A DNA stretch of 64,000 bases from Slackia sp. (GTDB lineage: Bacteria; Actinomycetota; Coriobacteriia; Anaerosomatales; Anaerosomataceae). The position numbers and the translations under genes are program-made. The stretch spans positions 72,119 to 136,118 of the forward strand of contig DYEA01000008.1 of assembly GCA_020725885.1 (NCBI GenBank). The letters are read 5' to 3'. The first letter of the stretch is position 1. Every line of letters begins with the position of its first letter. The notes beneath the pieces are model-generated. The model had not been told where the DNA came from, did not search any database, and was given only the letters and a program-made list of their open reading frames with translations. Of this stretch, positions 1 through 64,000 are shown one piece after another.

Positions 1-54
1 TGAAAACCGTTGACCCGCAAGGGTCCGTGGGTTCGAATCCCACCCCCTCCGCCA
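1..54 (+). tRNA. tRNA-Ser(TGA), 3' portion only; the 5' end lies outside the window
   Basis: The sequence tgaaaacc-[long variable-arm hairpin gacccgcaagggtc]-cgtgggttcgaatcccac-cccctccgcca matches the anticodon loop, type-II variable arm, T-arm and CCA end of bacterial tRNA-Ser(UGA). Confidence 0.6.
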
Positions 55-117
55 GCGACTCGACCCTTCCGCCGCACCCGTCGCTCGCCCCGCTCGCCCA
101 GCACGTCCGGGCTCGTG

Positions 118-153
118 CGTGCGCGTGCGCGCCCCGGCCGCTGTGTGTATAAT
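118..153 (+). promoter_or_regulatory. Putative sigma70-type promoter for the tRNA-Ser(GCT)/tRNA-Arg transcript; -10 TATAAT at 148-153
   Basis: A TATAAT hexamer lies about 25 nt upstream of the tRNA 5' end in an otherwise GC-rich spacer. No clear -35 element was found. Confidence 0.3.
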
Positions 154-178
154 CGCTTGCGCGCCTTCGGGCGCTCGC

Positions 179-272
179 GGAGAGTTGGCCGAGTCGGTCG
201 AAGGCGCTCGCCTGCTAAGCGAGTAGAGGGCTATAAGCTCTCTCGAGGGTTCGAATCCCTCACTCTCCGCCA
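179..272 (+). tRNA. tRNA-Ser(GCT)
   Basis: ggagagttggccgagtcggtcgaaggcg forms the acceptor and D arm. The anticodon loop ct-GCT-aa is followed by a long variable arm, then ggttcgaatcc T-loop and CCA. Length 94 nt, type II. Confidence 0.9.
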
Positions 273-347
273 GTTGACATCCCACGCTGCCTCCAGCCGA
301 TTGACAAGGCGCGCGGCGGGTGGCAGGATACCTAAGCCTTCGGGCAC

Positions 348-424
348 GCGGCCTTAGCTCAGTCGGATAGAGCGTGTGACTACGAATCACAAGGTCGGGG
401 GTTCGAATCCCTCAGGCCGCGCCA
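348..424 (+). tRNA. tRNA-Arg(ACG)
   Basis: The 7-bp acceptor stem gcggcct/aggccgc is followed by the D-arm agctcagtcggatagagc, the anticodon loop ct-ACG-aa, the T-loop ggttcgaatcc, and discriminator g plus CCA. Length 77 nt. Confidence 0.9.
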
Positions 425-509
425 CGGGAACCGAGCGGCTCCGCCACGAACCGGCGGAGCCGCTTTTGCGTCTGAGCATACGGACACGCCCTTGAGGAAG
501 GAGGCCGTC

Positions 510-1235
510 ATGCTCAGGACGAGACCGGCTGTGCTCGCGTCGCTCCTGCTGGTCGCCGCCGTCATGCTCGCCGGCTGCCAGACGAGAGTCGTGACGACGC
601 CGGGCGAACAGCCCGCCAACACCGTGTCGGCGCGCGGCACCGGCACCGTCGCGACAGCGCCCGACCAGGCCGAGATGACGTTCGGGCTGACCATCCAGCG
701 GAACGACGCCAGAAAGGCGCTCGAGGACGCCTCGGCGATCGCGCGCAAGATCGCCGAAGCCATCAAGAAGGCCGGCATCCCCGCCGAGGACGTCCAGACA
801 CAGAACGTGTCGGTGTATCCGCAGTACTCGGGCGGCGACAAGGGCACGGCTCCTAAGGTGGTGGGCTACAGCGCCAACATCTCCGTCCGCGTCAAGATCC
901 GCGACATCGAGCGCATCGGCGCAGTGATCGCGGCTGCGACGGACGCGGGGGCCACCGAGGTCTCCGGACCCACGTTCACGCTGTCGGAGGACGCGCCGGC
1001 GGCCGCCGAGGCGATCGACGAGGCCGTGGCCGACGCCCGCAGGCGAGCTCAGGCGATGGCGAAGTCCGCCGGCAAGAGCGTCGGCGATGTGCTGAGCATC
1101 TCCGAGGCCGGCGTGGCCGCGCCGCCGCTCTACGCGGGAGACGCATACGGCCGGGTGGCGGCAGCCGACGTCCCGATCGAGCCGGGACAGATCGACGTGT
1201 CGGCCCAAGTCGTCGTGGTGTTCGAGCTGAAGTGA
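510..1235 (+). CDS. SIMPL-domain (DUF541/YggE-like) lipoprotein
   Basis: ATG at 510 has a GGAGG RBS 6 nt upstream, in frame with track ORF 492-1235. The N-terminus has a signal peptide plus lipobox (LAGC). The remainder resembles the 26 kDa periplasmic immunogenic protein / SIMPL family. Confidence 0.8.
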   Translation: MLRTRPAVLASLLLVAAVMLAGCQTRVVTTPGEQPANTVSARGTGTVATAPDQAEMTFGLTIQRNDARKALEDASAIARKIAEAIKKAGIPAEDVQTQNVSVYPQYSGGDKGTAPKVVGYSANISVRVKIRDIERIGAVIAAATDAGATEVSGPTFTLSEDAPAAAEAIDEAVADARRRAQAMAKSAGKSVGDVLSISEAGVAAPPLYAGDAYGRVAAADVPIEPGQIDVSAQVVVVFELK

Positions 1236-1348
1236 CGCGGGCGGCCACGATGCCCGGGCCGCATGCCGGATCCGTGCCAGCGGTCCGCCGCCTTCGCCGC
1301 TAGCCGCGTCCCGCGCCGCTGCGCTACCATCGCGGCGGGGGTGGTGGG

Positions 1349-1825
1349 ATGCGCACGGTCATCGGCGTGATGGGATCCGGGCACCCGCTGGATGCGGCCA
1401 GCGAGGCGCGCGCCCGCGCCCTCGGGCGACTGATCGCCGAAGCGGGGTTCGTGCTGCTCACCGGCGGTCGCGCCGCAGGTGTCATGGAGGCGTGCTCTGC
1501 AGGCGCTAAGGAAGCCGGCGGCCTGGTCGTCGGCGTGCTGCCAGATACCGACGCAGCCTCCGCGAGCCGGCACCTCGACGTCGCGATCCGCACCGGCATG
1601 GGCGACGCGCGCAACGTGATCAACGTGCTGTCGAGCGACGTGGTGATCGCCTTGCCGGGCGGCGCCGGCACGCTGTCTGAGGTCGCGCACGCGCTGAAAG
1701 CCGGCAAGCCGGTGATCGTGCTCGGGTGGGACCCCGGACCCGCGCTCCGCGCGGCGGGCCGCGTCCTCGACGCCGCCTCGCCCGAAGAGGCGCTCGCGCT
1801 CGCGCGAGAGGTGCTCGGACGATGA
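1349..1825 (+). CDS. LOG-family / TIGR00725 Rossmann-fold nucleotide-binding protein
   Basis: The motif LPGGAGTLSE (PGGxGTxxE) and GxGxxG-like N-terminus VIGVMGSGHP match the LOG/TIGR00725 family. ATG 1349 follows a G-rich RBS. Confidence 0.75.
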   Translation: MRTVIGVMGSGHPLDAASEARARALGRLIAEAGFVLLTGGRAAGVMEACSAGAKEAGGLVVGVLPDTDAASASRHLDVAIRTGMGDARNVINVLSSDVVIALPGGAGTLSEVAHALKAGKPVIVLGWDPGPALRAAGRVLDAASPEEALALAREVLGR

Positions 1826-2643
1826 GCCGCCTGTCGTCGGCTGTCGTTGTCGTGACAGGTTCGACGCGCGGGATCGGACGCGCCATCGCGCAGGGATGCG
1901 CCGAGCGCGGCGCCACCGTCGTGCTCTCGTCGCGGGGCGACGAAGCGGTCCGGCGGGCGGTGCACGAGTTCGCGTCGTCCGGCTGGCGCGCATCGGGCGT
2001 CGCGTGCGACGTCTCGAGACACGCAGACGTGGAGGCGCTGTTCGAGCACGCGCTCGACTACCACGGCCGCATCGACGTCTGGGTCAACAACGCCGGCCTG
2101 TCCGCGGGCTACCGCCACCTCGACGAGGTGCCGCCAGAGGAGCTCGAAGCGATCGTCGGCACGAACCTGCTCGGCACGATGTACGGGTGCCAGCTGCTCG
2201 TCCCCTACTTCCGCGAGCACGGCGGGGTTCTGCTCAACGTCGGTGGGCGGGGCTTCCGTGGCGACGCGACGCCGCACACCGCGGCGTACGCCGCGACCAA
2301 GGCAGCGGTGGCGAGCATCACCCGCAGCGTTGCGGCGGAGAACCGCGACGCGCCCGGACTGCACGTCCACATGCTCGTGCCGGGGATGGTGCCGACTGGC
2401 TTCTACGAAGACATCGCCGTGAGCCCACGGCTCGAACACCGCAGGCACGCGGTCGGTCGTGCGCTGCAGGCGTTCGGGGTCTCGCTCGACGAAGTGGCCG
2501 AAAAGACCGCTGCGCTGCTCGACGGCCCAGCATGGCGCGGCACTGGCCGGACCTTCTCTCTGCTTCCGCGCCACCGGGTGCTCTCAGGGATCGTCCGCAT
2601 GACGCTCGCTGGCGGCACGCCCGGTGGAAAGGGGACCCGATGA
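1822..2643 (+). CDS. Short-chain dehydrogenase/reductase (SDR) family oxidoreductase
   Basis: TGSTRGIGRAIA glycine-rich NAD(P) motif plus the NNAG and YAATKAA (YxxxK) catalytic motifs. The ATG at 1822 overlaps the upstream stop by 4 nt (ATGA). Confidence 0.9.
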   Translation: MSRLSSAVVVVTGSTRGIGRAIAQGCAERGATVVLSSRGDEAVRRAVHEFASSGWRASGVACDVSRHADVEALFEHALDYHGRIDVWVNNAGLSAGYRHLDEVPPEELEAIVGTNLLGTMYGCQLLVPYFREHGGVLLNVGGRGFRGDATPHTAAYAATKAAVASITRSVAAENRDAPGLHVHMLVPGMVPTGFYEDIAVSPRLEHRRHAVGRALQAFGVSLDEVAEKTAALLDGPAWRGTGRTFSLLPRHRVLSGIVRMTLAGGTPGGKGTR

Positions 2644-4300
2644 CCGGCCGGCACGCGAGGCCGCGGCCTCGACACGGCAGGCGCCACGCGACGCCGCCGG
2701 TGATCGACCGGACGCTGCCGGCGGTCGGTCCCGGCGCAAGCACGCGCCGCAACCGCACCCGCTATGCCTCCACGCGCGCACGCCGCCCGCGACGCATCCA
2801 GCCCGGGCGAGCGCTCGCCTTGCTGCTCGGCGCTGGCGTCCTCGTGGCGCTGGCTGCGTTCCTCCTCACCCGTCCCGCGGCGATCGTCGTCAAAGCGCAG
2901 CCCGCGGACGCCGTCATCACGCTCGACGGCTCGGTATCCGCCACCGGCACCCTCGAAGTCCGCGAGGTCGAGCCGGGACCCCACACGATCCGCATCGAGC
3001 GCAAGGGGTTCGAGCCCGTCGAGCGCACCGTCACGGCCAAGCGTATGCGCACCACCCGCGTGCGGGAGACGCTGCGGCCGCAACTCCTCGAGATCGCCGT
3101 GCGCACCGAGCCCGCCGGCGCCACGCTCGTCGTGGCCTGCTCGGATGGGAGCCGGATCGAGACGCTGACGCCCTGCGCCGTGCGCCGGCCGGCAAGACGA
3201 CGATCCGCCTCTCGATGGCTGGCCGAAACGACTTCGAGCGCGCGCTGTTCCTCGACGAACCGCTGTCCTTCGCGTACATCCTCGACCCGAAAGGCCAGCT
3301 CCTCCACGGCCTCGGCACGATCGCGACCGCAGGCGCGCCGAAGGGCGTCTCGATCACCCCCGACGGCAGCGAGGTCTGGACGAGCATCCTGAACGGCCCG
3401 CCCTCGATCGAGATCTTCGAGCCGCGCTCCGGCAAGCGCATCGGGGAGATCGACTTGGGCGAGCACGGCGCCGTCGAGGTCATCTTCAACCGCGCAGGCA
3501 CGCTCGCGTACACGTCGCAGATGGAGACCGCGCTGTGCTTCGAGATCGACGTGAAGACGCGCAAGGTGCTCCGAACGTTCGACACCGAAAGCGCGTGGAC
3601 GAAGTGGGTGGAGCTGTCTCCTGACGAGAAGACGCTCTATGCAAGCAACTGGTCGGGCGACGACGTGTCGGTCATCGACCTCACGACCGGCAAGCTCGTC
3701 CGGCGGATCCGCGTGTCGAACACCCCGCGCGGCATGTACGCGACAGCCGACGGCAAGACGCTGTACGTCGGCGGCTTCGACAGCGGCCAGCTTGACCGGA
3801 TCGACCTCGAAACCGGCAAAGTCACGGTCGCGTTCAAGGGCGGCAAGGCGCTTCGCCACCTCGTGGGGGACGAGCGCACAGGACGGCTGTACATGTCGGA
3901 CATGGGCGCTGACTGCGTGTGGGTGCACGACATGCGCTCAGGTACGACGAAGAAGCTCGTCGACACCGACAAGAAGCCGAACACGATCGTGCTCTCGCCC
4001 GACGGCCGGGCGCTGTTCGTGAGCTGCCGCGGCGAGAACAACCCGAGGTCGTACTACCTGCCAGGCCCCGAGTGGGGCTCGATCCTGGTGTTCGACGCGC
4101 TGTCCGGCAAGCCGCTCGACGCCGTCGTGTGCGGCAACCAGCCGACCGCGCTCGACATCAGCGCCGACGGCCGGCTGCTCGTGTCGAGCGACTTCCTCGA
4201 CAACCGCCTGCGCGTGTATGAGGTGCCGCCGTACGAGACGCTCGCCGCGGGCGGCGGCGGGCGCTACCAGGCGCACTTCGCCGAGATCAAGAAGCGGTGA
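2640..4300 (+). CDS. Membrane-anchored PEGA-domain plus 7-bladed beta-propeller (YVTN/lactonase-like) protein. An apparent 1-nt frameshift near 3183-3190 splits it between two reading frames.
   Basis: ATG 2640 overlaps the SDR stop. The N-terminal part has an Arg-rich tail, a TM helix (ALALLLGAGVLVALAAFLL) and a PEGA domain (VITLDGSVSATGTLEVREVEPGPHTIRIERKGFEP), all in frame 0. A second PEGA domain is interrupted at TLTPCAV|AGKTTIRLSMAGRNDFERALFLD. It continues in the -1 frame through a long beta-propeller (YASNWSGDDVSVIDLTTG..., TLYVGGFDSGQLDRIDL...) to stop 4300. Confidence 0.6.
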
Positions 4301-4410
4301 CCGGCAGGCTGTCGCGACCTCGGATGGCAACCGCTGCCATTGCAGAGGACACGCCCGCATGGCATTATCGTTATTGCAATCACGGAGTTTCGTCGAACGG
4401 CTTTCCTTAT

Positions 4411-4614
4411 ATGAACGCTTGTCCGCACATCGGCACCTGCTACTTGACGTCTGACGAAGCCGGGTACTCCCCGGAGTTCGCACGTATCGTGCGCTCCAGG
4501 TACTGCCGGAGTGAATACGACGCTTGTGCTCGGTACCGCTTCGCCCGGGTTCTCGGCGACCCGTCGCGCGTCCCCGAGAACCTGCTTCCGACCGAAGGCT
4601 CCATCGCCTGTTAG
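4411..4614 (+). CDS. Small Cys-rich hypothetical protein (67 aa)
   Basis: ATG 4411 follows a lower-GC spacer (cattatcgttattgcaatcacgg) with the palindrome ATTGCAAT. The product MNACPHIGTCYLTSDEAGYSPEFARIVRSRYCRSEYDACARY has four Cys residues. No confident family assignment. Confidence 0.4.
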   Translation: MNACPHIGTCYLTSDEAGYSPEFARIVRSRYCRSEYDACARYRFARVLGDPSRVPENLLPTEGSIAC

Positions 4615-6977
4615 CGACCCTGCGCCGAGTGGCCGCCGAACCTGTTCCGCAACGCCGAGAGCACCTTCCCTGCATACGACGGCCGTTCCGCCGATCGCTT
4701 GCGGAACTCCAGCGACGCTTCGATGACAGGCGCGTCGACGCCGAACGCGCGCGCAGCCAGGACCGTCCACTCCCCCTCGCCCGTGTGCCCGACGACCGGT
4801 GACACCTCGGCCAAGTCCGAGCCGAACACCTCGTACGCCTCGCGCAGCCACCCGACGAGCCGCGATTCGATGACGCTTCGCCGGTTGTAGACCTCGGCCG
4901 CTGCCGGAAGGTCGATACCGAGCGGAGACTCTCTGAGCACCGAGAAGCCCTCGGCGATGGCCTGCATCATGCCGTACTCGATGCCGTTGTGGACCATTTT
5001 GACGAAGTGCCCGCCGCCGTGGCCTTCGAAGAATCGATAGGCGTCCCGCGCGGCCACGTCGCGCCACAGCGGCTCCAGGCGCTCGAAGTCGGCCCGGTCG
5101 CCGCCGACCATGAGACACGCGCCGGCCCGCGCGCCTGCAGGGCCGCCCGAGGTCCCGACGTCGACGAACCGGATGCCGCGCTCGGCCAACGCCCTGGCCC
5201 TGCGCTCGGCGTCCCTGAAGTACGAGTTGCCGCCGTCGATGACGGTGTCGCCCTCCTCGAGCAGACCGGCCAGCCCCTCCTCGCCGAACAGCGCCTGCTC
5301 CGTCGCATCGCCCGCCGGCAGCATCAGCCACACCACGCGCGGCGGCGGCAGGAACGCCACGAGGTCGGCGAGCGTCCGGGCGGGAAGCAGCCCGTCGCCC
5401 GCCATCTGCTCGGCCACCGCATACGTGCGGTTGTAACCGACCACCTGCCACCCGTGGTCGAGCAGGTTGCGCGCGAGCGCCGCGCCCATCTTGCCAAGCC
5501 CGACCACCCCGATGCGCTTCGGAGCCGCATCTGCAGCGTCGAGCCGCGCGAGCGCGCGCTTTCGTACCTCGTCGGTGTCCGGCTCGTACGCCTCGAGCGG
5601 AACCGCGCCGGTCTTCCATACCCCGAGCCACGGGTCGATGAAGCGCCACATCTCGCGCACCTCGTCAGTGCTCACGAACAGCGTCTGGTCGCCTTCGATC
5701 GCGTCAAGCAGCAGCGTGGCGTACTCCTCGACGTACTGCACCCGCTCCTGGCGCTCGTACAGGAAGAACGTGAACTCGCGCTTCTCCAGCTCGTGCTCGA
5801 AACCGGGCTTCTTCGCCCAGAACTCGATGCGGATGGACTCGGTCGGCTCCAGCTGGAAGATCACGCGGTTCTCGTACGGACCGGGTCGGTCGGTGTCGCA
5901 CAGACACGCGTCCGGGGCACGGAACGTCACCGCGATCTGCTTGAGCGGAGGACCCATGCGTTTGCCAGACTCCATCGTCACCGGCACGCCGCCCCACCGC
6001 GGACCGGCAAGGTTGAACCGCAGCGCGAAGTACGTCTCGGTGTCCGAGTCTGGCGCAACGCCAGGAATCGCCCGGTATCCTCCATACTGCGCGCGGAACG
6101 AGCGGGCCGCTATCTCCGCCGGGCTCGGCGGACGCAGCGTCGACAGGAACCGGGCCCGCTGCTCCCGGATCGCCGCCGCCGACAGGTCGCGCGGCCTGTC
6201 CATCGCGACGAGCGCGAGCATCTGGAGCAGGTGGTTCTGACCGACGTCGCGAAGCGCTCCGACGCCGTCGTAGAACGCCCCGCGGCGCTCCACGCCGATC
6301 GATTCGAGCAGCGTGACGTCGATCCGCTCGATGGAGCCGGCGTCCCACGAGGGCTCCATGAGGGTGTTTGCGAAACGGAAGCTCAAGATGCCCTGCAGCA
6401 TCTCCTTCGCGAGGTAGTGATCGATGCGGTAGATCTGTTCCTCGGCGAAGAGCGACCCGAGCACCTCATCGAGCTCTTGCGCGCTCGCCCCGTCCTTGCC
6501 GAAGGGCTTCTCGACGAGCACGCGCGTGCACGGGCCGGCGTCGCCGCACGAGGTGGCGAGCCCGCTTGAAGCCAGGCGCTCGAAGATCGTGCGGTAGTGC
6601 TCCGGCGGCACGGCGAGGTAGAACAGCCGGTTGCAGCCACCTTCCCAGCCGCTGGAGACCGCGCGGATGTCGTCCGCCAGCGCCTCGTAGGCCGCCGCAT
6701 CATCAAACGTCCCGCGCCGGTACGAGAAGCGCTCCACGAATGCGTCGCGCGCAGCGCCTGTCGGCGCCGCGCCGGGATACGCATCGAGCACGGACCGCAC
6801 GTGAGCGCGGAAGTCCTCGTCCGACCAGTCGCGACGCGAGAAGCCGATGACCCGGAAGCGGTCCGGGAGCTTGCCGTTGACGCTCAGGTACGCGAGCGAC
6901 GGGACGATCTTGCGAGCCATCAGGTCGCCCGTCGCACCGAACACGACGAGGGTAGTGGGAGCTAAAGCGCGGTCCAT
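4611..6977 (-). CDS. zwf: Bifunctional fusion: glucose-6-phosphate 1-dehydrogenase (N-terminal ~470 aa) fused to short-form 6-phosphogluconate dehydrogenase (C-terminal ~310 aa)
   Basis: The N-terminal domain carries GATGDLMARKIVPSL and RIDHYLAKEMLQ (the RIDHYLGKE signature) of G6PD. The C-terminal domain carries IGVVGLGKMGAALARNL (Rossmann) and GHFVKMVHNGIEYGMMQAIAEGF of 6PGDH (Gnd/YqeC type). The 788-codon frame is uninterrupted, with RBS GGAAGGAG upstream. Confidence 0.9.
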   Translation of the reverse strand: MDRALAPTTLVVFGATGDLMARKIVPSLAYLSVNGKLPDRFRVIGFSRRDWSDEDFRAHVRSVLDAYPGAAPTGAARDAFVERFSYRRGTFDDAAAYEALADDIRAVSSGWEGGCNRLFYLAVPPEHYRTIFERLASSGLATSCGDAGPCTRVLVEKPFGKDGASAQELDEVLGSLFAEEQIYRIDHYLAKEMLQGILSFRFANTLMEPSWDAGSIERIDVTLLESIGVERRGAFYDGVGALRDVGQNHLLQMLALVAMDRPRDLSAAAIREQRARFLSTLRPPSPAEIAARSFRAQYGGYRAIPGVAPDSDTETYFALRFNLAGPRWGGVPVTMESGKRMGPPLKQIAVTFRAPDACLCDTDRPGPYENRVIFQLEPTESIRIEFWAKKPGFEHELEKREFTFFLYERQERVQYVEEYATLLLDAIEGDQTLFVSTDEVREMWRFIDPWLGVWKTGAVPLEAYEPDTDEVRKRALARLDAADAAPKRIGVVGLGKMGAALARNLLDHGWQVVGYNRTYAVAEQMAGDGLLPARTLADLVAFLPPPRVVWLMLPAGDATEQALFGEEGLAGLLEEGDTVIDGGNSYFRDAERRARALAERGIRFVDVGTSGGPAGARAGACLMVGGDRADFERLEPLWRDVAARDAYRFFEGHGGGHFVKMVHNGIEYGMMQAIAEGFSVLRESPLGIDLPAAAEVYNRRSVIESRLVGWLREAYEVFGSDLAEVSPVVGHTGEGEWTVLAARAFGVDAPVIEASLEFRKRSAERPSYAGKVLSALRNRFGGHSAQGR

Positions 6978-7078
6978 CGTTCTCCTTCCATGCAGGCACG
7001 CGGGAAGTGGTACCCGCGCGCTCGCCCGCTCAATCAGCGCAGCGGTGCGCGCCTACGGAGAGGGGGTACACTGTCTAC

Positions 7079-7819
7079 ATGGCACACTCGACAGCCATCG
7101 CCGAGATCGCCGGCCGCGACAGCGTCGCGGCGGCGGTGGTCGCCGTGCGCGAGCACGGGTTCACGACGATCGTCCCCACGATCGGATTCACCGGCACGGA
7201 GACCGGCGACCGAGAAGCCCCGTACCGTGCCGTGAGCCGTCTCCGGAACCTGCTCGCAGAAGAAGCGGCGGTGCTTGACCCGGTGCCGCTGTCGGACCCT
7301 GCGCTCTGGTCGGCGATGAACGCGGCGCCGATGGCAGAGGTGCTCAGACGCTACGGGGTCTGCTCGCCCTGCCTCGCGTGCCACCTGTACCTGCACCTGC
7401 TCCGGGTCCCGCTCGCCTGGTCGCACGGCAACGCACCGGTCATCTCAGGCGAGCGCGATTCGCATGATGGCCGCATCAAGCTCTCGCAGACGTCGCACAG
7501 CATCGATGCCGCCACGCGCGTGCTCGCGTACGCGGGAATCCGGCTGCTCGCGCCGATCCGCTCGATGGGCGGGACGGAGATAGCAGCCATAGTGGGATCC
7601 GAGTGGCGCCAAGGCGAGCAGCAGATGGGCTGCCAGCTGTCGGGCAACTACCTCGCGCTGGACGGCAGCGTGCAGTACGACGAGACCGGCTACGAACGCT
7701 ACCTGCGCGAGTTCTTCGAACCCGTCGGCCGCGCCGTCGTCGACGCGTACCGGGCGGAGCGCGACGGCGGCAGCGCCAGCGACTTCGCCGCAGTGGTGGG
7801 GTCGGTGCTCGCGCGGTGA
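7079..7819 (+). CDS. Hypothetical protein with PP-loop-like motifs (AGRDS / SGERDS) and a CSPCLACH Cys cluster
   Basis: ATG 7079 is in frame with track ORF 7007-7819 and follows GGAGAGGGGG. The motifs weakly resemble the adenine-nucleotide alpha-hydrolase (PP-loop) superfamily. The specific function was not recognised. Confidence 0.5.
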   Translation: MAHSTAIAEIAGRDSVAAAVVAVREHGFTTIVPTIGFTGTETGDREAPYRAVSRLRNLLAEEAAVLDPVPLSDPALWSAMNAAPMAEVLRRYGVCSPCLACHLYLHLLRVPLAWSHGNAPVISGERDSHDGRIKLSQTSHSIDAATRVLAYAGIRLLAPIRSMGGTEIAAIVGSEWRQGEQQMGCQLSGNYLALDGSVQYDETGYERYLREFFEPVGRAVVDAYRAERDGGSASDFAAVVGSVLAR

Positions 7820-7847
7820 GGACCTGGCGGCAGACCGGAGGCCGCTC

Positions 7848-9158
7848 GTGCTAAGACCTGGCGCTTCATCGCTCCCCGTCGTCATGGTCGTCCTCGACGG
7901 CCTCGGGGACCGTCGGCACGCCGTGCTCGACAACCGCACGCCCGTCGAAGCCGCGCACACCCCGAACCTCGACGCGCTCGCTCGGCGTGGGCGGTCCGGC
8001 GTTCTGTACCCGCTTGCGCCCGGCCTTGCCCCGAGCTCCCACCAGGCGCACTTCGCGCTGTTCGGCTACGACCTCGAGCGCTTCCCCGGCCGCGGGCTTC
8101 TCGAAGCGCTCGGCGAAGGCGTGCCGCCTAAGCCTGGCGAGGTCGTCGTCCGGGCCAGCTTCGCGAAGGTCACGGAGCGGGACGACGCGTACTGGATCGT
8201 CGAACGGCCGGATCCGCGCTCCGGCGAGATCGACCTCTCAGGCCTCGACTTGGATGCCTCTCTCCACGGCGCACGCGCCAGCTTCGTCTACACGGGCGGC
8301 CTGCAGGGGCTGCTGTTCCTGCGGAGCGAGGGCGGCGCGCCGTTGTCGCACTTCGTGAGCGACGCCGACCCGCTGGAAGCGGACGCGCCTGTGCTCGAGG
8401 TTCTGCCGCTCGAAGAAGCGCCGGATGCTGACGCAGCCGCTCGCACCGCCTCGGCGCTCAACGCCTGGATGCGGCACACAAGGCGCGTCCTCGCCGGACG
8501 CCCGCTCGACTTCGCGCTCGTGAAGTGGGCCGGCGAGCGCTGCGACGTGACGCCGTTCGAGCAGCGCTACGGCCTTCGCGGCGTCTCGCTCGGGGCAGGG
8601 CCGCTGTACGCGGGGCTCGCCGCCGCCGTCGGGCTCGACCACATCGAGATCCCGATGCACCGCGATCCGTTCGAGGACGTCCGGGTGCGCACGGCCGAGA
8701 TGCTGCGGCTGCTCGACGACGGCTACGAGTTCGTCCACCTCCACACCAAGCACCCCGACCACGCCGGCCACACCAAAGATCCGCGCCACAAGGCCGACGT
8801 CATCGCCGAGATCGACCGCGCGCTCGAGCCGCTCGTCGAGCTGGCGGAGCGGGGCAGCGCCGTCGTCGTGGTGTGCGCCGACCACCAGACGCCGTCAGCG
8901 GGTCCGCTGTACCACGGCGGCGGCCCTGTCCCGCTCGTCATCGCAGGCGGAGCCGACGGACCCGACGCCGTCCACGTCTTCGGCGAGAGCGCGTGCGCGC
9001 ACGGCTGCCTCGGGACGCTCAGGGGCGCCGACGTCTTGCCGCTCGCGCTCGACGCCGCCGACCGCTCGGCGTTCCTGGCTGATCGCATGACGAGCCGCCT
9101 CGCGCTCGGCATGCAGCGTCAGGCGGCCCTCACGCCTCTTCGGTCAACGGAACGCTAG
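7848..9158 (+). CDS. apgM: Metalloenzyme-superfamily phosphoglycerate mutase, archaeal-type cofactor-independent (ApgM-like)
   Basis: VVMVVLDGLGDR ... TPNLDAL N-terminal motif and C-terminal His/Asp metal ligands (HLHTKHPDHAGH) match ApgM. GTG 7848 has a GGAGG 7 nt upstream. Alternative ATG start at 7884. Confidence 0.75.
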   Translation: MLRPGASSLPVVMVVLDGLGDRRHAVLDNRTPVEAAHTPNLDALARRGRSGVLYPLAPGLAPSSHQAHFALFGYDLERFPGRGLLEALGEGVPPKPGEVVVRASFAKVTERDDAYWIVERPDPRSGEIDLSGLDLDASLHGARASFVYTGGLQGLLFLRSEGGAPLSHFVSDADPLEADAPVLEVLPLEEAPDADAAARTASALNAWMRHTRRVLAGRPLDFALVKWAGERCDVTPFEQRYGLRGVSLGAGPLYAGLAAAVGLDHIEIPMHRDPFEDVRVRTAEMLRLLDDGYEFVHLHTKHPDHAGHTKDPRHKADVIAEIDRALEPLVELAERGSAVVVVCADHQTPSAGPLYHGGGPVPLVIAGGADGPDAVHVFGESACAHGCLGTLRGADVLPLALDAADRSAFLADRMTSRLALGMQRQAALTPLRSTER

Positions 9159-9162
9159 CGCC

Positions 9163-11352
9163 CTACGGCCCCCACGCCGCGTTGGCCGCCGCGTCCTTCA
9201 CGGCGTCGCTGACGGCGCCGGTGCCGCCGACGACGTGCAGGAACGACACCGCAGGCCGCCACGCCCGAAGCTCGAGGTCTGCGGCTTCGCTCAGCACCGT
9301 CGAGCGCGTGAGCAAGAGCGGGCACCCGTAGGCGCCGAGCATCGGCCCGGCAGAGAGCGCATCCGGGAAGTTCTCGCCTGTGGCGAGCCCAACGCCGTTC
9401 ATGTTCATGCCGCCGTCGACGCCCATCTGCGCGAGCGCGGCTGCGGTCGCGTAGCGGTCGGCGCCATACTTGCGCACGACGTTGGAGGCCCCGAGCCTGG
9501 CGACCAGGTCGTCGAACTGATCGGCGCTCACCGCGCTCTCGCCACCCGCCACGACGACGTACGTGACCTGCGGCGGCAAGTCCACGGTGGGGGATCCGGG
9601 GTCAGCAAGCAGCAGCGGGGTCCCGATGTACGCGAGCAGAGGTGCTGCCGCCACAGCATCTGGATACTTCGCGCCGGTGGCGACGAACGCCAGCCCGCCG
9701 TAGCCTGTCCCGCGCAGCTCGATCGTCTTTGCGGCGACTGCCCGCGCCGTCGCATACCGGTCCGTGCCGAACACTCTCACGACGTTCGCGGAGCCCAAGA
9801 GCGCGACAAGACGGTTCTTCACGGCGTCCGACACAGCACCGGTGCCCCCGAGCACGTAGGCCTTGACGGCCCCGAGCCGCTTGATCTCCGCCTCGATGTC
9901 CGCCGGCAGCGCGCTTGCACGAGTGAGCAGAACGGGCCCGTGCACCGCGCCCGCGAGCCCCGCCCCGCCGAGCGCGTCGGGCCAGTTCTCGCCGGTGCAC
10001 ACCACGACCGCTGGAGCGCCGCACGGGAACCCGTACCTGGAAGCGGCGGCGCTGGTGGCGTACCGGTCGGTGCCCGACACCCGCTTCACCGTGTCGGCGG
10101 GAGCGAGGGTGTTCAGGAATGTGTACCCGGTGACGCTGCCCTGGTACATGTCCGGCCTGTCGTCGTACGGCGCGCCGCACGCGAGGTTGCCGCCCGAGAG
10201 CCCCAACCCGAACCCGAAACGAGCATCCGCCGCCAAGACAGGAGGCCCGCTGATGCTCAAGGCTTCATTCACCGGAGAGCCGCTTGCAGCGCTGAGGTCG
10301 AAAACCTGGACGAGCCCGTGCCCCGAGTTCCAGTCCGGCGCAGCCACCGCGACCGTCGATCCTGACATCGCTACCCGGAATCCGAAGTCCACACCTGCAC
10401 CAAGCGCGGACGATGGCGCGATCGCCGCCTGACGGGCCCACGAGGTGCCAGAATCGACGTACCAATCCGCGCCGCCGTGGCTCGTCAAGGTCCCGACCGT
10501 CTTTCCAGGAGATCCGACGACCAGGTTACGCCCATCCGCTGCGACCGAGTATCCGAAGCGCAAGCCGGTTTCTGGCGTCACGGGGATGAGCGTCTGGGCG
10601 AGCTCGTACTTCGCCGCGGCGCTGTCCCATTCGAACGCGAACACGGCGCCGCTTTCCGCCGCGGCGCCGTACGGCCTGGTCGGCGCGCCGACGATGATGC
10701 TGTTCGGGAGCATCGTGATGGCCAACCCGAACCGTGCGCCAGCCAGAGGAGACGGATCCGTCAGCGCCTGCTTAAGCGTCCACGTCGAAGCCGGCTTCTC
10801 ATAGACGTACACGGCGCCGGCCGAGCTGCTCCAGTCGGGCGCGCCCACGGCGACCCTGCCCCCGCTCGTCGCCACGCTCCCGCCAAACTTCACAGCAGCC
10901 GCAACCGGCGAGCCGATGCGCGCGCTATAGACCCACGACTCGCCTGACCGCACGTAGATGTACACGGCCCCGTAACTGGAATCCTCGAGCGGTGCGCCCA
11001 CGACGAGAACGTCGTCGCCCATCGCAAGCGAGGATCCGAATTCCGCGCCCGCTGTCGCGACCGCAGCCTGCAGAACTCCAGCCGATTGCCAATTCGGCCC
11101 CCGCCGCTCGAAGAGATACACCTTTCCAGCGCTCCATGCCGGACCGATGTCTGCTCGAGGCACGCCCACCGCCATCAGATTCCCGCGGACAGCCACCGCT
11201 TGGCCGCAGAGATCCCCTGCCGCCCCTCCGTACGAGAAGAGCCGCTGGACCGCCCACAGGCCGGAAGTGACACCGAACGCTGGCGATGCCAGCCACACCG
11301 ACAGAATCGCCGCAACAAGGAAGACGCCGAGGACTCGAAGCGACCGAGACAT
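9163..11352 (-). CDS. Secreted cell-wall-associated protein with N-terminal FG-GAP (integrin-alpha-like) repeats and three C-terminal CWB2 cell-wall-binding repeats
   Basis: Signal peptide MSRSLRVLGVFLVAAILSVWLASPAFG. Repeated FG.S(L/V)A...GAP units. Three copies of GTDRYATxxA...(E)NxPDAL(S/G)...PLLLT (PF04122-like). The ATG at 11352 is M11 of the track ORF. Confidence 0.8.
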   Translation of the reverse strand: MSRSLRVLGVFLVAAILSVWLASPAFGVTSGLWAVQRLFSYGGAAGDLCGQAVAVRGNLMAVGVPRADIGPAWSAGKVYLFERRGPNWQSAGVLQAAVATAGAEFGSSLAMGDDVLVVGAPLEDSSYGAVYIYVRSGESWVYSARIGSPVAAAVKFGGSVATSGGRVAVGAPDWSSSAGAVYVYEKPASTWTLKQALTDPSPLAGARFGLAITMLPNSIIVGAPTRPYGAAAESGAVFAFEWDSAAAKYELAQTLIPVTPETGLRFGYSVAADGRNLVVGSPGKTVGTLTSHGGADWYVDSGTSWARQAAIAPSSALGAGVDFGFRVAMSGSTVAVAAPDWNSGHGLVQVFDLSAASGSPVNEALSISGPPVLAADARFGFGLGLSGGNLACGAPYDDRPDMYQGSVTGYTFLNTLAPADTVKRVSGTDRYATSAAASRYGFPCGAPAVVVCTGENWPDALGGAGLAGAVHGPVLLTRASALPADIEAEIKRLGAVKAYVLGGTGAVSDAVKNRLVALLGSANVVRVFGTDRYATARAVAAKTIELRGTGYGGLAFVATGAKYPDAVAAAPLLAYIGTPLLLADPGSPTVDLPPQVTYVVVAGGESAVSADQFDDLVARLGASNVVRKYGADRYATAAALAQMGVDGGMNMNGVGLATGENFPDALSAGPMLGAYGCPLLLTRSTVLSEAADLELRAWRPAVSFLHVVGGTGAVSDAVKDAAANAAWGP

Positions 11353-11428
11353 GCAGCCTACCCCCCGCTCATCCGAAGACAAGCCCGAGGAGGCGCCTGC
11401 CTATGTCTCATATGCCCACAGTATACCC

Positions 11429-12241
11429 TCAGCGAACGGGCACGACGGCCGCTCTCCGCGCCTGGAATGCGCTGCACAACCCCTCGAACGAGACCTCGTC
11501 GAGCTCGAGCGTGCTCGTCCGCCGGCCCATCTCGTCGAGCGAGTGCGAATCCGACGAGCAGACGTGGGCGATTGCCAGGCCGTCCCGGAAACGGCAGCGC
11601 GCGGAGTGGTCGATGAGCTCGATCGCATGCACGTGCTCGCACTCGACGAGGTCGTGGACCAGGTCGGAGTCGATGAAGCGGTAGTCGCCGAAGGTTCGGT
11701 CGACGTGGCCGACGATGCAGATGCCGCCGAGGTTGTCGATGAGCGCGGCGACCTGACGGGGGTCTTCGTCGACCCACAGCATCGGGAGGTCGGGGATGGA
11801 GGCCGGCATGCGAGGCAGCCCGAGCCCGTCCATCAAGGCCGCGAAGTCATCTGCGTAACTCTTGGGCGAGAAGAGCGCGACGAGGTGCGTCTCTTCTCCG
11901 GAATGCCGCACCTTGATCTCGCTGCCGGGGATGACCAAGAGCCGGCGGCCGGTCTCTGCTGCCACCTCATCGGCGGCAGCCAGCAGCAGCGGCGCCCACA
12001 GCACGCTGAAGTGGTCGGTCGCGCCGAAGACGTCGATGCCGACCTCGAGCGCGCGCTCGACGACCGCGCGAGGCGTCGTCGCCGCATCGCCCCGGTAATC
12101 GTTCGGGATGAGCGGGGTGTGGTTGTGCAGGTCGACGGTGACGTATCGCAACCGGTCCTCCTGGGTCCCATCATACGCCTTCTCTTCGGCTCTCGACCGC
12201 TGCGTTACGCCGGGCCTGCAGACCTGTCGCGCAACGTTCAT
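11429..12241 (-). CDS. PHP-domain metal-dependent phosphoesterase
   Basis: VDLHNHT ... GATDHF ... CSSDSH His/Asp motifs match the PHP family. The start overlaps the upstream activase stop (ATGA). Confidence 0.75.
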   Translation of the reverse strand: MNVARQVCRPGVTQRSRAEEKAYDGTQEDRLRYVTVDLHNHTPLIPNDYRGDAATTPRAVVERALEVGIDVFGATDHFSVLWAPLLLAAADEVAAETGRRLLVIPGSEIKVRHSGEETHLVALFSPKSYADDFAALMDGLGLPRMPASIPDLPMLWVDEDPRQVAALIDNLGGICIVGHVDRTFGDYRFIDSDLVHDLVECEHVHAIELIDHSARCRFRDGLAIAHVCSSDSHSLDEMGRRTSTLELDEVSFEGLCSAFQARRAAVVPVR

Positions 12242-12996
12242 GCAGACACCCTCTCGCTCAGTGCGCTCAACGCCGCGCCGTACGCGCCCACGATCTGCGC
12301 CTCGTCAGGCACGAGCACCTCGCCGTCGAACCCCGCCCGTATGAGAGCGACCATCGCCGGGTTCTTGGCCACGCCGCCAGCGAAGACCAGCGGGCCGCGT
12401 GCGTTCACGCGTTTGAGCGCGCCCAGCGTGCGCCGCGCAATCGACTCGTGCAGCCCGCGGGCGATGCGCGCACGGTCTTCGCCGCGATGCACAAGCCCCG
12501 TGACCTCGCTTTCGGCGAAGACCGTGCACATGCTGGAGATCGCGACGCCGGCATCCGCAGCAAGCGCCGACGCCGCCATCTCCTCGAGCTCGAACCCGAG
12601 GGCGCGCGCCATGACTTCGAGGAACTTGCCGGTCCCCGCGGCGCACTTGTCGTTCATCTCGAAATCGACGACCTTGCCACCGGATCCAAGCGCGATGACC
12701 TTCGTGTCCTGACCCCCGATGTCGAGCACCGCTCGGGCTTCAGGAAACAGCTTGTGCGCGCCGAAGCCGTACGCGGTGATCTCGGTGACCGGCGACCCGC
12801 CGAACCGCTGAGCAGCGGCGTGCCGCCCGTACCCCGTCGCGACGATCACATCGTGGCCGCCGCGGGCGACGAATGCCTCCGCGACCGCCTGCGGGTCGAA
12901 ACCGGAGTCGGCAACCGCCCAATCCACGATGCGGCCATCGTTCAGCCACACCGCATCGACGCTGCGAGAGCCGATGTCCAATCCGAGAACGCGCAT
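12238..12996 (-). CDS. CoA-substrate-specific enzyme activase (2-hydroxyacyl-CoA dehydratase activator HgdC/YjiL family, BadF/BadG/BcrA/BcrD ATPase)
   Basis: MRVLGLDIGSRSVDAV N-terminal ASKHA motif. ...VATGYGR... NDKCAAGTGKFLE and SSMCTVFAESEV match the cluster-bridging Cys region of the activases. Confidence 0.85.
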   Translation of the reverse strand: MRVLGLDIGSRSVDAVWLNDGRIVDWAVADSGFDPQAVAEAFVARGGHDVIVATGYGRHAAAQRFGGSPVTEITAYGFGAHKLFPEARAVLDIGGQDTKVIALGSGGKVVDFEMNDKCAAGTGKFLEVMARALGFELEEMAASALAADAGVAISSMCTVFAESEVTGLVHRGEDRARIARGLHESIARRTLGALKRVNARGPLVFAGGVAKNPAMVALIRAGFDGEVLVPDEAQIVGAYGAALSALSERVSA

Positions 12997-13068
12997 GCCT
13001 GGCCCTTCGTGGGGTCTGGAAGCCGCCGCTCGGCGACGCGCTCCGGCCGTCCCACCTTCTCTGTGACG

Positions 13069-14355
13069 CTACAGCATCTCCAAGAATGCCTCGACCCGCG
13101 TCGAAAGCTGGCCGATGTCTTCCATCGAATAGTCGGTGTCGATCTTCAGCAGCGGGATGCCCGCTTCTTGAGCAGCGCGCTCCACGTGCGTCGCCTCGAT
13201 CTGGTACGGTCCGCAGAACTGCAGCGCGTAGTGCACGATGCCGTCGGCCTTCCACTCGCGCGCCATGTCGATCACATCGCTGCAGCGCGCATCGTTCGGC
13301 GTGAAGCATGCGCAGTTGATGTCGAGATACTTGTCTGCGATAGCGTCGAGCAGCTCGTCCATCGTGGTGTCCTCGCCCATCTCTGGGACGAGCTTGCTGT
13401 AGTAGCGCGAGCCGGTGCACAGCTCCTCTTGCACGACCACGCCGCCCGCCTTTTCGATGACGTCGTGCACCTTCCAGTTGGGGATCGCCATCGGCGTGCC
13501 CGTCACAAGGATCCGCTTGGCTCCCTTCGGGGCAGCACCCACGCCGTTCGCGACGCGCTGCTCGAGCTCGTCAGCGATCTGGTTCACCATCTGCGTGAAC
13601 CGCGCCACGTCGTCATAGAACGCGACCTGCACGGCCAGGAGCGCGTCCTTCCCGCTGATCGGAACCGGGTCGGCCTTGCGAGCGGCAGCGACCCGCTGAA
13701 GCGCGCGGCGCTTGTCGTTGACTTCTTTGATCGCGGCGCGAAGCCCGTCGGCGGTGATGTTGTTGCCGGTCAGCTCTTCGACCTTTGCGACCAGCTCCCT
13801 GATCTCCGCACGCCAGAAGTCTCTATCGCGCTCCCGCTTCATCTGCGGCAGCTCCATGACCCACACGTTGTGGAGCTCGCCGAGGAGCTCGTACGCCTTC
13901 TTCTTGCCGTCGCAGGTGGTCTCGCCGATGACGAGATCGGCTTCTTGGATGTACGGGCAGACCTTGCCGAGCTTGAAACCCATGAACGACTTGATGAGCG
14001 CGCACGTGTTGCGCGGCATGATGCGCTCGACCTCGTCGTACGCGAACTCGGCGCCCGCACACAGGCCGACGCACCACGCGCCTGCGGCTCGGACTATCTC
14101 CTCCGGGACGTACAGGCAGAAGGTGCCGACCACCTTGCCGCCTTGTGCTCGGAAGTCGTCAAGCTCCTTGATACGCAGGCCGTGGATCTCGCTGATCACG
14201 AAGTCGAAGTACGACATGCCCTCGGGACGGTTCTGCTGAGACAGGTACGCGTCCGCGTACAGAGGGCCGACCGCTGCGAGGAGCGCATCGTGCGCGTCGA
14301 GGTCAAGGCCGAGCTTCTCCCACATCGGACGGTAGTCGACTGGCTGGTCGGACAT
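13069..14355 (-). CDS. 2-hydroxyacyl-CoA dehydratase / benzoyl-CoA reductase BcrC-BadD-HgdB family protein (stand-alone double-cubane-cluster-protein-like, YjiM type)
   Basis: 428 aa with a PF06050-like Cys pattern (CLYVPEE, CAGAEF, TTCDGKKK, CTGSRYY, CACFTPNDARCS, FCGPYQ). It is followed by the activase gene, the typical DCCP-plus-activase pair. RBS GAAGGAGG. Confidence 0.8.
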   Translation of the reverse strand: MSDQPVDYRPMWEKLGLDLDAHDALLAAVGPLYADAYLSQQNRPEGMSYFDFVISEIHGLRIKELDDFRAQGGKVVGTFCLYVPEEIVRAAGAWCVGLCAGAEFAYDEVERIMPRNTCALIKSFMGFKLGKVCPYIQEADLVIGETTCDGKKKAYELLGELHNVWVMELPQMKRERDRDFWRAEIRELVAKVEELTGNNITADGLRAAIKEVNDKRRALQRVAAARKADPVPISGKDALLAVQVAFYDDVARFTQMVNQIADELEQRVANGVGAAPKGAKRILVTGTPMAIPNWKVHDVIEKAGGVVVQEELCTGSRYYSKLVPEMGEDTTMDELLDAIADKYLDINCACFTPNDARCSDVIDMAREWKADGIVHYALQFCGPYQIEATHVERAAQEAGIPLLKIDTDYSMEDIGQLSTRVEAFLEML

Positions 14356-14477
14356 GACGCCTCCTTCATCTGGTCTGATAGTTATTGTTAGAGGCGTTTA
14401 TACTACGGAGAAGCTCCGTCCGCCAGTGCAAGCGTCAGGACCCCTAGCGGTGCCGCTGAGAGCTCGGCCTGCCTGCC

Positions 14478-14924
14478 CTACGCGTCCAGCACGCTCGTGC
14501 ACGCCGGGCACTTCACGGCGTCGACGGCGATCTCTGTCTTGCAGAACGGGCAGGTCTTGGTCGCGGGCGCGGCCGCGGGCTCCGGCCGGCGCAGCCGGTT
14601 GATCGCCTTCACAACGACGAACAGCGCGAACGCGACGATGAGGAAGTTGACGATCGCGTTGATGAACAGGCCGTAGTTGAGCGTCACGGCTCCCACGTCG
14701 GTCGCCGCCGCGAGGCTCGCGTACGGCGCCGGCTGGGCGCCTTCGCGCAGCACTATGAACAGGTTGGTGAAATCAGCCCCGCCGAGCAGCACGCCGATCG
14801 GCGGCATCAGCACGTCCTTGACCAGCGAGTTCACCACCGCGCCGAACGCGGCGCCGACGACCACGCCGACTGCGAGATCGATCGCGTTGCCTTTGACCGC
14901 GAACTCCTTGAACTCCTTGAGCAC
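14478..14924 (-). CDS. mscL: Large-conductance mechanosensitive channel MscL with a C-terminal CxxC...CxxC zinc-ribbon extension
   Basis: GTG start (V12 of the track ORF) has RBS AAGGGAGGGG 5 nt upstream. [27 protein letters not shown] is the MscL signature. The C-terminal [18 protein letters not shown] forms the zinc ribbon. Confidence 0.9.
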
Positions 14925-14961
14925 GGCCCCTCCCTTCAACAGGCGGCGCGCTTGCACCGCG

Positions 14962-16245
14962 CTACCTCACCGGCTCGATCCGCTCCTGGCCGCCCATATA
15001 CGGCCGCAGCGCTTCGGGGATGACGACGGAGCCGTCGGGCTGCTGGTAGTTCTCGAGCACCGCGACGAGCGTGCGGCCCACGGCGAGCCCGCTGCCGTTC
15101 AAGGTGTGCACGAAGCGGCTGCCTTTGAACGCCGCCGGGTCGCGGTACTTGATCGACGCGCGGCGGGCCTGGAAGTCCCAGCAGTCGCTGCAGCTGGAGA
15201 TCTCCTTGTAGCCGCCGTACGACGGCAGCCAGACCTCGATGTCGTAGGTCTTCGCGGACGAGAAGCCCATGTCGCCGGTGCACAGCACCACCACGCGGTA
15301 CGCGAGCCCGAGCGCTTGCAGGATGTGCTCGGCGTCAGCCACCATGCCTTCCAGCTCGTCGAGCGACGTCTCGGGCGTGGCGAACTTCACCAGCTCCACC
15401 TTGTCGAACTGGTGCACGCGGATCATCCCGCGCGTGTCGCGCCCCGCCGCGCCTGCCTCCTCACGGAAGCACGGCGTGTACGCGCAGTACTTGAGCGGCA
15501 GCGCGCTGGCGTCCAGCACCTCGTCGCGGTGCAGGTTCGTGAGCTGCACCTCGGCGGTGGGGATCAGGTAGAGCCCCTCGCCCGTCTTGAACAGGTCGTC
15601 CTCGAACTTCGGCAGCTGGCCCGTGCCGGTGAGCGTCTCGGCGTTCGCGAGCGCCGGGAGAGACCACTCCGTGTACCCGCGCTTGGCGTGCTCGTCGAGC
15701 ATGAAGTTGATGAGCGCGCGGTTCAGCCGCGCGCCGTCGCGCCCGAGCACGACGAAGCGGCTCTTCGCGAGCTTCACGCCGCGCTCGAAGTCGATGACGC
15801 CGAGCGCCGGGCCGAGGTCCCAGTGCGCCTTGGGCTCGAAGTCGAACTCCGGCGGCGTGCCCCAGCGACGGACCTCGACATTGCCGGATTCGTCGGGCCC
15901 GACCGGCACGCTTTCGTGCAGGATGTTCGGGATCGTGAGGAGCAGGTCGCGCGTCGCGGCGTCGACGTCAGCGAGCGCAGCGTCGAGCTCGGCGATATCC
16001 TCGTTGAGGCGGCGGACTTCTTCCTTGCGCTGCTCGGCAGCGGCGTGGTCGCCCGCCTTCATGAGCGCGCCGATCTCCTTGGAGGCGGCGTTGCGCGCCG
16101 CCTGGCGGCTCTCGGTCTCAGCGATCAGGCGCCGGCGCTCAGCATCCAGCTCGACGAAGCGCTCGAGCGGCCAATCGGCGCCGCGGTTTGCGAGCGCCTG
16201 GCGCACGAGCTCGATGTTCTCACGGACGAACTTCGCGTCGAGCAT
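14962..16245 (-). CDS. serS: Seryl-tRNA synthetase
   Basis: [11 protein letters not shown]-terminal coiled coil, then class II aaRS motifs ([43 protein letters not shown]). RBS GGAGG. Confidence 0.95.
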
Positions 16246-16261
16246 GGGACCTCCGGGAGCA

Positions 16262-17290
16262 AGACGTCACTCGAAGTATAGACGAGGCCAGCCGATGAAC
16301 GAGCAGGCGAGCTACAGCCGTGCCTGCTCTCGATGCCAGTCCAGCCGGTCGACCGAGGGCCAAGAAGATCTGTCTCGCGGTAAGTGGATTCGCCTGCCGG
16401 CATAGTCCGCGTAACGAGTACTTGCCAACTCGGGCGACACAAGCAGTCTCTGGGAACTGGTGTCGACAGCCACAAGGAACAGGTCAAACAAGTCGTGCAT
16501 GTCGGCACGGAGCAGCAATCCGTTGTCTACTCGATTCGACGCCGGCCCGCGATACGGCTGAATATGCGCAGCTTCTAGCGCGTCGTCAGCGTCGTATTCC
16601 GAAAAGGCGCATCGTCCCTCGTAAGCCACTAGGAGTTGCTTCCTGAAGTACGGCTGGCCTTGGCGCCTGACAACAGAGGCAATGACGCGCTGGCGTTCGT
16701 CTACGCGGTCTGCCGCTGTTGGCTCAGCAGCCCATGAAATCAGCGCCAATTGCTCACTCGGCTTCTTCAGCACAAAGGCGGTACCATCGAAACCTGCTGG
16801 CCCTGACAGAATGTAGTATCCGTCTCTGTAGTCACTGACAAAGCCAAGCCCGAGAACACGATACGCACTCGAACCGTGCACAGGCGCTGCCATCAGTACC
16901 CCGACCGGAATGCCAGCCTCGCGACACAAGTCGAGCGCACGATTCCGCGCTTTGCCGTAGCGGTCCTCTAGACCCTCACCTTCCTGGTGGTACTGGTAGA
17001 CCCAAGTGCCATCTACCTCGTAGGGCGGGAGGTCTTCATACACTCTTCGGTGGCTCTGCATGACGCTCAGCGCGTACGGGAGCCCTGAGGGCTTCCATAT
17101 CCCGAACTGCGGCCCTGAGACACGATATGCCAAGCCCACGTCCTGTGGCCGCTGACGAAAGACCTGCCCTTCGTTCTCCTCAAACCAAAGCAGCACGTCC
17201 AGATGTGACTGCTCGATCTCGACACGCCTGATTCCTGTCTCGATGACCGGCATCGCCCCCGCCTCCGCCGTCGCTCCCCTGCTCGACGCC
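16262..17290. other. Lower-GC (~56-58%) insertion patch carrying an HNH endonuclease, between serS and pheA
   Basis: The local base composition drops from the ~70% background. It is flanked by two housekeeping genes on the same strand. Confidence 0.5.
16312..17253 (-). CDS. HNH endonuclease (HNH_2 / McrA-like; putative type IV modification-dependent restriction enzyme) with an uncharacterised N-terminal domain
   Basis: C-terminal YEGRCAFSEYDADDALEAAHIQPYRGPASNRVDNGLLLRADMHDLFD matches the HNH motif (H...N...H). RBS GGAGG. The gene has low GC. Confidence 0.7.
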   Translation of the reverse strand: MPVIETGIRRVEIEQSHLDVLLWFEENEGQVFRQRPQDVGLAYRVSGPQFGIWKPSGLPYALSVMQSHRRVYEDLPPYEVDGTWVYQYHQEGEGLEDRYGKARNRALDLCREAGIPVGVLMAAPVHGSSAYRVLGLGFVSDYRDGYYILSGPAGFDGTAFVLKKPSEQLALISWAAEPTAADRVDERQRVIASVVRRQGQPYFRKQLLVAYEGRCAFSEYDADDALEAAHIQPYRGPASNRVDNGLLLRADMHDLFDLFLVAVDTSSQRLLVSPELASTRYADYAGRRIHLPRDRSSWPSVDRLDWHREQARL

Positions 17291-17291
17291 C

Positions 17292-18119
17292 TCAGCGCTT
17301 GTCAGCGCGCGGGTAGCTCCCCAAGACCTTGACCTCGCGCAGCTTCAGCCGCAGGCAGTCCAGCGCGAGGCGCACGTTCGGGTCCTCCACGTGCCCCTCG
17401 AGGTCCACGTAGAACATGTACTCGCCCAGCGACCGCTTCGTCGGCCGCGACTGCAGCTTCGTGAGGTTGATGTCGCCGTACGCGAACTCCGCGAGGATCG
17501 TCAGCAGCGCACCCGGCTTGTCGCGCTTCAAGAACAGCGCGAGCGAGGTCTTGTCGTGGCCGGTCCGCTCGCGGATGCCGCGCCCGATCACCACGAAGCG
17601 CGTCTGGTTGCCGGCGTAGTCCTCGATGGCCGGCTCGCGCACCTCGCCGCCATAGAGCTCGGCCGCCAGCCGCGTGCCGATCGCCGCCACCGTCGGGTCC
17701 TCGACCGCGCGCTGCACGGCTTCGGCCGTCGAGTTCGCCGCCACCACGACGCGGCCCGGGAGGTTGCGCGCGAGCCACTTGCGGCACTGCCCGGAGGCCT
17801 GCGGGTGGCTCGCCACCGCGGTCACTCGCGCGAGGTCGACCCCCGGCGCGGTGATGAGCGCGTGGTGGATGTCGAGCACGATCTCGCCCTGGATCTCCAG
17901 TTGCGTATCGAACGCGAGCGCGTCCAGGGTGGCCGGCACGCTGCCCTCGACCGAGTTCTCGATCGGCACGACGCCGGCGTCGGCCAGCCCGCGCTCGACG
18001 GCGTCGAAGACCTCCTCGATCGTTCCGTACGGCACGCGCTCGACGCCCTCTTCGCCGAGCGCGATCACGGCCTCCTCGCTGAAGGTCCCTGACGGGCCCA
18101 AGAACGCATACCGCGTCAC
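17292..18119 (-). CDS. pheA: Prephenate dehydratase (PDT catalytic domain plus ACT domain)
   Basis: AFLGPSGTFSEEA, TRF, and ESRP-like motifs with a C-terminal ACT regulatory domain. The GTG start overlaps the upstream stop (GTGA). Confidence 0.9.
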   Translation of the reverse strand: MTRYAFLGPSGTFSEEAVIALGEEGVERVPYGTIEEVFDAVERGLADAGVVPIENSVEGSVPATLDALAFDTQLEIQGEIVLDIHHALITAPGVDLARVTAVASHPQASGQCRKWLARNLPGRVVVAANSTAEAVQRAVEDPTVAAIGTRLAAELYGGEVREPAIEDYAGNQTRFVVIGRGIRERTGHDKTSLALFLKRDKPGALLTILAEFAYGDINLTKLQSRPTKRSLGEYMFYVDLEGHVEDPNVRLALDCLRLKLREVKVLGSYPRADKR

Positions 18120-19708
18120 GCCTCGCCCTCCCTGAGGTCGCTCACTTCGTACGGAGCCGCCACCGGCTCGCCGAACCGCGTCAGCCGGATCCGCGGCGCG
18201 CGCACCCTGTCCTTGCCGCTCTCCTTGGCATAGTACACGGCGTCGTCTGCCGCCCGCAGCAAAGACTCCTTGTCGTCTGCGTGCGTCGGCAGGTTCGCCA
18301 CCCCGACGCTCACGGTGACCTTGATGGTCGGCTCGCCGTCCTCGTCCTTGAAGCGGTGCACGGCGACGTTCTCGCGGATCTTCTCGGCGACGATGAACGC
18401 CCCGGCAGCGTCCGTCTCCGGCAGGACCACCGAGAACTCCTCGCCGCCGTACCGCACGACCACGTCCACCTCGCGCACGGTGGCCTTCATGATCTCGCCG
18501 AGCTCGCGCAGCACCGAATCGCCAACGAGGTGGCCGTGCGTGTCGTTGATGCGCTTGAAGTCGTCGACGTCGATCATGAGGAACGACAGCGTCTTCTTGT
18601 ACCGCCGCGCTCTGGAGATCTCCTCGTCCAGCCGCTGCTGGAGGTACCGGTAGTTGTACAGCCCCGTCAGCTCGTCCGTGTTGGCGAGGCGCCGCGTGAG
18701 CTTGTACAGCTGGGAGTTCTCCACCGCGACTGCGAGCTCGGCCGCGACTGCCTGCAGGACCCGCCGGTCATGCTCGTCCACTCCCTCGATGTGCCGAGCG
18801 TCGGCGCACAGCACCACGAGGAGCTTGTGGTACTCGGTGACTTCCAAGCAAGCGAACGAGCCCGTGTCCGGCTCGATCTCGAGAAGAGACTCGCCGGGGG
18901 CGTACGAGAAGCTGGAGCGGCCCACCGACACGCCGCGGGTCGCCGAGAAGACAGTCTCGCCGGTGGACGTGTCGACCACGAACACGCTCAAGGCGTCCCA
19001 CCCGAGCAGCTCCGTGAGCACTTTGAGGACGTCGCTGCCGACGGACTCCACCTCGAGCGTGGAGTGCAGCATCTCGCTGACTTTGGCCACCGCTTCCATC
19101 TCAGTGACCCGGCGCTCGAGCTGCGCGTTCAGCGACTCGATCTGCTCGCTCTCGACCTCCAGCGACATCGTCTTCTCGGTCTGCTCAGTGATGAGCTGCC
19201 CCAACACCCAGCTGAACGCCATGAGCATGCCGACTTTCGCGAGAATGAACGGGTAGGTCTGCGGCTCGATGGTGACGTGGTGCCCGAAGAGGTGCCCCAG
19301 GATGTACGCGAAGCCCAGCAGGCTTGCCCCGAGCCAGCGCTGCGGCAGACGCGTTCGGACGGCGTGTATGACCGCTCCTGCGAAGAACAGCGCGTAGTAC
19401 GGGTCCTCGTAGCTTCCGACGGCTGCCGTCAACAGTCCCAGCGCCACCAAGTCAGTCGGCAACGTGAAGAGCAGAGCACCGGACATGTCTGTCCGCGGCC
19501 ACACGAGGACGGCCGCCACAGTGATCACAGTCCCGAAAACCCACAGCGAGGCGCCCGCGAAGTGCAGGTTCCGCTCGAGAGCCGAGGGGAGCAGGTTCAC
19601 CCACCACCACTGCATGAACACCATGAGGGTGGACATGACGACGCGTGCGACGAGGTACGTCGCGTCAGGCAGGTCGAGCTGTCGCTCTTCGGACTCCACT
19701 CGTCGCAT
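18116..19708 (-). CDS. Membrane-anchored GAF-GGDEF diguanylate cyclase
   Basis: The ATG (M96 of the track ORF) has RBS GGAG upstream. Predicted TM helices are followed by a GAF-like region and a GGDEF domain (RYGGEEF, D-x-LTGL). Confidence 0.85.
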   Translation of the reverse strand: MRRVESEERQLDLPDATYLVARVVMSTLMVFMQWWWVNLLPSALERNLHFAGASLWVFGTVITVAAVLVWPRTDMSGALLFTLPTDLVALGLLTAAVGSYEDPYYALFFAGAVIHAVRTRLPQRWLGASLLGFAYILGHLFGHHVTIEPQTYPFILAKVGMLMAFSWVLGQLITEQTEKTMSLEVESEQIESLNAQLERRVTEMEAVAKVSEMLHSTLEVESVGSDVLKVLTELLGWDALSVFVVDTSTGETVFSATRGVSVGRSSFSYAPGESLLEIEPDTGSFACLEVTEYHKLLVVLCADARHIEGVDEHDRRVLQAVAAELAVAVENSQLYKLTRRLANTDELTGLYNYRYLQQRLDEEISRARRYKKTLSFLMIDVDDFKRINDTHGHLVGDSVLRELGEIMKATVREVDVVVRYGGEEFSVVLPETDAAGAFIVAEKIRENVAVHRFKDEDGEPTIKVTVSVGVANLPTHADDKESLLRAADDAVYYAKESGKDRVRAPRIRLTRFGEPVAAPYEVSDLREGEA

Positions 19709-19790
19709 CGTCTCCGAAGCGGGGGCTTCCCAAAGAGTATATCCTCTACGCGTGGCCCCGAACCTGCTCGCATGTTCGCAAGGAGTGGCT

Positions 19791-20567
19791 GTGGACCAAG
19801 CATCGCTTCGAACCCTGCTCGAGAACGTCGCTTCCGGCGCGCTCAGCGTCGACGAGGCCGCCGAGGCCCTCGCCCGGCTTCCGTTCGCGGACGTGGGCGG
19901 CGTCGCGAAGGTGGACCACCACCGCGAGTTGCGCTGCGGCTTCCCGGAGGTCGTGTTCTGCCAGGGCAAGTCGCCGGCCCAGGTGCGCGCCATCGCGCGC
20001 GAAGTCCTTGATGCCGGGCCCGTGTTCCTCGGAACCCGCGCTACCGCGTCCCACTACCAGGCCGTCGGGCAGGTCGCGCTCGATGCCCGGTACTTCGAGG
20101 AGGCCCGGCTCGTCGTCGTCGACCGGCGCGAGGAGCGCCCGTCGGTCGGCCACGTCGTCGTCGCGTCCGGCGGCACCGCGGACACGCCGGTGGCGGAAGA
20201 GGCCGCGATTGTGGCCGAGGTGATGGGGAACCGGGTGACTCGGCTCGCGGACGTCGGGGTGGCCGGGGTGCACCGGCTGTTCGCTCACCTCGACGTGCTG
20301 CGCCAAGCGAACGTCGTCATCGCCGTCGCGGGCATGGAGGGCGCCTTGCCCTCGCTCGTCGGAGGGCTGGTGGCCTGTCCGGTCATCGCAGTGCCCACCT
20401 CGGTCGGCTACGGCTCGCACCTCGGAGGGCTCGCGGCGCTGCTCGCGATGCTGAACTCGTGCGCGGCGGGGATCGGCGTCGTCAACATCGACAACGGCTT
20501 CGGCGCGGCCGTCCTCGCGTCGCGCATCAACCACGCGGCGGCAGGCGCGGCGGGGGCCGCAGGGTGA
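19791..20567 (+). CDS. larB: Nickel-pincer cofactor biosynthesis protein LarB (PurE/AIR-carboxylase-like)
   Basis: GTG 19791 has AGGAG 5 nt upstream. LSVDEAAEAL...VDHHRELRCGFPEVVFCQGK and the PurE-like C-terminus (VVASGGTADTPVAEEA, AVAGMEGALPS) match LarB. Confidence 0.8.
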   Translation: MDQASLRTLLENVASGALSVDEAAEALARLPFADVGGVAKVDHHRELRCGFPEVVFCQGKSPAQVRAIAREVLDAGPVFLGTRATASHYQAVGQVALDARYFEEARLVVVDRREERPSVGHVVVASGGTADTPVAEEAAIVAEVMGNRVTRLADVGVAGVHRLFAHLDVLRQANVVIAVAGMEGALPSLVGGLVACPVIAVPTSVGYGSHLGGLAALLAMLNSCAAGIGVVNIDNGFGAAVLASRINHAAAGAAGAAG

Positions 20568-21784
20568 TCGCGTACCTCGACTGCGCGGCCACCGGCATCT
20601 CCGGCGACAAGCTCCTCGGAGCGCTCCTCGCCGCAGGGTTCCGGATCGACGACCTTCGGACGGCGCTGGCGCCTCTCAGGCTCGCGGACGCCGTCACGAT
20701 CGTAAAGCGGCGGACAGGCGGTCTGGCAGCCGTCGGCGTCGAAGTCGCCGAGAAGCCTGGCCTGCCGCTGCGCACGTTGCCCGAATTGCGCGACGCCGTC
20801 CGCGCCGCAGACGCGCCCGAGCCTGCGCGCGCGGCCGCCGAGCGCATCCTGCTGGCGCTCGCCGAGGCGGAGGCCCAGGTGCACGGCGTTCCGCTCGAGG
20901 AGGTGCACTTCCACGAGGTCGGCGCAGCGGATACGGTCGTAGACGTCCTAGGGGCGGCGCTCGGACTTCACGCGCTCGGCGTCGAGGAGCTCGTGTGCAG
21001 CCCGATCGCCGTGGGCAGCGGGACCGTCGCCGCCGCGCACGGCGTCCTTCCCATCCCCGCTCCCGCGACCGCGCTCCTCCTTCGCGGCCTGCCGGTCGTG
21101 CCAGGCGCAGCCACCGGCGAGCTCACCACGCCGACCGGCGCTGCGATCGTCCGGACGCTCGCCGCTTCCTTCGGCGAGCCGCCGCCCATGCGTGTGACGG
21201 GCGCGGGCCTCGGCGCTGGAACTCGCGACCTCGGCGTGCCCAACGTGGCGCAGCTGCTCGTGGGGGAACCGATGGCGCCGCAGCCGGCGCCTGATGGCAC
21301 GGAGCGCGTGACGCTGCTCGAGACCAACGTCGACCACCTCTCGCCCGAGACGCTCGCCTATGCGTGCGAGCGGCTGCTGGAAGCCGGCGCGCTCGACGTC
21401 TGGCAGACGCCCATCGTGATGAAGAAGGGCCGCGCCGCGTACCTGCTGAGCGCGCTCGCAGAGCCCGTGACCGCAGCAGATATCGCCCGTACGATCATCC
21501 GCGAGACCGGCTCGCTCGGCGTGCGCGTGGTCCCGGCTGAGCGCTTCGTCGCGTGGCGCACCGTCGTCGAACTCGACACGCCGCTCGGCCGTGCGCGCTT
21601 CAAAGTCTGGCGCGCCGGCGACCGCACCGGATGCCGCGTCGAGCACGACGATGCAGCGCGCATCGCGCGCGAGCGCGGACTGCCGATTATGGCGGTCGAG
21701 CACGAGCTCAACCACAGCGTACAGCACGAGGAGATTGCAATTAGTCCATTCTACTCTCCCGGCTTACCGATACCGGAAGATTGA
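20564..21784 (+). CDS. larC: Nickel insertion protein LarC (DUF111 family)
   Basis: VIAYLDCAATGISGDKLLGALL and HFHEVGAADTVVDVLG signatures. GTGA start/stop overlap with larB. The last ~17 codons fall in low-GC DNA at the island junction. Confidence 0.8.
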   Translation: MIAYLDCAATGISGDKLLGALLAAGFRIDDLRTALAPLRLADAVTIVKRRTGGLAAVGVEVAEKPGLPLRTLPELRDAVRAADAPEPARAAAERILLALAEAEAQVHGVPLEEVHFHEVGAADTVVDVLGAALGLHALGVEELVCSPIAVGSGTVAAAHGVLPIPAPATALLLRGLPVVPGAATGELTTPTGAAIVRTLAASFGEPPPMRVTGAGLGAGTRDLGVPNVAQLLVGEPMAPQPAPDGTERVTLLETNVDHLSPETLAYACERLLEAGALDVWQTPIVMKKGRAAYLLSALAEPVTAADIARTIIRETGSLGVRVVPAERFVAWRTVVELDTPLGRARFKVWRAGDRTGCRVEHDDAARIARERGLPIMAVEHELNHSVQHEEIAISPFYSPGLPIPED

Positions 21785-21797
21785 ATTCATAAATCAA

Positions 21798-22763
21798 TCA
21801 CATAGGCGGGATGTTGGTAAGAACTAGTTCGCTAATGGAATTTCGGCGAGACCCTTGCGCCGCAATTACTCGGGGGGCGCGAATCGTATGGACACGCAGA
21901 CCGGCTTCTTTAGCATCCCGGCTCTCGTAAAGCGCCCGTATGCGTTCCGTATCGCTGTTGCTAACTACTACTCGAATCCCCGGGTGGGTCTCGAGTATCT
22001 TCAGCACGGACAAGAAAAGGGTCTGGTGATCTTGCCAGCCGAACCCCTGGGAGGTGTACGAGGTGAACGACCCCTCATCTCCTGCGTCATATGGCGGGTC
22101 CAGATAGACAATGTCGTTACTACCAACGCACTTTAGCGCGTCCTCGTAGCTTCCACTCAGAAGTGCAATACCCTGAAGGAGACGCGAGAATCGTTTCAGA
22201 CGGGGGCCGGTAGTTGCCAGGAATGCCGCCGGCTGATTAGCAGCAGGTCTGCCGACCGGCACGTTGAATTCACCTCGCGAGTTAACTCGCCAAAGGCCGT
22301 TGAAGCAGGACCTGTTCAAGAACAGCAGGAGGGCCGCCCTTCTTGTTCTCTCTTCGCTCGTCGAGTCGCCAGCCTTGCTGATTAGCTCATTCATTTCGTC
22401 TCGTCGATCGAGGTAGTAGCGCCGGAAGGACTCCTCACCAAGGCAGCTTTCGGCCTCAGCTGCAATCTGTCCAATCTCGCCCAAGAGAGCTTCAAGCCGG
22501 TCCCTGCACACGGAGTAGAGGTTGATAATCTCCGTGTTCGCATCTGCCAGCAGCCCTCGCAGCGGCTGTACATAGCAGGTTAGTGCTGCGCTGCCGGCAA
22601 AAGGCTCCACCAAGCGAGCATCACCGCCTGGAGCCCATAGAGCTTCAAGCGCTTGCGGACCAAGAATGCGAGCTAGCTTGGGAGCGATTCTCCACTTACC
22701 CCCTGCCCACTTAAGTATCGGGCGTACAACGTCTCGCTGGAACACAGGGGTGCCTGCGTTCAT
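21798..22763 (-). CDS. Dam-family (D12 class) N6-adenine DNA methyltransferase
   Basis: PILKWAGGKWR (AdoMet motif I), FLNRSCFNGLWRVN and the DPPY catalytic motif (VYLDPPYD). The ATG at 22763 overlaps the upstream stop (ATGA). Confidence 0.85.
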   Translation of the reverse strand: MNAGTPVFQRDVVRPILKWAGGKWRIAPKLARILGPQALEALWAPGGDARLVEPFAGSAALTCYVQPLRGLLADANTEIINLYSVCRDRLEALLGEIGQIAAEAESCLGEESFRRYYLDRRDEMNELISKAGDSTSEERTRRAALLLFLNRSCFNGLWRVNSRGEFNVPVGRPAANQPAAFLATTGPRLKRFSRLLQGIALLSGSYEDALKCVGSNDIVYLDPPYDAGDEGSFTSYTSQGFGWQDHQTLFLSVLKILETHPGIRVVVSNSDTERIRALYESRDAKEAGLRVHTIRAPRVIAAQGSRRNSISELVLTNIPPM

Positions 22764-23299
22764 GATTGCGCCTGGTCGGATGGGTGGGGTATCAGCTTGC
22801 CACGCGACGAACGCCTGCATACCAACTCGAATCCAAACCTATCGCGAAGGTCGGTCTCGGCCTTAACGATTTCGGCGGGAGAAGTGCTGGAAGAGGTATC
22901 CACAAGGAAAAGCGCTGAGCGCTTGAAGCCCGCGCATGAATACAGGGCCGCCTGTCCAATCGCTCCAGACAGCACGCTGTTGCTCTTGGACTGAGCAAGA
23001 AGCTTGACTTCAACAGCGAGCACCAACTCCTTCTTCCAGACGACGGCAACGTCCGGGTAGAACCAGCGTCCCAGCATATGGTACGCGTAGGCTTGCTGGC
23101 CGGTGCCATCCCCAAACACCACGATGCCTTCGCCCGCAAGATCGCTGAGACAGGACTTCACAAGGGGGACGAGAGCCCTTGCGGTATAGGCAATTTCCTT
23201 CTCTTGGTGCGCTGGTGCTGGAATCTCATGCGTGCGGAGAACCCCGATTAAGCGCAACGCAAGGGCTTCGATATGTCGAGGTTCCGGATCGCGGCCCAT
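22760..23299 (-). CDS. Small (179 aa) PD-(D/E)xK nuclease-fold protein; candidate cognate restriction or nicking endonuclease (MutH/Sau3AI-like?)
   Basis: YPDVAVVWKKELVLAVEVK supplies a D...E-x-K catalytic triad in restriction-endonuclease-like spacing. The gene is translationally coupled to the methylase. Confidence 0.45.
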   Translation of the reverse strand: MGRDPEPRHIEALALRLIGVLRTHEIPAPAHQEKEIAYTARALVPLVKSCLSDLAGEGIVVFGDGTGQQAYAYHMLGRWFYPDVAVVWKKELVLAVEVKLLAQSKSNSVLSGAIGQAALYSCAGFKRSALFLVDTSSSTSPAEIVKAETDLRDRFGFELVCRRSSRGKLIPHPSDQAQS

Positions 23300-23301
23300 A
23301 T

Positions 23302-24594
23302 CTACCCTTTCAATACGTCGTCGAGATCCGGGCTGGGTCGAAGCTGCCTGACGATACCCTTCTTCTTGGCTTCATCAGACTCGGAGACATCCATGAGAAC
23401 CTCGGCCACACGAGCCGCTCCGGCAAGCCCTGCGATGCCCTTCCAGCGCTCGTCGGATTTCCTCAGCAACTCCTCATCGATGGCAGCAAGCCTGCGCCTG
23501 AAGTCCTCGGTGGACACCCTTTCATGTTCGACCGCCTCGTCGAGCAGCATCCCGCCAAACTTGGCAAAACCGCCCAAGCCTATCGATTGCATGAGGATGT
23601 AATCCGCCCGGTTCTGCCAAGCGGTCGGAAAAGCCTCCTTGACTGCGCGCCAGTACCGGTCAATCAGCTCAAGCAATGCATCGGGATCGTCTTTCAGAAC
23701 ATAGGCCGTCCTCGGAGCGTTCTTGATTTGATAGTCGATGGTTGACTTCAGCGCATTTAGCTTTACCGGCGGAGTCTTGCCGCCCGTTGCACGCAGGACG
23801 CCTCGCTTGGATCCCCCGAGGAAGACAACGCCTTCGAATGCGCGCCCGCTCTTGCTGAGCTCGTGGGCAATCCACAAGGGCAACGTCTTCGGGTTCGACT
23901 TCAGTTGGTTTGGGTCATGCAGCCTCACGGCGAGGTTGTCCAGATGGGCCGTCTCCATACCCTCGTGCTCGCCGTTGATATCTCTGAATAGCGCGGCTTC
24001 CGGTGTATCGTCCAACCCAATCAGCAGCGAGAACGGCACGACGGGGAAGACCAGTGGCTCCTCGTCATCTGAATCGGTCATCTGTGCAAGGTAGTCGTCC
24101 GCTCCGTACAGCCGATGATTGCCATCAACGCGACTAATCTGTGGCTTGTAAAGTGGTTTCGGGAATTCCAGGCGTTCGACAAGAACTCGCAAACCAACGA
24201 CCGAGGGTAGCTCCGCCGAGTCGGAAAAGGAGTCCACCTCCAGCACGCTAGAAGGGTTCTCGAGTTCATATATCTCGATGACTCGCGGGTCCCGTACATT
24301 CAGCAACACTTCGGGGAAGAACCTGGGATCCTCCTCTGGTGCTACGAAGGGGGACTTGATGGCGTATTCAAAGCACTCCTGCGCATGCTTCTTCTTCAAC
24401 GCCCTCTGGGTGCCCGTGGGATTCTCGTATTGGTCATACACATCTGGGGCAGAGATGATGGCAAGCTGGTCCAGGCGACCATGACCCCTAAGAACAACTA
24501 GATTCAAGTTGCCACCTAGCAGGCATGGACCGAAATCGATGCGGCTGCTGAATCTCCTCAGCACCAGTTCGCGACTATGCAGCAAATCAGCCAT
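23302..24594 (-). CDS. DGQHR-domain protein (DndB/DpdB-like ParB-fold protein)
   Basis: QISRVDGNHRLYG is a DGQHR-motif variant. It is the first gene of the island operon, 3 nt before the nuclease-like gene. RBS GGAGAGGAG. Confidence 0.65.
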   Translation of the reverse strand: MADLLHSRELVLRRFSSRIDFGPCLLGGNLNLVVLRGHGRLDQLAIISAPDVYDQYENPTGTQRALKKKHAQECFEYAIKSPFVAPEEDPRFFPEVLLNVRDPRVIEIYELENPSSVLEVDSFSDSAELPSVVGLRVLVERLEFPKPLYKPQISRVDGNHRLYGADDYLAQMTDSDDEEPLVFPVVPFSLLIGLDDTPEAALFRDINGEHEGMETAHLDNLAVRLHDPNQLKSNPKTLPLWIAHELSKSGRAFEGVVFLGGSKRGVLRATGGKTPPVKLNALKSTIDYQIKNAPRTAYVLKDDPDALLELIDRYWRAVKEAFPTAWQNRADYILMQSIGLGGFAKFGGMLLDEAVEHERVSTEDFRRRLAAIDEELLRKSDERWKGIAGLAGAARVAEVLMDVSESDEAKKKGIVRQLRPSPDLDDVLKG

Positions 24595-24889
24595 TGATTC
24601 CGCTCCTCTCCAAATAGTCCTCTCAAGTTCATTGCTAGTCTACAAGACCGGCCTGACATTGATTGGACCTTCAAGAACGCTCCCTGTCCGAACAATCGCA
24701 AGCATAAGATTAGGGCCCGCCGGAGGGGCGACCAGCGGGCCCTTTCCGCTGCCACCAGATTCTTTCCAGCGCCCGAGGCAGCGGGTTCTCGGCGCTAGCG
24801 CCCACTTCAGGAGCGCCTACCGAATCTGATTGTGGTATCGGCACGAACACCGCTCGGGTTGAGCCGATTTCTGGCAAGCGCCCGCAGCG

Positions 24890-25726
24890 TCATCCCGGGA
24901 GCCGCCACGAGCGGCCGTCGCGAACCACCAGGCCTTCGCGCTCGAGCGCCTCGACAGCCGTCGCTATGCGCCCAGCATCGATCCCCGAATCCGCCGCGAT
25001 CCGCGCCGTCGTCGCACGCCCGCGACTCGCCAGCGTCTTCAGCACCGCTCCGCGCGCCTCGCGGCTCGACCCCGCGAACGCGGCCTGCCGAACGTGGTGC
25101 GTGCTGCGCCGCGACGGGTTCGGCACTGCCCGTTTCAGCGCCGCTCCGTAGTCCATGAGCGCGTAGTACCAGGTCCGGGGGTCGCCCCGGTCGAGCGTCG
25201 CCTCCACGAGCGGCAGCAGCTCCCGGTCGCTCACCGGGTCGCGCTCCGGGAAGAACCAGTGGATGAGCGCCGCGCGGATGTTGGTCTCCACGTACGGCAC
25301 CGCCACGCCGAACGCGAACGCGAGCACCTGCGCCGCAGTCGCGTGCCCGATGCCTGGCAGGGCCCGCAACCCCTCGTACGTTCGCGGCACGGCGCCTCCG
25401 TGACGCTCCACGATCGCACGCGCCGCCTCGTGCAGCGCCTTCGCGCGCCGGTTGTAGCCGAGCCCGCTCCAGACGCGCAGCACGTCGGCTAACGGCGCCG
25501 AGGAGAGCGCCTCGACCGTCGGGAAGGCCCGCAGGAACGCCTCGTACTTCGGGATGACGCGCGGCACCTGCGTCTGCTGGAGCATGACCTCCGACACGAG
25601 GATCGCGTACGGGTCACGGGTGCGGCGCCAGGGCAGGTCGCGCCCGTGCTCGCGGTAGTGAGCCAGCACCGCCTCCCGGAACGCCGCGAGGCTGTCTCCG
25701 TCCCATGGGTGCGGCTTCGCGCTCAT
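24890..25726 (-). CDS. HhH-GPD superfamily DNA glycosylase (MutY/Nth-like) with a C-terminal winged-helix-like tail; no Fe-S Cys cluster seen
   Basis: LVSEVMLQQTQVPRVIPKYEAF and LPGIGHATAAQVLAFAFG (the HhH-GPD motif with its catalytic region). Confidence 0.8.
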   Translation of the reverse strand: MSAKPHPWDGDSLAAFREAVLAHYREHGRDLPWRRTRDPYAILVSEVMLQQTQVPRVIPKYEAFLRAFPTVEALSSAPLADVLRVWSGLGYNRRAKALHEAARAIVERHGGAVPRTYEGLRALPGIGHATAAQVLAFAFGVAVPYVETNIRAALIHWFFPERDPVSDRELLPLVEATLDRGDPRTWYYALMDYGAALKRAVPNPSRRSTHHVRQAAFAGSSREARGAVLKTLASRGRATTARIAADSGIDAGRIATAVEALEREGLVVRDGRSWRLPG

Positions 25727-25838
25727 CGTGCGGCCACTATACCAGGCGCCTCCGGCACACGCGTTGCTGTACCGCTGAGGCCGCGATTCAGGGTACAGTC
25801 TGTGTCGCACCGCACCGACCCCTCAAGCGAGGTGAAGC

Positions 25839-26597
25839 ATGGCAGACACCGCTCCGCTGCTCGTCGTGGAAGACCTCCACGTCAGCGTCGGCGACCGCGA
25901 GATCCTGCGCGGCGTCGACCTTGAGATCGCCGAAGGCGAGACCCACGTCCTGCTCGGCCCCAACGGGGGCGGCAAGACGACGCTCCTCAACACGATCGTG
26001 GGCCTCCCCGGTTACCGCATCACGCGCGGCCGGATCCTGTTCAAGGGCGTCGACCTCGCGGGCCTCGACATCGACGAGCGCGCCCGTCTGGGCATCGGCG
26101 TCGCGTTCCAGCGGCCGCCCGCCGTCCGCGGCATCAAGCTCCGCCAGCTGATCGAGGTCGCCGCCGACGGCCGTTTCGACGAGGCGATGCTCGCCGACCT
26201 CGTTGGCGAGCTCGCGCTCGAGAACATGATCGACCGCGACGTGAACATGGGCTTCTCCGGCGGCGAGATGAAGCGCTCCGAGATGGCGCAGCTGCTCGCC
26301 CAGATGCCGGACCTCACGCTGTTCGACGAGCCGGAATCCGGCGTCGACCTCGACAACATCGCGGTCGTGGGGGCCGCCATGACCAAGCTGCTGAAGGCCG
26401 AGCGCGCCGGCATGACGAAGCGCTCGGGGCTGATCGTCACGCACACCGGCCACATCCTGGAGTACGTCAACGCCGACATCGGCCACGTGCTCTACAGCGG
26501 CCGGCTCGCGTGCCGCGGCAACCCGCGCGACCTGATCGCCGAGATCGCCCGTCACGGTTACGACAAGTGCGTGGAGTGTGCGATATGCCAGATGTAG
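25839..26597 (+). CDS. sufC: Fe-S cluster assembly ATPase SufC
   Basis: Walker A GPNGGGKTT, ABC signature FSGGEMKR, Walker B LTLFDEPESGVD. RBS GAGGTGA. Confidence 0.9.
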   Translation: MADTAPLLVVEDLHVSVGDREILRGVDLEIAEGETHVLLGPNGGGKTTLLNTIVGLPGYRITRGRILFKGVDLAGLDIDERARLGIGVAFQRPPAVRGIKLRQLIEVAADGRFDEAMLADLVGELALENMIDRDVNMGFSGGEMKRSEMAQLLAQMPDLTLFDEPESGVDLDNIAVVGAAMTKLLKAERAGMTKRSGLIVTHTGHILEYVNADIGHVLYSGRLACRGNPRDLIAEIARHGYDKCVECAICQM

Positions 26598-27856
26598 CCA
26601 GCACCTTCGACGTCCAGGCCCGCATCGCCGAGATCCGGGCGCTCGCTGAGGCAGCACGCGACAAGAAGGCGGCCTATGGGCCCGACCTCGACCTCGCCCG
26701 CTTCAACGCGGCCCGCGACGCGACAAGCGTCGAGTCGCTCGAGTCGCTCGAGAAGCAGGTCAAAGAAGTCGCGCTCGGCGTCGGCATCGACACCAAGGAA
26801 GAGAACCGCTCGGGCACGTACTTCCAGGTCGACCGCTCGCCCATCTACGAGCGCGTCACAGAGATGTACGGCGGCAAGCTGGAGATCATGAGCACGGCCC
26901 AGGCGCTCGAGCTGTACCCCGAACTGATGTACGAGAAGTACTACTGGCGGGCCGTCGCGCCGGACAAGGACAAGTACACCGCCCAGGTCGCCCTGCAGCC
27001 GACGGAGGGCTACTTCATCCGCGTGCTGCCCGGCCAGAAGATCGAGAAGCCCATCCAGGCGTGCCTGTTCGTGAGCGAGAACAACATCAGCCAGAACGTC
27101 CACAACGTCATCGTCATGGAGGAGGGCTCTGAGGCCACCGTCATCACCGGCTGCACCATCCACCCGAAGGTGCGCGAGGGGCTGCACGCGGGGATCTCCG
27201 AGTTCTACGTGGGCAAGGGCGCAAAGCTCACGTTCACGATGATCCACAACTGGGCCGAGGACTTCGACGTCCGCCCGCGCACGGGCATCGTGGTCGAGGA
27301 GGACGGCACGTACGTCAACAACTACATCCTGCTCAAGCCCGTGAAGTCCATCCAGAGCTTCCCGGTGGCGCGGCTGGTCGGAGCGCGCTCTCGCGCCGTC
27401 TTCAACTCCATCGTCTACGGCCTGGCAGACAGCTACATCGACATCGGCTCCGAGTCGGTATTGGAAGGCCCCGGCTCTCGCTCAGAGGCGATCGCTCGCA
27501 CGGTCACGAGAGACCGCTCGGTCGTCTACAGCCGCGGACGTCTCGTCGGCCGTACGAACGACTGCAAGGCGCACTTGGACTGCCGCGGCATGGTGCAGTC
27601 GGAGCACTCGACGCAGTGGGCGATCCCCGACCTGGCGAGCGAAGGCGCGCCGGGAGCGGAGCTCAGCCACGAGGCCGCCATCTCGCCCATCGCCGCTGAG
27701 GAGATCTACTACCTGATGAGCCGGGGCGTCCCGAAGGACGAAGCGGTGTCGATGATCACGCGGGGCTTCCTCGACCTGGAGATCCCGGGCCTGCCGCCGG
27801 CGCTCAAACGGCAGATCGACAAGGCGCTCGAAGAGACCGCGAAAGAATCGATGTAG
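26585..27856 (+). CDS. sufB: Fe-S cluster assembly protein SufB/SufD family
   Basis: 448 aa with the SufB/D beta-helix region (NVHNVIVMEEGSEATVITGC...). The start overlaps the sufC end. Confidence 0.8.
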   Translation: MPDVASTFDVQARIAEIRALAEAARDKKAAYGPDLDLARFNAARDATSVESLESLEKQVKEVALGVGIDTKEENRSGTYFQVDRSPIYERVTEMYGGKLEIMSTAQALELYPELMYEKYYWRAVAPDKDKYTAQVALQPTEGYFIRVLPGQKIEKPIQACLFVSENNISQNVHNVIVMEEGSEATVITGCTIHPKVREGLHAGISEFYVGKGAKLTFTMIHNWAEDFDVRPRTGIVVEEDGTYVNNYILLKPVKSIQSFPVARLVGARSRAVFNSIVYGLADSYIDIGSESVLEGPGSRSEAIARTVTRDRSVVYSRGRLVGRTNDCKAHLDCRGMVQSEHSTQWAIPDLASEGAPGAELSHEAAISPIAAEEIYYLMSRGVPKDEAVSMITRGFLDLEIPGLPPALKRQIDKALEETAKESM

Positions 27857-28014
27857 CGGCGCAGCCCGCGCCGGCTGGCAACCCTCGCTCGCCGACCCGC
27901 TCGGAGGGTCTCAGCCGTGCCCCCGCAAGAGAATCGCTGCCACTTTGTTCGTGATTGCACACACTAGACAATGTGGCATAAGCATTGCTAAGATTCATTG
28001 CGGAGGCGATTGCG

Positions 28015-28155
28015 ATGGTCACCCGGACCACATGCCCCGCATGCAAGGGCAACAAGTACGTCACAGTGACGCTCTCCGACGGACGGCGCGACCACCGTCG
28101 GTGCCCTGAGTGCGGCGGCGCGGGCTACAAGGTCCGCGTCATGCATTCCCGCTAG
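28015..28155 (+). CDS. Small zinc-ribbon protein (46 aa; CPAC...CPEC); not in the ORF track because it is below 60 aa
   Basis: ATG has GGAGG 8 nt upstream and follows an AT-richer promoter-like spacer. The product is MVTRTTCPACKGNKYVTVTLSDGRRDHRRCPECGGAGYKVRVMHSR. Confidence 0.45.
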   Translation: MVTRTTCPACKGNKYVTVTLSDGRRDHRRCPECGGAGYKVRVMHSR

Positions 28156-28204
28156 ACAGCGGCGGCCCCGCCCTCGCGATACGGAGGGCGGGGCTGTCTT
28201 CCGT

Positions 28205-28417
28205 TCACCCCGTCTTGATGTAGTACCGGCATTGCGTCTTGCGCGGGCAGTCCGACGGCAGCTCAGACGTCTTGTACACCCACAGGTCGCCGTCGACCCA
28301 GCAGGTGCAGCGGATCCGCTTGTCTGCAGGCTTCACCGCCACGCTGTAGGCGTCGTCCTCGTCCGGCTGCTCGCGCCAGAACTGGCACTTCCCCTTGATC
28401 GGCGAGAAGGCATCCAT
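28205..28417 (-). CDS. Small Cys-rich hypothetical protein (70 aa, 6 Cys)
   Basis: ATG (M13 of the track ORF) has a GGGGGA RBS. The gene is convergent with the zinc-ribbon gene. Confidence 0.4.
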   Translation of the reverse strand: MDAFSPIKGKCQFWREQPDEDDAYSVAVKPADKRIRCTCWVDGDLWVYKTSELPSDCPRKTQCRYYIKTG

Positions 28418-28490
28418 CGTTCCCCCTGAACGCTGACGCGATGAGAGTACCATGCGTCCGAGGACTGCGGGAAACCGCCAGGCACGCCGT

Positions 28491-29402
28491 TCAGCGGGCG
28501 AGCACCGCGCCGAACGTCAGGCAGAGGAACGCGCCGAGCATGTACACCGAGGCGCCCTTGAACAGCGCCCAGTTGTGGCGTTCGGTCGGCGACACGAGCG
28601 TGAGCAGCGCCAGCCCGTCCAGGCCGACGCCCAGCACGACCAGCGTGACGATGGCTCCGCGCGCGATGCCCTCGAGGGCTCCCGCTGCCGTGAGCACGAT
28701 GGTCGCCAGCACGGTGGCCACGGCGATCGCACGCCGTGCGGCCCGCTTGCCGTAGACGGTCGGCCAGACCGGCACTCCGGCCTCCTCGTACTCGCGCGCA
28801 TGGCGCGTCGCGAGCGTCAGGATGTGCGCCGGGATCCACAGCACGATGCCGAGCGCGAGCATCAGCCCCACGACATCGACCCGGCCGAGCGCGAGCACCC
28901 GGCCAGCGAGCGCAGGCATGCCGCCGGACACGCCGCCGAAGACGATCGACAGCGGGCTGCGCCGCTTGAGCCACATCGTGTAGACCACTAGATCGAAGAA
29001 CAGCCCTGCCGCCACAACGGCCGCGAACAGCGGGGACAGCCCGAGCGCCAGAAGCACGCCCGCAGCAGAGGCCGCGAGCCCCACGGCCGTCGCCTGGCCG
29101 GGCCCGATCTCGCCTCGCGGGATCGGCCGGCCCGCCGTCCTGGCCATCTTCGCGTCGATGTCGCGGTCGAGCACCATGTTCAAGACCGTGCAGCCGCTGA
29201 TCGCGAGCGCCAGCGCGAGCGTCCCGCGCGCCAGCGCGCCTCCGTCGATCGCGGGAGCGGCCGTGAGCACGTACGCCCCGACGGCCGTCACGAGCAGCAG
29301 CCCCGTCTGCTTGGGTTTGGTGAGCGCGACCAGGGACTCTATCGCCCGCAGCCCCGCCACAGGACGCGGCGCCTCGGCTGCGACCTCTTCCCGCGCGTCC
29401 AT
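28491..29402 (-). CDS. ctaB: Protoheme IX farnesyltransferase (heme O synthase, UbiA family)
   Basis: NMVLDRDIDAKMARTAGRPIPRGEI and a second Asp-rich region. Multiple TM helices. Confidence 0.8.
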   Translation of the reverse strand: MDAREEVAAEAPRPVAGLRAIESLVALTKPKQTGLLLVTAVGAYVLTAAPAIDGGALARGTLALALAISGCTVLNMVLDRDIDAKMARTAGRPIPRGEIGPGQATAVGLAASAAGVLLALGLSPLFAAVVAAGLFFDLVVYTMWLKRRSPLSIVFGGVSGGMPALAGRVLALGRVDVVGLMLALGIVLWIPAHILTLATRHAREYEEAGVPVWPTVYGKRAARRAIAVATVLATIVLTAAGALEGIARGAIVTLVVLGVGLDGLALLTLVSPTERHNWALFKGASVYMLGAFLCLTFGAVLAR

Positions 29403-29425
29403 AGCCTGCTCGTCACCTCGGACCT

Positions 29426-30760
29426 TCACGCTGTGACCAGCGCCTCTTCCGCGACGGCCTCGCAGGCCGGCGTCGCGCAATCCGACAGCAACGCCTTCTC
29501 TTCGGCCGGCAACAGCGACCGCTCGAAGTCACGGATGTCGTTGGACGCGGCCAGCGACTCTCGCATCATGACGAGCAGAAGATACCGCCCCTTCGGGCTC
29601 AGTACCAGCGCGTCGTCGTCCTCGCGCTCCACTGCCCCTACCGCACGGAAGAACGCGACTTCGCCCGCGAGACCGAGCGAGACCGGCACACCGAAGTCGC
29701 GCTGGAACGCGCGTTTGTCCAGCGATCCGCCGAACAGCTCGCCCATGAAGCGGTACCGCATCCGCGCGAAACGGCCGAACGGCCGTCCGGCCTTGGCCAC
29801 CGACATCCTGCCGCTGCTGATGCGCCTCTCGTAGTCGCTGAGCGAGAAGGTGTTGTGATACACGCGGCCACCAAGGAACGACATCGCGCCCGAGCCGATG
29901 CCGAGGTACTCCTCGGTGTCGACGATGTACTCGTCGATCATGCTGTCGACGTCCTTCGAGAACGTCCACGCAGACGACGGCTCGAAGTCAGGCGCGAGGC
30001 CGTCGCAGATGGCGTGGTAGTACTCAGCCTCGCGCACGAGGTCGATGCGCCCGATGCTGCGCTGCAGCTCACGGCGCATCTTCGGCGACGCCATGAGCGG
30101 ATAGAACGTCGTCTGGTTCGCGCCCGTCGCCTTGACCATCTCGATGTCGCGCTCGAGGATCTCGCGCGTCTGCGACGGGAAGTTGAAGATCATGTCCACG
30201 TTCAGCGAGTGGAACCGGCCCGCCGCGCGCTGCACGTGCTCGAACACGGTCCGGCCGCACCCGTACTTGTCGTAGCGCGCCATCTGATGGAGCAGCATGT
30301 CGTCGAACGACTGCACCCCCACCGACAGCCGCTGCACACGGGGTGCAAGAAGCTCGATGTTCTCCTCGGCGATGTGGTTGGGGCTGGTCTCGGTCGAGAC
30401 CTCGCGGATGCCCGGGAACAGCGAGCGCGCGAGGTCGATGGTCTCGCACAGCTCGTCCACGAGGATCGTCGGCGTCCCGCCGCCGATGTACAGCGAGCAG
30501 AAGTCGTACCCGAGGTCGGCCACCATCCGCATCTCCTCGCGGAGCCACCGGAAGTAGCGCCTCGCCCGCTCCTCCGCGTACAGGAAGCGGTTGAACGAGC
30601 AGTACGGGCAGAGCCGCTCGCAGAACGGCACGTGCGCGTACAGCGTGTAGCGGTGCCCGGGCTCCGGGCACGGGAGCCGGCGCAAGTCCACGGGCTCGGT
30701 CTTCAGGTACGCAGGACTCATCACCCGCATGACGGCGGTGAGAATGCGCTCGGACAGCAT
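29426..30760 (-). CDS. HemN-family radical SAM protein (oxygen-independent coproporphyrinogen III oxidase / HemW-like)
   Basis: HVPFCERLCPYCSFN (CxxxCxYC radical-SAM motif), GGGTPT motif and a HemN C-terminal domain. It is adjacent to ctaB. Confidence 0.85.
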   Translation of the reverse strand: MLSERILTAVMRVMSPAYLKTEPVDLRRLPCPEPGHRYTLYAHVPFCERLCPYCSFNRFLYAEERARRYFRWLREEMRMVADLGYDFCSLYIGGGTPTILVDELCETIDLARSLFPGIREVSTETSPNHIAEENIELLAPRVQRLSVGVQSFDDMLLHQMARYDKYGCGRTVFEHVQRAAGRFHSLNVDMIFNFPSQTREILERDIEMVKATGANQTTFYPLMASPKMRRELQRSIGRIDLVREAEYYHAICDGLAPDFEPSSAWTFSKDVDSMIDEYIVDTEEYLGIGSGAMSFLGGRVYHNTFSLSDYERRISSGRMSVAKAGRPFGRFARMRYRFMGELFGGSLDKRAFQRDFGVPVSLGLAGEVAFFRAVGAVEREDDDALVLSPKGRYLLLVMMRESLAASNDIRDFERSLLPAEEKALLSDCATPACEAVAEEALVTA

Positions 30761-30905
30761 GTCGATCAACCCCCAGGCAAGAACCGCGCTCAGCGGCGGT
30801 GTTCCTTGGCTGCTTTCGACGCGGCAGACATGTTCCCTGCATCATGAGACACGGGGCGACATAGTACACCATGCCGCCCCGCTGCTGTCCTCGCCCTGAA
30901 GCGCG

Positions 30906-33095
30906 CTACTCTGCCGGAGGCTCCTCGGTCGCAGCCTGCGCGCCCGGCGTCTCCTGAGCGAGCCTCTCTTTGAGCTGCTGCTTGATCGTCGCGACCATCT
31001 CGGCCTGGGCGGGATCCTGCTCGCGCGCCGCCGTGCCGAGCTCGCCCAGCTTCTCGGTGGCCATGAGCGCCATCAGCAGCCCGAAGGCGTTCAGGTTGCC
31101 GACGGCGCCTTCTCCGTCGCCGCCGCCGCCCATGTTCACGACGGTGGACGGCACGATGGGCACCTTCGACGCCTCGACCGCCGCCGCGAGCTTGGACATG
31201 ACCTCCTGGATGAGCTGGAGCTGCGGCCCGCCGTACGCCCGCACCTGCTCGTCGATGGCGATCGCCTTGCCGACGCCGACCTTCGCCTCTTTCTCCGCAT
31301 CGGCCTCAGCGAGCATCTTCACGCGCAACGCGTCCGCCTCGCCGAGCTTTTTGACGCGCGTCGCTTCGGCCTCGGCCATGACCTGGACCTTCTTGGCATC
31401 GGCTTCGGCGAGCAGCTTCACCTTCTCCGCGTCGCCGGCTGCCAGCGCCTTCACGCGGTCGGCGTCGGCCTTGGCAAGCGTGCGCACGCGCTCCGCGTCC
31501 TGCACCGCACGCTGCAGGTCGGCGCGCGCCTGGTTCTCCTGAACCTGGATGTTGATCTGCGACTGCGTGAGCACGGTCTGCTGCTCCGCGACCGCCTGCG
31601 CCTCGCGCAGCTCGCGCTCCTTCTCGGCCGCCGCGCGCTGCTTCTCGAACGTCTCGAGCTTCTCATAGGCGATCTGCCGGTCGCGCAGCTGGACGAGGAT
31701 CATCTCGATCTTGTCGTCGCCCGGCGCGGAGTGCGGGGTGCCGATGAGCACCTCTTCCAGCTCGAGGTTATAGTGCGCGAACTTCTCCTTCATCTCGACG
31801 GAGCTGGTGCGCTGGATCTCGGAGCGCTGCTGGATCAATTCGATCAGCGTCTTCGTCTGACCGACGTTCTTGAAGTACGCGGACACCATGGGGTCGAGCG
31901 TCTGGTTGACGAGCATCTTGATGTCGCCGAACCGCTGGATGACGAGCGGCGCCTTGCGGTAGTCGATGTGGATCACGACCGACAGAGGGAGCATCGGCTC
32001 GAAGGCGTCCTTGGTGATGAGGCTGACTTCCGCGAGGTTCGCGTCGTAGCCGTGCTCGCCCGTCTCGCCGGCCACCCACTTCAGGATGATGTTGGTCGTC
32101 GGCACCATGATGATCGTCCCGGCATACGTGTTGAACGCGTACTTGCCAGGCAGCAGCGCCTCGTTCCACACGCCGCGGTTCCCGGGCGCCACCAGCTCGC
32201 CGTGCCGGTACTCCTCGCCGGACGTGTCCTGGCCGCGCGGGCCGTAGTAGCTCACGACGACGCCGGCGTACCCGACCGGGATGACGACTTTTGGGATCAA
32301 CTCGACCGTGGCGAACAAGCGGTTGATGAAGTACGTGCCCTCGGTCAGCACCTGGTACTGCCGGCCACGGAAGCCGCCTGCCGCCAGGAACTTCTCCGGG
32401 TTCTGGAAGTTGTTGTGGTAGTTCGGGTCGTCCGGCTTGTCGCCCACCGGCGGCGCGATGATGTCGCCCATCGGCAGCGACGGACCGTCGTGCACCGTGA
32501 CGATGCCGGTCTTGTCGTCGGCGTCACGGATGACGATGGGGTCGAAGCCCTTGATCGCGTGCAGGTGCGCCGCCATCGACTCGATGGTGGCCTGCTCCTC
32601 GCGGCTGCCCATCGGCAGGTAGTACGTGCGGCCTTCGGTGATGATCACGAACTGCGCGAGGTTGAAGGCGTAGGTGCCCTCGCGGAGGATCCCTCGCTGC
32701 GGACCGCGTTGGCCGCCGTTGGCCAGGAACGCCCGCACGTCCTGGAAGTAGTTGCACTCCACGAGACGGCCGAGCGTCTGCTGCGGCTGCAGCGGCTCGC
32801 CGTCGCGCGCGAACACGTAGCCGATCTTCCCTTGCGGGATCGTGATGAGCGGCATGACGTGCACGCGGTACATGAGCGGCGTGCGGAAGTGGATGCCGCC
32901 TCGCAAGACGTCAGGCTGGTAGCCCGCTTCGCCCTTGAGCGCGATGATGCTGTCTTTCAGCGAGCCCTTGGGCGACCACCACTTCTCGACGATGCCCACC
33001 CGATCGGGCCTGATGATGCGCACGCCCAGCAGGAACCACAACAGCACCAAACCCGCCGGGATGCCGATGATCAGCATCTCGAACAGACCGATCAC
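30906..33095 (-). CDS. Flotillin-like SPFH/band-7 protein (FloT/YqiK-like) with N-terminal TM and a long Ala/Glu coiled coil
   Basis: N-terminal TM helix, an SPFH domain, then repeated AEADA(K/E)K(V/E) coiled-coil heptads. Confidence 0.85.
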   Translation of the reverse strand: MIGLFEMLIIGIPAGLVLLWFLLGVRIIRPDRVGIVEKWWSPKGSLKDSIIALKGEAGYQPDVLRGGIHFRTPLMYRVHVMPLITIPQGKIGYVFARDGEPLQPQQTLGRLVECNYFQDVRAFLANGGQRGPQRGILREGTYAFNLAQFVIITEGRTYYLPMGSREEQATIESMAAHLHAIKGFDPIVIRDADDKTGIVTVHDGPSLPMGDIIAPPVGDKPDDPNYHNNFQNPEKFLAAGGFRGRQYQVLTEGTYFINRLFATVELIPKVVIPVGYAGVVVSYYGPRGQDTSGEEYRHGELVAPGNRGVWNEALLPGKYAFNTYAGTIIMVPTTNIILKWVAGETGEHGYDANLAEVSLITKDAFEPMLPLSVVIHIDYRKAPLVIQRFGDIKMLVNQTLDPMVSAYFKNVGQTKTLIELIQQRSEIQRTSSVEMKEKFAHYNLELEEVLIGTPHSAPGDDKIEMILVQLRDRQIAYEKLETFEKQRAAAEKERELREAQAVAEQQTVLTQSQINIQVQENQARADLQRAVQDAERVRTLAKADADRVKALAAGDAEKVKLLAEADAKKVQVMAEAEATRVKKLGEADALRVKMLAEADAEKEAKVGVGKAIAIDEQVRAYGGPQLQLIQEVMSKLAAAVEASKVPIVPSTVVNMGGGGDGEGAVGNLNAFGLLMALMATEKLGELGTAAREQDPAQAEMVATIKQQLKERLAQETPGAQAATEEPPAE

Positions 33096-33195
33096 GTGCC
33101 CCCCTCTCGTAGCAGCGAGCAGCCGACGCTCACGATACTAGCGCGAAATCGAGCGCAGGACACCCGGGGCTTCCGCTTCAGCGCCTCGGTCACGC

Positions 33196-33603
33196 CTACG
33201 CCAGCCACCGCCCGACGAGGTAGCCGACCGCAGACACGACGGCGGTCAGGGTCGTGCCCCACACCAGGTCGACGATGGCGACGATCGCCGGCCAGCCTTG
33301 GATGGTCGAGAGGTTGGTGATGTCGTAGGTCCCATACGCCACGAGACCCAGAAGCGCACCTCCGATGACGGCTTTCGCCACCGACCCCGCATCCAGAGCT
33401 GGTACGACCACGAGCACGAGGACGCCGACGACGTAGACCAAGTAGAACAGGAGCGCCACTACGAGATTGGGCGATGCGGCCATGAGGTCTCCGAGGTGAC
33501 GGCGGTAGAACCGGTCGCCCATCGTCGAAAGCCACACGAAATCGATCCCGAGGAACACGAGCAGCGACGCTGCGTACAGCAGCGCGGCTTTCCCTGCTGG
33601 CAT
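33196..33603 (-). CDS. DUF2177-like small integral membrane protein (135 aa, 4 TM)
   Basis: ATG 33603 has a strong GGAAGGAG RBS. The rest of the long track ORF 33196-34722 is antisense to the LPXTG gene and was rejected. Confidence 0.6.
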   Translation of the reverse strand: MPAGKAALLYAASLLVFLGIDFVWLSTMGDRFYRRHLGDLMAASPNLVVALLFYLVYVVGVLVLVVVPALDAGSVAKAVIGGALLGLVAYGTYDITNLSTIQGWPAIVAIVDLVWGTTLTAVVSAVGYLVGRWLA

Positions 33604-33750
33604 GGCGACTCCTTCCGACGGCGACTGCCGTTTATCTACCCGCTCAGACCGTTCGGCAGAACGCGGTGCGCAGGAAGCGCAGGACCGTCTCGCAAGGCGC
33701 ACAATGGGTACATTATTGGTAGACATTCTCAAGTTTAGGAGGCGAGAACG

Positions 33751-34527
33751 ATGGCAGCGAGGACAAAGACCGCGAGACCCCTTGCGGCGCGCGCACTCGT
33801 TCTGGCGGTCGGTGTAGCTGTTCTGACCGCGCTGGCGCTCCCTTCTTGGGCGCTGCTCAACGTGCCGCTCCACAGCGCGCACGTCGGCGCGTCCAGCCTG
33901 ACGTTCTCCTGGGGTTCCAACAACGGCGGCCTGAGCGACCCGGTCGTGTGGCACTTCGTCCTGAACGGCATGGATCGCGGCACCGCCCCCGCCCAACTCA
34001 CGGTCACGTTCCAGAATGCTGGGACCAAGACCGTGACGGCGGCGAACAGCGGTCAGACGCAGCACTTCTTCGTCGGCACCGCTGGGCATGACGTGCTCAC
34101 GGGCGGCTATGCGGTGACCACCTCGAGCAAGGTGAACAACCTCGTGCTCAGCCACGTGTGGTACGACCGGAACGGCGATCCCGGCGACGACCCGGATGAC
34201 CCTGTCGACCCGGGCGACGACCCGGACGATCCCGCTGATCCTGGCGACGGCGAGGACCCCGGCGATCCCGAAGACCCGGGCGACGACCCGGATGACCCTG
34301 TCGACCCGGGCGACGACCCGGACGATCCCGCTGATCCTGGCGACGGCGAGGACACCACCAGCGGCGAACAGCCTGAGGACTTCCTGCCCTTCACCGAGCA
34401 GGACACGGACGACGAGCCGGACTTCCTGCCCTACACCGGCATCGAGCTGGCGCTGCTCCTGACGGCAGCCGGAACCTCTGCAGCGGCAGGCGCGTGGATC
34501 CGAAGGAGGAGCAAGGTCTCCGAGTAG
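33751..34527 (+). CDS. LPXTG-anchored surface protein with PGDDPDDP acidic tandem repeats
   Basis: AGGAGG RBS and a signal peptide. The C-terminus is LPYTG, a hydrophobic stretch, then RRRSK (the sortase sorting signal). Confidence 0.8.
   Translation: MAARTKTARPLAARALVLAVGVAVLTALALPSWALLNVPLHSAHVGASSLTFSWGSNNGGLSDPVVWHFVLNGMDRGTAPAQLTVTFQNAGTKTVTAANSGQTQHFFVGTAGHDVLTGGYAVTTSSKVNNLVLSHVWYDRNGDPGDDPDDPVDPGDDPDDPADPGDGEDPGDPEDPGDDPDDPVDPGDDPDDPADPGDGEDTTSGEQPEDFLPFTEQDTDDEPDFLPYTGIELALLLTAAGTSAAAGAWIRRRSKVSE
34183..34353. repeat. Two tandem copies of a 96-bp (32-codon) repeat inside the LPXTG gene
   Basis: The 75-nt string ggcgacgacccggatgaccctgtcgacccgggcgacgacccggacgatcccgctgatcctggcgacggcgaggac occurs at 34183 and again at 34279. 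Confidence 0.7.
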
Positions 34528-34549
34528 ACGATCGCACAGAGATAGACAA

Positions 34550-34580
34550 GGGCGGCCGCTCGGCCGCCCTTCTCGTTTCT
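34550..34580. terminator. Bidirectional intrinsic terminator between the LPXTG gene and tRNA-Leu
   Basis: Hairpin gggcggccg-ct-cggccgccc followed by ttctcgtttct on the plus strand. The tRNA 3' end abuts it on the minus strand. Confidence 0.55.
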
Positions 34581-34666
34581 TGGTGCGGGTGAGAGGAGTT
34601 GAACCTCCACGGGGTTGCCCCCACATGGACCTGAACCATGCGCGTCTGCCATTCCGCCACACCCGC
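34581..34666 (-). tRNA. tRNA-Leu(CAG)
   Basis: Reverse complement: GCGGGTG-TG-GCGGAATGGCAGACGC-G-CATGG-TT-CAG-GT-CCATG-[variable arm TGGGGGCAACCCCG]-TGGAGGTTCAACTCCTC-TCACCCGC-A-CCA. Confidence 0.9.
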
Positions 34667-34881
34667 TCGTGTGCGAATGAGGATACTACCATAGGTCGCG
34701 CGCAGAGAGGAACACCTGGCATCGGTTATGCTGCACATCCGATGCGGAGACGTTGCACCGCCGCGGGCCGCAGCCCCGATTCGCGGCGCTCACCACGCCG
34801 CCTTGTGGCAATGGTCACAAGAGTGGTGTAGGATGTAGTGAATCGTGCGTGGCGTCCAAAGCTGCATGTTGGAGGACACGC

Positions 34882-35967
34882 TTGACCTACGGCAGGACAT
34901 CGAGGACGCTTGCGGCGGCGACGTTGGTCGGCGTCGCTCTCATGCTCGCCGTAGCAACGTCCGCATACGCGTTCGACGAGACGACTGACACGATCCCTCC
35001 GTTCAACGAAGAGAACTGCGGCGGCTGCCACCAGCCGTACTTCACAGTGGGCTCAGGCGTTCACGGCAGCTACACGACGACCACGAGCAAGTGCCGGATG
35101 TGCCATTCGGTCCACGTCGCGCCCGCTGGGGGCGTGCTCCTGCTTCCTTCATCCACCATACAGGGCACGTGCTTCACTTGCCACGACGGCACGGGCGGCA
35201 AAGGCGTCTACGGCGCCATAGCGGCACGCGGCCTCGCCGTGGGAGGAAGGCACAGCACTGAGACGACGAACGTCGTTCCGGGAGGCGACGCCCTGACCGG
35301 CGGGAGCGCTGCGCAGTCGTTCCGCGGACAGGGCGGCACGCTCACGTGCACTGACTGCCATTCCCCACACGGCTCCGAGATCGTGACGGCGTTCCCGGGC
35401 GACAGACGTCGCATCTCTGGCATGCCGCCGCTGACTCTTACCCGCATGCTGCGTCAGCGTCCAGGAGAGGCCACGCAAGCCGTGAGCGAGTACGGCTCGG
35501 ACTGGTGCCTCGCGTGCCACCGAGGTCGTCGATCCGGTCTGCCGACGACCCACAACCACCCAGTGGAGTCGCTGACGACCACCGCGAACCCCTACAACTA
35601 CCGCGTCGCCGCGATCCTCGCGACCGACGCGCCGACCAGCACCGCAGTCCTCGGCAGCATCGGCATGACCAACCGCGGCTACCTCTGGCCGTATCCACGG
35701 CCGACGCTCATGAGAGGCCACTACCCGATCTGCCAGCAGTGCCACGAGGACACGCGCTACGTCGGCGAGCTCACGCCCGCAGGCACGCAGGGCGACGCGG
35801 CGACGTGGACGGTGAGCGCGGCGGACGGGACGGTATCGACCGACAACCCGCGCTTCCAGAACTTCCCTCACGAGACGACCGGGTACCGGCTGTTGGTGGA
35901 GGCCACGACGACCGCCTACTCCGACGACCTGTGCCTCAACTGCCACCCAGTCGCACAGCTGCCGTAG
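34882..35967 (+). CDS. Secreted heptaheme c-type cytochrome (paralog 1 of 3)
   Basis: TTG start has GGAGG 6 nt upstream. Signal peptide ...LMLAVATSAYA|FDETT. Seven CxxCH motifs (CGGCH, CRMCH, CFTCH, CTDCH, CLACH, CQQCH, CLNCH). Confidence 0.8.
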   Translation: MTYGRTSRTLAAATLVGVALMLAVATSAYAFDETTDTIPPFNEENCGGCHQPYFTVGSGVHGSYTTTTSKCRMCHSVHVAPAGGVLLLPSSTIQGTCFTCHDGTGGKGVYGAIAARGLAVGGRHSTETTNVVPGGDALTGGSAAQSFRGQGGTLTCTDCHSPHGSEIVTAFPGDRRRISGMPPLTLTRMLRQRPGEATQAVSEYGSDWCLACHRGRRSGLPTTHNHPVESLTTTANPYNYRVAAILATDAPTSTAVLGSIGMTNRGYLWPYPRPTLMRGHYPICQQCHEDTRYVGELTPAGTQGDAATWTVSAADGTVSTDNPRFQNFPHETTGYRLLVEATTTAYSDDLCLNCHPVAQLP

Positions 35968-36071
35968 CGAACATCAGACGGCGTCGCAGGTCCGTTCTCT
36001 GGCTGTGCACCGCACGTGAAGACCGGCTCGGCCTTCGGTCGCGAGCGGTACACTAGCGCCGGAGAACGCTG

Positions 36072-37736
36072 ATGGACGAACCCCGCATCCTCGACCGCTA
36101 CCGTCCGCTCGCACGCCTCGGCGAAGGCGGCTATGGATCGGTCGTGCTCGCGTACGACACGAAGATGGCGCGGCGCGTGGCCATCAAGCATCTTCCGCTG
36201 CCGCCAGGCTCGCTGCGTGCACGTTCCCGCGCGCTGTCCGAGGCACGGACCGCGGCGATGCTCAACCACCCCGCCATCGTCACCGTCTTCGAATGGGAGC
36301 CGACCGACGACGGCGCGCTGTTGGTCATGGAGCACGTGGACGGCGCGTCGCTTGGGGAGGTGCTCGACGAGCTCGACGGCCCGCTCGATCTGGACGAGAC
36401 GGCCGCCATCGTCGACGCGGTCGCCGACGCGCTTTCGTTCGCGCACGCCAACGGAGTGCTGCACCTGGACCTGAAACCGGAGAACGTCCTCATCGACCGC
36501 GACGGTCGCGTGAAGGTCGCCGATTTCGGCGTCGCCGCGCTCACCGGCGTCGATCGCACCGGGACCCCTCGAGGCGGCACGCCTGGGTACATGGCTCCTG
36601 AGCACATCCGCGGCGAGCCGGTCACGCCGGCCGCGGACCAGTGGGCGTTCGCCGCTCTCGTCTACGAGATGCTCACCGGCGTCTGCCCCTTCGGGGCGGA
36701 CAGCCCGCAGCGCTCGCTCGTGCGCATCGAGGCGCGGAGCCTCCGGCCGGCGAGCGATCTCGCGAGAGGCCTTCCCCGCGGCGTCGACCTCGTGCTTGCG
36801 CGCGCGCTTGCACCCGACCCGCTCGAACGCTACCCGGACGTGACGACGTTCGCCGAGGCTCTGCTCGATCACCTCGGCGATACTCTGGCTGGCCGCGAGT
36901 CCCTCGCGGACGTGGTCGAGGATATCGTCGCCGAGGAGGAGCCGCCGGAAAGCGGGCCAGGCGTGTGGGATCGTCTTGTCGGCCGGCAAACGCTGCTCGG
37001 GCGCGCCGCAGCAGTCGTCCCCAGCGCCTGGCTTGGCTGGGCCGGCGCTTCTTGGGTCGCAGGAGGCGCAGGCGGGCTCGCAGCCGCAGTCTTGTGCGGT
37101 CTTGCCGCCGCCATCGCGCCCGCCTTAGGGCTTGCGCTCGCATTGCTTGCGACAGCCATGGGGGCAGGTGCAGCTTTCGGACCCGTCGCCGGAGCGGCCG
37201 CCGGGATCGTCGGGGCGCTGTGGTGGCTCGCCCTGGGACGGCGGCGCCCCGGGGCAGGCTTCGGCCTGCCGAGCGCGCCGCTCCTGGCGGCGATGCGCGC
37301 GGGTGCCGCCGCGCCGCTCGCGCTCGGCTTCTTCGCGGAGCCTGCTCCGGCCGCTGCCGCTGGGGCCGCCGCTGGAGCGCTGACGGCGCTGCTCTCCGCG
37401 CTCGCGCCGGATGCTCCGTCGGCGATCGCGCTGCCGATCGGCGTTCTTTCCGCCCCGTGGCGCTCGTTCGATCTGGCGCGTCTCGCCGGGCTGGACGTGC
37501 GCCTGCTCCTTGCAGTCGCCGCGTCATGGGGCCTTGCCGCACTCGTTGCGTCTCTCGGATCAGGCAGGGGCACGCGGCTCGGCGCGGCGCTCGGTCTTGC
37601 GAGCGGGCTCTCGCTGATGGCGGGCGCGCTCGCGGCAGTCTCGCCAGCGGGTCTCTCGGCCGCCCTGCCAGACCTTGCCGTCGCCGGCGCAGCGGCGGCT
37701 CTGGCCGTGGCGGCGGGCCCCTCGCCGCGCGGCTGA
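36072..37736 (+). CDS. Hanks-type Ser/Thr protein kinase with a long Ala/Gly-rich multi-TM C-terminal region
   Basis: Kinase subdomains GEGGYGSV, AIK, HLDLKPEN, DFG, GTPGYMAPE. The C-terminal ~250 aa is hydrophobic and Ala/Gly/Leu-rich. Confidence 0.85.
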   Translation: MDEPRILDRYRPLARLGEGGYGSVVLAYDTKMARRVAIKHLPLPPGSLRARSRALSEARTAAMLNHPAIVTVFEWEPTDDGALLVMEHVDGASLGEVLDELDGPLDLDETAAIVDAVADALSFAHANGVLHLDLKPENVLIDRDGRVKVADFGVAALTGVDRTGTPRGGTPGYMAPEHIRGEPVTPAADQWAFAALVYEMLTGVCPFGADSPQRSLVRIEARSLRPASDLARGLPRGVDLVLARALAPDPLERYPDVTTFAEALLDHLGDTLAGRESLADVVEDIVAEEEPPESGPGVWDRLVGRQTLLGRAAAVVPSAWLGWAGASWVAGGAGGLAAAVLCGLAAAIAPALGLALALLATAMGAGAAFGPVAGAAAGIVGALWWLALGRRRPGAGFGLPSAPLLAAMRAGAAAPLALGFFAEPAPAAAAGAAAGALTALLSALAPDAPSAIALPIGVLSAPWRSFDLARLAGLDVRLLLAVAASWGLAALVASLGSGRGTRLGAALGLASGLSLMAGALAAVSPAGLSAALPDLAVAGAAAALAVAAGPSPRG

Positions 37737-37822
37737 GCGGTGACCAAGCGGCAACGGACGCGCCCGCGCGTCGCCTGCCCTGCTATGATGCACCTGCTGA
37801 CACCTGCATCGGAGGATGCGGC

Positions 37823-38530
37823 ATGGGCATCCTGGCTGATTTCGAGGACCGCATAGCCCGCAGCATCGAGGGGCTCTTCGCGGGCGCGTTCAGAGCGCCG
37901 GTGCAGCCTGTTGAGCTTGCCAAGGCGCTGGCGCGCGCCATGGACGACGGCCGCGTCGTGGGCGTGGACGCCGTGCTCGCTCCGTGCTCGTTCACCGTAG
38001 CGCTCTCCGAAGAGGACGCCGACGAGTTCGGCGACTTCACCTCGACGCTCGCTGGCGAGCTTGCGACGTACCTCGCAGACCACGCGCGAGAACGCGGCTA
38101 CCGCCTCGAGGGCAGGCCCGAGGTCCGGTTCGTCACTCACGAGGACCTGCGCCTCGGCCGGTTCCGGGTCGCGGCATCGCTCGTCCCAGCAGCCCCTGCG
38201 CGAGATGCGACCGGCCCGCGCAGCGCGACCCCGACGGCCCGCGTGCTCGCCACGGTGACCGTCGACGACTTCGACCACGACGTGGTCCTGGACGGCGACC
38301 AGGTGACCGTGGGACGGCTCAAGGAGTGCCAGATCCGGCTTGACGACGCGAACGTCTCTCGCCGACACGCTGCGTTCATCCGGTTGCCGGACGGATGGGC
38401 CATCGAAGACCTCGATTCCACGAACGGCACGCGTGTCAACGGCAAGTCGATCACGCGGGCGCGTCTTCACGACGGGGACATCATCGAGATCGGACTCTCC
38501 CGCCTCGTCTACCACGAGTCCAAGGAGTGA
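37823..38530 (+). CDS. fhaA: FhaA-like protein (DUF3662 N-domain plus C-terminal FHA domain)
   Basis: ATG 37823 has GGAGG 7 nt upstream. The FHA core is GRLKECQIRLDDANVSRRHAAF...STNGTRVNG. The upstream part of track ORF 36641-38530 is antisense junk. Confidence 0.8.
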   Translation: MGILADFEDRIARSIEGLFAGAFRAPVQPVELAKALARAMDDGRVVGVDAVLAPCSFTVALSEEDADEFGDFTSTLAGELATYLADHARERGYRLEGRPEVRFVTHEDLRLGRFRVAASLVPAAPARDATGPRSATPTARVLATVTVDDFDHDVVLDGDQVTVGRLKECQIRLDDANVSRRHAAFIRLPDGWAIEDLDSTNGTRVNGKSITRARLHDGDIIEIGLSRLVYHESKE

Positions 38531-38533
38531 TCC

Positions 38534-38953
38534 GTGGCCGACGTCGTGCTGCTGTTCGGGCGGCTGCTGTTCTTGGCGCTGCTGTACCTGTTCCTCTTCG
38601 CGGCGGTCCGGACCGGGATCGGGCTGGTAGCGACCGGCAAGGCGCGCACGGCCCCTCGGGGACTCGCTCTGGTCGTCGCCCAGGGACCGCGCGAGATCCG
38701 GGGCGTCCGCGTGCCGCTCGACGGCCCGGTGCTCATCGGACGCTCGCCTGACGCCGACCTCGTGATCGCTGACGAGTTCGTGTCCGGCATCCACGCGCGG
38801 GTGACACCCGACGGCGACGGTGTCCTGGTCGAGGACCTCGGTTCGACCAACGGGACGCTGCTCGACGGGCAACCGGTCACCCGGCCGATGCGCGGGAGCG
38901 CGGGCTCACGGATCGTGCTCGGCCGAAACGAGATCGAGGTGGTGGCCTCGTGA
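38534..38953 (+). CDS. fhaB: FhaB/FipA-like membrane-anchored FHA-domain protein
   Basis: N-terminal TM, then an FHA domain (GRSPDADLVIADEFVSGIHARV...STNGTLLDG). RBS AAGGAG. Confidence 0.8.
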   Translation: MADVVLLFGRLLFLALLYLFLFAAVRTGIGLVATGKARTAPRGLALVVAQGPREIRGVRVPLDGPVLIGRSPDADLVIADEFVSGIHARVTPDGDGVLVEDLGSTNGTLLDGQPVTRPMRGSAGSRIVLGRNEIEVVAS

Positions 38954-40101
38954 GGGCCGCGTCGCGCCGTCATGAATGGTACGCGGGCGCGAGCGACGTC
39001 GGGCTCGTGCGGCCCGGCAACGAGGACGCCTTCTTGATGGAGCCGCCTCTGTTCGCGGTCGCAGACGGCCTCGGCGGCCACCGGGCCGGCGAGGTGGCGA
39101 GCACGGTCGCCGTCGAGACGCTCTTCGCGCACGCCCCGAAGCACGCCGATGCGAAGGGCCTCGCGCGGGCTGTGCGCGCGGCGAACGCCGCGGTGATCGA
39201 GGCCGCCGAGCAAGGCCGCGGACGAGAGGGCATGGGCACGACGCTTACCGCTGCGATGGTCGAGGGGACCCGCATCGCGCTCGCGCACGTCGGCGACAGC
39301 CGTGCGTACCTGCTCGCGCGAGGCGAGCTGGTGCAGCTCACCCAGGACCACTCGCTCGTCGGCGACATGGTGCGGTCCGGCACGCTGTCTGCGGAGGCCG
39401 CCCGCGTCCACCCGAACCGGAGCGTCATCACCCGCGCGCTGGGCTCCGACCCGAACATGGTGGCGGATGCCTTCGAGGTCGAAGCGTCTCCGGGCGACAG
39501 GCTCCTGCTCTGCACCGACGGATTGACAGGGATGGTCGAAGACGCCGCCATCGCCGAGGTGCTTCGGACCGCCCCCTCGCCGAAGGCCGCGGTGGCCCGC
39601 CTGATCGCCGCCGCCAACGACGCCGGCGGCCACGATAACATCACGGTGGTCGTGGTCGACATCGGGGCGGACCGTTCCCGCGAAGACCGGACGAGCGCCG
39701 CGACGCGCGGGAATCCCAGTGCTGACGCGCGCGAGCCCGGGCGTTCGCCTCGGCGGGTCTGGCTGGCTCGTCTGGCGTGGGCGCTCGCGCTTGCCGCGGC
39801 GGTCGGCGGCGCTGTGCTCGCCGCACGCGGCTACGCGCGGTCTCAGGCGTACCTTGCGGTGGTGGACGGCCGCGTCGCCGTCTACCGCGGCGTGCCTGGC
39901 GAGTTCGCTGGGGCGCAGCTGCATTGGCTCGAGCAGGTCACAGACGTCCCGGTGGCTGGCCTCGACCCCGTGACCGCGGCGCGTCTCGCACGCGGCATCC
40001 GGGTCGACGGGGTCGCGGCGGCCTTCGACTTGGTGGCCGCGTACCGCTCGCAGACTGCGCGCGAGTCGAACCCGTCCGCTGAGCCGACGACCGCGCCCTG
40101 A
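38950..40101 (+). CDS. pstP: PP2C-family Ser/Thr phosphatase (PstP-like) with a C-terminal TM
   Basis: DVGLVRPGNEDAF, FAVADGLGGH, LCTDGL and DNITVVVVD PP2C motifs. The GTGA start overlaps fhaB. Confidence 0.9.
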   Translation: MRAASRRHEWYAGASDVGLVRPGNEDAFLMEPPLFAVADGLGGHRAGEVASTVAVETLFAHAPKHADAKGLARAVRAANAAVIEAAEQGRGREGMGTTLTAAMVEGTRIALAHVGDSRAYLLARGELVQLTQDHSLVGDMVRSGTLSAEAARVHPNRSVITRALGSDPNMVADAFEVEASPGDRLLLCTDGLTGMVEDAAIAEVLRTAPSPKAAVARLIAAANDAGGHDNITVVVVDIGADRSREDRTSAATRGNPSADAREPGRSPRRVWLARLAWALALAAAVGGAVLAARGYARSQAYLAVVDGRVAVYRGVPGEFAGAQLHWLEQVTDVPVAGLDPVTAARLARGIRVDGVAAAFDLVAAYRSQTARESNPSAEPTTAP

Positions 40102-40110
40102 GGAGCGGCC

Positions 40111-42849
40111 GTGCGCACTCGCCGCGACACCGAGCTTCTCCTTCTGCTGGCGGCGACGCCGCCGGTGCTGCTGCTCTTCGCACTCGTGCACAGCGCTGCG
40201 GCGCAGTCGTTGGCGTGGCGAGACCTCGCTGTGCCGTTCGGGCTGCTCGCGGCATTCGCTGTCGCGCACCTGACCGCCCGCCGCTGGGCGCCGGGCGCCG
40301 ACCCCGTCCTGCTGCCGCTCGCCTTCCTGCTGACCGGCGTCGGGCTGGCGTTCGTCACCCGCCTCGCGCCCGACCTCGCCCCCGCCCAGACCCTGTGGGT
40401 CTTCGCGGGCGTAACCGCGCTGGTCGGCACGCTCGCAACGGTACGCTCGATCGAGCGGCTCGCCCGGTACAAGTACACGGTCGCTCTCGGAGGCGTGGCG
40501 CTCCTGCTCCTTCCCGCAGTTGCCGGCGTGGAGGTCAACGGCGCGAAGCTCTGGCTGCGCGTCGGCGGCGTCTCGTTCCAGCCAGTCGAGGCTGCCAAAG
40601 TGCTCGTGGTCGTGTTCCTTGCGGCGTACCTCGCCGAGAAGCGCGAGCTCCTGTCGGTCTCCACGAAACGCGTGTTCGGCGTGTGGATGCCCCCGCTCAA
40701 GCACCTCGGGCCGCTGCTTCTCATGTGGTCGCTCTCGCTCGTCGTGCTCGTGGCCGAGCGCGACTTAGGGTCGAGCCTGCTGCTCTTCGGATTGTTCCTC
40801 GCGATGCTGTACGTAGCGACCGGCCGACCGGGCTACGTGCTCGTCGGCGCGGCGCTCTTCGCGGCGGGCGCGGTCGGCGCATACCTGCTGTTCGGCCACG
40901 TCGCGGCGCGCGTAGCGATCTGGCTCGACCCGTTCGCGGACGCGGCCGGGCGAGGCTACCAGCTCGTCCAGTCGCTCTTCGCGTTCGCGGCGGGCGGCAT
41001 GACCGGCACCGGTCCGGGCCGAGGGCTCCCGACCCGCATCCCGTTCGTCGACACCGACTTCATCTTCGCCGCCATCGGCGAGGAGCTGGGGCTCCTTGGC
41101 GCCGCCGGCCTGCTGATCGCCTACCTGGTGTTCGCCGCTCGTGGCTTCGCGACGGCCGCGCGGGCCCGCTCGGACGTCGGGGCCTTCGTGGCAGCCGGCG
41201 CCACGACGGTCATCGCGCTCCAGACGTTCGTGATTGCCGCAGGCGTGACGCGGCTCGTCCCTCTCACCGGCATCACGATGCCGTTCGTGAGCAGGGGCGG
41301 GTCGAGCCTGCTCGCGAACTTCGTGCTGCTCGGGCTCCTCATGCGCGCCGGCGACGAGGGCACGGGACGCGCCGAGCAGCTCGCCACCACCGGAGCGACC
41401 GGGGCGCTCGGACGCGTCGCGGTGGCCCGCAGGCTGGCAGCGCTGACGCGCGTCCTGGCGTTCGCGCTCGTGGCGGTGGTGGTCAACCTCACGTACCTGC
41501 AGGTGGTCGCGGCTCCGGCGCTCGCCAACCACCCCGCCAACACCCGTCGGATCGCAGACGAGATCCGGCAGGAGCGCGGCGCGATCGTCACGCACGACGG
41601 CGTCGTGCTGGCGCAGTCGGTGCCTGCCGGCCGCGCGTTCGAACGGCGGTATCCGGGCGGAGCGCTCGCGCCGCACGTCGTCGGCTACAGCAGCCCGACG
41701 TACGGACGAGCGGGCATCGAGGCGGCGATGAACGAGGTGCTCGCCGGCCGGCGGATGTTCGCGTCGATGCGGGACCTCGTCGACGCGCTCGCGGGCACGC
41801 CCGTGGCGGGCAACGACGTGCGGCTCACGATCGACAGCCGCGTGCAGCAAGCAGCCGTTGCGGCGCTCGAAGGTCGGCGTGGAGCGTGCGTCGTGCTCGA
41901 CCCGCGAGACGGCCGCGTGCTCGCGCTCGCGTCGAGCCCCGGCTTCGACCCGGCCGCGATCGACGACGACTGGGGGCGGCTTTCGGCGGACCCCGCCGCT
42001 CCCCTGCTCAACCGCGCGGCCCAGAGCCTCTACCCGCCGGGCTCGACCTTCAAGGTCGTCACGCTCGCAGGCGCCGTCGGAGCGAAGCTCGTCACGCCAT
42101 CGACGACGTTCCCTGGCCCCGCTCGCCTCGAGATCGGCGGGGCGCCGGTGACGAACTACGGCGGTGAGGGGTACGGCACCGTCACGGTCGAGCGGGCCAC
42201 CGCCTCGAGCATCAACACCGTCTTCGCGCAGATCGCCGACCGCATGGGGCCGGACCTGCTCGTGAAGACAGCCCGGAGCTTCGGCTTCGGCGAGCAGCCG
42301 CCGCTCGAAATCCCGGCGAAAGCGTCGCTCATGCCCGACCCCCGCGAGATGACGCGCTGGGAGACGGCGTGGGCGGGCGTCGGACAGCCCGTCGGCGAGC
42401 ACCCGAGCCCGCCAGGGCCCCAGGTCACCGCGCTCCAGATGGCGCTCGTGGCAGCCGGCATCGCGAACGACGGCGTCGTGATGCAACCGTACCTGGTGGA
42501 GGCGATCACGGACCCTGCCGGCCGCACGCTGTCCACCACGCACCCGAAGCCGTGGAAGACCGCCTGCGGCGCGCAGACCGCAGCCACCGTGCGCGACATG
42601 ATGGTGACGGTCGTGCGCTCGGGCTCGGGCACCCGCGCCGCCATCAAAGGCGTGACTGTCGCTGGCAAGACCGGGACCGCGGAGGTCGGCAAAGGTGCGC
42701 AGACGCACGCTTGGTTCATCGCGTTCGCGCCGGCGGAGCAGCCGCGCGTAGCGCTCGCGATCGTGCTAGAGAATTCGGGCGTCGGGGGCCGCGTGGCAGC
42801 ACCTGCGGCAAAGCCCGTGCTGGAGACCGCGCTATCGCGGGTGCGATAG
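40111..42849 (+). CDS. Single-polypeptide fusion of a SEDS glycosyltransferase (RodA/FtsW, N-terminal ~420 aa) with a class-B penicillin-binding transpeptidase (PbpA/PBP2, C-terminal ~490 aa)
   Basis: N-terminal half: 10 TM helices, GGVSFQPVEAAKV and ITMPFVSRGGSSLLANF SEDS signatures. A retained TM helix LTRVLAFALVAVVVNLTY follows. The PBP dimerisation and transpeptidase domain has SxxK (PGSTFKVVT), SxN and KTGTA. One uninterrupted 912-codon frame; AGGAG RBS. Confidence 0.85.
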   Translation: MRTRRDTELLLLLAATPPVLLLFALVHSAAAQSLAWRDLAVPFGLLAAFAVAHLTARRWAPGADPVLLPLAFLLTGVGLAFVTRLAPDLAPAQTLWVFAGVTALVGTLATVRSIERLARYKYTVALGGVALLLLPAVAGVEVNGAKLWLRVGGVSFQPVEAAKVLVVVFLAAYLAEKRELLSVSTKRVFGVWMPPLKHLGPLLLMWSLSLVVLVAERDLGSSLLLFGLFLAMLYVATGRPGYVLVGAALFAAGAVGAYLLFGHVAARVAIWLDPFADAAGRGYQLVQSLFAFAAGGMTGTGPGRGLPTRIPFVDTDFIFAAIGEELGLLGAAGLLIAYLVFAARGFATAARARSDVGAFVAAGATTVIALQTFVIAAGVTRLVPLTGITMPFVSRGGSSLLANFVLLGLLMRAGDEGTGRAEQLATTGATGALGRVAVARRLAALTRVLAFALVAVVVNLTYLQVVAAPALANHPANTRRIADEIRQERGAIVTHDGVVLAQSVPAGRAFERRYPGGALAPHVVGYSSPTYGRAGIEAAMNEVLAGRRMFASMRDLVDALAGTPVAGNDVRLTIDSRVQQAAVAALEGRRGACVVLDPRDGRVLALASSPGFDPAAIDDDWGRLSADPAAPLLNRAAQSLYPPGSTFKVVTLAGAVGAKLVTPSTTFPGPARLEIGGAPVTNYGGEGYGTVTVERATASSINTVFAQIADRMGPDLLVKTARSFGFGEQPPLEIPAKASLMPDPREMTRWETAWAGVGQPVGEHPSPPGPQVTALQMALVAAGIANDGVVMQPYLVEAITDPAGRTLSTTHPKPWKTACGAQTAATVRDMMVTVVRSGSGTRAAIKGVTVAGKTGTAEVGKGAQTHAWFIAFAPAEQPRVALAIVLENSGVGGRVAAPAAKPVLETALSRVR

Positions 42850-42897
42850 AATGCGTGGCGAGGGCGGCCCGCGCTTCAGCGGGCATGAGAGGCAGGA

Positions 42898-44745
42898 ATG
42901 ACAGTGGAAGACAGGATCTTCGGGCGCAGATACCGCGTGACGGAGCGCATCGGCTCAGGGGGGATGGCCGAGGTCTTCAAGGCGGTCGACGAGGTGCTGG
43001 GCCGGACCGTCGCGGTCAAGGTGCTCCACCCCCAGTACGCGCAGGAGCCGAACTTCGTCGCACGGTTCCGCCAGGAGGCGCAAGCGGCGGCGAACCTGTC
43101 GCACCCGAGCATCGTGAACATCTACGACTGGGGCCGCGACGACGACACGTACTACATCGTCATGGAGTACGTGCGCGGCACCGACCTCAAGACGCTCGTC
43201 GAGCAGGAAGGACCGCTCGACCCGCGCACCGCCGCTCAGTACGGCGCCCAGGTGTGCGCCGCGCTCTCGGTCGCGCACGGCTACGGCATCATCCACCGCG
43301 ACATCAAGCCGCACAACATCGTCATCACCCCCGACGGCACCGTGAAGGTGATGGACTTCGGCATCGCCCGCGCAGGCAACACCACCATGACGCAGACCGG
43401 CTCGGTGCTCGGCACTGCGCAGTACGTGAGCCCCGAGCAGGCGCAAGGCCGCACGCTCACGCCCGCGACCGACCTGTACTCCCTCGGCGTCACGCTGTAC
43501 GAGGCGGTGACCGGACGGCTGCCGTTCGACGGCGACACGCCGGTGGCGATCGCGCTCAAGCACGTGAACGAGGAGCCCGTGCCGCCGCGCCGAGTCCGGC
43601 CGGCAGTGCCCCCAGCGCTCGAGGCCGTGATCATGAAGGCCATGCGGAAGAACCCCGCCGAGCGCTACGAGTCGGCCGCGGCGATGCGCGACGACCTGCT
43701 GCGCGTCGCGCGCGGCGAGGAGCCGGCGGCTGCGGGGACCGGTGCGCCCGCGATCGCCGAGACCTCGGTGCTGCCGAGCGTCGGCGCTGGGGGCGAGCAA
43801 CCGCTTCCCGGCGGCCGGCCGCAGATCCGCCCCGTGCCCGATCGCCGCACGAATCCGTGGGCGTGGGCGGCGGTGGCCGCGCTCGTGCTCGTGCTCGGCC
43901 TCGGCGGCGCATGGGCGCTCGGCGCGTTCGGCGAAGGCACCGTCGCTGTGCCGAGCGTCGTCGGGATGAGCGAGGAGGAGGCGTCCGCGACCGTCGCGGC
44001 CGCCGGGCTTTCCATCGGCACCGTCACCACCGAGAACAGCGACGAGTACGAGCTCGGGCTGATCATGCGCCAGGATCCGCCGGCGGGCACGCGCGTGAAG
44101 AAGGGCACCGCGATCAACATCGTCGTGAGCGCCGGTGTCGCGATGGTGGAGGTCCCGAACGTGGTCGGGATGACCGAGGCGGACGCCATCGCGGCCATCG
44201 AGGGCGCGCAGCTCGAAGTGGCGCTGCCGATCGGCCGGGAGTACAGCAAGGAGGTGCCCGAAGGAGTCGTGATCTCGTCCGAGCCGACCGGCGGCGCGCA
44301 GGTGCCGAAGGGCTCGAAGGTCGCGATCGTGGTCTCGAAGGGCACGCAGCTCGTGAAGGTCCCCGACGTCACCGGCAAGACGAAAGCCGACGCGCAGCGC
44401 ATCCTCGAGCAGGCCGGGTTCAAAGTGAAGGCCGTCGAGGCGTTCAGCGACGCGGTGGCCAAAGGGATGGTGATTTCGCAAGACCCGAGCCCAGGCGTGT
44501 CCCTCGACGCCGGCGGCACCGTGACGATCACGGTCTCGAAGGGGCCGGAGCAGGTGACCGTGCCCGACGTGACCGACATGACCGAGGAGGACGCGATCTC
44601 GACCCTCGAAGGGCTGGGGCTCATCGTGGACGCCGAGTACGTCGTGAGCCCGGACGTCGGCATCGTGCTCAACCAAGACCCGCTGCCCGGCACGAAGGTC
44701 AACAAAGGCTCGACGGTGCGGCTGACGATCGGCCGGGCGCCGTAA
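42898..44745 (+). CDS. pknB: Ser/Thr protein kinase PknB with four extracellular PASTA domains
   Basis: Kinase motifs GSGGMAEV, AVK, HRDIKPHN, DFG, GTAQYVSPEQ. A TM helix, then 4 PASTA repeats (VPSVVGMSEEEA..., VPNVVGMTEADA..., VPDVTGKTKADA..., VPDVTDMTEEDA...). Confidence 0.9.
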   Translation: MTVEDRIFGRRYRVTERIGSGGMAEVFKAVDEVLGRTVAVKVLHPQYAQEPNFVARFRQEAQAAANLSHPSIVNIYDWGRDDDTYYIVMEYVRGTDLKTLVEQEGPLDPRTAAQYGAQVCAALSVAHGYGIIHRDIKPHNIVITPDGTVKVMDFGIARAGNTTMTQTGSVLGTAQYVSPEQAQGRTLTPATDLYSLGVTLYEAVTGRLPFDGDTPVAIALKHVNEEPVPPRRVRPAVPPALEAVIMKAMRKNPAERYESAAAMRDDLLRVARGEEPAAAGTGAPAIAETSVLPSVGAGGEQPLPGGRPQIRPVPDRRTNPWAWAAVAALVLVLGLGGAWALGAFGEGTVAVPSVVGMSEEEASATVAAAGLSIGTVTTENSDEYELGLIMRQDPPAGTRVKKGTAINIVVSAGVAMVEVPNVVGMTEADAIAAIEGAQLEVALPIGREYSKEVPEGVVISSEPTGGAQVPKGSKVAIVVSKGTQLVKVPDVTGKTKADAQRILEQAGFKVKAVEAFSDAVAKGMVISQDPSPGVSLDAGGTVTITVSKGPEQVTVPDVTDMTEEDAISTLEGLGLIVDAEYVVSPDVGIVLNQDPLPGTKVNKGSTVRLTIGRAP

Positions 44746-44791
44746 GATTCGCGACCGAAGCGCGCTGACGTTAGCCGAGACCGGCGCGCGA

Positions 44792-45430
44792 TCAGGCGCC
44801 CGAGTCGGCTGACGTCAGCTCGTCTAGCAGCCCAATCACCTCGGCGTCGGTCGTCTGCGCGAAGTCGTCGTAGAAGGCGCCGACCGCGAAGAAGTCGTGG
44901 GGTTCGGCGAGCGTCACGACCTCGTCCGCGCGCACCCGGAGCAGTCGCGCAGTCTCAGGCGGCGAGACTGGGACGGCGACGACGATCCTCGCTGCGCCGT
45001 GGCGCTTGAGGTACTCGACCGCCGAGATCATGGTGAGCCCCGTCGCAAGGCCGTCGTCGACGACGATCGCGTGCGCGCCGGCGGGGTCGAAGGGCGGCCG
45101 CCCGCGCCGATACGCAGCGAGGCGCCGCGCAATCTCCGCCTTCTCGGCCTCGGCCGCGCGCTCGACGTACGACTGGTCGGCCATCGGGTACGCGCCGAGG
45201 GTCACGACGCCGTCAGCGTCCACCGCGCCGATCGCGTATTCGGGATTGCCCGGCGCGCCGATCTTGCGCGTGACGATCACATCGAGCGGCAGCCCGAGCG
45301 CGCGCGCCACCTCGGCTCCCACCACGACGCCGCCCCGCGGCAGGCCGAGCACGACCCAGCCGCCGCCGACGATGCGGTCGCGGAGCGCCTCGGCGAGAAG
45401 CTTCCCGGCATGATGACGGTCGCGGAACAC
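44792..45430 (-). CDS. Type I phosphoribosyltransferase-domain protein
   Basis: GTG start (V20 of the track ORF) has RBS GAGGGGAG. The PRPP-binding motif is AIVVDDGLATGLTM. Confidence 0.75.
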   Translation of the reverse strand: MFRDRHHAGKLLAEALRDRIVGGGWVVLGLPRGGVVVGAEVARALGLPLDVIVTRKIGAPGNPEYAIGAVDADGVVTLGAYPMADQSYVERAAEAEKAEIARRLAAYRRGRPPFDPAGAHAIVVDDGLATGLTMISAVEYLKRHGAARIVVAVPVSPPETARLLRVRADEVVTLAEPHDFFAVGAFYDDFAQTTDAEVIGLLDELTSADSGA

Positions 45431-45528
45431 GGCGACTCCCCTCTGCAGGCGATGATGCCCGGTTGGGACTGCCCCTAAGCGGGCCAAGAGTCGAAGGGCG
45501 GCCCGGAAGCCGCTATACTGTCCGCCGT

Positions 45529-45604
45529 GCCCTCGTAGCTCAGGGGATAGAGCACAGGTTTCCTAAACCTGGTGTCGCAGGTTCGAATCCTGCCGGGGGC
45601 ACCA
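45529..45604 (+). tRNA. tRNA-Arg(CCT)
   Basis: GCCCTCG-TA-GCTCAGGGGATAGAGC-A-CAGGT-TT-CCT-AA-ACCTG-GTGTC-GCAGGTTCGAATCCTGC-CGGGGGC-A-CCA. A TATACT -10-like hexamer lies about 12 nt upstream. Confidence 0.9.
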
Positions 45605-45721
45605 CCCGCATCCCCTCGCGCCCGCACCGCCGCAACCCGCCTCACGCGACCGCCCGTGCAGGGAAGCCCTCCCCGGCGCCGAATACTGAACTCTGGTGAA
45701 GAGTCTCGCGAAGGGGGTCCC

Positions 45722-47890
45722 GTGGCACGCGGCGCTGACGAACGGCGAACCCACCAGCACATCCGGGCGCTCATGGCCCAGACGACCGACGCGCTTATCG
45801 CGGTCGGCCCCGACGGCGAGATCCGCATCTTCAACGAGACGGCAGAAGGGCTGCTCGGCAAGACGCGCGCGGAGATGGTCGGCCGCCACTTCACGGCGCT
45901 CGGGCTGCCCAAGGTCGAGCGCGCGGTCGAGACGCTGCTGCGCCCGCGCTCCAAGCGGCAGCCGCACACCGTCCGCCTCGCGCACGACGGGCGCCTCCTG
46001 CACGCCACCGTCGCGCCCTACATGTGCGGCGAGCGCCGCGCAGCCGTCGTCACCATCCGCGACGAGACGCCGCTCGAGCAGGCCCGCAAGAAGGCGGAAG
46101 CGATCCTCGCGAGCACGGGCGACGGGCTCATCGTCTTCGACCCGGAAGACGTCGTCACCTACATCAACCCCACCGCCTGCGCGTTCCTCGGCGTCAAGCC
46201 GCGCTCCGTGCTCGGGAAGCGCACCGACCTCGCCGAGCTGCTCGACCTCGTCACCGATGACGGCTACGACCCCGCCGTCGACGGGTCGCAGATCCGCGAG
46301 GTCCGGCTCGAGAAGCCGGCCCACCGCATCCTCGACGTCCGGACGGACCCCGTCCTCGACGAGCGCGGCATGTACCTCGGCTACGTCGCGACGCTGCACG
46401 ACGTCACGGCCGAGCGCGAAGTCAGCCAGATGAAGAACGAGTTCGTCTCGACGGTCTCGCACGAGCTGCGCACACCGCTCACCTCGATCAAGGGCTACGT
46501 CGACTTGATACTCGACGGCGAGGCCGGCGAGATCAACGAGATCCAGCGCGAGTTCCTGTCGATCGTCAAAGAGAACGCTGACCGGCTCGTCGACCTCATC
46601 AACGACATGCTCGACATCTCGCGCATCGAAAGCGGGCGGATCCACCTGAAGATCCAGCCCATCGACGTGCGCGACCTGGCGCTCGACGTAGCCGGCACCT
46701 TCGCGGCGGTTGCCGACCGCTCTGGCCACAAGATCGTCGTCAAGGTGCCCGACGACGTCCCTCGCGTCGCCGGCGACCGCGACCGTGTCGGACAGGTGCT
46801 CACGAACTTCGTCAGCAACGCCATCAAGTACTCGCCCGAGGGCGGCACCGTCACCATCCGGGCGAAGCACGAGGGCGACTTCGTGCAGGTCAGCATCACC
46901 GACCAGGGCATCGGCATCGAGAAGGAAGACCAGAAGAAGCTCTTCACGAAGTTCTACCGGGTGGACTCCACCCTCACCCGCGAGATCGGCGGCACCGGCC
47001 TCGGCCTGTCCATCTGCAAGAGCATCATCGAGCTCCTGGGCGGCCAAGTCGGCGTCCGGAGCAAGCCCGGCAAGGGCTCGACCTTCTACTTCACGCTGCC
47101 GGTCGCTCCGAAGGACCTCGTGCGCACACCAGGGCTCGAGGCCTCTGCGCTCGGCGGCAAGATCCTCGTCGTCGACCGCGACCCCGAGATCGCGAACCTC
47201 GTCGAGACCTACCTCACCAAGCAAGGATACGAGGTCGTGAAGGCGCACACCGCGCGGGAGGCGCTCGCCAAGGCGCAGAGCGAGGCGCCCCGCGTCATCA
47301 CGCTCGATGTGATGCTGGACGACGCGGACGGCTTCGACCTGCTGCAGGCGCTCAAAGACGACCCGCGCACCGCCGAGATCCCCGTGCTCGTGCTGTCGAT
47401 CGTCTGCGACGAGGGCCGCTCGTGCCGGCTCGGCGCCGCAGAGTACCTCGAGAAGCCGATCGACAAGCAGCGCCTGGTCGGCATCGTGAACGCGCTCGTG
47501 GGATCGGTAGCCGCGCCGGTCGTCCTCGTCGTCGACGACGACCGCAGCATCGTGAACGTGCTCCGCGACACCCTGAAGACCCGAGGGTACTCCATCGTTG
47601 CGGCGTACGACGGCGCCGAGGCGATGGCGGCGGTCCGCAAGCGCAAGCCGGACCTGATCCTGCTCGATCTCCAGATGCCGGTCATGGACGGGTACGAGGT
47701 CATCGAGGCCATCAAGACCGACCCTGACCTGAAGGACATCCCGATCGTCATCATGACCGCGTACCAGATCGACCGCTCGCGCATCGACATCCTCGGCATG
47801 GCCGAGCAGAAGGTCGACAAGCCGTTCTCCGCTGAAGAGCTCGTACGCCGCATCGAGGCGCTGCTTGCCGCAGAGGAGGCCGCGCAATGA
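45722..47890 (+). CDS. Hybrid sensor histidine kinase: PAS-PAS-HisKA-HATPase_c plus two C-terminal receiver (REC) domains
   Basis: GTG 45722 has GAAGGGGG upstream, and the track ORF start lies inside the tRNA. H-box VSTVSHELRTPLTSIKGY; N, G1, G2 boxes (GGTGLGLSICK). Two REC domains with the phospho-accepting D (LDVMLDD..., LDLQMPVMDG). Confidence 0.85.
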   Translation: MARGADERRTHQHIRALMAQTTDALIAVGPDGEIRIFNETAEGLLGKTRAEMVGRHFTALGLPKVERAVETLLRPRSKRQPHTVRLAHDGRLLHATVAPYMCGERRAAVVTIRDETPLEQARKKAEAILASTGDGLIVFDPEDVVTYINPTACAFLGVKPRSVLGKRTDLAELLDLVTDDGYDPAVDGSQIREVRLEKPAHRILDVRTDPVLDERGMYLGYVATLHDVTAEREVSQMKNEFVSTVSHELRTPLTSIKGYVDLILDGEAGEINEIQREFLSIVKENADRLVDLINDMLDISRIESGRIHLKIQPIDVRDLALDVAGTFAAVADRSGHKIVVKVPDDVPRVAGDRDRVGQVLTNFVSNAIKYSPEGGTVTIRAKHEGDFVQVSITDQGIGIEKEDQKKLFTKFYRVDSTLTREIGGTGLGLSICKSIIELLGGQVGVRSKPGKGSTFYFTLPVAPKDLVRTPGLEASALGGKILVVDRDPEIANLVETYLTKQGYEVVKAHTAREALAKAQSEAPRVITLDVMLDDADGFDLLQALKDDPRTAEIPVLVLSIVCDEGRSCRLGAAEYLEKPIDKQRLVGIVNALVGSVAAPVVLVVDDDRSIVNVLRDTLKTRGYSIVAAYDGAEAMAAVRKRKPDLILLDLQMPVMDGYEVIEAIKTDPDLKDIPIVIMTAYQIDRSRIDILGMAEQKVDKPFSAEELVRRIEALLAAEEAAQ

Positions 47891-48255
47891 GCCGCATCCT
47901 CGTCGCCGACGACGAGCCGCACATCCTCAAGTTGGTGAGCTTCACGTTGAGCAACCACGGGCACGAGGTGCTCACTGTGACTGACGGCAAAGCGGCCGTT
48001 GAGGCCGCAGAGCGCGAGCGGCCCGATCTTGTCTTGCTCGACGTGATGATGCCGGAGATGAACGGGTACGAGGCGGCGCGGCTGATCAAGGAGAATCCCG
48101 CGACGAAGGACATCCCCGTGGTGATGCTGTCGGCGAAGTCCCAGCAGTACGAGATCCGGCAAGGACTCGATTGCGGCGCGGAGGACTACGTCTGCAAGCC
48201 GTTCACTCCACGGGCGTTGCTCGAGAAGGTCGATGAGATCCTGCGACAGAGGTGA
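47887..48255 (+). CDS. Stand-alone CheY-like receiver protein 1
   Basis: ILVADDEP...LLDVMMPEMNG...K (the DD...D...K receiver signature). The ATGA start overlaps the kinase stop. Confidence 0.85.
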   Translation: MSRILVADDEPHILKLVSFTLSNHGHEVLTVTDGKAAVEAAERERPDLVLLDVMMPEMNGYEAARLIKENPATKDIPVVMLSAKSQQYEIRQGLDCGAEDYVCKPFTPRALLEKVDEILRQR

Positions 48256-48270
48256 AGGAAGGGGCCGGCC

Positions 48271-48720
48271 ATGAAAGCGAAGATCCTGGTCGTCGACGAC
48301 GAGCCGAACATCCAGAAGCTGCTCACGGTGGCGCTGACGAACCGCGGTCACGAGGTGGTGACCGCGTCCAACGGCGTCGAGGCGCTCGCGATGGTCGAGA
48401 CAGAGGAGCCGGATCTCGTCGTCCTCGACGTGATGATGCCCAAGATGGACGGCCATCAGGTACGAGAGGAGATCCGGCGGCGCGGCAACCAGGTGCCGAT
48501 CCTCTTCCTGTCGGCAGCGGGCACGTTCGAAGAGCAAGTCGAGCAGATGAAAGACGAGAACGTCGACTACATCCCGAAGCCGTTCAAGCCGGCTGAGGTG
48601 GCCGACCACATCGAGGCGATGCTCGACCCTGCCCGCCGCGCCGAGTTCGAGCGCGAACGTCACCGCCGCGAGGCGAAGCTGCACACGATCGTCAACATCA
48701 TGCACCGGGATCGAGAGTAG
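48271..48720 (+). CDS. Stand-alone receiver protein 2 with a C-terminal charged tail
   Basis: ILVVDDEPNIQ...VLDVMMPKMDG...IPKPF. Confidence 0.85.
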   Translation: MKAKILVVDDEPNIQKLLTVALTNRGHEVVTASNGVEALAMVETEEPDLVVLDVMMPKMDGHQVREEIRRRGNQVPILFLSAAGTFEEQVEQMKDENVDYIPKPFKPAEVADHIEAMLDPARRAEFERERHRREAKLHTIVNIMHRDRE

Positions 48721-48752
48721 GCGCGTTCGAGCGTCACGAGGGAGGGGCGCCC

Positions 48753-49124
48753 GTGACGGCAAGAAGGGTCCTCATCGCCGACGACAACCTGCAGATACGG
48801 ATGCTCGTGAAGGCCGCGCTCCGGTCGCTCGACTGCGAGATAGCAGAAGCGGTCGACGGCGAGCAGGCGCTGGAGGCGGCTGTCACCGACCCGCCCGACC
48901 TGCTGCTTCTTGACGTGACGATGCCGAAACTGGACGGATTCGAGGTGCTCGCGTTCCTCCGGAAGCGCCCCGAGACGGCGTCGTTGAAAGTGGTGATGCT
49001 CACCACCGCCGGCCAGAAGACCGACTTGCAGCGCGGCGTCGAGCTCGGCTGCGACGACTACGTGGTCAAGCCGTTCGAGCCCCGGGCGCTTCGTGAGACG
49101 GTCGAACGGGTGCTGGATTCCTGA
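48753..49124 (+). CDS. Stand-alone CheY-like receiver protein 3
   Basis: GTG start follows GAGGGAGGGG. VLIADDNLQIR...LLDVTMPKLDG...VVKPF. Confidence 0.85.
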   Translation: MTARRVLIADDNLQIRMLVKAALRSLDCEIAEAVDGEQALEAAVTDPPDLLLLDVTMPKLDGFEVLAFLRKRPETASLKVVMLTTAGQKTDLQRGVELGCDDYVVKPFEPRALRETVERVLDS

Positions 49125-49204
49125 CATCAAGTCTTGTCAATGTGAGAGCAGTCACATAGAGTGAGCAGCGTGCTCTGACGAGTCCATCGTCGCGAGGGGG
49201 AGCC

Positions 49205-50362
49205 GTGAGGACTGATATGCTGCTGGGTCGGCGCCTGAGGGGCGCCGCTATCGTTTCCGCATGTCTCCTTGCATTCTGCGTCGGCGTCGCGCCTTCGGCC
49301 TATGCGTTCGACGAGACGACCTCCACCTACACCCCCGGCGTCGGCTGCGCGGACTGCCACAACCCGAACGGCACCACCGGCACCGGCACCCGAGTCGGCC
49401 CGCACTCAGGTTACAGCGCATCCACGGCCGCATGCGAGTGCTGCCACACGGTCCACGACGCGCCCACTGCGAACAAGCTGCTCCCAGGCGAGACCATCAA
49501 GTCGACCTGCTTCACCTGCCACGACGGCACGACGACGCAGGGCCAGGGCGTGTACGGAGCGATCGAAGCTCGGGGCGCCAGCGTCGGAGCACAGCACCGC
49601 ATCGAGACGACGAGCGTCGTGCCTGGCGGCAGTGCGACCACAGGCGGCAGCGCCACGATGGCGTTTTCTGGCCCGAACCAGACGCTGACGTGCTCGGATT
49701 GTCATTCGCCGCATGGGCGCAACCTCGTCACGCCGTTCCTGGGCGAGCGCCAGCGCTCGTACTGGTTCCAGCGCGATTACCACGGCCTGCTCACGGTGCA
49801 GGTCCAGAGCCGCCTGCTCAAGCAGCGGCCAGGCGGCGTCGCGACGGCCGTGCCGGAGTACGGCTCAGACTGGTGCCTCGCATGCCATGCCGGCCGCGCG
49901 TCCGGCCTCCCGACCACGCACAACCACCCCGTCGAATCGCTGCTCACCACGACGAATCCGGCGAACTACCGGGCGGCCGCCATCGTTTCGGCGGGACCTG
50001 GCCCCACGAGCCAGACCACGATCGGCCCGATGGGCATCAACACCAAGGTCGTGGGCTACAACCGCGGCTACCTGTGGCCGTATCCCCGGACCGGTGCGCA
50101 GGCCGGACGGTACCCGATCTGCCAGCAGTGCCACGAGGACTTGCGCTACGTCGGCGAGCTCACCACGGCAGGACTGCCCGCGCAGGCGATACCGTCGACC
50201 GCGACCGTCACCTCTCCTGACGGCCGCACGGCCTCCGACAACCCGCGGTTCCAGAACTTCCCCCACGAGACGCTGGGCTATCGGATGCTCGTGGAAGCGA
50301 CCACGACCGCCTATAGCGACGACCTCTGCCTCAACTGCCACCCGATCCTGCAGCTGCCGTAG
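49205..50362 (+). CDS. Secreted heptaheme c-type cytochrome (paralog 2)
   Basis: GTG start follows GAGGGGGAG. Signal peptide ...APSAYA|FDETT. Seven CxxCH motifs (CADCH, CECCH, CFTCH, CSDCH, CLACH, CQQCH, CLNCH). The C-terminus is ~85-90% nucleotide-identical to paralogs 1 and 3. Confidence 0.85.
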   Translation: MRTDMLLGRRLRGAAIVSACLLAFCVGVAPSAYAFDETTSTYTPGVGCADCHNPNGTTGTGTRVGPHSGYSASTAACECCHTVHDAPTANKLLPGETIKSTCFTCHDGTTTQGQGVYGAIEARGASVGAQHRIETTSVVPGGSATTGGSATMAFSGPNQTLTCSDCHSPHGRNLVTPFLGERQRSYWFQRDYHGLLTVQVQSRLLKQRPGGVATAVPEYGSDWCLACHAGRASGLPTTHNHPVESLLTTTNPANYRAAAIVSAGPGPTSQTTIGPMGINTKVVGYNRGYLWPYPRTGAQAGRYPICQQCHEDLRYVGELTTAGLPAQAIPSTATVTSPDGRTASDNPRFQNFPHETLGYRMLVEATTTAYSDDLCLNCHPILQLP

Positions 50363-50435
50363 AGCCAGACGCGCGATTGACAGGGCAGGCCCCTCCCGCT
50401 AATCTCCGCTCATATTGCCTGCTTGAGGGGGTTCC

Positions 50436-51617
50436 GTGGCTCGCACGCGAAGGCTCGCAACGTTCGCTTCGCTCTTCCTCGCGCTTGCACTCCTGCCTGC
50501 AGCGGCACACGCATTCGACGAATCCACGACGACGCCACCCGCACAAGCGAGCCCGTTCCCGTGCGACCGGTGCCACCGCTGGGGCCAGCCCACCAGGTGG
50601 CCGACCGACCCTGCGTGCTCTCGGTGCCACAATCCTGGAGCGATCGTCGCCTACGGCCCCAGCCTGGACTACGTCGGCACCGGCCCACACGGCGGCTACA
50701 TGGCGGCCAGCAGCGGCTGCCAAGCGTGCCACATGGTCCACGACGCGACGTCAAGCGACAGCCTCCTTCCCGGGCAGACGATCCGCGACACCTGCTTCAC
50801 GTGCCACGACGGCACGCAGGGCCAGGGCGTCTACGGCGCGATCGCCGCGCGCGGGCTGCCCGTCGGCGGTCAGCACCGCGTTGAGACGACCTCTGTCGTC
50901 CCCGGCGGAAACGCCTCCACGGGCGGGAGCGCCACGATGACGTTCTCGGGCCAAGGCGGCACGCTCACCTGCTCCGATTGCCACTCCCCACACGGGAACA
51001 ACGCCGTCGGCGCCTACTCGTCCGAATATCGGCCGCGCACCGACTGGTTCTTGGATCTGCTGCCGGGGCACTCGGTGAACCTCGATCCGGATCTGCTCCC
51101 CGACGACGTCCCGCCGTTCACCACCAAGCTGCTGAAGCAGCAGCCTGGGGGGACGACCGCGACTCCGGTCGCCTCCTACGGCTCCGACTGGTGCCTCGCG
51201 TGCCACAAGGGGCGGGCCTCTGGGATGAGCGGCGTCGCGAACCACCCCGTGGAATCGGTCCTGACCACGACGATCGCGTACAAGCGCAGCTGGTCATGGC
51301 GGCAAGAAGCGGACAACAACATGTTCCTGTGGCAGTATCCGCGCACCGGTGACATCAGACGAGAAGGCCAGTTCCCGATCTGCCAGCAGTGCCACGAAGA
51401 CACGCGGTACGTCGGCACCCTGAGCGCCGACGGCACGGCAAGACAAGCTACGGCCTATACCGTGACCGCTGCCGACGGCAAGTCTGCGATCGACAACCCG
51501 CGGTTCCAGAACTTCCCCCACGAGACGACGGGCTATCGTCTGCTCGTAGAGGCGACCACGACCGCGTACAGCGACGACTTGTGCCTCAACTGCCACCCGC
51601 TCCAGCAGCTGCCGTAG
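50436..51617 (+). CDS. Secreted octaheme c-type cytochrome (paralog 3)
   Basis: GTG start follows GAGGGGG. Signal peptide ...AAAHA|FDEST. Eight CxxCH motifs (CDRCH, CSRCH, CQACH, CFTCH, CSDCH, CLACH, CQQCH, CLNCH). Confidence 0.85.
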   Translation: MARTRRLATFASLFLALALLPAAAHAFDESTTTPPAQASPFPCDRCHRWGQPTRWPTDPACSRCHNPGAIVAYGPSLDYVGTGPHGGYMAASSGCQACHMVHDATSSDSLLPGQTIRDTCFTCHDGTQGQGVYGAIAARGLPVGGQHRVETTSVVPGGNASTGGSATMTFSGQGGTLTCSDCHSPHGNNAVGAYSSEYRPRTDWFLDLLPGHSVNLDPDLLPDDVPPFTTKLLKQQPGGTTATPVASYGSDWCLACHKGRASGMSGVANHPVESVLTTTIAYKRSWSWRQEADNNMFLWQYPRTGDIRREGQFPICQQCHEDTRYVGTLSADGTARQATAYTVTAADGKSAIDNPRFQNFPHETTGYRLLVEATTTAYSDDLCLNCHPLQQLP

Positions 51618-51639
51618 GCGGCGCCGCGGCCAAGAGGCT

Positions 51640-52413
51640 TCAGCCCTGGTCTGCGGTCTGCGCTCCGGCACGCGTCCACCGGCACAGACGGGCTTCTAGG
51701 ATCTCGAGCGCCTCGTAGATCGCCACGCCGAGGAGGGCCATCACGACGATGCCGGCGAACATCTCCGCATAGGAGATGCGCGTCCAGGCATCCATGATGA
51801 ACCAGCCCAGCCCGTCGGTGCCCGCCACCGTCTCCGAGAAGAACAGCACCGCGATAGCCGTGCCGGTGCTTATGCGAAGCGCGGTGAAGACGTCGGGGAG
51901 CACCGCTGGAACCACCACGTGGTGGAGCACCTGGCGGCGAGAGGCGCCGAGGGAGCGGATCGAGAGCACAGCCGAGGGCGGGATGCCGCGAGCGGCGTCG
52001 CGCGCGGTCACGAGGATCTGGAAGAACACGATGAGCGCGATCAGCGCGACTTTCGGGCCGTCCCCGATGCCGAAGAGCACGAGCAGCACCGGCAAGAAGA
52101 CCACCTTCGGCACCGGATACGCCAGGAAGACGAGCGGCCCGGCGACCGCGTCCAGCCGGCGCGAACGCCCCATCACGAGCCCCGCAGGCGCGCCAAGCAC
52201 CAAGCCCAACGCCGTCGCCACGAGCACGCGCCACGCGCTGACCCCGAGGTGCCGCAGCAAGTCCTCGCCGAGCGCCGCCGTCAACGCTCGCGCCGTGTCG
52301 ACGGGCGACGGCAGCGCCCGGGTGCCGAGCGCGGAGGCCGCAATCTGCCAGCCGACGAGCACGAGGACCGTAGCCGTCGCATAGCCGCGCACCCGGGACG
52401 AGCCCCGCTTCAC
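51640..52413 (-). CDS. ABC transporter permease (NitT/TauT sulfonate/nitrate/bicarbonate family)
   Basis: GTG (V85 of the track ORF) overlaps the ATPase stop (GTGA). Six TM helices and an EAA-like loop. The upstream 84 codons of the track ORF were rejected. Confidence 0.8.
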   Translation of the reverse strand: MKRGSSRVRGYATATVLVLVGWQIAASALGTRALPSPVDTARALTAALGEDLLRHLGVSAWRVLVATALGLVLGAPAGLVMGRSRRLDAVAGPLVFLAYPVPKVVFLPVLLVLFGIGDGPKVALIALIVFFQILVTARDAARGIPPSAVLSIRSLGASRRQVLHHVVVPAVLPDVFTALRISTGTAIAVLFFSETVAGTDGLGWFIMDAWTRISYAEMFAGIVVMALLGVAIYEALEILEARLCRWTRAGAQTADQG

Positions 52414-53201
52414 GCCTCCGCCCTCGCGCCGTCCATGCGCTCGTGCGCGAGCGCCCCTTCGGACTCGAGCATGCGGCGCAGCGCGACGCACCGGTGCAAG
52501 AAGGTCTCCGTGGCCCGGTACGTCCGTTCGCCCATCTCCGGGTTCTCGAGCACGGCCGCCACCCGGCCGGGCCGCGGCGTCATCACCACGATGCGCTTGC
52601 CCAGGAACACGGCCTCTTCGATCGAGTGCGTCACGAGGACCTGCGTGTGCCGGCGCTGCAGCCACAGGTCGAGCAGCAGGTCCTGCAGGTCCTCACGAGT
52701 GAGCGCGTCGAGCGCCGAGAGCGGCTCGTCCATGAGGAGCACGTCGGCCTCCAGCGCAAGCGCTCGGGCGAGCGCGACTCTTTGACGCATGCCGCCAGAG
52801 AGCTCGGCCGGGTACGCGTGCCCGAAGCCTGAGAGGCCGAGCCGATCGAGCACGCGGGAGACGGCTCCACGCCGCTGCGCCGCATCGACCCCGCGGATCT
52901 CAAGACCCAGGCCCGCGTTCTGCTCAACCGTCTTCCACGGAAGCAGGCCGAGGTCTTGCAGAACGAGCGCCGTCCGCATCCGCGGGCCGACCACGGACTC
53001 TCCGGCGACGCGCACGGCTCCAGCGCTTGGCGCGATGAGCCCGGCGAGCGCGAGCAGCAGCGTCGACTTCCCGCACCCCGAAGGCCCGATGATCGCGATC
53101 GGTTCGCCTTCAGCCACCTGCAGGTCGAGGCCGTCGAGCGCCACCACAGGCGCTGCGCCTGGGTACGTTACCCTGAGCCCCTCGACCTCGACCTCCGCCA
53201 C
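52410..53201 (-). CDS. ABC transporter ATP-binding protein (NitT/TauT family)
   Basis: Walker A GPSGCGKST, signature LSGGMRQRVALARAL, Walker B LLMDEPLSALD. Confidence 0.9.
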   Translation of the reverse strand: MAEVEVEGLRVTYPGAAPVVALDGLDLQVAEGEPIAIIGPSGCGKSTLLLALAGLIAPSAGAVRVAGESVVGPRMRTALVLQDLGLLPWKTVEQNAGLGLEIRGVDAAQRRGAVSRVLDRLGLSGFGHAYPAELSGGMRQRVALARALALEADVLLMDEPLSALDALTREDLQDLLLDLWLQRRHTQVLVTHSIEEAVFLGKRIVVMTPRPGRVAAVLENPEMGERTYRATETFLHRCVALRRMLESEGALAHERMDGARAEA

Positions 53202-53211
53202 GGAAGCGCGC

Positions 53212-54207
53212 CTACCTCGGGATGTCTTGCACCAGGTCCGCGTACGCGAGGTCCGCCTTCAGCAGCCCCTTCTGCCGCATCCACTCCAGCACGGGAGCGA
53301 CCATCTCCTCGGTCGGCTGCTGCGCCTTGGGGTACTCGTTGACCGCGTAGGTGTCTTTGATCGGCTCTGGAAGCCGCGCCTTCTCCACCAGCAGCGCCCG
53401 CCAGGCGTCCGGATCCGCGTTCACGACGTCGACCGCCTCGTCCCACACGTCCAGCAGACAGCCCACCGTCACCATGCCGCCCGGTATCGCCAAGTACTTG
53501 TCCGACACGCCGAGCACGGTCTGGGTGATGTTCTCGCCCTTCGTGTCATCGGCGAGCAGGACCGCCCCCTGCTTCTCGGCGAGCGTGAGCAGCGGCTCGG
53601 GCAACGCAGCCGCCTCGAGCTTGCCGCTCATCAAGAGCTCGAGCCGCACGGGGACTTTCGGCACGACCTCCTTCTTGACCTCGGCCGCCGGAACGCCGGC
53701 GCCGGCCATCAGCTTGTCGACCACGTACTCTTGGATGGACGCCGTCGAGGTGCCGATCGGCACGCCGGCGAGGTCGGCAAGCGACGTGGCCTTCGACCCC
53801 GGCTTCGCGACGATGCCGAACCGGCCTTGCGCCGGCGTCGCGCCGAGCATCACCGTGACGAGCGAGACCGGCGAGCCGCCCGCTTCCAGCGCCGCCGACG
53901 CGATGATGTCGCCCATGTAGGCGTCGATCGAGCCCGACGCGAAGGCCGCGTCGCGCTCCTGCGCCGCCTGGAACGTCACGATCTCGACCGTGATGCCTGC
54001 CTTCTCGAACAACCCCTGCTGCTCGGCAACCCACAGCGGCAGCGAGTCCTCCGTCGGCAGCACGCCGATGCGGATCGGCTCTGGCTCCGCGTCGAGCGGT
54101 TGGCCGCCCTCAGCGGGCCGCTGGTCCTTCGCGCAGCCGCCGACCCCGGCCGCCGTCAGTCCGGCAAGCGCGATCGCGAGCACGACGCACATCCACCGCT
54201 TCTTCAC
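53212..54207 (-). CDS. ABC transporter substrate-binding lipoprotein (NMT1/SsuA-like)
   Basis: GTG start has an AAGGAGG RBS. The product VKKRWMCVVLAIALAGLTAAGVGGC has a lipobox. The upstream 148 codons of the track ORF were rejected. Confidence 0.8.
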   Translation of the reverse strand: MKKRWMCVVLAIALAGLTAAGVGGCAKDQRPAEGGQPLDAEPEPIRIGVLPTEDSLPLWVAEQQGLFEKAGITVEIVTFQAAQERDAAFASGSIDAYMGDIIASAALEAGGSPVSLVTVMLGATPAQGRFGIVAKPGSKATSLADLAGVPIGTSTASIQEYVVDKLMAGAGVPAAEVKKEVVPKVPVRLELLMSGKLEAAALPEPLLTLAEKQGAVLLADDTKGENITQTVLGVSDKYLAIPGGMVTVGCLLDVWDEAVDVVNADPDAWRALLVEKARLPEPIKDTYAVNEYPKAQQPTEEMVAPVLEWMRQKGLLKADLAYADLVQDIPR

Positions 54208-54242
54208 AGACGTCCTCCTTCGGATCGGCTCGTCCGGCTTCG

Positions 54243-54857
54243 CTAGCACACCGGACGGCGCAGCCGTAGCTCGTCGCGCACCGGGATACTGGCGAACCCC
54301 GGAACCACCTCGCCGTGGTGGTCCACCATCTCGCCAGCGACCATCTCGTACAGCACGAAGCCGCGCCTCTGGTAGAAGTACAGCGCGGGGATGTCGTCGT
54401 TGGTCGTGGCGACCTTGATGAACGGCAGCCGTCGGGACCGGGCCTCTTCGACCGCCGCCTCGACGAGCGCGGCCCCTACGCCGCTGCCCTGATACCGCGG
54501 ATACACCGTCAGCAGCACGATTGCGAGCTCGCCCTTGTCGATCGCGAGCGAGATGAGCCCGGCGAAGCCGTCCTCGGCGATGGCGACCAGGTTGTCGCAG
54601 GCGAGCACGTCGAAGGTGCGGCCGAACACGTCGATCTCGGTCTCGCCCCACGCTTGGTCGCAGATCGCCTCGATGTCATGCCGATCCGACGGCACAGCCG
54701 GCCGGATCTCGAACGCGACCTCAGGAGCGCTCGCCCGGTGCTGCTCGCACGTCACAGACATGTGGGTCTCTCCGAGCGGCAGCTCCTCGCCGCACAGCGC
54801 GCACCGGTACTGCGGATACGGCACCTCCACGGGACCGCTCTCGTCCGTGGGAACCAT
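54243..54857 (-). CDS. GNAT-family N-acetyltransferase with an N-terminal Cys-rich segment
   Basis: ATG 54857 has AAGGAGG 5 nt upstream. The acetyl-CoA site is RYQGSGVGAALV. Confidence 0.75.
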   Translation of the reverse strand: MVPTDESGPVEVPYPQYRCALCGEELPLGETHMSVTCEQHRASAPEVAFEIRPAVPSDRHDIEAICDQAWGETEIDVFGRTFDVLACDNLVAIAEDGFAGLISLAIDKGELAIVLLTVYPRYQGSGVGAALVEAAVEEARSRRLPFIKVATTNDDIPALYFYQRRGFVLYEMVAGEMVDHHGEVVPGFASIPVRDELRLRRPVC

Positions 54858-54962
54858 GCGACCTCCTTCGGGCTGATGCCGGTCTGCCCCATTATAGCCG
54901 CCGCTACCGCAGGAGCGCGGGCTCAGGTAGTGTAGGCGCGACGGACGTTCGGAAGGAGCGGC

Positions 54963-55850
54963 ATGGCCACCGTACCTGTGCTCGGCGCAGAGCATGCAGA
55001 CGTCCTCGCGCGCGCACGGATCCTGTTCACCGACGTCGACGGCACGCTCGTCGGCCCTGGCGGCACGCTGCTCGCTGATGCTGACGGCCGCCCGTCGACG
55101 CGGACGGCCGAGGCCGTCGTCGCCGTGAACCGCGCCGCCCTGCCGGTCGTCATCACCACGGGCCGGAACCGCATGCAGACCGCCGAGATCTCTCGTCTCG
55201 TCGGCTGGCGCGCGTTCATCGCCGAGTTGGGCTGCGTCGTCCAGTTCGACCGCTCCGAGGAGCCGGCTCTCCTCGCCGGCGACTGGCCTTCCGACGCGCT
55301 CATGCCTGGCGAAACGCCGTGGCAGGCGATCATGCGCGCAGGCGCGCTCGACGCGCTCTCGCAGGCATTCCCTGGGCGCATCGAGGAGCACGCGCCCTGG
55401 CACGTCGACCGCTACGCGACGCACGTGCTTCGGGGCAACGTCGACGTCCACGAAGCACAGCGCCTGCTCGACGAGCTGCCGCTGCCCATCGACATCGTCG
55501 ACAACGGCGTCATCCGGCCGCCCCGGCACACGCTCGTCGACGTCGAGGAGATCCACGCGTACCACCTCGTCCCGCGCGGCGCGAGCAAGACCCGGGCGAT
55601 CCGGCTGGTGCTGGACCGCTTCGGGCTGGAGCCCCAGCACGCTCTCGCCATCGGCGACTCCGCGAGCGACGTCGAGATGGCCGACGCCGTGGCGCTGCTC
55701 GTGCTCGTGGCCAACGCGCTTGAAGACGAGCGTGTGCGCAAGGCCGTCTCTGGCCGTGACAACGTCGCCGTCACCCGAGGCCGGCGCGGAGACGGCTGGG
55801 CGGAGCTCGCTTCCGCGTGGCTGGAGGCCCGCTCGGGCCGCACAGCGTGA
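54963..55850 (+). CDS. HAD-superfamily (IIB/Cof-like) phosphatase
   Basis: FTDVDGTL motif I, TGR motif II, GDSASD motif III. RBS GGAAGGAG. Confidence 0.8.
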   Translation: MATVPVLGAEHADVLARARILFTDVDGTLVGPGGTLLADADGRPSTRTAEAVVAVNRAALPVVITTGRNRMQTAEISRLVGWRAFIAELGCVVQFDRSEEPALLAGDWPSDALMPGETPWQAIMRAGALDALSQAFPGRIEEHAPWHVDRYATHVLRGNVDVHEAQRLLDELPLPIDIVDNGVIRPPRHTLVDVEEIHAYHLVPRGASKTRAIRLVLDRFGLEPQHALAIGDSASDVEMADAVALLVLVANALEDERVRKAVSGRDNVAVTRGRRGDGWAELASAWLEARSGRTA

Positions 55851-55869
55851 CGCTTTTCTCGCGTATGCA

Positions 55870-55899
55870 TTGCGCGGCCCGCGCACGCAGGGCTACAAT
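55870..55899 (+). promoter_or_regulatory. Putative promoter for the M-box/mgtE transcript (-35 TTGCGC, 18-nt spacer, -10 TACAAT)
   Basis: Hexamers at 55870-55875 and 55894-55899, about 50 nt upstream of the riboswitch aptamer. Confidence 0.4.
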
Positions 55900-55947
55900 C
55901 GGCACGCCTCCACCTGTGAGGCGTTGACAATGCGAACAGATCCGTTC

Positions 55948-56123
55948 CGTTCGGTGCGGCTCCTGTCCGAACACAGGCCACTGCCCGGAAATGTCGAGAG
56001 ACGCCAATGGGTAGAACAGCCTTCCCCGGCTTAAGGGGACGGCTAAGGTGGCTGGGGTCAGGGACGAACGTCCCAGCGCAGACGCGCTCCCTACGTCGGA
56101 CAGTGCTCAAACCACAGACGAGG
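55948..56123 (+). ncRNA. M-box (ykoK leader) Mg2+-sensing riboswitch aptamer
   Basis: Blocks align to the B. subtilis mgtE M-box. GTTCGGTGCGGCTCCTGTCCGAACACAGG aligns with GTTAGGTGAGGCTCCTGTATGGAGATACG. CTGCCCGGAAATGTCGAGAGACGCCAATGGGTAGAACAG aligns with CTGCCCAAAAATGTCCAAAGACGCTAATGGGTCAACAG. ACAGTGCTCAAAC aligns with ACAGTGCTAAAGC. It lies upstream of a MgtE gene. Confidence 0.8.
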
Positions 56124-56162
56124 GAATGGATGGCGAGCGCGCACGCGCTCGCCGTTTCGGAG

Positions 56163-56204
56163 CCCCTCGTCGACCGTGCCGGCGGAGGGGCTTTCGTATT
56201 GTCG
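56163..56204 (+). terminator. Candidate riboswitch expression-platform terminator hairpin
   Basis: gcccctc...gaggggc stem followed by tttcgtattgtc. A second perfect 10-bp hairpin ggcgagcgcg-cacg-cgcgctcgcc at 56131-56154 could be the competing structure. Confidence 0.45.
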
Positions 56205-56331
56205 GGACCTGTCGTCGAGCGAAAAGGACCTCTGTGAGACCGTTCAGTCGGTAGGTCCCGGCTCCCGCCTGCCGGGGGTGCGGGACCCGTGAGCAGGCCT
56301 CCTGGCGCGCGCCTGGAGGAAGGGAGCGACC

Positions 56332-58170
56332 GTGTTCTACTTGACCCGCATGCTGGGCAAGCCGGTGGTCGACGCTGCCGGCGAGACCATCGGACGCATC
56401 AGCGACATCGCCGTGGCCACGGGCGAGGTGTTCCCGCGCGTGACCTCGCTGGCGTTCCTCGGGCCGGGCAAGACGCCCTTCATGCTGTCCTGGCGCAAGT
56501 ACGTCGAGTCCATCGACGACGAGAAGGTCGTGCTGAACGCCACGAAGGACGCTCTGCGGTTCAGCTACCTGCAGCCGGACGAGATCCTTCTCGCCCGCGA
56601 CCTGTTGAACAAGCAGATCGTCGACACGCAAGGCATGAAGGTCGTGCGGGTGAACGACCTCAAGCTCTCCGAGTCCCGCAACCAGCTCCGGCTGCTGGGC
56701 GCCGAGGTCGGCATCCGCGGGATCCTTCGCGGCCTGCATCCCGCGCTCGAGACGTTCGCCGAGCGCGTAGCCCGGCTGTTCGGCAAGACGCTTCCCGAGA
56801 ACATCATCGCCTGGAACTACATGGACCTCCTCGAGCGCGACCTGTCGCAGGTCAAGCTCTCCGTCACCCACAAGCGCCTGCACGAGCTGCACCCCGCCGA
56901 CATCGCCGACGTCCTCGAGCAGCTGACGCCGGCCCAGCGCGCGAAAGTCTTCGAGCACCTCGACAACGCGCAGGCGGCGGAGACGATCTCCGAGCTCGAG
57001 GACGCATTCCAGGCGGAGGTCATCGGCGACCTCGGCACGCAGCGCGCCTCCGACATCCTCGAGATCATGGACCCGGACGACGCCGCCGACATCATCGGCG
57101 ACCTACCGTACGACAAGGCCGAAGCGCTGCTGCGTCTGATGGGCGTCAACGAGGCGCGGGCGATCAGGTCGCTCCTCGGCTATCGGGAGAAGACGGCCGG
57201 CGGCATCATGACGCCGGAGGTCACCTGCGTCACCGAGGACATGACCGTCGGCGAAGTCATCGAGCACATCCGCAAAGAAGCGTCCGAGAACGAGAGCCTG
57301 TACTACATCTACGTGGTCGACGCCGACGGCCGCCTCGAAGGGGTCGTGTCGTTGCGCGACCTGGTGCTGTCCGAGCCCGACACGAAGGTCGCCGACATCG
57401 TGACCCGCGACGTGATCACGGCAGACGTGGACGACGACCAGGAGACGGTCGCCGAGACGATGTCGAAGTACGACCTGCTCGCGCTTCCTGTCGTGGACGA
57501 GACTGGCAAGCTGCTCGGCATCGTCACCGTCGACGACGCGCTGGAGGTCCTCGAGGAGGAGTCCGCCGAGGACCTGGAGCTCGCCACCGGCGCCTCGCGC
57601 GAGCACGGCCCGCTCGCGACGGCATGGTGGCTCATCGTCCGGCGCAACGCTTGGGTGGCGCTGTGGGCCGTCGCCCTCCTCGCGGCAGCAGCGGTCGCGA
57701 GGAGCGGCGAGGCGTGTTCGCGTCTCCCGGCAGCCTGCGACTTCCTGGTCGCGGCGGCGGTGCTGCTGCCGATCGTCTTGCGGGCGGCCGACGAGGTGTC
57801 GTCGCGCACGATCACGGAGCTCATCGACACCACGCCCGGCGGCGAGCGCCCGTCGTTCGCCCGGCGGCTCATCCGTGAAAGCGGCATCGGCGCTGCAGTC
57901 GCCCTGACGGCCGCCGCAGTCGCATTCTTGTGGGTCGAAGCGGGCGGCACCGCGACGGGCGCGCCTGCGGCCTTGTTCGCGCTCGTCTCTGCGCTCGCCG
58001 TGCTCGTGACCGTCTTCGCGGGCAGCGCCCTCGGCGAGGCCGCCCTGCGGGCGAGCGACGCCGGCAAGACCCCGCCGAGCGCGCTCCTGTCGTTCGCGGC
58101 GATGCTTGTCGGGAGCGTCGCGTACCTGGGTCTCGCGTACGCCCTCGGGGCGTGGATCGAGCTGGGGTAG
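56332..58170 (+). CDS. mgtE: Magnesium transporter MgtE with an N-terminal PRC-barrel domain (PRC - MgtE_N - CBS pair - TM domain)
   Basis: GTG start follows GGAGGAAGGGAG. The first ~160 aa (MLGKPVVDAAGETIGRISDIAVA...) are PRC-barrel-like. Then come the MgtE N-domain, two CBS domains (GGIMTPEVTCV..., DVITADVDDD...) and a TM region. Confidence 0.8.
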   Translation: MFYLTRMLGKPVVDAAGETIGRISDIAVATGEVFPRVTSLAFLGPGKTPFMLSWRKYVESIDDEKVVLNATKDALRFSYLQPDEILLARDLLNKQIVDTQGMKVVRVNDLKLSESRNQLRLLGAEVGIRGILRGLHPALETFAERVARLFGKTLPENIIAWNYMDLLERDLSQVKLSVTHKRLHELHPADIADVLEQLTPAQRAKVFEHLDNAQAAETISELEDAFQAEVIGDLGTQRASDILEIMDPDDAADIIGDLPYDKAEALLRLMGVNEARAIRSLLGYREKTAGGIMTPEVTCVTEDMTVGEVIEHIRKEASENESLYYIYVVDADGRLEGVVSLRDLVLSEPDTKVADIVTRDVITADVDDDQETVAETMSKYDLLALPVVDETGKLLGIVTVDDALEVLEEESAEDLELATGASREHGPLATAWWLIVRRNAWVALWAVALLAAAAVARSGEACSRLPAACDFLVAAAVLLPIVLRAADEVSSRTITELIDTTPGGERPSFARRLIRESGIGAAVALTAAAVAFLWVEAGGTATGAPAALFALVSALAVLVTVFAGSALGEAALRASDAGKTPPSALLSFAAMLVGSVAYLGLAYALGAWIELG

Positions 58171-58173
58171 CCG

Positions 58174-59421
58174 GTGGCGCGCACCGAAGCCAAGAAGCGC
58201 GTCGGCCTCTTGGCCGTCCTGAGCGTCATCGGCCCGGGTATCATCGCCGCCTCGGCCGGCAACGACTCCGGCGGCATCTCGACGTACTCCGTCGCGGGCG
58301 CGCGGTACGGCTACGCCATGCTGTGGATGATGCTCGCCATGACGCCATCATTCGCGATCGTCCAGGAGATGGCCGGCCGCATGGGCGCGGTCACCGGCAA
58401 GGGCTTTGCCGCGCTCATCCGCGAGCGGTTCGGGCTGCGGCCGACCTTCGTCGCGATGATGCTGTTGCTCACGAGCAACGCCGCCACGACGGTGGCGGAG
58501 TTCGCGGGCATCGCAGCGGCGATGGAGCTGTTCGGCGTCTCGCGGCTCGTCTCGGTGCCCGTCGCCGCGCTCGCGGTGTGGATGCTCGTCACGCGCGGAT
58601 CGTACCGCCGAGTCGAGAAGGTGCTGCTCGCGCTGTCGTCGGTGTTCGTTGCGTACATCGTGGCGGCGTTCCTCGCCAGGCCTGACTGGGGCGTCGTCGC
58701 GACGAGCTTCGTGACGCCCCGAATCGTGCCCACGCAGGCGTTCCTCGCGCTCGCCATCGGCCTGACGGGCACGACGATCGCCCCATGGATGCAGTTCCTC
58801 GTCCAGAGCAACATCGTCGACAAGGGCATCAGCGTGAAGGAGTGGGCGCTCGCGCGGTGGGACGTCATCGTCGGGGCGCTTTCGGCCAACGTCGTGGCGT
58901 GCTTCATCATCATCACCACCGGGACCGTCCTGCACCCCGCGGGCATCCGGATCGAGGACGCCGGCGAAGCGGCGCGCGCCCTTGCGCCGCTCGCGGGACA
59001 GCACGCCGAGCTGCTGTTCTCGGTCGGCCTGCTCTCCGCATCGGTGCTCTCAGCCGCAGTGCTGCCGCTCACCGCGTCGTACGCGATCTGCGAAGCGTTC
59101 GGGTGGGAAGCGGGACTGGACCGCTCGTGGAGCGAGGCGCCGGCCTTCAACGGCCTGTATACCTTCGTCATCTTCGCGGCGGCCGCGTACATCTTGGTGC
59201 CCGGCCTCGACCTCATCGCGATCATGCTGGTCTCGCAGGTCGTGAACGGCATGATGCTGCCGTTCCTGCTCATCTTCATGATGGTCATCGTCAACGACCG
59301 GCGCATCATGGGCCGGCACGTGAACAGCCCCCTCAACAACGCGCTTGCTTGGACGACCATCGTCGTCGTCATCACGCTCACCGTGGTGCTGCTCGGCATG
59401 ACCGCAGCCGGCATCGGATGA
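58174..59421 (+). CDS. mntH: NRAMP-family divalent metal (Mn2+/Fe2+) transporter
   Basis: GPGIIAASAGNDSGGISTYS is the Nramp N-terminal signature. 11 TM helices, including MPH-like TM6. Confidence 0.9.
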   Translation: MARTEAKKRVGLLAVLSVIGPGIIAASAGNDSGGISTYSVAGARYGYAMLWMMLAMTPSFAIVQEMAGRMGAVTGKGFAALIRERFGLRPTFVAMMLLLTSNAATTVAEFAGIAAAMELFGVSRLVSVPVAALAVWMLVTRGSYRRVEKVLLALSSVFVAYIVAAFLARPDWGVVATSFVTPRIVPTQAFLALAIGLTGTTIAPWMQFLVQSNIVDKGISVKEWALARWDVIVGALSANVVACFIIITTGTVLHPAGIRIEDAGEAARALAPLAGQHAELLFSVGLLSASVLSAAVLPLTASYAICEAFGWEAGLDRSWSEAPAFNGLYTFVIFAAAAYILVPGLDLIAIMLVSQVVNGMMLPFLLIFMMVIVNDRRIMGRHVNSPLNNALAWTTIVVVITLTVVLLGMTAAGIG

Positions 59422-59472
59422 ACGCGTGCCCCGTGGAGGTGCTAGCATGGAGCGCATGAGGGGGCACCGACC

Positions 59473-60081
59473 GTGAGCGACGAGTCGCTCGCACGCGCCA
59501 AGTCCGTCCTGCGGCTCCGCGGCAGGGCCGCCAGGCGCGCTATCACGCCTGAGCAGCGCGCTGCGGCCGCGCAGGCGATCGCAGCCTCCGTGCTAGCGCT
59601 GCCGGAGATGACGACGGCAAGGGTCGTGGCCGCCTACGGCGCCATGCCGGAGGAGGTCGACGCGCAGCCGCTGATCGAGTCGCTGTGGGACCTGGGGGCC
59701 CGGGTGGCCCTGCCCCGCGTCGCGTCAGCGACTGAGGTCGTCCTGCACGAGCATCGCCGCGGCGACCCGCTGTGCACCGGCCCGTACGGGCTCAAGGCGC
59801 CGTGCCCTGAGGCGCCGCTCGTTCCAGTCGAAGAGGTGGACGTGTTCGTGGCCCCAGGAGTCGCCTTCGACCTCGCCTGCAACCGTCTGGGCATGGGCGG
59901 AGGATACTACGACCGCCTCCTGGCGAAGGCCCGCGAAGACGCCGTCGTCATCGGTCTTGCGTACGACGAGCAGATCGTCGTCTCCGTTCCCTGCACAGAG
60001 CACGACCGGCCGGTGGACGTCCTCGTGACGCCGCGAGGCGTATACCGCAGAAAGGCCAGGGGCGTCACCACGAGGCCTTGA
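59473..60081 (+). CDS. 5-formyltetrahydrofolate cyclo-ligase
   Basis: GMGGGYYDR signature and LPR... motif. GTG start. Confidence 0.85.
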   Translation: MSDESLARAKSVLRLRGRAARRAITPEQRAAAAQAIAASVLALPEMTTARVVAAYGAMPEEVDAQPLIESLWDLGARVALPRVASATEVVLHEHRRGDPLCTGPYGLKAPCPEAPLVPVEEVDVFVAPGVAFDLACNRLGMGGGYYDRLLAKAREDAVVIGLAYDEQIVVSVPCTEHDRPVDVLVTPRGVYRRKARGVTTRP

Positions 60082-61189
60082 CGGAGCCCAGCCGCGAGAG
60101 GGGGACGAACTCGTACCCTCGGGCGCGCAGCTTCCTGATGATCCCTGGCAGCGCGGCGATCGTCTGGCTGCGGTCTCCCCCGCCGTCGTGCAGCAAGATC
60201 ACGGCTCCGGGCTTGACCGCTCGCACGACTTCGGCCTCGATCTGCGCAGCGGTCTTCCCGCGCTGCCAGTCTTGCGGGTCGACGGTCCACAGCACGACCC
60301 GCAGGCGCTGGCTCGCGGCCGCCCGGTACGCGTCGGCATCGATCGCCCCACCGGGCGGACGCAACCACCGCGGCTCGATCCCGCTCGCCGAGCGGATAGC
60401 GCGGCTGGTCCCAGCGATCTCGCGAGCAAGCCGCTCGCCGTCGGTCGAAGCGAGGTCGACGTGGTGGTAGGTGTGGTTGCCCACGGCGTGACCCGCCTGC
60501 ACCACGCGGCGCACGATCTCCGGGTGCGCTTTGACCTGCTTGCCGATGAAGAAGAATGTCGCCGGCACTCCTTCTGAGGCGAGCGCCTTCAAAACGGCGT
60601 CGGTCTGCCGCGGCCACGGCCCGTCGTCGAACGTGAGCGCGACCTTCTTCCTGCGCTCGTCGATCGTCCGTTTGAGGACCATCGGCTCTGCCGGCCTGAC
60701 CGTCTCGCTCGCGACGACGTCTCCGGACAGCGCGCCGACGACGACGCGGCTGAGCCCCGGTACGCCCGGCTCCGCCAGCGTCACCAGCGCTCCGGTGCCG
60801 ACGATCTTCGTCGGTATCGGGATCGCCTCCAGCCGCTCCGTCGTCGCCTCGACGACGTCGCGTCCGCGGACGAGCGCGATCTCGTCGCCCGCGCGGACGA
60901 CCTCGCTGACCCGAACCGGCCTCCCGCCTCGTCGCACGGCCGGCGGTGCGCCACCGCCCGGGACGAGCACGCGGCCGTCGCTCGCAGCGAGCAAGTCGCC
61001 GCGAGCCTCATCGAGGCGCTCCCCGACCGCGTCTGCGACCGTCGCTCCCGGGTGCACGACGACGCGCGCGCCGTCAACGGAGACCGGCACGGAGGCGAAC
61101 GCCGCATGCGCGATCGACGCGAAGATGGCCACGACAAGCCCGGCGACGCCGCGCGACGCCGCGCGAGGTATGTACCGGCGAGAAACCAC
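60065..61189 (-). CDS. Polysaccharide deacetylase (NodB-homology, peptidoglycan/chitooligosaccharide deacetylase-like) with an N-terminal signal/TM and a middle domain
   Basis: TFDDGP, HTYHH and LLHDGGGDR NodB motifs. The 3' end overlaps the 5-FCL gene convergently by 17 nt. Confidence 0.85.
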   Translation of the reverse strand: MVSRRYIPRAASRGVAGLVVAIFASIAHAAFASVPVSVDGARVVVHPGATVADAVGERLDEARGDLLAASDGRVLVPGGGAPPAVRRGGRPVRVSEVVRAGDEIALVRGRDVVEATTERLEAIPIPTKIVGTGALVTLAEPGVPGLSRVVVGALSGDVVASETVRPAEPMVLKRTIDERRKKVALTFDDGPWPRQTDAVLKALASEGVPATFFFIGKQVKAHPEIVRRVVQAGHAVGNHTYHHVDLASTDGERLAREIAGTSRAIRSASGIEPRWLRPPGGAIDADAYRAAASQRLRVVLWTVDPQDWQRGKTAAQIEAEVVRAVKPGAVILLHDGGGDRSQTIAALPGIIRKLRARGYEFVPLSRLGSVKASW

Positions 61190-61198
61190 GAGGCGATA

Positions 61199-61729
61199 CT
61201 ATGACGCGATGGCGCACACGCGTCCACCCGTGAGCTCGACCAGCCGCTCGCGTGACATCCTCACCATCGAGTCCGGCGTCCCGCCCGCGGGATACACCAC
61301 CTCGTACCGCAGCAGCGACTCGTCGACGAGCACCGGGAGGTCTTCCGGGAGGTCGAAGGGGCACACGCCCCCGATCGCATACCCGGTCGCGGCGCGCACG
61401 GTCTCGGCGTCCGCCAGCTCCGCGCGCGCGGCGCCCATCTCTCGCGCGATCGCCTCGGCATCGCCACGCCGGTCGCCCGCGACGAGCGCCACCACGGGCC
61501 GGACGCCGTCTATGACGAACACGAGCGACTTGACGATCTGCCCGAGCTCGCAGCCCATGGCGTCCGCAGCCATCTGAGCGGTCTTCGTCGACTGCTCGAA
61601 CACCACGAGCCCGTCCGCCAGACCGTGAGCTTCAAGGAATGCACGGACCCGGTCTGCGGACCGCGTCTTCCGGCCGTTCGTCTGTGCGCCAGCCTGAGCC
61701 ATGCCGTCGAGCGCCTCCTCTTCAGTCAA
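61199..61729 (-). CDS. ybaK: YbaK/ProX-type aminoacyl-tRNA deacylase
   Basis: VKSLVFV...GGVCPF...YPAGG motifs. Alternative start at M10 (61702) with a GAGGAGG RBS. Confidence 0.8.
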   Translation of the reverse strand: MTEEEALDGMAQAGAQTNGRKTRSADRVRAFLEAHGLADGLVVFEQSTKTAQMAADAMGCELGQIVKSLVFVIDGVRPVVALVAGDRRGDAEAIAREMGAARAELADAETVRAATGYAIGGVCPFDLPEDLPVLVDESLLRYEVVYPAGGTPDSMVRMSRERLVELTGGRVCAIAS

Positions 61730-61734
61730 GCCTG

Positions 61735-62364
61735 TCAGCGCAGCGTCGGAACCGGGCGGCGTTCAGGCACGCGGAGCGGGATCCGCAGCGCCTCCAGAGC
61801 CGCTTCGAGATTCTCGGTCCACGCCGCGAGCGACTTCAATTCCAGCTGCATGAGCGGCACCTCCGGATGCGGCCGAGCCGCCGTGAACCCCATCCGGACC
61901 AAGAAGTCCACGCCGACGACCGGCGACGTCGCGTAGTCGACGGAGCCCGCGGCTCCATAGGCCTGCACCACGCGCTCCCCGCGCTGCACCAAGTCGCGCA
62001 GCGCCGCTTGGAACAGCACCTTGCCGAGGCCGCGCTGGCGGGCCTCGGGGACGATGTGCATGCAGCAGACGAGCACCGCGCCCGGATCGGGCGGGCCCGC
62101 CGGCATGTTCTGCGCCTGCGGCACCGCGCTCGCGGGGGCGTACTTCACGAAGCCGAGCGGCACCCCGTCGTCGACGACGATGCGGCCGCAGCTTCCCCAA
62201 CGCTCCTCGACGGCGCGCATCCACGAACGGGCTCGCTCGCCGTCGCAGGCCGCGCCGCACGCAAGCGGCAGCGGCTCGGGGCTTTCCCAGAACGCGCAGG
62301 CCGCGCAAGGCCCCGGCATGAGCTCCGTGACGCTCGCATCCAACGCGCGGAACCGTCTTGCCAT
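61735..62364 (-). CDS. GNAT-family acetyltransferase
   Basis: RQRGLGKVLFQAAL acetyl-CoA-binding motif. N-terminal Cys-rich segment. Confidence 0.65.
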   Translation of the reverse strand: MARRFRALDASVTELMPGPCAACAFWESPEPLPLACGAACDGERARSWMRAVEERWGSCGRIVVDDGVPLGFVKYAPASAVPQAQNMPAGPPDPGAVLVCCMHIVPEARQRGLGKVLFQAALRDLVQRGERVVQAYGAAGSVDYATSPVVGVDFLVRMGFTAARPHPEVPLMQLELKSLAAWTENLEAALEALRIPLRVPERRPVPTLR

Positions 62365-62365
62365 C

Positions 62366-63067
62366 TCAGTCCTGCTCGTCCTCCCGCATCGCCTCGGACA
62401 CGGCCTTCTTCACTGCGTCGAGCATCCGCCGGCCTTTCCCGTGCTTCATCGAGCGAGCGACGCCGGCCGCAGCGGACATGCCCGCATCATACGCCCGCTT
62501 CGCCGCGACGGCACCCTTCTCCTTGAGCACCGTCACGCCGGCAGCGGCGGCCTTCGCGGCCCCGCCTTCCGCGCGAAGGTCCGAGTACTCGCAGCCCAAG
62601 CGGACGGCGCCGTCCCGGTACCCGGTCACTACTGCTGCGGGCGCCGTGAGCTTCCCGACCGCAGCGTCGCCGAGGACGCCCGTGCTGATCTGGACAGACT
62701 CCACGGCGCCCGTGCTCCACTCGAACACGACGTCGGACACGCTGCCGAAGACGCTCCCGGACGCTCCCGCGACGGGCATGCCGCGCCACTGCACCGTCTC
62801 GTCCCACGAACAGCCGATTACGCGCTCCGAGGAAGCGAGGCTCGGGAGCCGGCGTCCGGCGAACGCCACGGTTCCGGAGCCAGGCCGGCACATCGCGAGC
62901 GGCACGTACCGTTCCTGGCGCTGGATCACGCCGCCGATGCGCGGAAGACGCACCGAGAACCCCACGACACGGGGTTCGACCGGATGGAACAGCACCTCGG
63001 CGATGGTCCCGAGGTGCCGGCCGTCCGCTCCGGCCAGCGGCACGTCAGCCAGCGAGCTCGCCCGCAA
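62366..63067 (-). CDS. PRC-barrel domain protein (two PRC-like repeats)
   Basis: ADGRHLGTIAEVLFHPVEPRVVGFSV and SGSVFGSVSDVVFEWSTGAVESVQIS resemble PRC-barrel repeats. Confidence 0.6.
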   Translation of the reverse strand: MRASSLADVPLAGADGRHLGTIAEVLFHPVEPRVVGFSVRLPRIGGVIQRQERYVPLAMCRPGSGTVAFAGRRLPSLASSERVIGCSWDETVQWRGMPVAGASGSVFGSVSDVVFEWSTGAVESVQISTGVLGDAAVGKLTAPAAVVTGYRDGAVRLGCEYSDLRAEGGAAKAAAAGVTVLKEKGAVAAKRAYDAGMSAAAGVARSMKHGKGRRMLDAVKKAVSEAMREDEQD

Positions 63068-63142
63068 CTGTCAGCACCTCCTCGCGGAAAGGCCGGCCGC
63101 GGATGCGACCGGCCTCGCGCGCTCGACGAGGGCGCAACGGCG

Positions 63143-63637
63143 TCAGCTCAGAGCTGGAGCGTCCTCGCCTGGGGCCTCCGGCGCGCCCGGGGCCTCGGCG
63201 GCCTTCTCGGCCACCAGGTCCAGCAGCTCCTCCGCCTTGGCCTCAGCGGTCTCGACGCCCGACTTCACCGCGTGCCCGACCTTGTGCACGGTCTCCTTCG
63301 CCGACGGGACGACCTCGACGACCTTCTCCTTGGCCTCCTTCGAGACCGTCTCGACCTGCTCGCGCAGACGCGAGCGCGCGGCCTCGAGGCGCTCCTTCAG
63401 CTCCTCGCTCGTCTCGGTCGCCTTCTCCTTGCTGGCGGTGTAGACCTCGGTCGCCTTCTCCTTGCCGGCCTCGTACAGCTCAAGCCCCTCGCCCCAGTAC
63501 TCCTTGGCCTTCTCGGCGATGAACTCCCTGTTCTCCTTGCCTGACTTGGGAGCGAACAGCAGTCCGAGCACCGCACCGACGATCCCGCCGAGCAGGAACG
63601 CGCCGAGGATGCTTTCACCTCTGCGGTAGTCGTACAT
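63143..63637 (-). CDS. YtxH-domain (DUF948) general-stress-like protein
   Basis: ATG (M22 of the track ORF) has GGAGGTGG upstream. An N-terminal TM (ILGAFLLGGIVGAVLGLLFAPKSGKE) is followed by a Lys/Glu-rich coiled coil. Confidence 0.75.
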   Translation of the reverse strand: MYDYRRGESILGAFLLGGIVGAVLGLLFAPKSGKENREFIAEKAKEYWGEGLELYEAGKEKATEVYTASKEKATETSEELKERLEAARSRLREQVETVSKEAKEKVVEVVPSAKETVHKVGHAVKSGVETAEAKAEELLDLVAEKAAEAPGAPEAPGEDAPALS

Positions 63638-63696
63638 CGTGGCCACCTCCGGGAGCCGTAGGACTCGCACACAGAACCGTACAGGGACTATACCCA

Positions 63697-64000
63697 TCAC
63701 TCTACCGCATCGAGCGCCATCCGGACGAGGCGTTCAACCAAGTCCTGGAATCCGATGCCGACGGCTTCGGCAGCCATCGGCAGCAGCGACGTCTCGGTCA
63801 TACCGGGCGAGGTGTTGCACTCCAGCACGTACGGGTCGCCATCGACGTCGACGACCATGTCGACCCTGCTCACGTGCCGGCAGCCCAGCAGCTCGTGGAC
63901 CGAGCGCGCGAGGCCCTGCACCGCACGGAGCACGTCGTCTGGAAGCCGTGCGGGCACGTAGTAGTCCGTCTCGCCGGGCGTGTACATCGCCGAGAAGTCG
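63697..64000 (-). CDS. ddl: D-alanine--D-alanine ligase, C-terminal end only; the gene continues beyond the window
   Basis: ...PYVLECNTSPGMTETSLLP is the Ddl C-terminal signature. The frame stays open to the window edge. Confidence 0.85.
   Translation of the reverse strand, partial: DFSAMYTPGETDYYVPARLPDDVLRAVQGLARSVHELLGCRHVSRVDMVVDVDGDPYVLECNTSPGMTETSLLPMAAEAVGIGFQDLVERLVRMALDAVE

Follow-up and report, generated by a model that had tools for sequence, protein, structure and literature searches.

A predicted fusion of glucose-6-phosphate dehydrogenase and short-chain 6-phosphogluconate dehydrogenase in an uncultured member of the Coriobacteriia

[quoted passage not shown] The gene was analyzed within the window, the whole 64-kb stretch of DNA under study (Table 1). 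A sequence-only reading had proposed an uninterrupted frame of 788 residues, and this was borne out by a single ORF in which neither a stop codon nor an ATG lies in frame between the G6PD and 6PGDH halves. The peptides quoted in that reading (GATGDLMARKIVPSL, RIDHYLAKE, GVVGLGKMG, GHFVKMVHNGIEYG and the junction segment EAYEPDTDEVRKRALARLDAADAAPKRIGVV) are all present in the ORF, and the translated protein is 100% identical to P0001. The sequence GGAAGGAG upstream of the ATG is a probable ribosome-binding site. Scans for promoter and terminator consensus sequences around the gene returned no match, and Rfam detected no regulatory RNA near it. These results confirm that the source genome, an uncultured member of the Coriobacteriia (Anaerosomatales), carries both NADPH-making PPP dehydrogenases as one predicted protein. 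Judged from its sequence, the gene very probably encodes a genuine bifunctional oxidative PPP enzyme that is shared with Patescibacteria and arose by stop-codon loss in an operon.

Table 1. Position of the fusion gene and of its predicted functional elements in the window
Feature	Residues	Coordinates	Strand	Basis or remark
Whole fusion gene	788 codons, ATG start, stop codon at 4611-4613	4611..6977	minus	ORF list, Pfam, NCBIfam
Shine-Dalgarno sequence GGAAGGAG (strong)		6982..6989	minus	4 nt 5′ of the ATG at 6977; read from sequence
G6PD half	1-484	5526..6977	minus	Rossmann domain, β+α domain, C-terminal helix 470-484
RIDHYLAKE, G6PD active-site signature with Asp-His pair	184-192	6402..6428	minus	Alignment A1
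Junction region DTDEVRKRALARLDAADAAPKR	470-487	5517..5570	minus	G6PD C-terminal helix plus connector of ~3-8 residues
Short-chain 6PGDH half	488-788 (301 residues)	4614..5516	minus	NCBIfam, PDB relatives
N516-R517-T518, Asn-Arg-X loop, predicted site for the 2′-phosphate of NADP+	516-518	5424..5432	minus	Alignments, PMC8900737
HFVKMVHNGIEYG, predicted general base Lys660 and general acid Glu667	657-669	4971..5009	minus	33- and 58-sequence alignments
R777-N-R-F780-G781-G-H783, C-terminal RX2FGXH module	777-783	4629..4649	minus	5 residues before the free C-terminus

Two dehydrogenase domains in one polypeptide

Pfam analysis of the amino-terminal half located G6PD_N (PF00479) at residues 11-195 with 182 bits and G6PD_C (PF02781) at residues 199-469 with 251 bits. 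The zwf model TIGR00871 scores 430.5 bits over residues 7-466, above its NCBIfam equivalog cut-off of 400.6. The G6PD fold of the AlphaFold2 model superposes on the 485-residue enzymes 1dpg, 1e77 and 2dpg with TMt values of 0.86-0.87 over ~488-490 columns (Foldseek). Asp186, His187, Tyr188, Lys191 and Glu192 of the active-site signature are invariant in alignment A1 (58 sequences), and His249 in the QNHLLQ motif shows no change among 33 fusions and is conserved to 90% or more in A1. We assign their roles by analogy to Asp177, His178 and His240 of the L. mesenteroides enzyme, which makes His249 the presumed catalytic base. GATGDL (residues 14-19, the GxxGDL fingerprint) and EKPFG (residues 156-160) are both present, and their key residues are unchanged, or conserved to 90% or more, in the 33 and 58 fusions. 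Arg48-Arg49 follow β-strand 2 and are conserved in both sequence sets; by analogy to other G6PDs, we take them to be the 2′-phosphate-binding site.

The carboxy-terminal half matches NAD_binding_2 at residues 488-643 and 6PGD at residues 656-765. The 6PGD match corresponds to profile positions 1-116 of 290, indicating that the helical hemi-domain is single and non-duplicated. Two NCBIfam models exceed their cut-offs over residues 488-786: gnd_rel TIGR00872 with 319.6 bits (cut-off 297.2) and NF007161, named 'NADP-dependent', with 329.1 bits (cut-off 271), the top score for this half. Scores for the long-chain models TIGR00873 and NF006765 are far below the respective cut-offs. With both halves above curated cut-offs, the proposal of a complete G6PD and a short-form 6PGDH in one polypeptide holds.

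The best PDB relatives of the 6PGDH half are short-chain enzymes with subunits of 332-358 residues: 6vpb (Gluconacetobacter diazotrophicus), 8ihe (M. tuberculosis Gnd2, also 9ijb), 10gw (Gluconobacter oxydans, also 6xeq) and 4e21 (Geobacter metallireducens). These tetrameric 6PGDHs match with E-values of 1e-52 to 1e-61 and share the length of ~300 residues, the single helical hemi-domain, the catalytic Lys/Glu block and the C-terminal RX2FGXH module with the fusion. In HFVKMVHNGIEYG, His657, Lys660, Met661, His663, Asn664, Ile666, Glu667, Tyr668 and Gly669 do not vary, and conservation is 90% or higher at the four remaining positions; residues of this block match Lys183, His186, Asn187, Glu190 and Tyr191 of the sheep enzyme, and their roles are taken from that comparison (PMC8900737). 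The Ser-Gly-Gly loop (S610-G611-G612) is invariant in the 33 and 58 fusions. Arg777, Phe780, Gly781 and His783 are invariant in the 58 sequences of A1, and R777-N-R-F-G-G-H783 aligns with RFGFGGH and RKQFGGH of 6vpb, 10gw and 8ihe. RX2FGXH is a substrate-binding motif that short-chain tetrameric 6PGDHs need (bioRxiv 10.64898/2026.01.21.700892). Across both halves, the catalytic and cofactor core residues are invariant and other motif positions are conserved to at least ~90% in the 33 and 58 fusions.

Cofactor, junction and integrity of the fusion

The Asn-Arg-X loop of 6PGDHs binds the 2′-phosphate of NADP+, and Asn-Arg-Thr is typical for NADP+ enzymes (PMC8900737). All 58 Coriobacteriia-type sequences of A1 have Asn516 and Arg517, and in the 33-sequence set that includes the Patescibacteria fusions Asn516 is found in 31 and Arg517 in 30. 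The Asn-Arg-Thr motif predicts that the 6PGDH half prefers NADP+. An alternative is an NAD+-linked enzyme that serves catabolic glucose oxidation in an anaerobe rather than NADPH supply. TIGR00872 is named as an NAD+-dependent model, the short-chain 6PGDHs of known structure prefer NAD or have dual specificity, and a GxGxxG fingerprint, which is tied to a mainly NAD-type tetrameric cluster (PMC8900737), is present in the 6PGDH half. However, the stand-alone enzymes 6vpb, 8ihe and 10gw have Asp at the 2′-phosphate loop (D-R-D, D-H-D and D-R-T) where the fusion, its 6PGDH amino terminus tethered to G6PD, has N-R-T. NF007161 outscores TIGR00872 on this half, and the G6PD half retains its putative 2′-phosphate site. 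These points make an NAD+-linked enzyme unlikely.

The linker had been described as short, and it is shorter than was claimed. The AlphaFold2 monomer of the whole fusion has a mean pLDDT of 88.2 and a pTM of 0.80, with both folds intact. The helix formed by residues 470-484 is modeled with pLDDT values of 84-95 and belongs to the G6PD fold, so the connector proper consists of only ~3-8 residues. Foldseek found no solved structure in the PDB that spans both halves (maximum TMq 0.55). The junction varies in sequence and length across 33 fusions (15-40 aligned columns) and is never interrupted. Its weak conservation would fit a fusion that is made as one chain and then cleaved into G6PD and 6PGDH, with co-expression as its only purpose, and Kroth et al. 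give evidence of possible cleavage for some diatom fusion proteins (PMC2173943). Cleavage is nonetheless very unlikely here: the 33 junctions contain no conserved cleavage motif, the modeled connector runs directly from a confident helix into the first Rossmann β-strand, and the fused state is kept across sequences down to 40-60% identity. A tight operon already co-expresses the two proteins, and retention of the fusion over this range suggests that the covalent link matters.

One half could instead be non-catalytic or repurposed, for example as an NADP(H)-sensing regulatory domain or another hydroxy-acid dehydrogenase. The 6PGDH half lies in the β-hydroxyacid dehydrogenase superfamily and has weaker matches to tartronate semialdehyde reductase and HIBADH models, but all models other than those for G6PD and 6PGDH score far below their cut-offs, and the Lys/Glu/His/Asn set, the 6-phosphogluconate-binding RxxFGxH motif and the Asp-His/His set of G6PD are invariant or nearly so, which leaves this option highly improbable.

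Full-length database matches that cover both domains were found in number: at least 120 distinct homologues of 778-816 residues have the same Pfam architecture at 59-100% identity. Among the cluster representatives of a 50%-identity library, 11 are full-length and ~9 more are truncated but still cover the junction, and a single frame covers both halves in 12 full-length species-representative loci and in one more that is cut by a contig end. The L081 orthologue is 84% identical, has the same 2367 nt and is co-linear with zero indels. Substitutions between the window and L081 number 95/75/283 by codon position over the whole gene and 5/8/19 across the junction (residues 455-500). A missed stop or frameshift between separate zwf and gnd genes is almost certainly not the explanation, even with an apparent frameshift at ~3182 in a neighboring gene ~1.4 kb away and with many relatives that keep zwf and gnd separate and adjacent, because the fused homologues were recovered from many assemblies and sources that are independent of one another, the junction changes relative to L081 are biased to third positions, and a separate 6PGDH would have no in-frame ATG (the first Met of this half lies inside the GLGKMG fingerprint).

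Operon origin and the missing lactonase

Genomic context was taken from the relatives P0004, P0055, P0076 and P0025. Fusion was found in 13 of 34 loci with the order zwf→gnd and in none of 35 with the order gnd→zwf, with relatives of the query over-represented in the sample. L040 and L074 (gnd→zwf) seem to have single frames, and these proved to be spurious alternative-frame ORFs in high-GC DNA with HSPs in different frames. Two-gene operons with a short-chain gnd (zwf→gnd or gnd→zwf; Gmet_2618-2620 of Geobacter metallireducens, PMC2700814; L003 and L014-L077) have the same genes adjacent, but encode two proteins, the first ending at a stop codon and the second having its own start. The zwf→gnd gap shrinks to 1-12 nt or an ATGA overlap in unfused Patescibacteria relatives, and in two of these (L003 and L014) zwf and gnd share one frame. 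These Patescibacteria operons are the nearest relatives of both fusion halves.

Both halves cluster with Patescibacteria sequences, fused or in tight zwf→gnd operons, rather than with those of other Actinomycetota. The split that joins the window, L001 and L002 to Patescibacteria-type loci was recovered in 100 of 100 neighbor-joining bootstrap replicates, as against 0 of 100 for a grouping with Mycobacterium-type Actinomycetota; the trees are compatible with one or several fusion events. This grouping points to stop-codon loss and inter-phylum transfer. The most likely origin is a closely packed zwf→gnd operon in which zwf lost its stop codon, and horizontal transfer would most likely account for the fused gene being shared by the Anaerosomatales lineage and Patescibacteria. 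Short-chain tetrameric 6PGDHs need a free C-terminal tail for inter-subunit swapping, and we propose this as the reason for the order G6PD→6PGDH, the sole order seen, which would leave the RxxFGxH helix and tail of 6PGDH free.

The window was searched for separate copies of either enzyme and for the middle step of the pathway. By tblastn, neither half had a zwf or gnd paralogue within the 64 kb, and no other PPP gene was found there. The sequence-only reading had noted no 6-phosphogluconolactonase (6PGL) nearby. For the DevB/Glucosamine_iso type this stands, with no Pfam match among ~58 ORFs (nearly every called ORF) of the 64 kb; it needs qualifying for the convergent neighbor at 2640..4300, which matches the YbhE-type 'Lactonase' β-propeller PF10282 with 45 bits. 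This is the PEGA/β-propeller gene whose window copy carries the apparent frameshift. The orthologue of this gene combines a PEGA domain with an N-terminal membrane anchor, which makes an extracytoplasmic location of the protein probable. These features, the frameshift and its absence beside the fusion in L082 and L083 make it an unlikely candidate for the missing 6PGL. None of the related loci examined has a 6PGL beside the fusion gene. The Patescibacteria loci have no pgl, tkt, tal or rpi there, the neighbors being only a HAD hydrolase, a class II aminoacyl-tRNA synthetase, Dus, VTT, TMEM175 and unknowns. The middle step is thus unaccounted for locally.

Predicted pathway role and precedents

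In the pathway that we infer, the N-terminal G6PD would convert glucose-6-phosphate to 6-phosphoglucono-δ-lactone and NADPH. The lactone would open to 6-phosphogluconate spontaneously or through a lactonase encoded elsewhere, and the short-chain 6PGDH would carry out the oxidative decarboxylation to ribulose-5-phosphate, CO2 and a second NADPH. The putative advantage of the fusion is that it would set the two NADPH steps at 1:1 under a single promoter and ribosome-binding site and place them in one predicted oligomeric particle. In a bolder proposal, these small or streamlined genomes (Patescibacteria, Anaerosomatales) would have no 6PGL at all, and the fusion would be central to an oxidative PPP that runs without a lactonase. 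A tethered hetero-functional tetramer would hold the δ-lactone and 6-phosphogluconate near the second site, limit leakage to the dead-end γ-lactone and replace 6PGL, and the gene would have spread between phyla as a single-gene cassette from G6P to Ru5P plus 2 NADPH. We regard this extension as doubtful.

The architecture had been said to stand out. It is rare, but it has a precedent in the diatom Phaeodactylum tricornutum, and bacterial proteins of this kind are already in databases. The diatom G6PDH/6PGDH fusion (protein 54663, XP_002183714.1/XP_002185945.1; Kroth et al. 2008, PMC2173943; Stover et al. 2011, PMC3148214) likewise joins steps 1 and 3 with G6PD first, in one frame and with a short spacer (39 nt), and 6PGL is encoded separately. 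The diatom protein is eukaryotic and cytosolic, whereas the window protein is bacterial, its 6PGDH is of the ~300-residue short-chain type and its family comprises at least 120 sequence clusters. The diatom fusion was said in 2011 to be restricted to its species, with no other match in nr (PMC3148214), and its gene model was disputed (PMC2173943). The grouping of both window halves with Patescibacteria sequences makes an independent origin of the two fusions likely. G6PD-6PGL enzymes (Plasmodium GluPho, the Giardia and Trichomonas fusions, vertebrate H6PD, PDB 8em2) also fuse G6PD to an oxidative PPP partner, and the G6PD module of 8em2 is homologous, matching residues 9-359. Their partner is a Glucosamine_iso-type lactonase (step 2); PF01182 has no match in the 788-residue protein at E≤0.01, so it is not a G6PD-6PGL fusion and its partner is 6PGDH. 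A bacterial G6PD-6PGL fusion of 768 residues (P0242) is present in the same protein library.

No report of a bacterial or CPR G6PD-6PGDH fusion was found in the literature. The term 'zwf-gnd' refers there to engineered operons rather than a natural fusion, and 'G6PDH-6PGDH' in PMC11021460 is an enzyme cascade. The diatom fusion is the only literature precedent found, and the bacterial fusion seems to be uncharacterized. The type of system is not new, as both enzymes are textbook and the diatom fusion preceded it.

If both halves are active, one gene supplies both NADPH-yielding dehydrogenase steps of the oxidative PPP, and lactone hydrolysis, spontaneous or by a lactonase elsewhere, is still required. 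For the subsurface Coriobacteriia (Anaerosomatales/OPB41), a poorly known group, the only description of the PPP is 'incomplete' (PMC9686372); the fused gene also occurs in many Patescibacteria. Public databases name the bacterial fusions just 'glucose-6-phosphate dehydrogenase', so pathway reconstructions based on names will score 6PGDH as absent in these lineages. A fused enzyme may be of practical use in NADPH-regeneration cascades, which are now run with the two enzymes separate. The family is a natural experiment on why only G6PD→6PGDH fuses, for which the free C-terminal tail of the short-chain 6PGDH is the proposed answer, and it bears on whether covalent coupling makes up for a missing lactonase.

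Reading frame and full-length homologues

The fusion gene joining glucose-6-phosphate dehydrogenase (G6PD) to 6-phosphogluconate dehydrogenase (6PGDH) is a single unbroken frame in the ORF list, and it lies on the minus strand, which the sequence-only reading had not given. That reading had placed both enzymes in one polypeptide, and four Pfam domains and NCBIfam scores above the cut-offs for both halves bear this out; every peptide string it quoted occurs in the translation. Long-chain gnd models of NCBIfam score far under their cut-offs on the fusion protein. The PDB sequence relatives of the G6PD half are G6PDs and those of the 6PGDH half are the short-chain 6PGDHs 6vpb, 10gw, 8ihe and 4e21. 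The reverse complement of positions 6978-6989, GGAAGGAGAACG, lies immediately 5' of the ATG and has the appearance of a strong Shine-Dalgarno sequence.

Features of the fusion protein (aa) and of the window (nucleotide positions)
Feature	Position	Strand	Detail
Fusion gene	4611..6977	-	788 aa, ATG start
G6PD_N	aa 11-195		Pfam
G6PD_C	aa 199-469		Pfam
NAD_binding_2	aa 488-643		Pfam
6PGD	aa 656-765		Pfam
zwf TIGR00871	aa 7-466		NCBIfam, 430.5 bits, cut-off 400.6
gnd_rel TIGR00872	aa 488-785		NCBIfam, 319.6 bits, cut-off 297.2
NF007161	aa 488-786		NCBIfam, 329.1 bits, cut-off 271
GATGDL	aa 14-19		G6PD half
Arg-Arg	aa 48-49		G6PD half
EKPFG	aa 156-160		G6PD half
RIDHYLAKE	aa 184-192		G6PD half
Catalytic His	aa 249		G6PD half
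GLGKMG	aa 493-498		6PGDH half
Asn-Arg-Thr	aa 516-518		6PGDH half
GGNS	aa 582-585		6PGDH half
Ser-Gly-Gly	aa 610-612		6PGDH half
HFVKMVHNGIEYG	aa 657-669		6PGDH half
RxxFGxH	aa 777-783		6PGDH half
Beta-propeller gene	2640-4300	+	PEGA and YVTN/'Lactonase'-type, membrane-anchored, split over two frames
Cys-rich ORF	4411-4614	+	about 67 aa
Conserved hypothetical gene	7079-7819	+	246 aa if ATG 7079 is the start, as in L081
Phosphoglycerate mutase gene	7848-9158		archaeal-type, cofactor-independent
2-Hydroxyacyl-CoA dehydratase gene pair	12238-14355	-	D-component (HGD-D), BcrAD/BadFG-type activator ATPase
Islets of low third-position GC	21798-24639; 16312-17253	-	0.60-0.67, about 0.88 elsewhere
Multihaem cytochrome c genes	34753-35967; 49205-50362; 50436-51617	+	Paired_CXXCH_1, cytochrome c3/c7-like
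FtsW/RodA-PBP ORF	40111-42849	+	912 aa; FtsW/RodA aa 92-413, PBP dimerisation and transpeptidase aa 489-905
Histidine kinase and response regulators	45572-49124		hybrid PAS kinase, three single-domain regulators
M-box (Mg2+) riboswitch	55939-56132	+	RF00380, 129.9 bits
MgtE-N/CBS/PRC-barrel gene	56332-58170
Nramp transporter gene	58174-59421

Searching 5.8 billion protein clusters gave matches over both domains in at least 120 distinct full-length homologues, and all four Pfam domains are present in every one listed. Among the matches listed, these proteins cover 97-100% of the query, have 778-816 aa, are 59-100% identical and come from NCBI, JGI, ENA and Logan assemblies. The 50%-identity library, in which 4036 clusters match at E<1e-30, holds 11 representatives co-linear with query residues about 3-10 to 784-786, and about nine truncated representatives nonetheless span the junction. 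Pfam re-checks found all four domains in the full-length representatives P0121, P0127 and P0135 and in the 730-aa P0144. A single frame runs over both halves at 13 of 80 species-representative genome loci (12 full-length and one partial). The orthologue at locus L081 (GCA_014360605.1) is 84% identical and likewise 2367 nt long, with zero indels. Differences between the two genes by codon position are 95/75/283 overall and 5/8/19 over residues 455-500, a third-position bias that points to purifying selection on one continuous frame. The fusion gene is not an assembly artefact.

Motifs, cofactor and connector

Motif conservation was judged in 33 fusions, Patescibacteria included, and in an alignment of 58 fusions. 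The functional motifs of both halves are invariant or nearly so in the two sets, and inactivity or repurposing of one half is less likely than function in both. In sheep 6PGDH, Lys183 is the general base and Glu190 the general acid, and Asn32-Arg33-Thr34 forms the NADP+ 2'-phosphate site (PMC8900737). A residue-level alignment at the 2'-phosphate position places N-R-T of the fusion against D-R-D in 6vpb, D-H-D in 8ihe and D-R-T in 10gw; 8ihe is named NAD+-dependent. With N-R-T where these three solved short-chain enzymes have Asp, the motif predicts NADP+ use, and NAD+ linkage is the less likely alternative. The RX2FGXH element in the C-terminal helix is a conserved 6PG-binding module of short-chain tetramers, donated by the adjacent subunit (2026 Gluconobacter study, bioRxiv 10.64898/2026.01.21.700892). 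The fusion reads RNRFGGH here, compared with RFGFGGH and RKQFGGH in solved short-chain 6PGDHs.

The AlphaFold2 model built on the 58-fusion alignment has a mean pLDDT of 88.2 and a pTM of 0.80, with a confident helix at residues 470-484. About 490 model columns align to 485-aa G6PDs in Foldseek (TMt 0.87). Residues 470-484 are therefore the C-terminal helix of G6PD itself, and the true connector is just a few residues. Foldseek found no PDB structure spanning both halves (maximum TMq 0.55). Connector sequence and length differ across the fusion family. The sequence has no in-frame ATG between the halves, and the first Met of the 6PGDH half sits within the GLGKMG fingerprint. Post-translational cleavage of the fusion protein into separate enzymes is less likely than a bifunctional polypeptide of about 86 kDa.

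Genomic surroundings and the lactone step

The window and L081 are syntenic around the fusion gene, in the order SIMPL, LOG-like, SDR, the convergent PEGA/beta-propeller gene, the fusion gene and a divergent pair consisting of the conserved hypothetical gene and the archaeal-type phosphoglycerate mutase. The sequence-only reading saw no 6-phosphogluconolactonase (6PGL) nearby, and the Glucosamine_iso type is indeed absent from Pfam scans of about 58 ORFs, nearly all those called in the 64 kb, as are tkt, tal, rpi and rpe. Within the 64-kb window tblastn detected neither a zwf nor a gnd paralogue, and no pentose phosphate pathway gene sits beside the fusion gene in any of four relatives of the Coriobacteriia type or of five Patescibacteria loci. 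The adjoining beta-propeller gene matches PF10282, the YbhE/Pgl 'Lactonase' family. It was rejected as the lactonase on account of its membrane anchor, its PEGA domain and its frameshift in the window. The intact 553-aa L081 orthologue matches frame +3 with aa 1-180 (2640-3182) and frame +2 with aa 182-553 (3182-4297), and the break at about 3182 reflects a frameshift (pseudogene) or else an indel introduced in assembly.

A bifunctional enzyme is the most likely mechanism. It would oxidize G6P to 6-phosphogluconolactone and, after hydrolysis to 6-phosphogluconate, form Ru5P and CO2 with a yield of 2 NADPH, and it would probably be tetrameric. The lactone step has no gene in the vicinity; it may be spontaneous, a course open to the delta-lactone in established chemistry, or an unlinked enzyme may catalyse it.

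The Cys-rich ORF (NACPHIGTCY...GYSPEF...YC...CARY...VPENLLPTE) faces the fusion gene in convergent orientation, with a 4-nt overlap at the stop codon of the latter. The small ORF has no Pfam match and is kept at the same position in related loci at 35-71% aa identity (L081 12576-12370, where no gene is called; L084 10649-10467; L002 12669-12457). Its five homologues found are all hypothetical proteins, and both organism-named ones are from Coriobacteriia. The conserved hypothetical protein is encoded divergently from the fusion gene, 29 nt upstream of the mutase gene, and lacks a Pfam match; its AGRDS...SPCLACH pattern presumably recalls PP-loop/adenine-nucleotide alpha-hydrolases. The dehydratase D-component and activator ATPase genes adjoin each other and are kept as a pair in L081.

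FHA/PP2C/PASTA-kinase clusters usually encode RodA and PbpA in two genes, and the FtsW/RodA-PBP ORF in such a cluster is an apparent second enzyme fusion in the window. The islets of low third-position GC contain a D12-class N6-adenine DNA methyltransferase, a 179-aa ORF lacking a Pfam match, a faintly DndB-like protein and, apart from these, an HNH endonuclease. They resemble restriction or defence genes gained by horizontal transfer. The three multihaem cytochrome c genes, two of which follow the histidine kinase and response regulators, are notable for a Coriobacteriia genome. The M-box lies upstream of the MgtE-N/CBS/PRC-barrel and Nramp genes.

Distribution, origin and precedent

MDI6712574.1, 'glucose-6-phosphate dehydrogenase [Anaerosomatales bacterium]', belongs to the same 90% cluster as the window protein, and named homologues among the matches listed are mostly from Coriobacteriia or Anaerosomatales MAGs. 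Complete or nearly complete genomes with the fusion include OW818687.1 (GCA_942493275.1, 2.5 Mb), a 2.67-Mb contig of ERZ25039554, GCA_014360605.1 and Coriobacteriaceae bacterium EMTCatB1. The paper on the first Anaerosomatales isolates mentions the pathway solely as an 'incomplete pentose phosphate pathway' (PMC9686372). Besides the 13 fused loci, the 80 comprise 21 with two genes ordered zwf→gnd, 35 ordered gnd→zwf and 11 with single or distant genes. In the separate NJ trees for the two halves, the window, L001 and L002 fall within a clade that is otherwise Patescibacteria-type, both fused and zwf→gnd. The concatenated NJ tree (73 taxa, 728 columns) recovers this split in 100/100 bootstrap replicates and a grouping with Mycobacterium-type Actinomycetota in 0/100. 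Both halves therefore share a single history that crosses phyla. The zwf/gnd genes of L004, L006, L012 and L030 (MAGs labelled 'uncultured Gammaproteobacteria') and of L010 ('Actinomycetes') nest among Patescibacteria; GC is 0.46-0.55 in L004, L006, L010 and L012, and the labels are wrong or further transfers occurred.

In unfused clade members, 1-12 nt separate the zwf stop from the gnd ATG, or the two overlap as ATGA. The genes already share a frame in L003 and L014, and a single stop-codon substitution would yield a fusion from such a pair. These junctions (L003 4948-4960, L014 11408-11423) are either one mutation short of fusion or the product of a recent split. Fusion occurs in 0/35 gnd→zwf loci versus 13/34 zwf→gnd loci (Fisher p=2.4e-5, in a sample biased toward relatives of the query). 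The one-way order may reflect a structural constraint whereby subunit swap requires a free C-terminal helix and tail on 6PGDH.

Well-known G6PD fusions are with 6PGL, and against these the architecture stands out, as the sequence-only reading held. It does have a precedent, however, in the diatom Phaeodactylum tricornutum, the one natural G6PD-6PGDH fusion in the literature searched (PMC2173943; PMC3148214), whose authors reported in 2011 no other such fusion in nr (PMC3148214). Other architectures in the 50%-identity library are P0242 (768 aa, bacterial), with G6PD followed by a Glucosamine_iso-type 6PGL; P0204 (652 aa), with an N-terminal 6PGL fragment before G6PD; and P0134 (868 aa), which shares 60% identity with the G6PD half of the window protein and has a C-terminal extension of about 420 aa lacking a Pfam match. 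The literature searched yielded no paper on a bacterial G6PD/short-chain-6PGDH family, and databases name its proteins simply G6PD. The bacterial family is an uncharacterised pathway-enzyme fusion of a known type that is real and widespread in two lineages.

Follow-up and report, generated by a model that had tools for sequence, protein, structure and literature searches.

A low-GC island encoding a DGQHR-domain protein, a small predicted nuclease and a Dam-family methylase, a candidate restriction-modification-like defence system

Gene content and setting of the island

Three intact ORFs were identified on the minus strand of a low-GC island (Table 1) in the window, which is the whole 64-kb stretch of DNA that was analysed, and this is where the sequence-only reading had placed them. 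In operon order they encode a DGQHR-domain protein, a small predicted PD-(D/E)xK nuclease and a Dam-family methylase. The first gap, given as 3 nt in that reading, is actually 2 nt, counted from the DGQHR stop codon to the ATG that follows (TAG-AT-ATG), and the ATGA in which the methylase start overlaps the nuclease stop codon was found as described; the methylase was counted as 321 aa from this ATG, with its longest ORF starting at 22820. Since each protein has many homologs and the AlphaFold2 models of island proteins reached pLDDT 93.2 and 94.7, the three genes are real and not chance ORFs.

In 1-kb windows the GC content of the island was 0.575-0.583, and with 200-nt windows it ranged from 0.51 to 0.615; that of the rest of the 64 kb was 0.62-0.75 (about 0.69 overall). 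The island is the lowest-GC stretch of the window, as had been noticed, though the earlier figure of about 50% does not stand. Its left edge was within the final ~28 codons of the larC ORF, and the Pfam Ni_insertion model stops at residue 413 of the 441-aa LarC. Upstream, the GC step was located at about 24,700-24,800. The hairpin at this edge is probably, judging from its sequence, the terminator of the upstream HhH-GPD gene; it was missed by the terminator scan because it carries no T-run. The operon itself also gave no canonical terminator in the scan. A ribosome-binding site, GGAGAGGAG, was located at 24603-24611, 8 nt 5' of the DGQHR ATG, while a sigma-70 consensus scan of the upstream intergenic region gave no match on the operon strand, so a promoter can only be presumed there.

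The flanking genes are of housekeeping type, encoding prephenate dehydratase, GGDEF, LarB, LarC, HhH-GPD glycosylase, SufC, SufBD and UbiA. The HhH-GPD gene was ruled out as a module member, having host-like GC and not recurring at other loci. The island is horizontally acquired. No recombinase was present among its flanking genes, as first stated, no direct repeats were found flanking it, and the four tRNA genes of the window are all distant, the closest at 34581 and ~10 kb off the island. For a mobile-element origin, no matches were obtained in plasmids, phages or IMG/VR, and there was no PHROG match.

Table 1. Coordinates of the island and its features in the window
Feature	Position	Strand	Basis or remark
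Three-gene island	21700..24750	.	~3.05 kb, low-GC, from 200-nt GC profile
Dam-family (D12 class) N6-adenine DNA methyltransferase, 321 aa	21798..22763	-	TIGR00571, PF02086
Small PD-(D/E)xK nuclease (predicted), 179 aa	22760..23299	-	Fold and conserved residues
DGQHR-domain protein, 430 aa	23302..24594	-	Contains QISRVDGNHRLYG; TIGR03187
Upstream low-GC intergenic region	24595..24712	-	Read from sequence; GC 0.51 at 24500-24699
G+C-rich hairpin, GGGCCCGC-N14-GCGGGCCC	24713..24742	-	Read from sequence; upstream island edge

Properties of the three proteins

The DGQHR protein scored 67.3 bits against TIGR03187 (cut-off 58.85, residues 53-349), which supports the identity first given to it. The N-terminal half (~1-210) is an alpha/beta ParB/Srx-like domain with a ParB-like fold, and the C-terminal half (~215-430) is all-helical and DndB/DpdB-like; sequence and profile searches of the PDB gave nothing meaningful. 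The QR pair, the DGQHR pentapeptide and the FxxxN motif, which PMC4619093 gives as DGQHR-domain motifs, were present as Q63-R64, D157-G158-N159-H160-R161 (nt 24112-24126) and F203xxxN207, the pentapeptide being DGNHR here (Q -> N). Of the ten motif residues, nine are invariant in 91 homologs, and at least 90% of these homologs also keep the tenth, R161; in a 25-sequence alignment all ten are invariant. The nucleotide-binding motifs of the protein are intact. It is also the most conserved of the trio, with a mean pairwise identity of 0.40 versus 0.27 and 0.37 for the other two.

The 179-aa protein had no match in Pfam, and nothing meaningful was returned by sequence and profile searches of the PDB. 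Its Foldseek matches in the PDB were only weakly significant (best E 2e-3). Its best structural matches are BamHI, OkrAI and BstYI, and it has the PD-(D/E)xK core of the restriction-endonuclease fold. Catalysis is predicted to depend on E35, D83 (nt 23051-23053), E97 (23009-23011) and K99 (23003-23005), giving the signature D83...E97-V98-K99, which is followed by a Q116xxxY120 motif. E35, D83, E97 and K99 are invariant in 80 homologs, and Q116 and Y120 are also invariant in the family alignment. The nuclease fold and acidic triad proposed earlier were thus borne out, but the MutH/Sau3AI-like alternative proposed with them was not: besides the lack of a Pfam match, the MutH and Sau3AI families (PF02976, NF040973) gave no match, and hhalign of the small-nuclease family with the MutH-like and DpnII-like neighbours gave probabilities below 1% (0.2% for the MutH-like ones). 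No relation to the DpnII-like, MutH-like, DUF6997 or HEPN neighbours was found by hhalign. A word-indexed search found the 179-aa protein alone, and an exhaustive HMMER scan was needed to obtain the family, which comprises 178 clusters; in at least one isolate genome the gene had been left uncalled.

The methylase scored 205.9 bits against TIGR00571 (cut-off 114.85) and 139 bits against PF02086 (cut-off 22) and carries DPPY at residues 222-225 (nt 22089-22100), in keeping with the Dam class first assigned to it. Among proteins of solved structure it is closest to DpnM (2.8e-30) and then to E. coli Dam (8e-26). Among the residues by which EcoDam contacts GATC, with roles as given in PMC4417163, K9, N120, L122, R124 and P134 are kept and Y138 is not; the contact residues are conserved in 53 module-linked methylases. 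These residues suggest that the target is probably GATC, giving m6A. The MutH/Sau3AI-like and DpnII-like nucleases of sister loci point the same way. In the island GATC was counted 8 times versus 16.9 expected. No avoidance was found in the host window (O/E 0.92) or in modules pooled over 44 loci (0.97), so composition gives no support for a GATC-cutting activity, and avoidance was dropped as an uninformative target-site signature; no 4-bp palindrome stood out in the test.

Recurrence of the genes in related loci

The census covered 58 non-redundant related loci, 50 of which had enough downstream DNA and 25 had long flanks. The small nuclease gene lies directly 3' of the DGQHR gene in 49 of the 50 informative loci, with a spacing of -35 to +69 nt (median 7), and in a reverse survey from small-protein homologs the DGQHR C-terminus was upstream in 3/3 informative short contigs. 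A D12 methylase was present in 23 of the 25 long-flank loci and any methylase in 24, with an N6_N4 methylase as replacement in one locus. Across 77 loci no families other than the DGQHR, nuclease and methylase ones were broadly recurrent (73, 73 and 61 loci, respectively). The earlier proposal of a distinct, co-conserved module agrees with these counts. In addition, the pairwise identities of the three proteins are correlated across loci (Mantel rho 0.49, 0.47 and 0.38, each p <= 5e-4).

The methylase gene has no set place: in some loci it is upstream, in some convergent, and in others a further gene stands in between. At least one exchange of the methylase has also taken place. Since the other two genes are invariant while the methylase varies in the census, the DGQHR protein and the nuclease form the fixed unit, and the original picture of a DGQHR protein bolted onto a classic restriction-modification pair has to be reversed. 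In 16 of the 25 long-flank loci the methylase is without any other DNase candidate, thus the DGQHR-nuclease pair is its only possible restriction partner there.

The module is patchily distributed across phyla and recurs in many environmental bacteria, with AIPR, Fic, HipAB, GmrSD and integrases among its neighbours in related loci, a setting typical of defence islands. The trio also occurs in a cultured strain, Rathayibacter sp. Leaf299 (GCA_001423055.1), on LMNT01000002.1 at about 483.4-486.2 kb.

Relation to known systems and possible function

Like the island protein, DndB and DpdB have a full-length DGQHR/ParB-fold N-domain, a helical C-domain and the QR, DGxHR and FxxxN motifs, with DGQHR as their pentapeptide instead of DGNHR. 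The Pfam DndB and NCBIfam DpdB models match the C-terminal part of the island protein weakly, DndB (PF14072) with 26.7 bits over residues 305-386 only, under the gathering value of 29.1, and DpdB (NF041060) with 25.2 bits, far under the cut-off of 300. The absence of dnd and dpd genes, already remarked on, was found to extend beyond the flanks: neither dndCDE linkage nor dpdA or a TGT-like neighbour was observed in the island or recurred in the 77 related loci. The partners in dnd and dpd are backbone or deazaguanine modification machines, whereas those in the island are a PD-(D/E)xK nuclease and a base methylase. In PADLOC-DB 2.0 no system was complete and the nuclease had no match; the DGQHR protein weakly matched DpdB (1.4e-6) and DndB (0.03), and the methylase matched generic MTase_II models.

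In SspE, GmrSD and BrxU a ParB-like NTPase (DUF262) and an HNH nuclease (DUF1524) are joined in one fused protein. The predicted NTPase of the island is instead of DGQHR (DndB) type with no DUF262 Pfam match, its nuclease is a separate PD-(D/E)xK protein with no HNH/DUF1524 match, and the linked mark would be m6A from a Dam-family enzyme. The targets differ too: GmrSD and BrxU act on modified DNA, and for the island module unmodified DNA is the predicted target. McrBC likewise cuts methylated DNA and comes without a cognate methylase; its McrB subunit is a GTPase of the AAA+ class and lacks the ParB fold. The D12-class methylase is shared with the DpnII, MboI and Sau3AI systems, and the differences from such GATC Type II systems are that the 179-aa nuclease has no detectable sequence relation to the DpnII or MutH/Sau3AI families and that a third gene, for the conserved 430-aa predicted NTPase, is obligatory. 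Menshen NsnA and other ParB/DUF262 proteins have a ParB-type sensor and a DndB-C-like helical domain and sometimes stand beside nuclease-less methylases, but Menshen needs the NsnB ABC-ATPase and NsnC, neither of which was found in the island, and PADLOC gave no Menshen match there.

Given the gene identities, the nuclease fold with its invariant catalytic residues, the intact nucleotide-binding motifs and the strict three-gene co-occurrence, the trio can most likely be regarded as a restriction-modification-like defence system that has not been described before. The preferred reading, with a probability of about one half, is a restriction enzyme of two subunits that is switched by NTP and has probable GATC m6A as its self mark. 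In this scheme the Dam-family methylase would mark host DNA with m6A, probably at GATC, and so protect it. The DGQHR protein would be an NTPase of the DndB type, in which a ParB/Srx fold is followed by a helical domain at the C-terminus; it may act as a DNA- and modification-sensing, nucleotide-driven switch and would partner with the separate 179-aa nuclease. The latter would cut or nick unmethylated incoming DNA, presumably of phages and plasmids. The restriction half could then be seen as a split analogue of SspE, GmrSD, BrxU or McrB/McrC, keyed to the absence of the self mark. A more specific version, in which the ParB-fold switch reads adenine methylation, loads on or clamps unmethylated DNA and licenses the separate minimal PD-(D/E)xK nuclease, can be offered only tentatively.

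Precedents for such a role of the DGQHR protein are SspE and GmrSD, in which ParB/DUF262 domains are NTPase sensors that activate nucleases. That ParB-DUF262 proteins beside solitary methylases may target unmodified DNA was raised for Menshen in PMC12065111, and fusions of COG1479/DGQHR domains to HNH, PD-(D/E)xK and HEPN domains, linked to restriction-modification systems, are mentioned in PMC3632139. Among the present homologs no DGQHR-nuclease fusion, which would prove the interaction, was found, and the extra part of a 529-aa DGQHR homolog is an N-terminal Cys-rich extension only. It counts against the NTP-switched enzyme that DndB, a characterised DGQHR protein, serves modification or regulation instead of restriction. 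The same holds for DpdB. Two census results taken up below weigh against it as well: the further gene beside the methylase in 9 of the 25 long-flank loci, and loci L105-L107, where the pair has no methylase within 9.5 kb. Against a two-subunit enzyme, the 179-aa protein could be a self-sufficient Type II enzyme.

An unlikely rival is a plain Type II system composed of a self-sufficient 179-aa endonuclease, the Dam-family methylase and the DGQHR protein as a transcriptional controller, which would time or limit expression as a functional counterpart of C-proteins, in the way that DndB regulates the dnd operon. DndB is described as an ATP-modulated autoregulator (PMC4507180), the DGQHR gene is first in the operon of the window and in convergent layouts, like C-then-R opposite M, and the small protein is sized like real Type II enzymes and matches them in structure. 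However, the methylase gene of 11 co-directional loci touches the longest DGQHR ORF or overlaps it by up to 17 nt, so there is no separate control point between M and R. The DGQHR protein, with its 430 aa, its conserved nucleotide-binding residues and the highest conservation in the trio, is unlike small HTH controllers, and the pair is retained even in loci in which another nuclease stands next to the methylase. Moreover, in a sister clade of DGQHR proteins the partners are HEPN proteins and a methylase is lacking, which speaks for sensor-plus-effector logic rather than operon control.

Rather improbable is that the pair is a modification-dependent (Type IV-like) or in some other way methylase-independent defence, like GmrSD or BrxU, which in defence islands merely travels with GATC methylases or restriction-modification systems. 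These two closest mechanistic relatives attack modified DNA, and in 9 of the 25 long-flank loci the methylase is adjoined by a DUF6996/6997/7226, DpnII-like or MutH-like gene; since it has a further candidate there, the DGQHR-nuclease pair need not be its cognate partner. Loci L105-L107 carry the pair with no methylase within 9.5 kb, and the methylase of the window appears to have been exchanged, since its nearest relatives (34% identity) and the nearest DGQHR relatives are found at different loci. On the other side, one methylase class is present in 23/25 loci, where its gene often overlaps the pair and forms one operon with it, and methylase-DGQHR identities co-vary about as well as nuclease-DGQHR identities. 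The solitary methylase in 16/25 loci would be left unexplained, and a nuclease dependent on m6A-GATC would kill its own host if encoded beside a GATC methylase.

A housekeeping role in methyl-directed repair or in nicking, with the small protein as a MutH-like strand-discrimination nuclease working with Dam, is very improbable: the methylase has conserved GATC-contact residues and MutH-like genes exist in sister loci, but the small protein has no MutH/Sau3AI similarity, the genes form a low-GC island placed between housekeeping genes, the distribution is patchy with integrases and defence genes nearby, and neither mutS nor mutL was among the recurrent neighbours.

No description of the trio was found in the literature searched, so far as it was covered, and the island is a new three-gene combination of known parts. 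The small nuclease family has been missed by current domain and defence databases. If the two-subunit restriction enzyme is confirmed, a compact three-gene defence system would be added, and for the first time a DGQHR/DndB-type protein would be linked with ordinary base methylation, not with phosphorothioate or 7-deazaguanine; this would help to show what DndB-like ParB-fold NTPases do. According to published gene lists, which report DGQHR and DpnIIA genes, the module may also be present in outbreak lineages of Mycobacterium abscessus subsp. massiliense; with this possible occurrence and that in Rathayibacter sp. Leaf299, transformation and phage therapy could be hindered by it. If the ParB-fold protein does sense and switch as tentatively proposed, the trio would represent a new class of NTP-dependent restriction-modification, in which a ParB-type switch does the job of the helicase or AAA+ motors in Type I, Type III and McrBC, and the same sensor would have been re-used with HEPN RNases in the sister clade.

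Gene layout and boundaries of the island

Three ORFs, all on the minus strand and together spanning 21798-24594, were read from the sequence, in agreement with the sequence-only reading, as was the ATGA overlap of the small nuclease stop with the methylase ATG. A ribosome-binding site, GGAGAGGAG, was found 8 nt before the DGQHR gene start. Since the DGQHR gene ends TAG-AT-ATG, the spacer to the small nuclease gene is 2 nt rather than the 3 nt first reported. The 321-aa methylase gene model matched one in an independent assembly of the same sequence.

Features of the low-GC island in the window
Feature	Position	Strand	Remarks
DGQHR gene	23302-24594	minus	430 aa, ORF read from sequence
Small nuclease gene	22760-23299	minus	179 aa, ORF read from sequence
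Dam-family methylase gene	21798-22763	minus	321 aa from ATG in ATGA overlap
Low-GC island	~21,700-24,750		~3.05 kb; GC 0.51-0.61
G+C-rich hairpin GGGCCCGC-N14-GCGGGCCC	24713-24742	minus	~150 nt past HhH-GPD gene stop, at GC step

The low-GC island was present, with a GC content of ~57% and not the ~50% claimed for it; GC was 0.575-0.583 in 1-kb windows, against 0.62-0.75 in the remaining window. The flanking genes were housekeeping ones (prephenate dehydratase, GGDEF protein, LarB, LarC, HhH-GPD glycosylase, SufC, SufBD and UbiA), and no recombinase adjoined the island among the flanking genes checked in the window, as had been stated. Flanking direct repeats were looked for around the island and none was found, and the closest tRNA gene was ~10 kb away. 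The final ~28 codons of larC (window 21700-21784) lay beyond the last position of its Pfam model, within low-GC DNA, and its stop was 13 nt from the stop of the convergent methylase gene; the 3' end of larC seems to have been replaced or rewritten by the island insertion. The hairpin is probably both the terminator of the HhH-GPD gene and the island boundary.

Elsewhere in the window, 37001-38000 and 40001-41000 had strongly negative AT skew (-0.35 and -0.32), GC of 0.72-0.75 and very long overlapping ORFs on both strands.

The DGQHR protein and its nuclease partner

The DGQHR protein scored 67.3 bits against TIGR03187, above the cut-off of 58.85, and was below the Pfam DndB threshold (26.7 vs 29.1 bits) and far under the DpdB cut-off (25 vs 300). 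The domain-defining motifs, with definitions taken from PMC4619093, were Q63-R64, D157-G-N-H-R161 and F203xxxN207; among 91 homologs (40-54% identity) their residues were all invariant but R161, which was at least 90% conserved. In the AlphaFold2 model (pLDDT 94.7) the N-terminal half was alpha/beta and the C-terminal half all-helical.

The small protein had no match in Pfam, NCBIfam, PADLOC or PHROGs, and a word-indexed search retrieved only itself. An exhaustive HMMER scan gave a family of 178 cluster representatives, all stand-alone and 100-205 aa long, mostly ~160-180. E35, D83, E97, K99, G115, Q116 and Y120 were invariant among 80 of the family, with the signature E...PD...ExK, then QxxxY. 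As E...PD...ExK is invariant, the nuclease fold and conserved triad proposed for the 179-aa protein stood. The small nuclease gene was also detected in Rathayibacter sp. Leaf299 (LMNT01000002.1), at ~7314-7840 of its locus L162 (profile E 4e-45), and the GenBank gene set had no gene called at this position; missed gene calls may partly account for the family staying unnoticed.

The census covered 73 genome and 80 metagenome loci obtained via the DGQHR protein, plus a few via the individual proteins, and all six-frame ORFs were searched with purpose-built profiles. The DGQHR family fell into two clades in the loci fetched via the DGQHR protein. That of the window (profile score > 300 bits, identity at least ~35%) comprised 58 groups, non-redundant at 90% identity. 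Directly 3' of the DGQHR gene, the small nuclease gene was found in 49 of the 50 groups with 560 nt or more of sequence downstream, at a spacing of -35 to +69 nt (median 7). The sole informative locus lacking it (L143:2422-3105) had a truncated DGQHR gene (308 bits, ~228 aa), which points to probable decay of its module. Where long flanks were available on both sides, a D12 methylase was present in 23 of 25 loci and any methylase in 24; together with the 49 of 50, this bears out co-conservation of the trio. All-against-all ORF clustering of 77 loci gave DGQHR, nuclease and methylase as the only broadly shared families (73, 73 and 61 loci), and no dnd or dpd family was among the clustered ORFs, so the trio is not the remnant of such a cluster.

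When the search was reversed, starting from small-protein homologs, a DGQHR C-terminus was upstream in 3/3 informative contigs and a convergent D12 methylase was also seen in two of them. Pairwise identities over 38 loci were correlated; Mantel rho was 0.49 between DGQHR and nuclease, 0.47 between DGQHR and methylase and 0.38 between nuclease and methylase, with p <= 5e-4 in every case. The invariant unit is DGQHR then nuclease, and the methylase is a mobile partner.

The second clade (L014-L077 and L146-L161) was more distant, with proteins of ~370 aa and ~30% identity. The small nuclease gene was in none of its loci, and a D12 methylase was nearby in just three and adjacent in none. A 183-aa or 293-aa gene lay directly upstream on the same strand (e.g. 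L021:2535-3398, L041:2716-3282), whose products had Rx4H HEPN signatures (RNxxAH, RSxxVHG) with sub-threshold Pfam HEPN matches. Judged from gene content, this looks like a separate two-gene DGQHR-plus-HEPN system. In three trio loci (L081:1516-2481, L100 and L101) a ~329-aa protein with a RSRIVHG HEPN-like motif adjoined the convergent methylase, and this shared accessory gene type would link the two clades.

The methylase, its neighbours and its probable target

The third protein was a Dam-family D12 methylase (TIGR00571 205.9 bits, DPPY motif), with DpnM and E. coli Dam as closest solved relatives. Among the groups of the window's clade its gene was upstream and co-directional in 15, often overlapping the DGQHR start, convergent downstream in 28, and co-directional downstream in the window only. 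A N6_N4 methylase, adjoining a MutH/Sau3AI-like nuclease, took the place of D12 in one related locus (L006). The window's methylase shared no more than 34% identity with any other compared; its nearest relatives and the nearest DGQHR relatives sat in different loci, which suggests that it was acquired by exchange.

A further gene adjoined the methylase in 9 of the 25 well-flanked loci, encoding a 423-430-aa DUF6996/6997/7226 protein in four, a 146-aa PDDEXK_11 protein weakly similar to DpnII in three and a MutH/Sau3AI-like protein in two; one more had a HEPN-motif protein. The other 15 resembled the window, with no nuclease candidate beside the methylase except the DGQHR-nuclease pair. Thus the earlier picture, in which the DGQHR protein was an add-on to a classic R-M pair, is better turned round: the constant part is the DGQHR-nuclease pair, and a Dam-type methylase is nearly always close by.

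A four-gene variant was seen in L012:5832-9678, L013, L110, L118, L132 and L138-L141, with the DUF6996+DUF6997+DUF7226 protein encoded between methylase and DGQHR gene or on the far side of the methylase; a single co-directional operon held the whole set in L012 and L138. This protein, for which NCBIfam gave no name and the PDB no relative, is possibly a restriction enzyme. In L105-L107 (e.g. L105:3-4294) a GmrSD-type and a MutH/Sau3AI-like gene preceded the pair and no DNA methylase was detectable within 9.5 kb, an exception to the methylase rule.

The residues by which E. coli Dam reads GATC are identified in PMC4417163. Among 53 distinct linked methylases (E. coli Dam numbering) N120, R124, P134 and DPPY were invariant, K9 was K/R, L122 was L/V/M, the Y119 position was aromatic and Y138 was variable; at the GATC-reading positions the window's methylase carries K, F, N, L, R and P. 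With these contacts kept and DpnII-like and MutH/Sau3AI-like nucleases also present in sister loci, the mark is most likely GATC. The host window showed no GATC avoidance (372 observed, 404 expected). The island had 8 sites against 16.9 expected, a depletion not repeated across 44 modules (677 observed vs 699.5), and sequence composition was thus uninformative about the target site.

Proposed mechanism, alternatives and distribution

In SspE and GmrSD/BrxU, the ParB-superfamily DUF262 is an NTPase sensor of DNA modification state which turns on an attached nuclease. DndB, GmrSD, SspE and Menshen NsnA have in common a helical domain that follows the ParB domain (PMC12065111), fusions of COG1479/DGQHR domains to HNH, PD-(D/E)xK or HEPN linked to R-M loci were described in 2013 (PMC3632139), and a DndB-like protein binds ATP as well as GTP (bioRxiv 10.1101/2025.10.10.680097). 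Based on these relatives, a three-step mechanism is proposed. The methylase would mark self DNA; the DGQHR protein would bind DNA and nucleotide and read the methylation mark; on unmarked DNA, it would activate the separately encoded PD-(D/E)xK subunit. The module would thus be a split version of SspE or GmrSD with a PD-(D/E)xK nuclease, and McrB/McrC may be a further analogy for its two-part restriction half. This R-M-like explanation, which builds on the parts list and their association and predicts the interaction, NTP dependence, target and phenotype, is given a probability of about one half.

It is unlikely that the DGQHR protein is instead the controller of a plain Type II R-M pair. In its favour, DndB acts as an autoregulator, and the nuclease has the size to work alone. 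Against it, in 11 loci the genes for the methylase and the DGQHR protein abut or overlap within a single operon, DGQHR shows the highest conservation among the trio proteins and its nucleotide-binding residues are invariant, the pair persists beside other nucleases, and the sister clade couples DGQHR proteins to HEPN proteins without a methylase. If the pair were methylase-independent or Type IV-like and merely travelled with GATC systems, this would explain the extra partner genes beside the methylase and the three loci without one; such a reading is rather improbable against a near-universal methylase, often overlapping the pair, and the co-varying identities of the trio proteins. MutH-like repair, raised earlier as a MutH/Sau3AI-like alternative, is highly improbable, as the small protein has no detectable sequence relation to MutH and the island context speaks against a housekeeping role.

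Returning to the R-M-like defence module, the neighbours in related loci included AIPR, Fic, HipAB, GmrSD, SNF2 helicase and integrases, a set typical of defence islands. The family was chromosomal, and no relatives were found on plasmids, phages or IMG/VR contigs. Actinomycetota and Eremiobacterota accounted for most of its occurrences, with isolated cases elsewhere (e.g. Methylopumilus), and the trio was present in a cultured strain, Rathayibacter sp. Leaf299. In Mycobacterium abscessus subsp. massiliense, four accessory genes mark the clades associated with outbreaks, among them those for a DGQHR-domain protein and an adenine methylase of DpnIIA type, and no interpretation was offered (PMC9248903); as a candidate from a published gene list, these two may represent the module in a pathogen.

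Full-text literature searches turned up no account of the trio, and PADLOC-DB 2.0 had no model for it. The parts of the trio are familiar ones. From its gene content and conservation it is a well-supported candidate for a defence system of R-M-like type that employs a ParB-type NTPase, and it is relevant to the question of how DndB-like proteins function.

Follow-up and report, generated by a model that had tools for sequence, protein, structure and literature searches.

In this study, a 64,000-nucleotide stretch of DNA, referred to as the window, was analysed around one open reading frame (ORF) that encodes a protein of 912 aa. The domain order of the protein was SEDS glycosyltransferase, linker, anchor helix, PBP-A dimerisation domain and transpeptidase (Table 1). 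The gene has a GTG start with GAGGAG six bases ahead of it, and its frame is closed by a stop codon. Domains were called with Pfam profiles, and the matches were far above the Pfam cut-offs. FTSW_RODA_SPOVE (PF01098) matched aa 92–413 (E 4e-72; 243.5 bits, cut-off 26.4), PBP_dimer_2 matched aa 489–570 (E 3e-19; 69.3 bits, cut-off 27), and the transpeptidase profile matched aa 591–905 with 217 bits. The catalytic motifs were all intact. The initial annotation had described one 912-codon frame in which a SEDS protein is fused to a class B PBP (bPBP), and this was confirmed by the ORF, the three Pfam domains and an unbroken GC3 signal.

Table 1. Coordinates of the fused gene, its parts and its neighbours in the window
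Feature	Position (nt)	Strand	Evidence
Hanks-type Ser/Thr kinase upstream of fhaA, 554 aa	36072–37736	+	Pkinase E 3e-47
fhaA (FhaA_N + FHA)	37824–38530	+	FhaA_N E 3e-33, FHA E 5e-20; ATG at 37824 after GGAGGA
fhaB, single FHA domain, 139 aa	38534–38953	+	FHA E 1e-17
pstP, PP2C Ser/Thr phosphatase	38950–40101	+	PP2C_2 E 6e-17, PP2C E 7e-12
Fused SEDS-bPBP gene, orthologue of actinobacterial rodA+pbpA	40111–42849	+	Single ORF, three Pfam domains
N-terminal extension, two predicted helices (aa 4–31, 36–59) before the SEDS core	40120–40287	+	AF2
SEDS glycosyltransferase core, aa 67–413	40309–41349	+	Alignment to PDB SEDS chains
Cytoplasmic linker, aa 414–447, Thr-rich (RodA C-terminal tail + PbpA N-terminal tail)	41350–41451	+	Model, alignment
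PBP membrane anchor helix, aa 448–466, ending in conserved N-L-T-Y-x-Q	41452–41508	+	Kyte-Doolittle, AF2
PBP-A dimerisation domain PF21922, standing where canonical bPBPs have the pedestal PF03717	41575–41820	+	Pfam
D,D-transpeptidase domain PF00905	41881–42825	+	Pfam E 4e-64, motifs
pknB, kinase + four PASTA repeats	42898–44745	+	Pkinase E 6e-55, PASTA x4 E 2e-69

The stop codon of pstP was 9 nt ahead of the start of the fused gene, and the gap between the fused gene's stop and pknB was 48 nt. Pfam calls and gene boundaries agreed with the fhaA-fhaB-pstP-...-pknB cluster named in the initial annotation: fhaA, fhaB, pstP and the PASTA kinase stood in canonical order. The arrangement with pstP directly upstream and pknB directly downstream of the fused gene was also found in loci L001–L018. 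Synteny was identical in relatives at 86% and 68% identity, and the closest named relative was Parvivirga hydrogeniphila of the Anaerosomatales (86% identity). No second kinase was present between the fused gene and pknB, and an extra kinase was seen ahead of fhaA, as had been pointed out. The kinase domain of this upstream gene scored 134 bits to PknB chains and 118 bits to PknA chains; the difference does not discriminate, and its assignment as PknA was dropped. No Pfam domain was found in its C-terminal ~280 aa. The upstream kinase occupied the same position in loci L001–L003, in Collinsella and in Thermoleophilia. The novelty implied for this layout did not hold up: the absence of pknA together with an upstream kinase was common to Collinsella and to Thermoleophilia, Gaiellales and Solirubrobacterales loci with separate rodA and pbpA. 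Among the matches listed, the two-kinase form was found only in loci of class Actinomycetes. Most Streptomyces also lack pknA (PMC13432765). Both features of the layout, the lack of pknA and the kinase ahead of fhaA, are traits of the lineage that also occur in Thermoleophilia.

The SEDS core aligned to FtsW (8bh1), E. coli MrdB (8tj3_B) and T. thermophilus RodA (6pl5/6bar), and PDB SEDS chains aligned to the fused protein only from aa 67 onward. The structure was modelled by AF2, with moderate inter-domain confidence (pTM 0.65). The model showed ten helices over aa 67–413 and two extra N-terminal helices; hydrophobic segments were found in the N-terminal extension at aa 9–27 and 38–56. Of the initial proposal of a ten-helix SEDS part followed by the PBP's own membrane anchor, the anchor was recovered, and the helix count was corrected from 10+1 to a predicted 12+1 for the fused protein. 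Hydrophobicity and the model were consistent with one predicted topology: the N-terminus is positively charged, the SEDS part has an even helix count, and the cytoplasmic linker then leads through a single helix to the PBP. E160 and K163 sit in FQPxExAK, and the catalytic Asp, D316 (codon 41056–41058), in T-D-F-I-F. D316 aligned with position 262 of E. coli MrdB (8tj3_B), and E. coli RodA(D262A) is inactive (PMC6207328). In an alignment of 22 fused proteins at 27–63% identity, E160, D316, S645, K648, S700, N702 and K853-T-G were invariant, and K163 was kept in at least 90%. The sequence suggested that the SEDS half polymerises lipid II.

A single strong hydrophobic helix followed the SEDS block (Kyte-Doolittle mean 2.31). 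This anchor is part of model helix 431–466, and its residues N459, L460, Y462 and Q464 were invariant in the clade. The pedestal PF03717 had no Pfam match in the fused protein. The motifs SxxK, SxN and KTGTA that had been listed for the transpeptidase were each found once in the fused protein, as S645-T-F-K (codon 42043–42045), S700-I-N and K853-T-G-T-A (codon 42667–42669), and SxxK, SxN and KTG were invariant across diverse fused homologues. Judged by its domains, anchor and motifs, the PBP half is a class B PBP of the PBP-A subtype, and it would be expected to have transpeptidase activity.

The SEDS half scored 192.4 bits on the NCBIfam model rodA_shape (TIGR02210, cut-off 336.7) and 241.7 bits on ftsW (TIGR02614, cut-off 337.5). 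Against PDB chains it scored 119 bits for FtsW and 104–107 bits for RodA. It reached neither the RodA nor the FtsW equivalog cut-off, so its subtype is not assignable by sequence, and the name RodA is taken from synteny only, as FtsW models outscored RodA models. The higher FtsW scores would fit a septal synthase of the FtsW-FtsI type instead of an elongation synthase of the RodA-PBP2 type, and Dasgupta et al. 2006, in the title cited in PMC6736417, call mycobacterial PBPA "required for cell division". However, all of the SEDS scores were under the equivalog cut-offs, and the PBP half was best on the pbp2_mrdA model, with 316 bits against 85 for FtsI. The locus is the pstP-pknB cluster, not dcw, and separate canonical FtsI and MrdA pairs are also reported for Senegalimassilia faecalis (PMC12516126), which carries a fused protein as well. 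A septal role was considered rather doubtful.

The linker had ~34 residues in the window protein, 35±1 in a 25-sequence clade alignment and 23–72 over all fused proteins. In the clade alignment, G431, L433, G434, R435, A437 and R441 were invariant, and Ser or Thr was found at positions 418 (96%), 427 (84%) and 430 (76%). Residues 417–430 were predicted to be disordered (pLDDT <50, AF2). Such a disordered stretch would be compatible with one transcript giving two proteins, by internal initiation or linker proteolysis, and hence an ordinary non-covalent RodA-PbpA pair. In split relatives PbpA begins, at the rodA stop, with M-N-x-x-I-R-R-L followed by the TM helix; similarly, an in-frame GTG (V438, nt 41422–41424) precedes A-R-R-L and the TM helix in the window. 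Engineered fusions were also partly cleaved, the cleavage of RodA-PBP2 seen by Rohs et al. being minor (PMC6207328). However, position 438 was Leu in 19 of the 25 clade members and is not a conserved start, and no Shine-Dalgarno-like sequence was found upstream of the GTG at V438. One frame has been kept over 27–63% identity and in two or more independent origins; this speaks for selection on the covalent link. Two separate products were judged improbable.

The frame-specific GC3 profile was investigated over 41191–41551. GC3 in the ORF frame was 0.88–0.95 and unbroken through the junction; one alternative frame contained stops, and the remaining one had low GC3. Because of this, the GC3 profile and ORF calls gave no sign of a hidden frameshift at the junction, and a hidden frameshift or stop was rejected on the profile and on homologue conservation. 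The search for homologues of the same architecture, advised in the initial annotation, gave a uniform result: all of the best 120 database homologues, from NCBI, JGI, ENA, MGnify and Logan assemblies, were single fused proteins of 831–943 aa, nearly all of 910–916 aa.

The distribution of the fusion was determined by a genome scan of at least 80 loci, tested ORF by ORF. Scan matches to query residues 1–910 had suggested a widespread fusion, but at the ORF level most such loci were two adjacent genes. Among the matches listed, 19 of 21 Coriobacteriia loci had a single ORF, including the isolate genomes of Collinsella aerofaciens, Adlercreutzia sp. and Parvivirga hydrogeniphila. The other Actinomycetota loci with both halves in view had two ORFs in every case among the matches listed. 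The statement that rodA and pbpA are adjacent but separate elsewhere in Actinomycetota was thus upheld, in line with the canonical cluster fhaA-fhaB-pstP-rodA-pbpA-pknA-pknB (PMC6554272), and the concern that close relatives might be split was not borne out, as these were fused. The two exceptions were Collinsella MAGs (L020 and L021). By DNA comparison with a 98–99% identical isolate gene, their linker had a short stretch inserted or partly duplicated, which is probably an assembly or strain indel rather than a secondary fission.

An assembly or sequencing artefact, in which a lost base merged separate rodA and pbpA in the window only, would need just a one-base error where neighbours abut or overlap by 1–4 nt, as they do in Actinomycetota outside Coriobacteriia, and the two Collinsella MAGs show that linker indels do arise in assemblies, but it can safely be discarded against 120 fused homologues from five assembly sources, 19 independent single-ORF Coriobacteriia loci with isolates included (among the matches listed), a fixed linker length with invariant residues and the unbroken GC3 signal. 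The gene at 40111–42849 is a genuine single gene joining a RodA/FtsW-type glycan polymerase to a PBP-A-type cross-linking partner.

In a neighbour-joining tree, the Coriobacteriia fused genes, including that of the window, formed one clade in 100 of 100 bootstraps, nested within split Actinomycetota. By this tree, the two genes fused once at the base of Coriobacteriia and, independently, once in Anaerolineae. At the split loci, pbpA overlapped the rodA stop in all three loci with the start located. The fusion is the normal, inherited state throughout class Coriobacteriia and is ordinary for the lineage.

The gene can be identified, with a probability of about 85%, as a single-chain peptidoglycan synthase, a vertically inherited rodA+pbpA orthologue with one origin at the base of Coriobacteriia. 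This reading draws on direct observation of gene structure, domain identities, catalytic-residue conservation, taxonomic distribution and single origin. The N-terminal SEDS glycosyltransferase would polymerise lipid II to glycan strands. The short cytoplasmic linker and the extra TM helix would lead to a PBP-A-type transpeptidase that would cross-link stem peptides on the outer side of the membrane. The fusion probably arose by an indel that removed the stop/start junction between translationally coupled rodA and pbpA. The covalent link would fix a 1:1 SEDS:bPBP stoichiometry, where other bacteria pair the two non-covalently. Control is probably exerted by the co-encoded PknB, PstP and FHA proteins, as in split orthologues, and possibly via conserved linker Thr residues.

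The conserved, disordered, Thr-rich linker may be a phospho-switch, not a passive tether. Through it, the PknB, PstP and FHA proteins encoded alongside would govern both coupled activities of the single-chain synthase, polymerase and transpeptidase. The idea is speculative and is drawn from the conserved linker Thr residues and from analogy. Thr463 of mycobacterial RodA presumably lies in the C-terminal tail, if RodA is 469 aa long. In M. bovis BCG, RodA carries a phosphate on Thr463 (PMC4389566), and PbpA is dephosphorylated in vitro by PstP (PMC6554272). If the idea were true, the Coriobacteriia protein would be a natural minimal system for SEDS-bPBP regulation, especially in its thermophilic Anaerosomatales version.

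For genome annotation the result has little consequence, since a Coriobacteriia genome is expected to carry this orthologue. A natural SEDS-bPBP fusion could ease the purification of a synthase with fixed stoichiometry, for biochemical work or cryo-EM, and the nearest cultured relative is thermophilic. SEDS-PBP coupling may work differently here, because PBP-A types lack the pedestal that activates RodA in E. coli and T. thermophilus, and such a partner could reveal how SEDS activation occurs in the absence of the pedestal.

The novelty implied in the initial annotation was not sustained for the fusion itself, which is class-wide, appears in a 2025 survey (PMC12516126, Microlife 2025), has been represented by PDB domains since 2013 and is annotated routinely by NCBI, as "FtsW/RodA/SpoVE family cell cycle protein". 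The survey, which found the natural fusion via an InterPro architecture search, describes a 931-aa GTase-PBPA_dimer-TPase protein of S. faecalis among "bifunctional class B PBPs". Both proteins come from Coriobacteriia and combine PF01098, PF21922 and PF00905 in one chain, and both genes have a Ser/Thr kinase gene and a phosphatase gene at their sides. S. faecalis belongs to a different taxonomic order, the nearest named relative of the window being in Anaerosomatales, and the window protein is shorter at 912 aa, mainly in the linker. The available text does not discuss class-wide distribution or origin from overlapping rodA-pbpA. Relative to that text, the fusion at the Coriobacteriia base, the separate Anaerolineae fusion and the origin from overlapping rodA-pbpA are incremental.

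The orthologous extracellular transpeptidase modules of Eggerthella lenta (4mnr) and Atopobium parvulum (4jbf/4n1x/4r1g/4ra7) have PDB crystal structures that date from 2013–14, titled [quoted passage not shown]. The window protein matched these modules at E 8e-117 to 1e-105, and the AF2 model matched them with target TM-scores of 0.92–0.94 at 43–46% identity (0.94, rmsd 1.8 Å and 46% for 4mnr). The A. parvulum domains were crystallised with β-lactams (penicillins and cephalosporins). These entries are excised soluble domains only, whereas the window encodes the full-length membrane fusion.

RodA (Rv0017c) and PbpA (Rv0016c) of Mycobacterium tuberculosis (Mtb) are orthologous by synteny and lie in the same FHA, PP2C and PASTA kinase cluster, and the PBP half matched 3lo7/3un7, structures of Mtb PBP-A, at E 2e-60 and with a target TM-score of 0.87. 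In Mtb the two genes are separate, pknA stands between pbpA and pknB, and the upstream kinase is missing, whereas the window has one fused gene and no pknA next to it. The non-covalent RodA-PBP2 and FtsW-FtsI complexes (6pl5/6pl6, 8tj3, 8bh1) contain the same two enzyme families as a 1:1 pair of polymerase and cross-linker. Their bPBPs pass activation to SEDS through the canonical pedestal, in place of which the window protein has the small PBP-A dimerisation domain. An engineered RodA-(GGGS)3-PBP2 with the same N-to-C order restored rod shape and polymerised lipid II, and a SpoVE-SpoVD fusion was functional in B. subtilis (PMC6207328). The natural linker is conserved and Thr-rich, in contrast to the artificial Gly-Ser spacer. 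Class A PBPs also unite glycan polymerase and D,D-transpeptidase in one polypeptide. Their polymerase is a monotopic, extracellular GT51 enzyme of unrelated fold, whereas that of the window is a polytopic SEDS protein; the likeness is one of analogy, not homology.

The SEDS (RodA/FtsW type) and class B PBP parts were encoded by a single open frame of 912 codons and a stop. The start codon was GTG, with GAGGAG six bases upstream. The penicillin-binding motifs S645-T-F-K, S700-I-N, and K853-T-G-T-A occurred once each in the product, and one strongly hydrophobic helix (448-466) lay between the enzyme parts. GC3 of the ORF frame was 0.88-0.95 over 41191-41551, that is, through the junction; there, one of the other frames had stops and the other had low GC3. 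Therefore, the sequence showed no sign of a concealed frameshift. The initial annotation had claimed a single in-frame SEDS-bPBP gene; the ORF, the three Pfam domains, and the GC3 profile bore this out, with no trace of a frameshift or stop at the junction. The fusion is a real gene.

Features of the fused protein (aa) and of the window (nt)
Feature	Position	Strand	Evidence or content
Fused SEDS-bPBP gene	40111-42849	+	912 aa
FTSW_RODA_SPOVE	aa 92-413		Pfam E 4e-72
PBP-A dimerisation domain PF21922	aa 489-570		Pfam E 3e-19
Transpeptidase domain	aa 591-905		Pfam E 4e-64
N-terminal helices, two	aa 4-31, 36-59		AlphaFold2
SEDS core, ten helices	aa 67-413		AlphaFold2
Low-confidence linker	aa 417-430		AlphaFold2, pLDDT below 50
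Long anchor-forming helix	aa 431-466		AlphaFold2
Extracellular PBP	after anchor helix		AlphaFold2
729-aa protein	30906-33095	-	SPFH/Band 7 (aa 271-484), sole recognisable domain
Multihaem c-type cytochromes, three	34753-35967, 49205-50362, 50436-51617	+	Paired_CXXCH_1, cytochrome c3/c7, weak MtrC/MtrF-like matches
Upstream Ser/Thr kinase	36072-37736	+	C-terminal ~280 residues without Pfam match
Hybrid PAS-HisKA-HATPase-REC histidine kinase, then three single-domain response regulators	45572-49124	+	regulators 122, 149, 123 aa

The closest named relative was strain Es71-Z0120 (Parvivirga hydrogeniphila, GCA_023371205.1; 86% identity). This thermophile reduces Fe(III), has thin rod-shaped cells and 17 multihaem cytochromes, and is a member of the order Anaerosomatales (formerly OPB41 lineage), class Coriobacteriia (PMC9686372). 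The window's G+C content of 68% and its three multihaem cytochrome genes, placed on both sides of the cell-wall cluster, agree with this lineage, and the cytochromes fit an Fe(III)-reducing organism such as P. hydrogeniphila. The histidine kinase and regulators had the same layout in a relative (L001, 15615-19024), just ahead of another multihaem cytochrome gene. The SPFH/Band 7 protein was of unusual length for its family.

In a search of 5.8 billion clustered proteins, each of the 120 best matches had the three-domain architecture. Their length was 831-943 aa (910-916 aa in nearly every case) and their identity ran from 95% down to 64%; they came from NCBI, JGI, ENA, MGnify, and Logan assemblies; most named entries carried a Coriobacteriia label. 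Close relatives were checked for split orthologues and were fused, including those at 86% and 68% identity. The contigs of these two had the gene order of the window: kinase, fhaA, fhaB, pstP, fused gene, PASTA kinase, and reverse-strand phosphoribosyltransferase. In an alignment of 25 homologues, the linker between SEDS core and anchor helix had a fixed length of 35 ± 1 residues, with G431, L433, G434, R435, A437, and R441 invariant. Thr/Ser was kept in the window's clade at positions 418 (96%), 427 (84%), and 430 (76%).

The SEDS half matched the solved structures of FtsW (8bh1, 119 bits), E. coli RodA/MrdB (8tj3_B, 107 bits), and T. thermophilus RodA (6pl5/6bar, 104 bits). FtsW models outscored RodA models for this half, all below equivalog cut-offs, and the PBP half scored highest on the PBP2/MrdA model, also below its cut-off. 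The enzyme may serve either elongation or division. D316, within the invariant T-D-F-I-F motif, aligned to E. coli RodA D262, and D262A abolishes polymerisation in that enzyme (PMC6207328). E160 and K163 lay in the conserved FQPxExAK loop. The PBP half was nearest to 4mnr, 4jbf, 4ra7, and 4n1x (E 8e-117 to 1e-105), followed by M. tuberculosis PBP-A (E 2e-60). Among 22 fused proteins of only 27-63% identity, E160, D316, S645, K648, S700, N702, and K853-T-G were invariant, which indicates purifying selection on both active sites.

The AlphaFold2 model had a mean pLDDT of 82.7 and a pTM of 0.65, and superposition of its PBP part on 4mnr gave a target TM-score of 0.94 (rmsd 1.8 A). The initial description gave a 10-TM SEDS part; the model placed two further N-terminal helices ahead of a predicted ten-helix core. 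These helices (aa 4-59, window 40120-40287) fell outside the region alignable to solved RodA/FtsW structures, and R5, E8, L9, P17, and F23 were invariant in the clade. The even SEDS helix count and the basic N-terminus would fit a linker in the cytoplasm and a PBP that faces outward. The fused protein is most likely a single-chain glycan polymerase and cross-linker, obligately 1:1. Engineered fusions support this reading as precedent: RodA-(GGGS)3-PBP2, which has the two halves arranged in this order, gives E. coli back most of its rod shape and can polymerise lipid II in vitro; SpoVE-SpoVD, likewise fused, is functional in B. subtilis sporulation (PMC6207328).

For the distribution, 1.84 billion representatives (50% identity clusters) were searched exhaustively. 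Among the top 150 matches, most were 830-1100 aa and aligned to the query as one unbroken stretch, with identity falling to ~31%; split forms (40-52% identity, about 410-480 aa) covered one half only. One genome per GTDB species was scanned, which gave at least 80 loci. Since the query is fully covered by adjacent split genes too, each locus was tested for a single stop-free ORF over the junction. Of the Coriobacteriia loci listed, 19 of 21 were fused, including Parvivirga, Eggerthellaceae, Adlercreutzia, Coriobacteriaceae, and Collinsella. The other two were Collinsella MAGs (L020, L021), compared with the 98-99% identical gene of a C. aerofaciens isolate (L018). In both, the linker had gained a short insertion or a partial duplication (about 4260-4300 in L020), which gave two overlapping ORFs; this is either an assembly or strain indel or a fission that took place very recently and precisely in the linker.

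Other Actinomycetota (Acidimicrobiia, Thermoleophilia, Gaiellales, Solirubrobacterales, Actinomycetes) and Firmicutes had two ORFs at every listed locus with both halves visible, five loci showing one half only; separate rodA and pbpA were initially stated for the canonical actinobacterial cluster. Five Anaerolineae and Caldilineaceae loci (L024, L035, L040, L047, L070) were fused, as was one protein from an Armatimonadota MAG. The flanks of the five loci contained neither a PP2C nor a kinase gene, and an FHA-domain gene was seen upstream in L035 and L070 only. Short MAG contigs labelled Burkholderiales (L043), Rubrivirga (L038), and Gemmatimonadales (protein P0296) carried actinobacterial-type FHA-PstP-rodA-pbpA-pknB clusters or a fused protein at 44-45% identity, and are probably mis-binned.

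In three split relatives, the pbpA start overlapped the rodA stop as ATGA (L064, L054) or by 1 nt (L029), and their PbpA began M-N-x-x-I-R-R-L, directly followed by the anchor helix. The fused linker therefore corresponds to the C-terminal tail of RodA joined to the short N-terminal tail of PbpA, with R-R-L kept; a small stop-removing indel would be enough to make the fusion. The SEDS and PBP parts of 34 taxa were concatenated (820 columns) for a neighbour-joining tree. All Coriobacteriia fused genes formed one clade (100/100 bootstraps) inside split Actinomycetota (77/100). The Anaerolineae fused genes formed their own clade beside a split Chloroflexia gene (locus L079) and grouped with Coriobacteriia in 0/100 bootstraps. 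The results indicated one fusion at the base of Coriobacteriia with vertical inheritance, and at least one independent fusion elsewhere.

The gene might instead yield two proteins, which is improbable: the linker contains a single in-frame start codon (GTG, V438), which lacks a ribosome-binding site and corresponds to Leu in 19 of 25 relatives, and the frame has persisted in deeply diverged proteins that arose independently at least twice. Single fused proteins in all 120 best matches from several assembly sources, the fixed length and invariant residues of the linker, and the continuous GC3 signal effectively exclude an assembly artefact.

The absence of pknA and the extra upstream kinase, also reported initially, were correct for the window by Pfam gene content and are a lineage trait. 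An upstream kinase with a single downstream PASTA kinase was also found in Collinsella and other Coriobacteriales loci, and in split-gene Thermoleophilia, Gaiellales, and Solirubrobacterales loci; among the loci listed, two downstream kinases occurred in class Actinomycetes only. Most Streptomyces reportedly lack pknA as well (PMC13432765). The upstream kinase was kept in place in Anaerosomatales and Collinsella, and in Thermoleophilia as a kinase-domain match; in Eggerthellaceae loci it was not found within 7 kb. Its kinase domain does not discriminate between PknA and PknB.

By analogy with split orthologues, the neighbouring PknB, PstP, and FHA products would regulate the fused enzyme. RodA is presumably 469 aa long, placing Thr463 in the C-terminal tail, the segment corresponding to the fused linker. 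Thr463 of M. bovis BCG RodA is phosphorylated (PMC4389566). In mycobacteria, pstP, rodA, and pbpA are co-transcribed, and PbpA is dephosphorylated by PstP in vitro (PMC6554272). The linker could by this analogy be a phospho-regulatory switch, a tentative idea with the odds against it; its conserved Thr/Ser and RodA Thr463 are a lead, not a result.

NCBI annotates these fused proteins as 'FtsW/RodA/SpoVE family cell cycle protein', and the literature search found no paper on biochemistry or genetics of a natural full-length fusion. For the Eggerthella lenta orthologue, the transpeptidase module has been in the PDB as an excised domain since 2013 (4mnr, 'D,D-Transpeptidase Domain of Peptidoglycan Glycosyltransferase'), and there is also a set of structures from Atopobium parvulum, with seven beta-lactams. 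The fused architecture is already published: PMC12516126 (Microlife 2025) reports 117 InterPro proteins that join bPBP transpeptidase and SEDS domains, and names them putative 'bifunctional' class B PBPs. The window gene is the expected orthologue for its class, with an architecture already described. To this, the analysis incrementally adds class-wide conservation that extends to the deep Anaerosomatales branch, one origin from overlapping rodA-pbpA, an independent Anaerolineae fusion, and a conserved Thr-rich linker.
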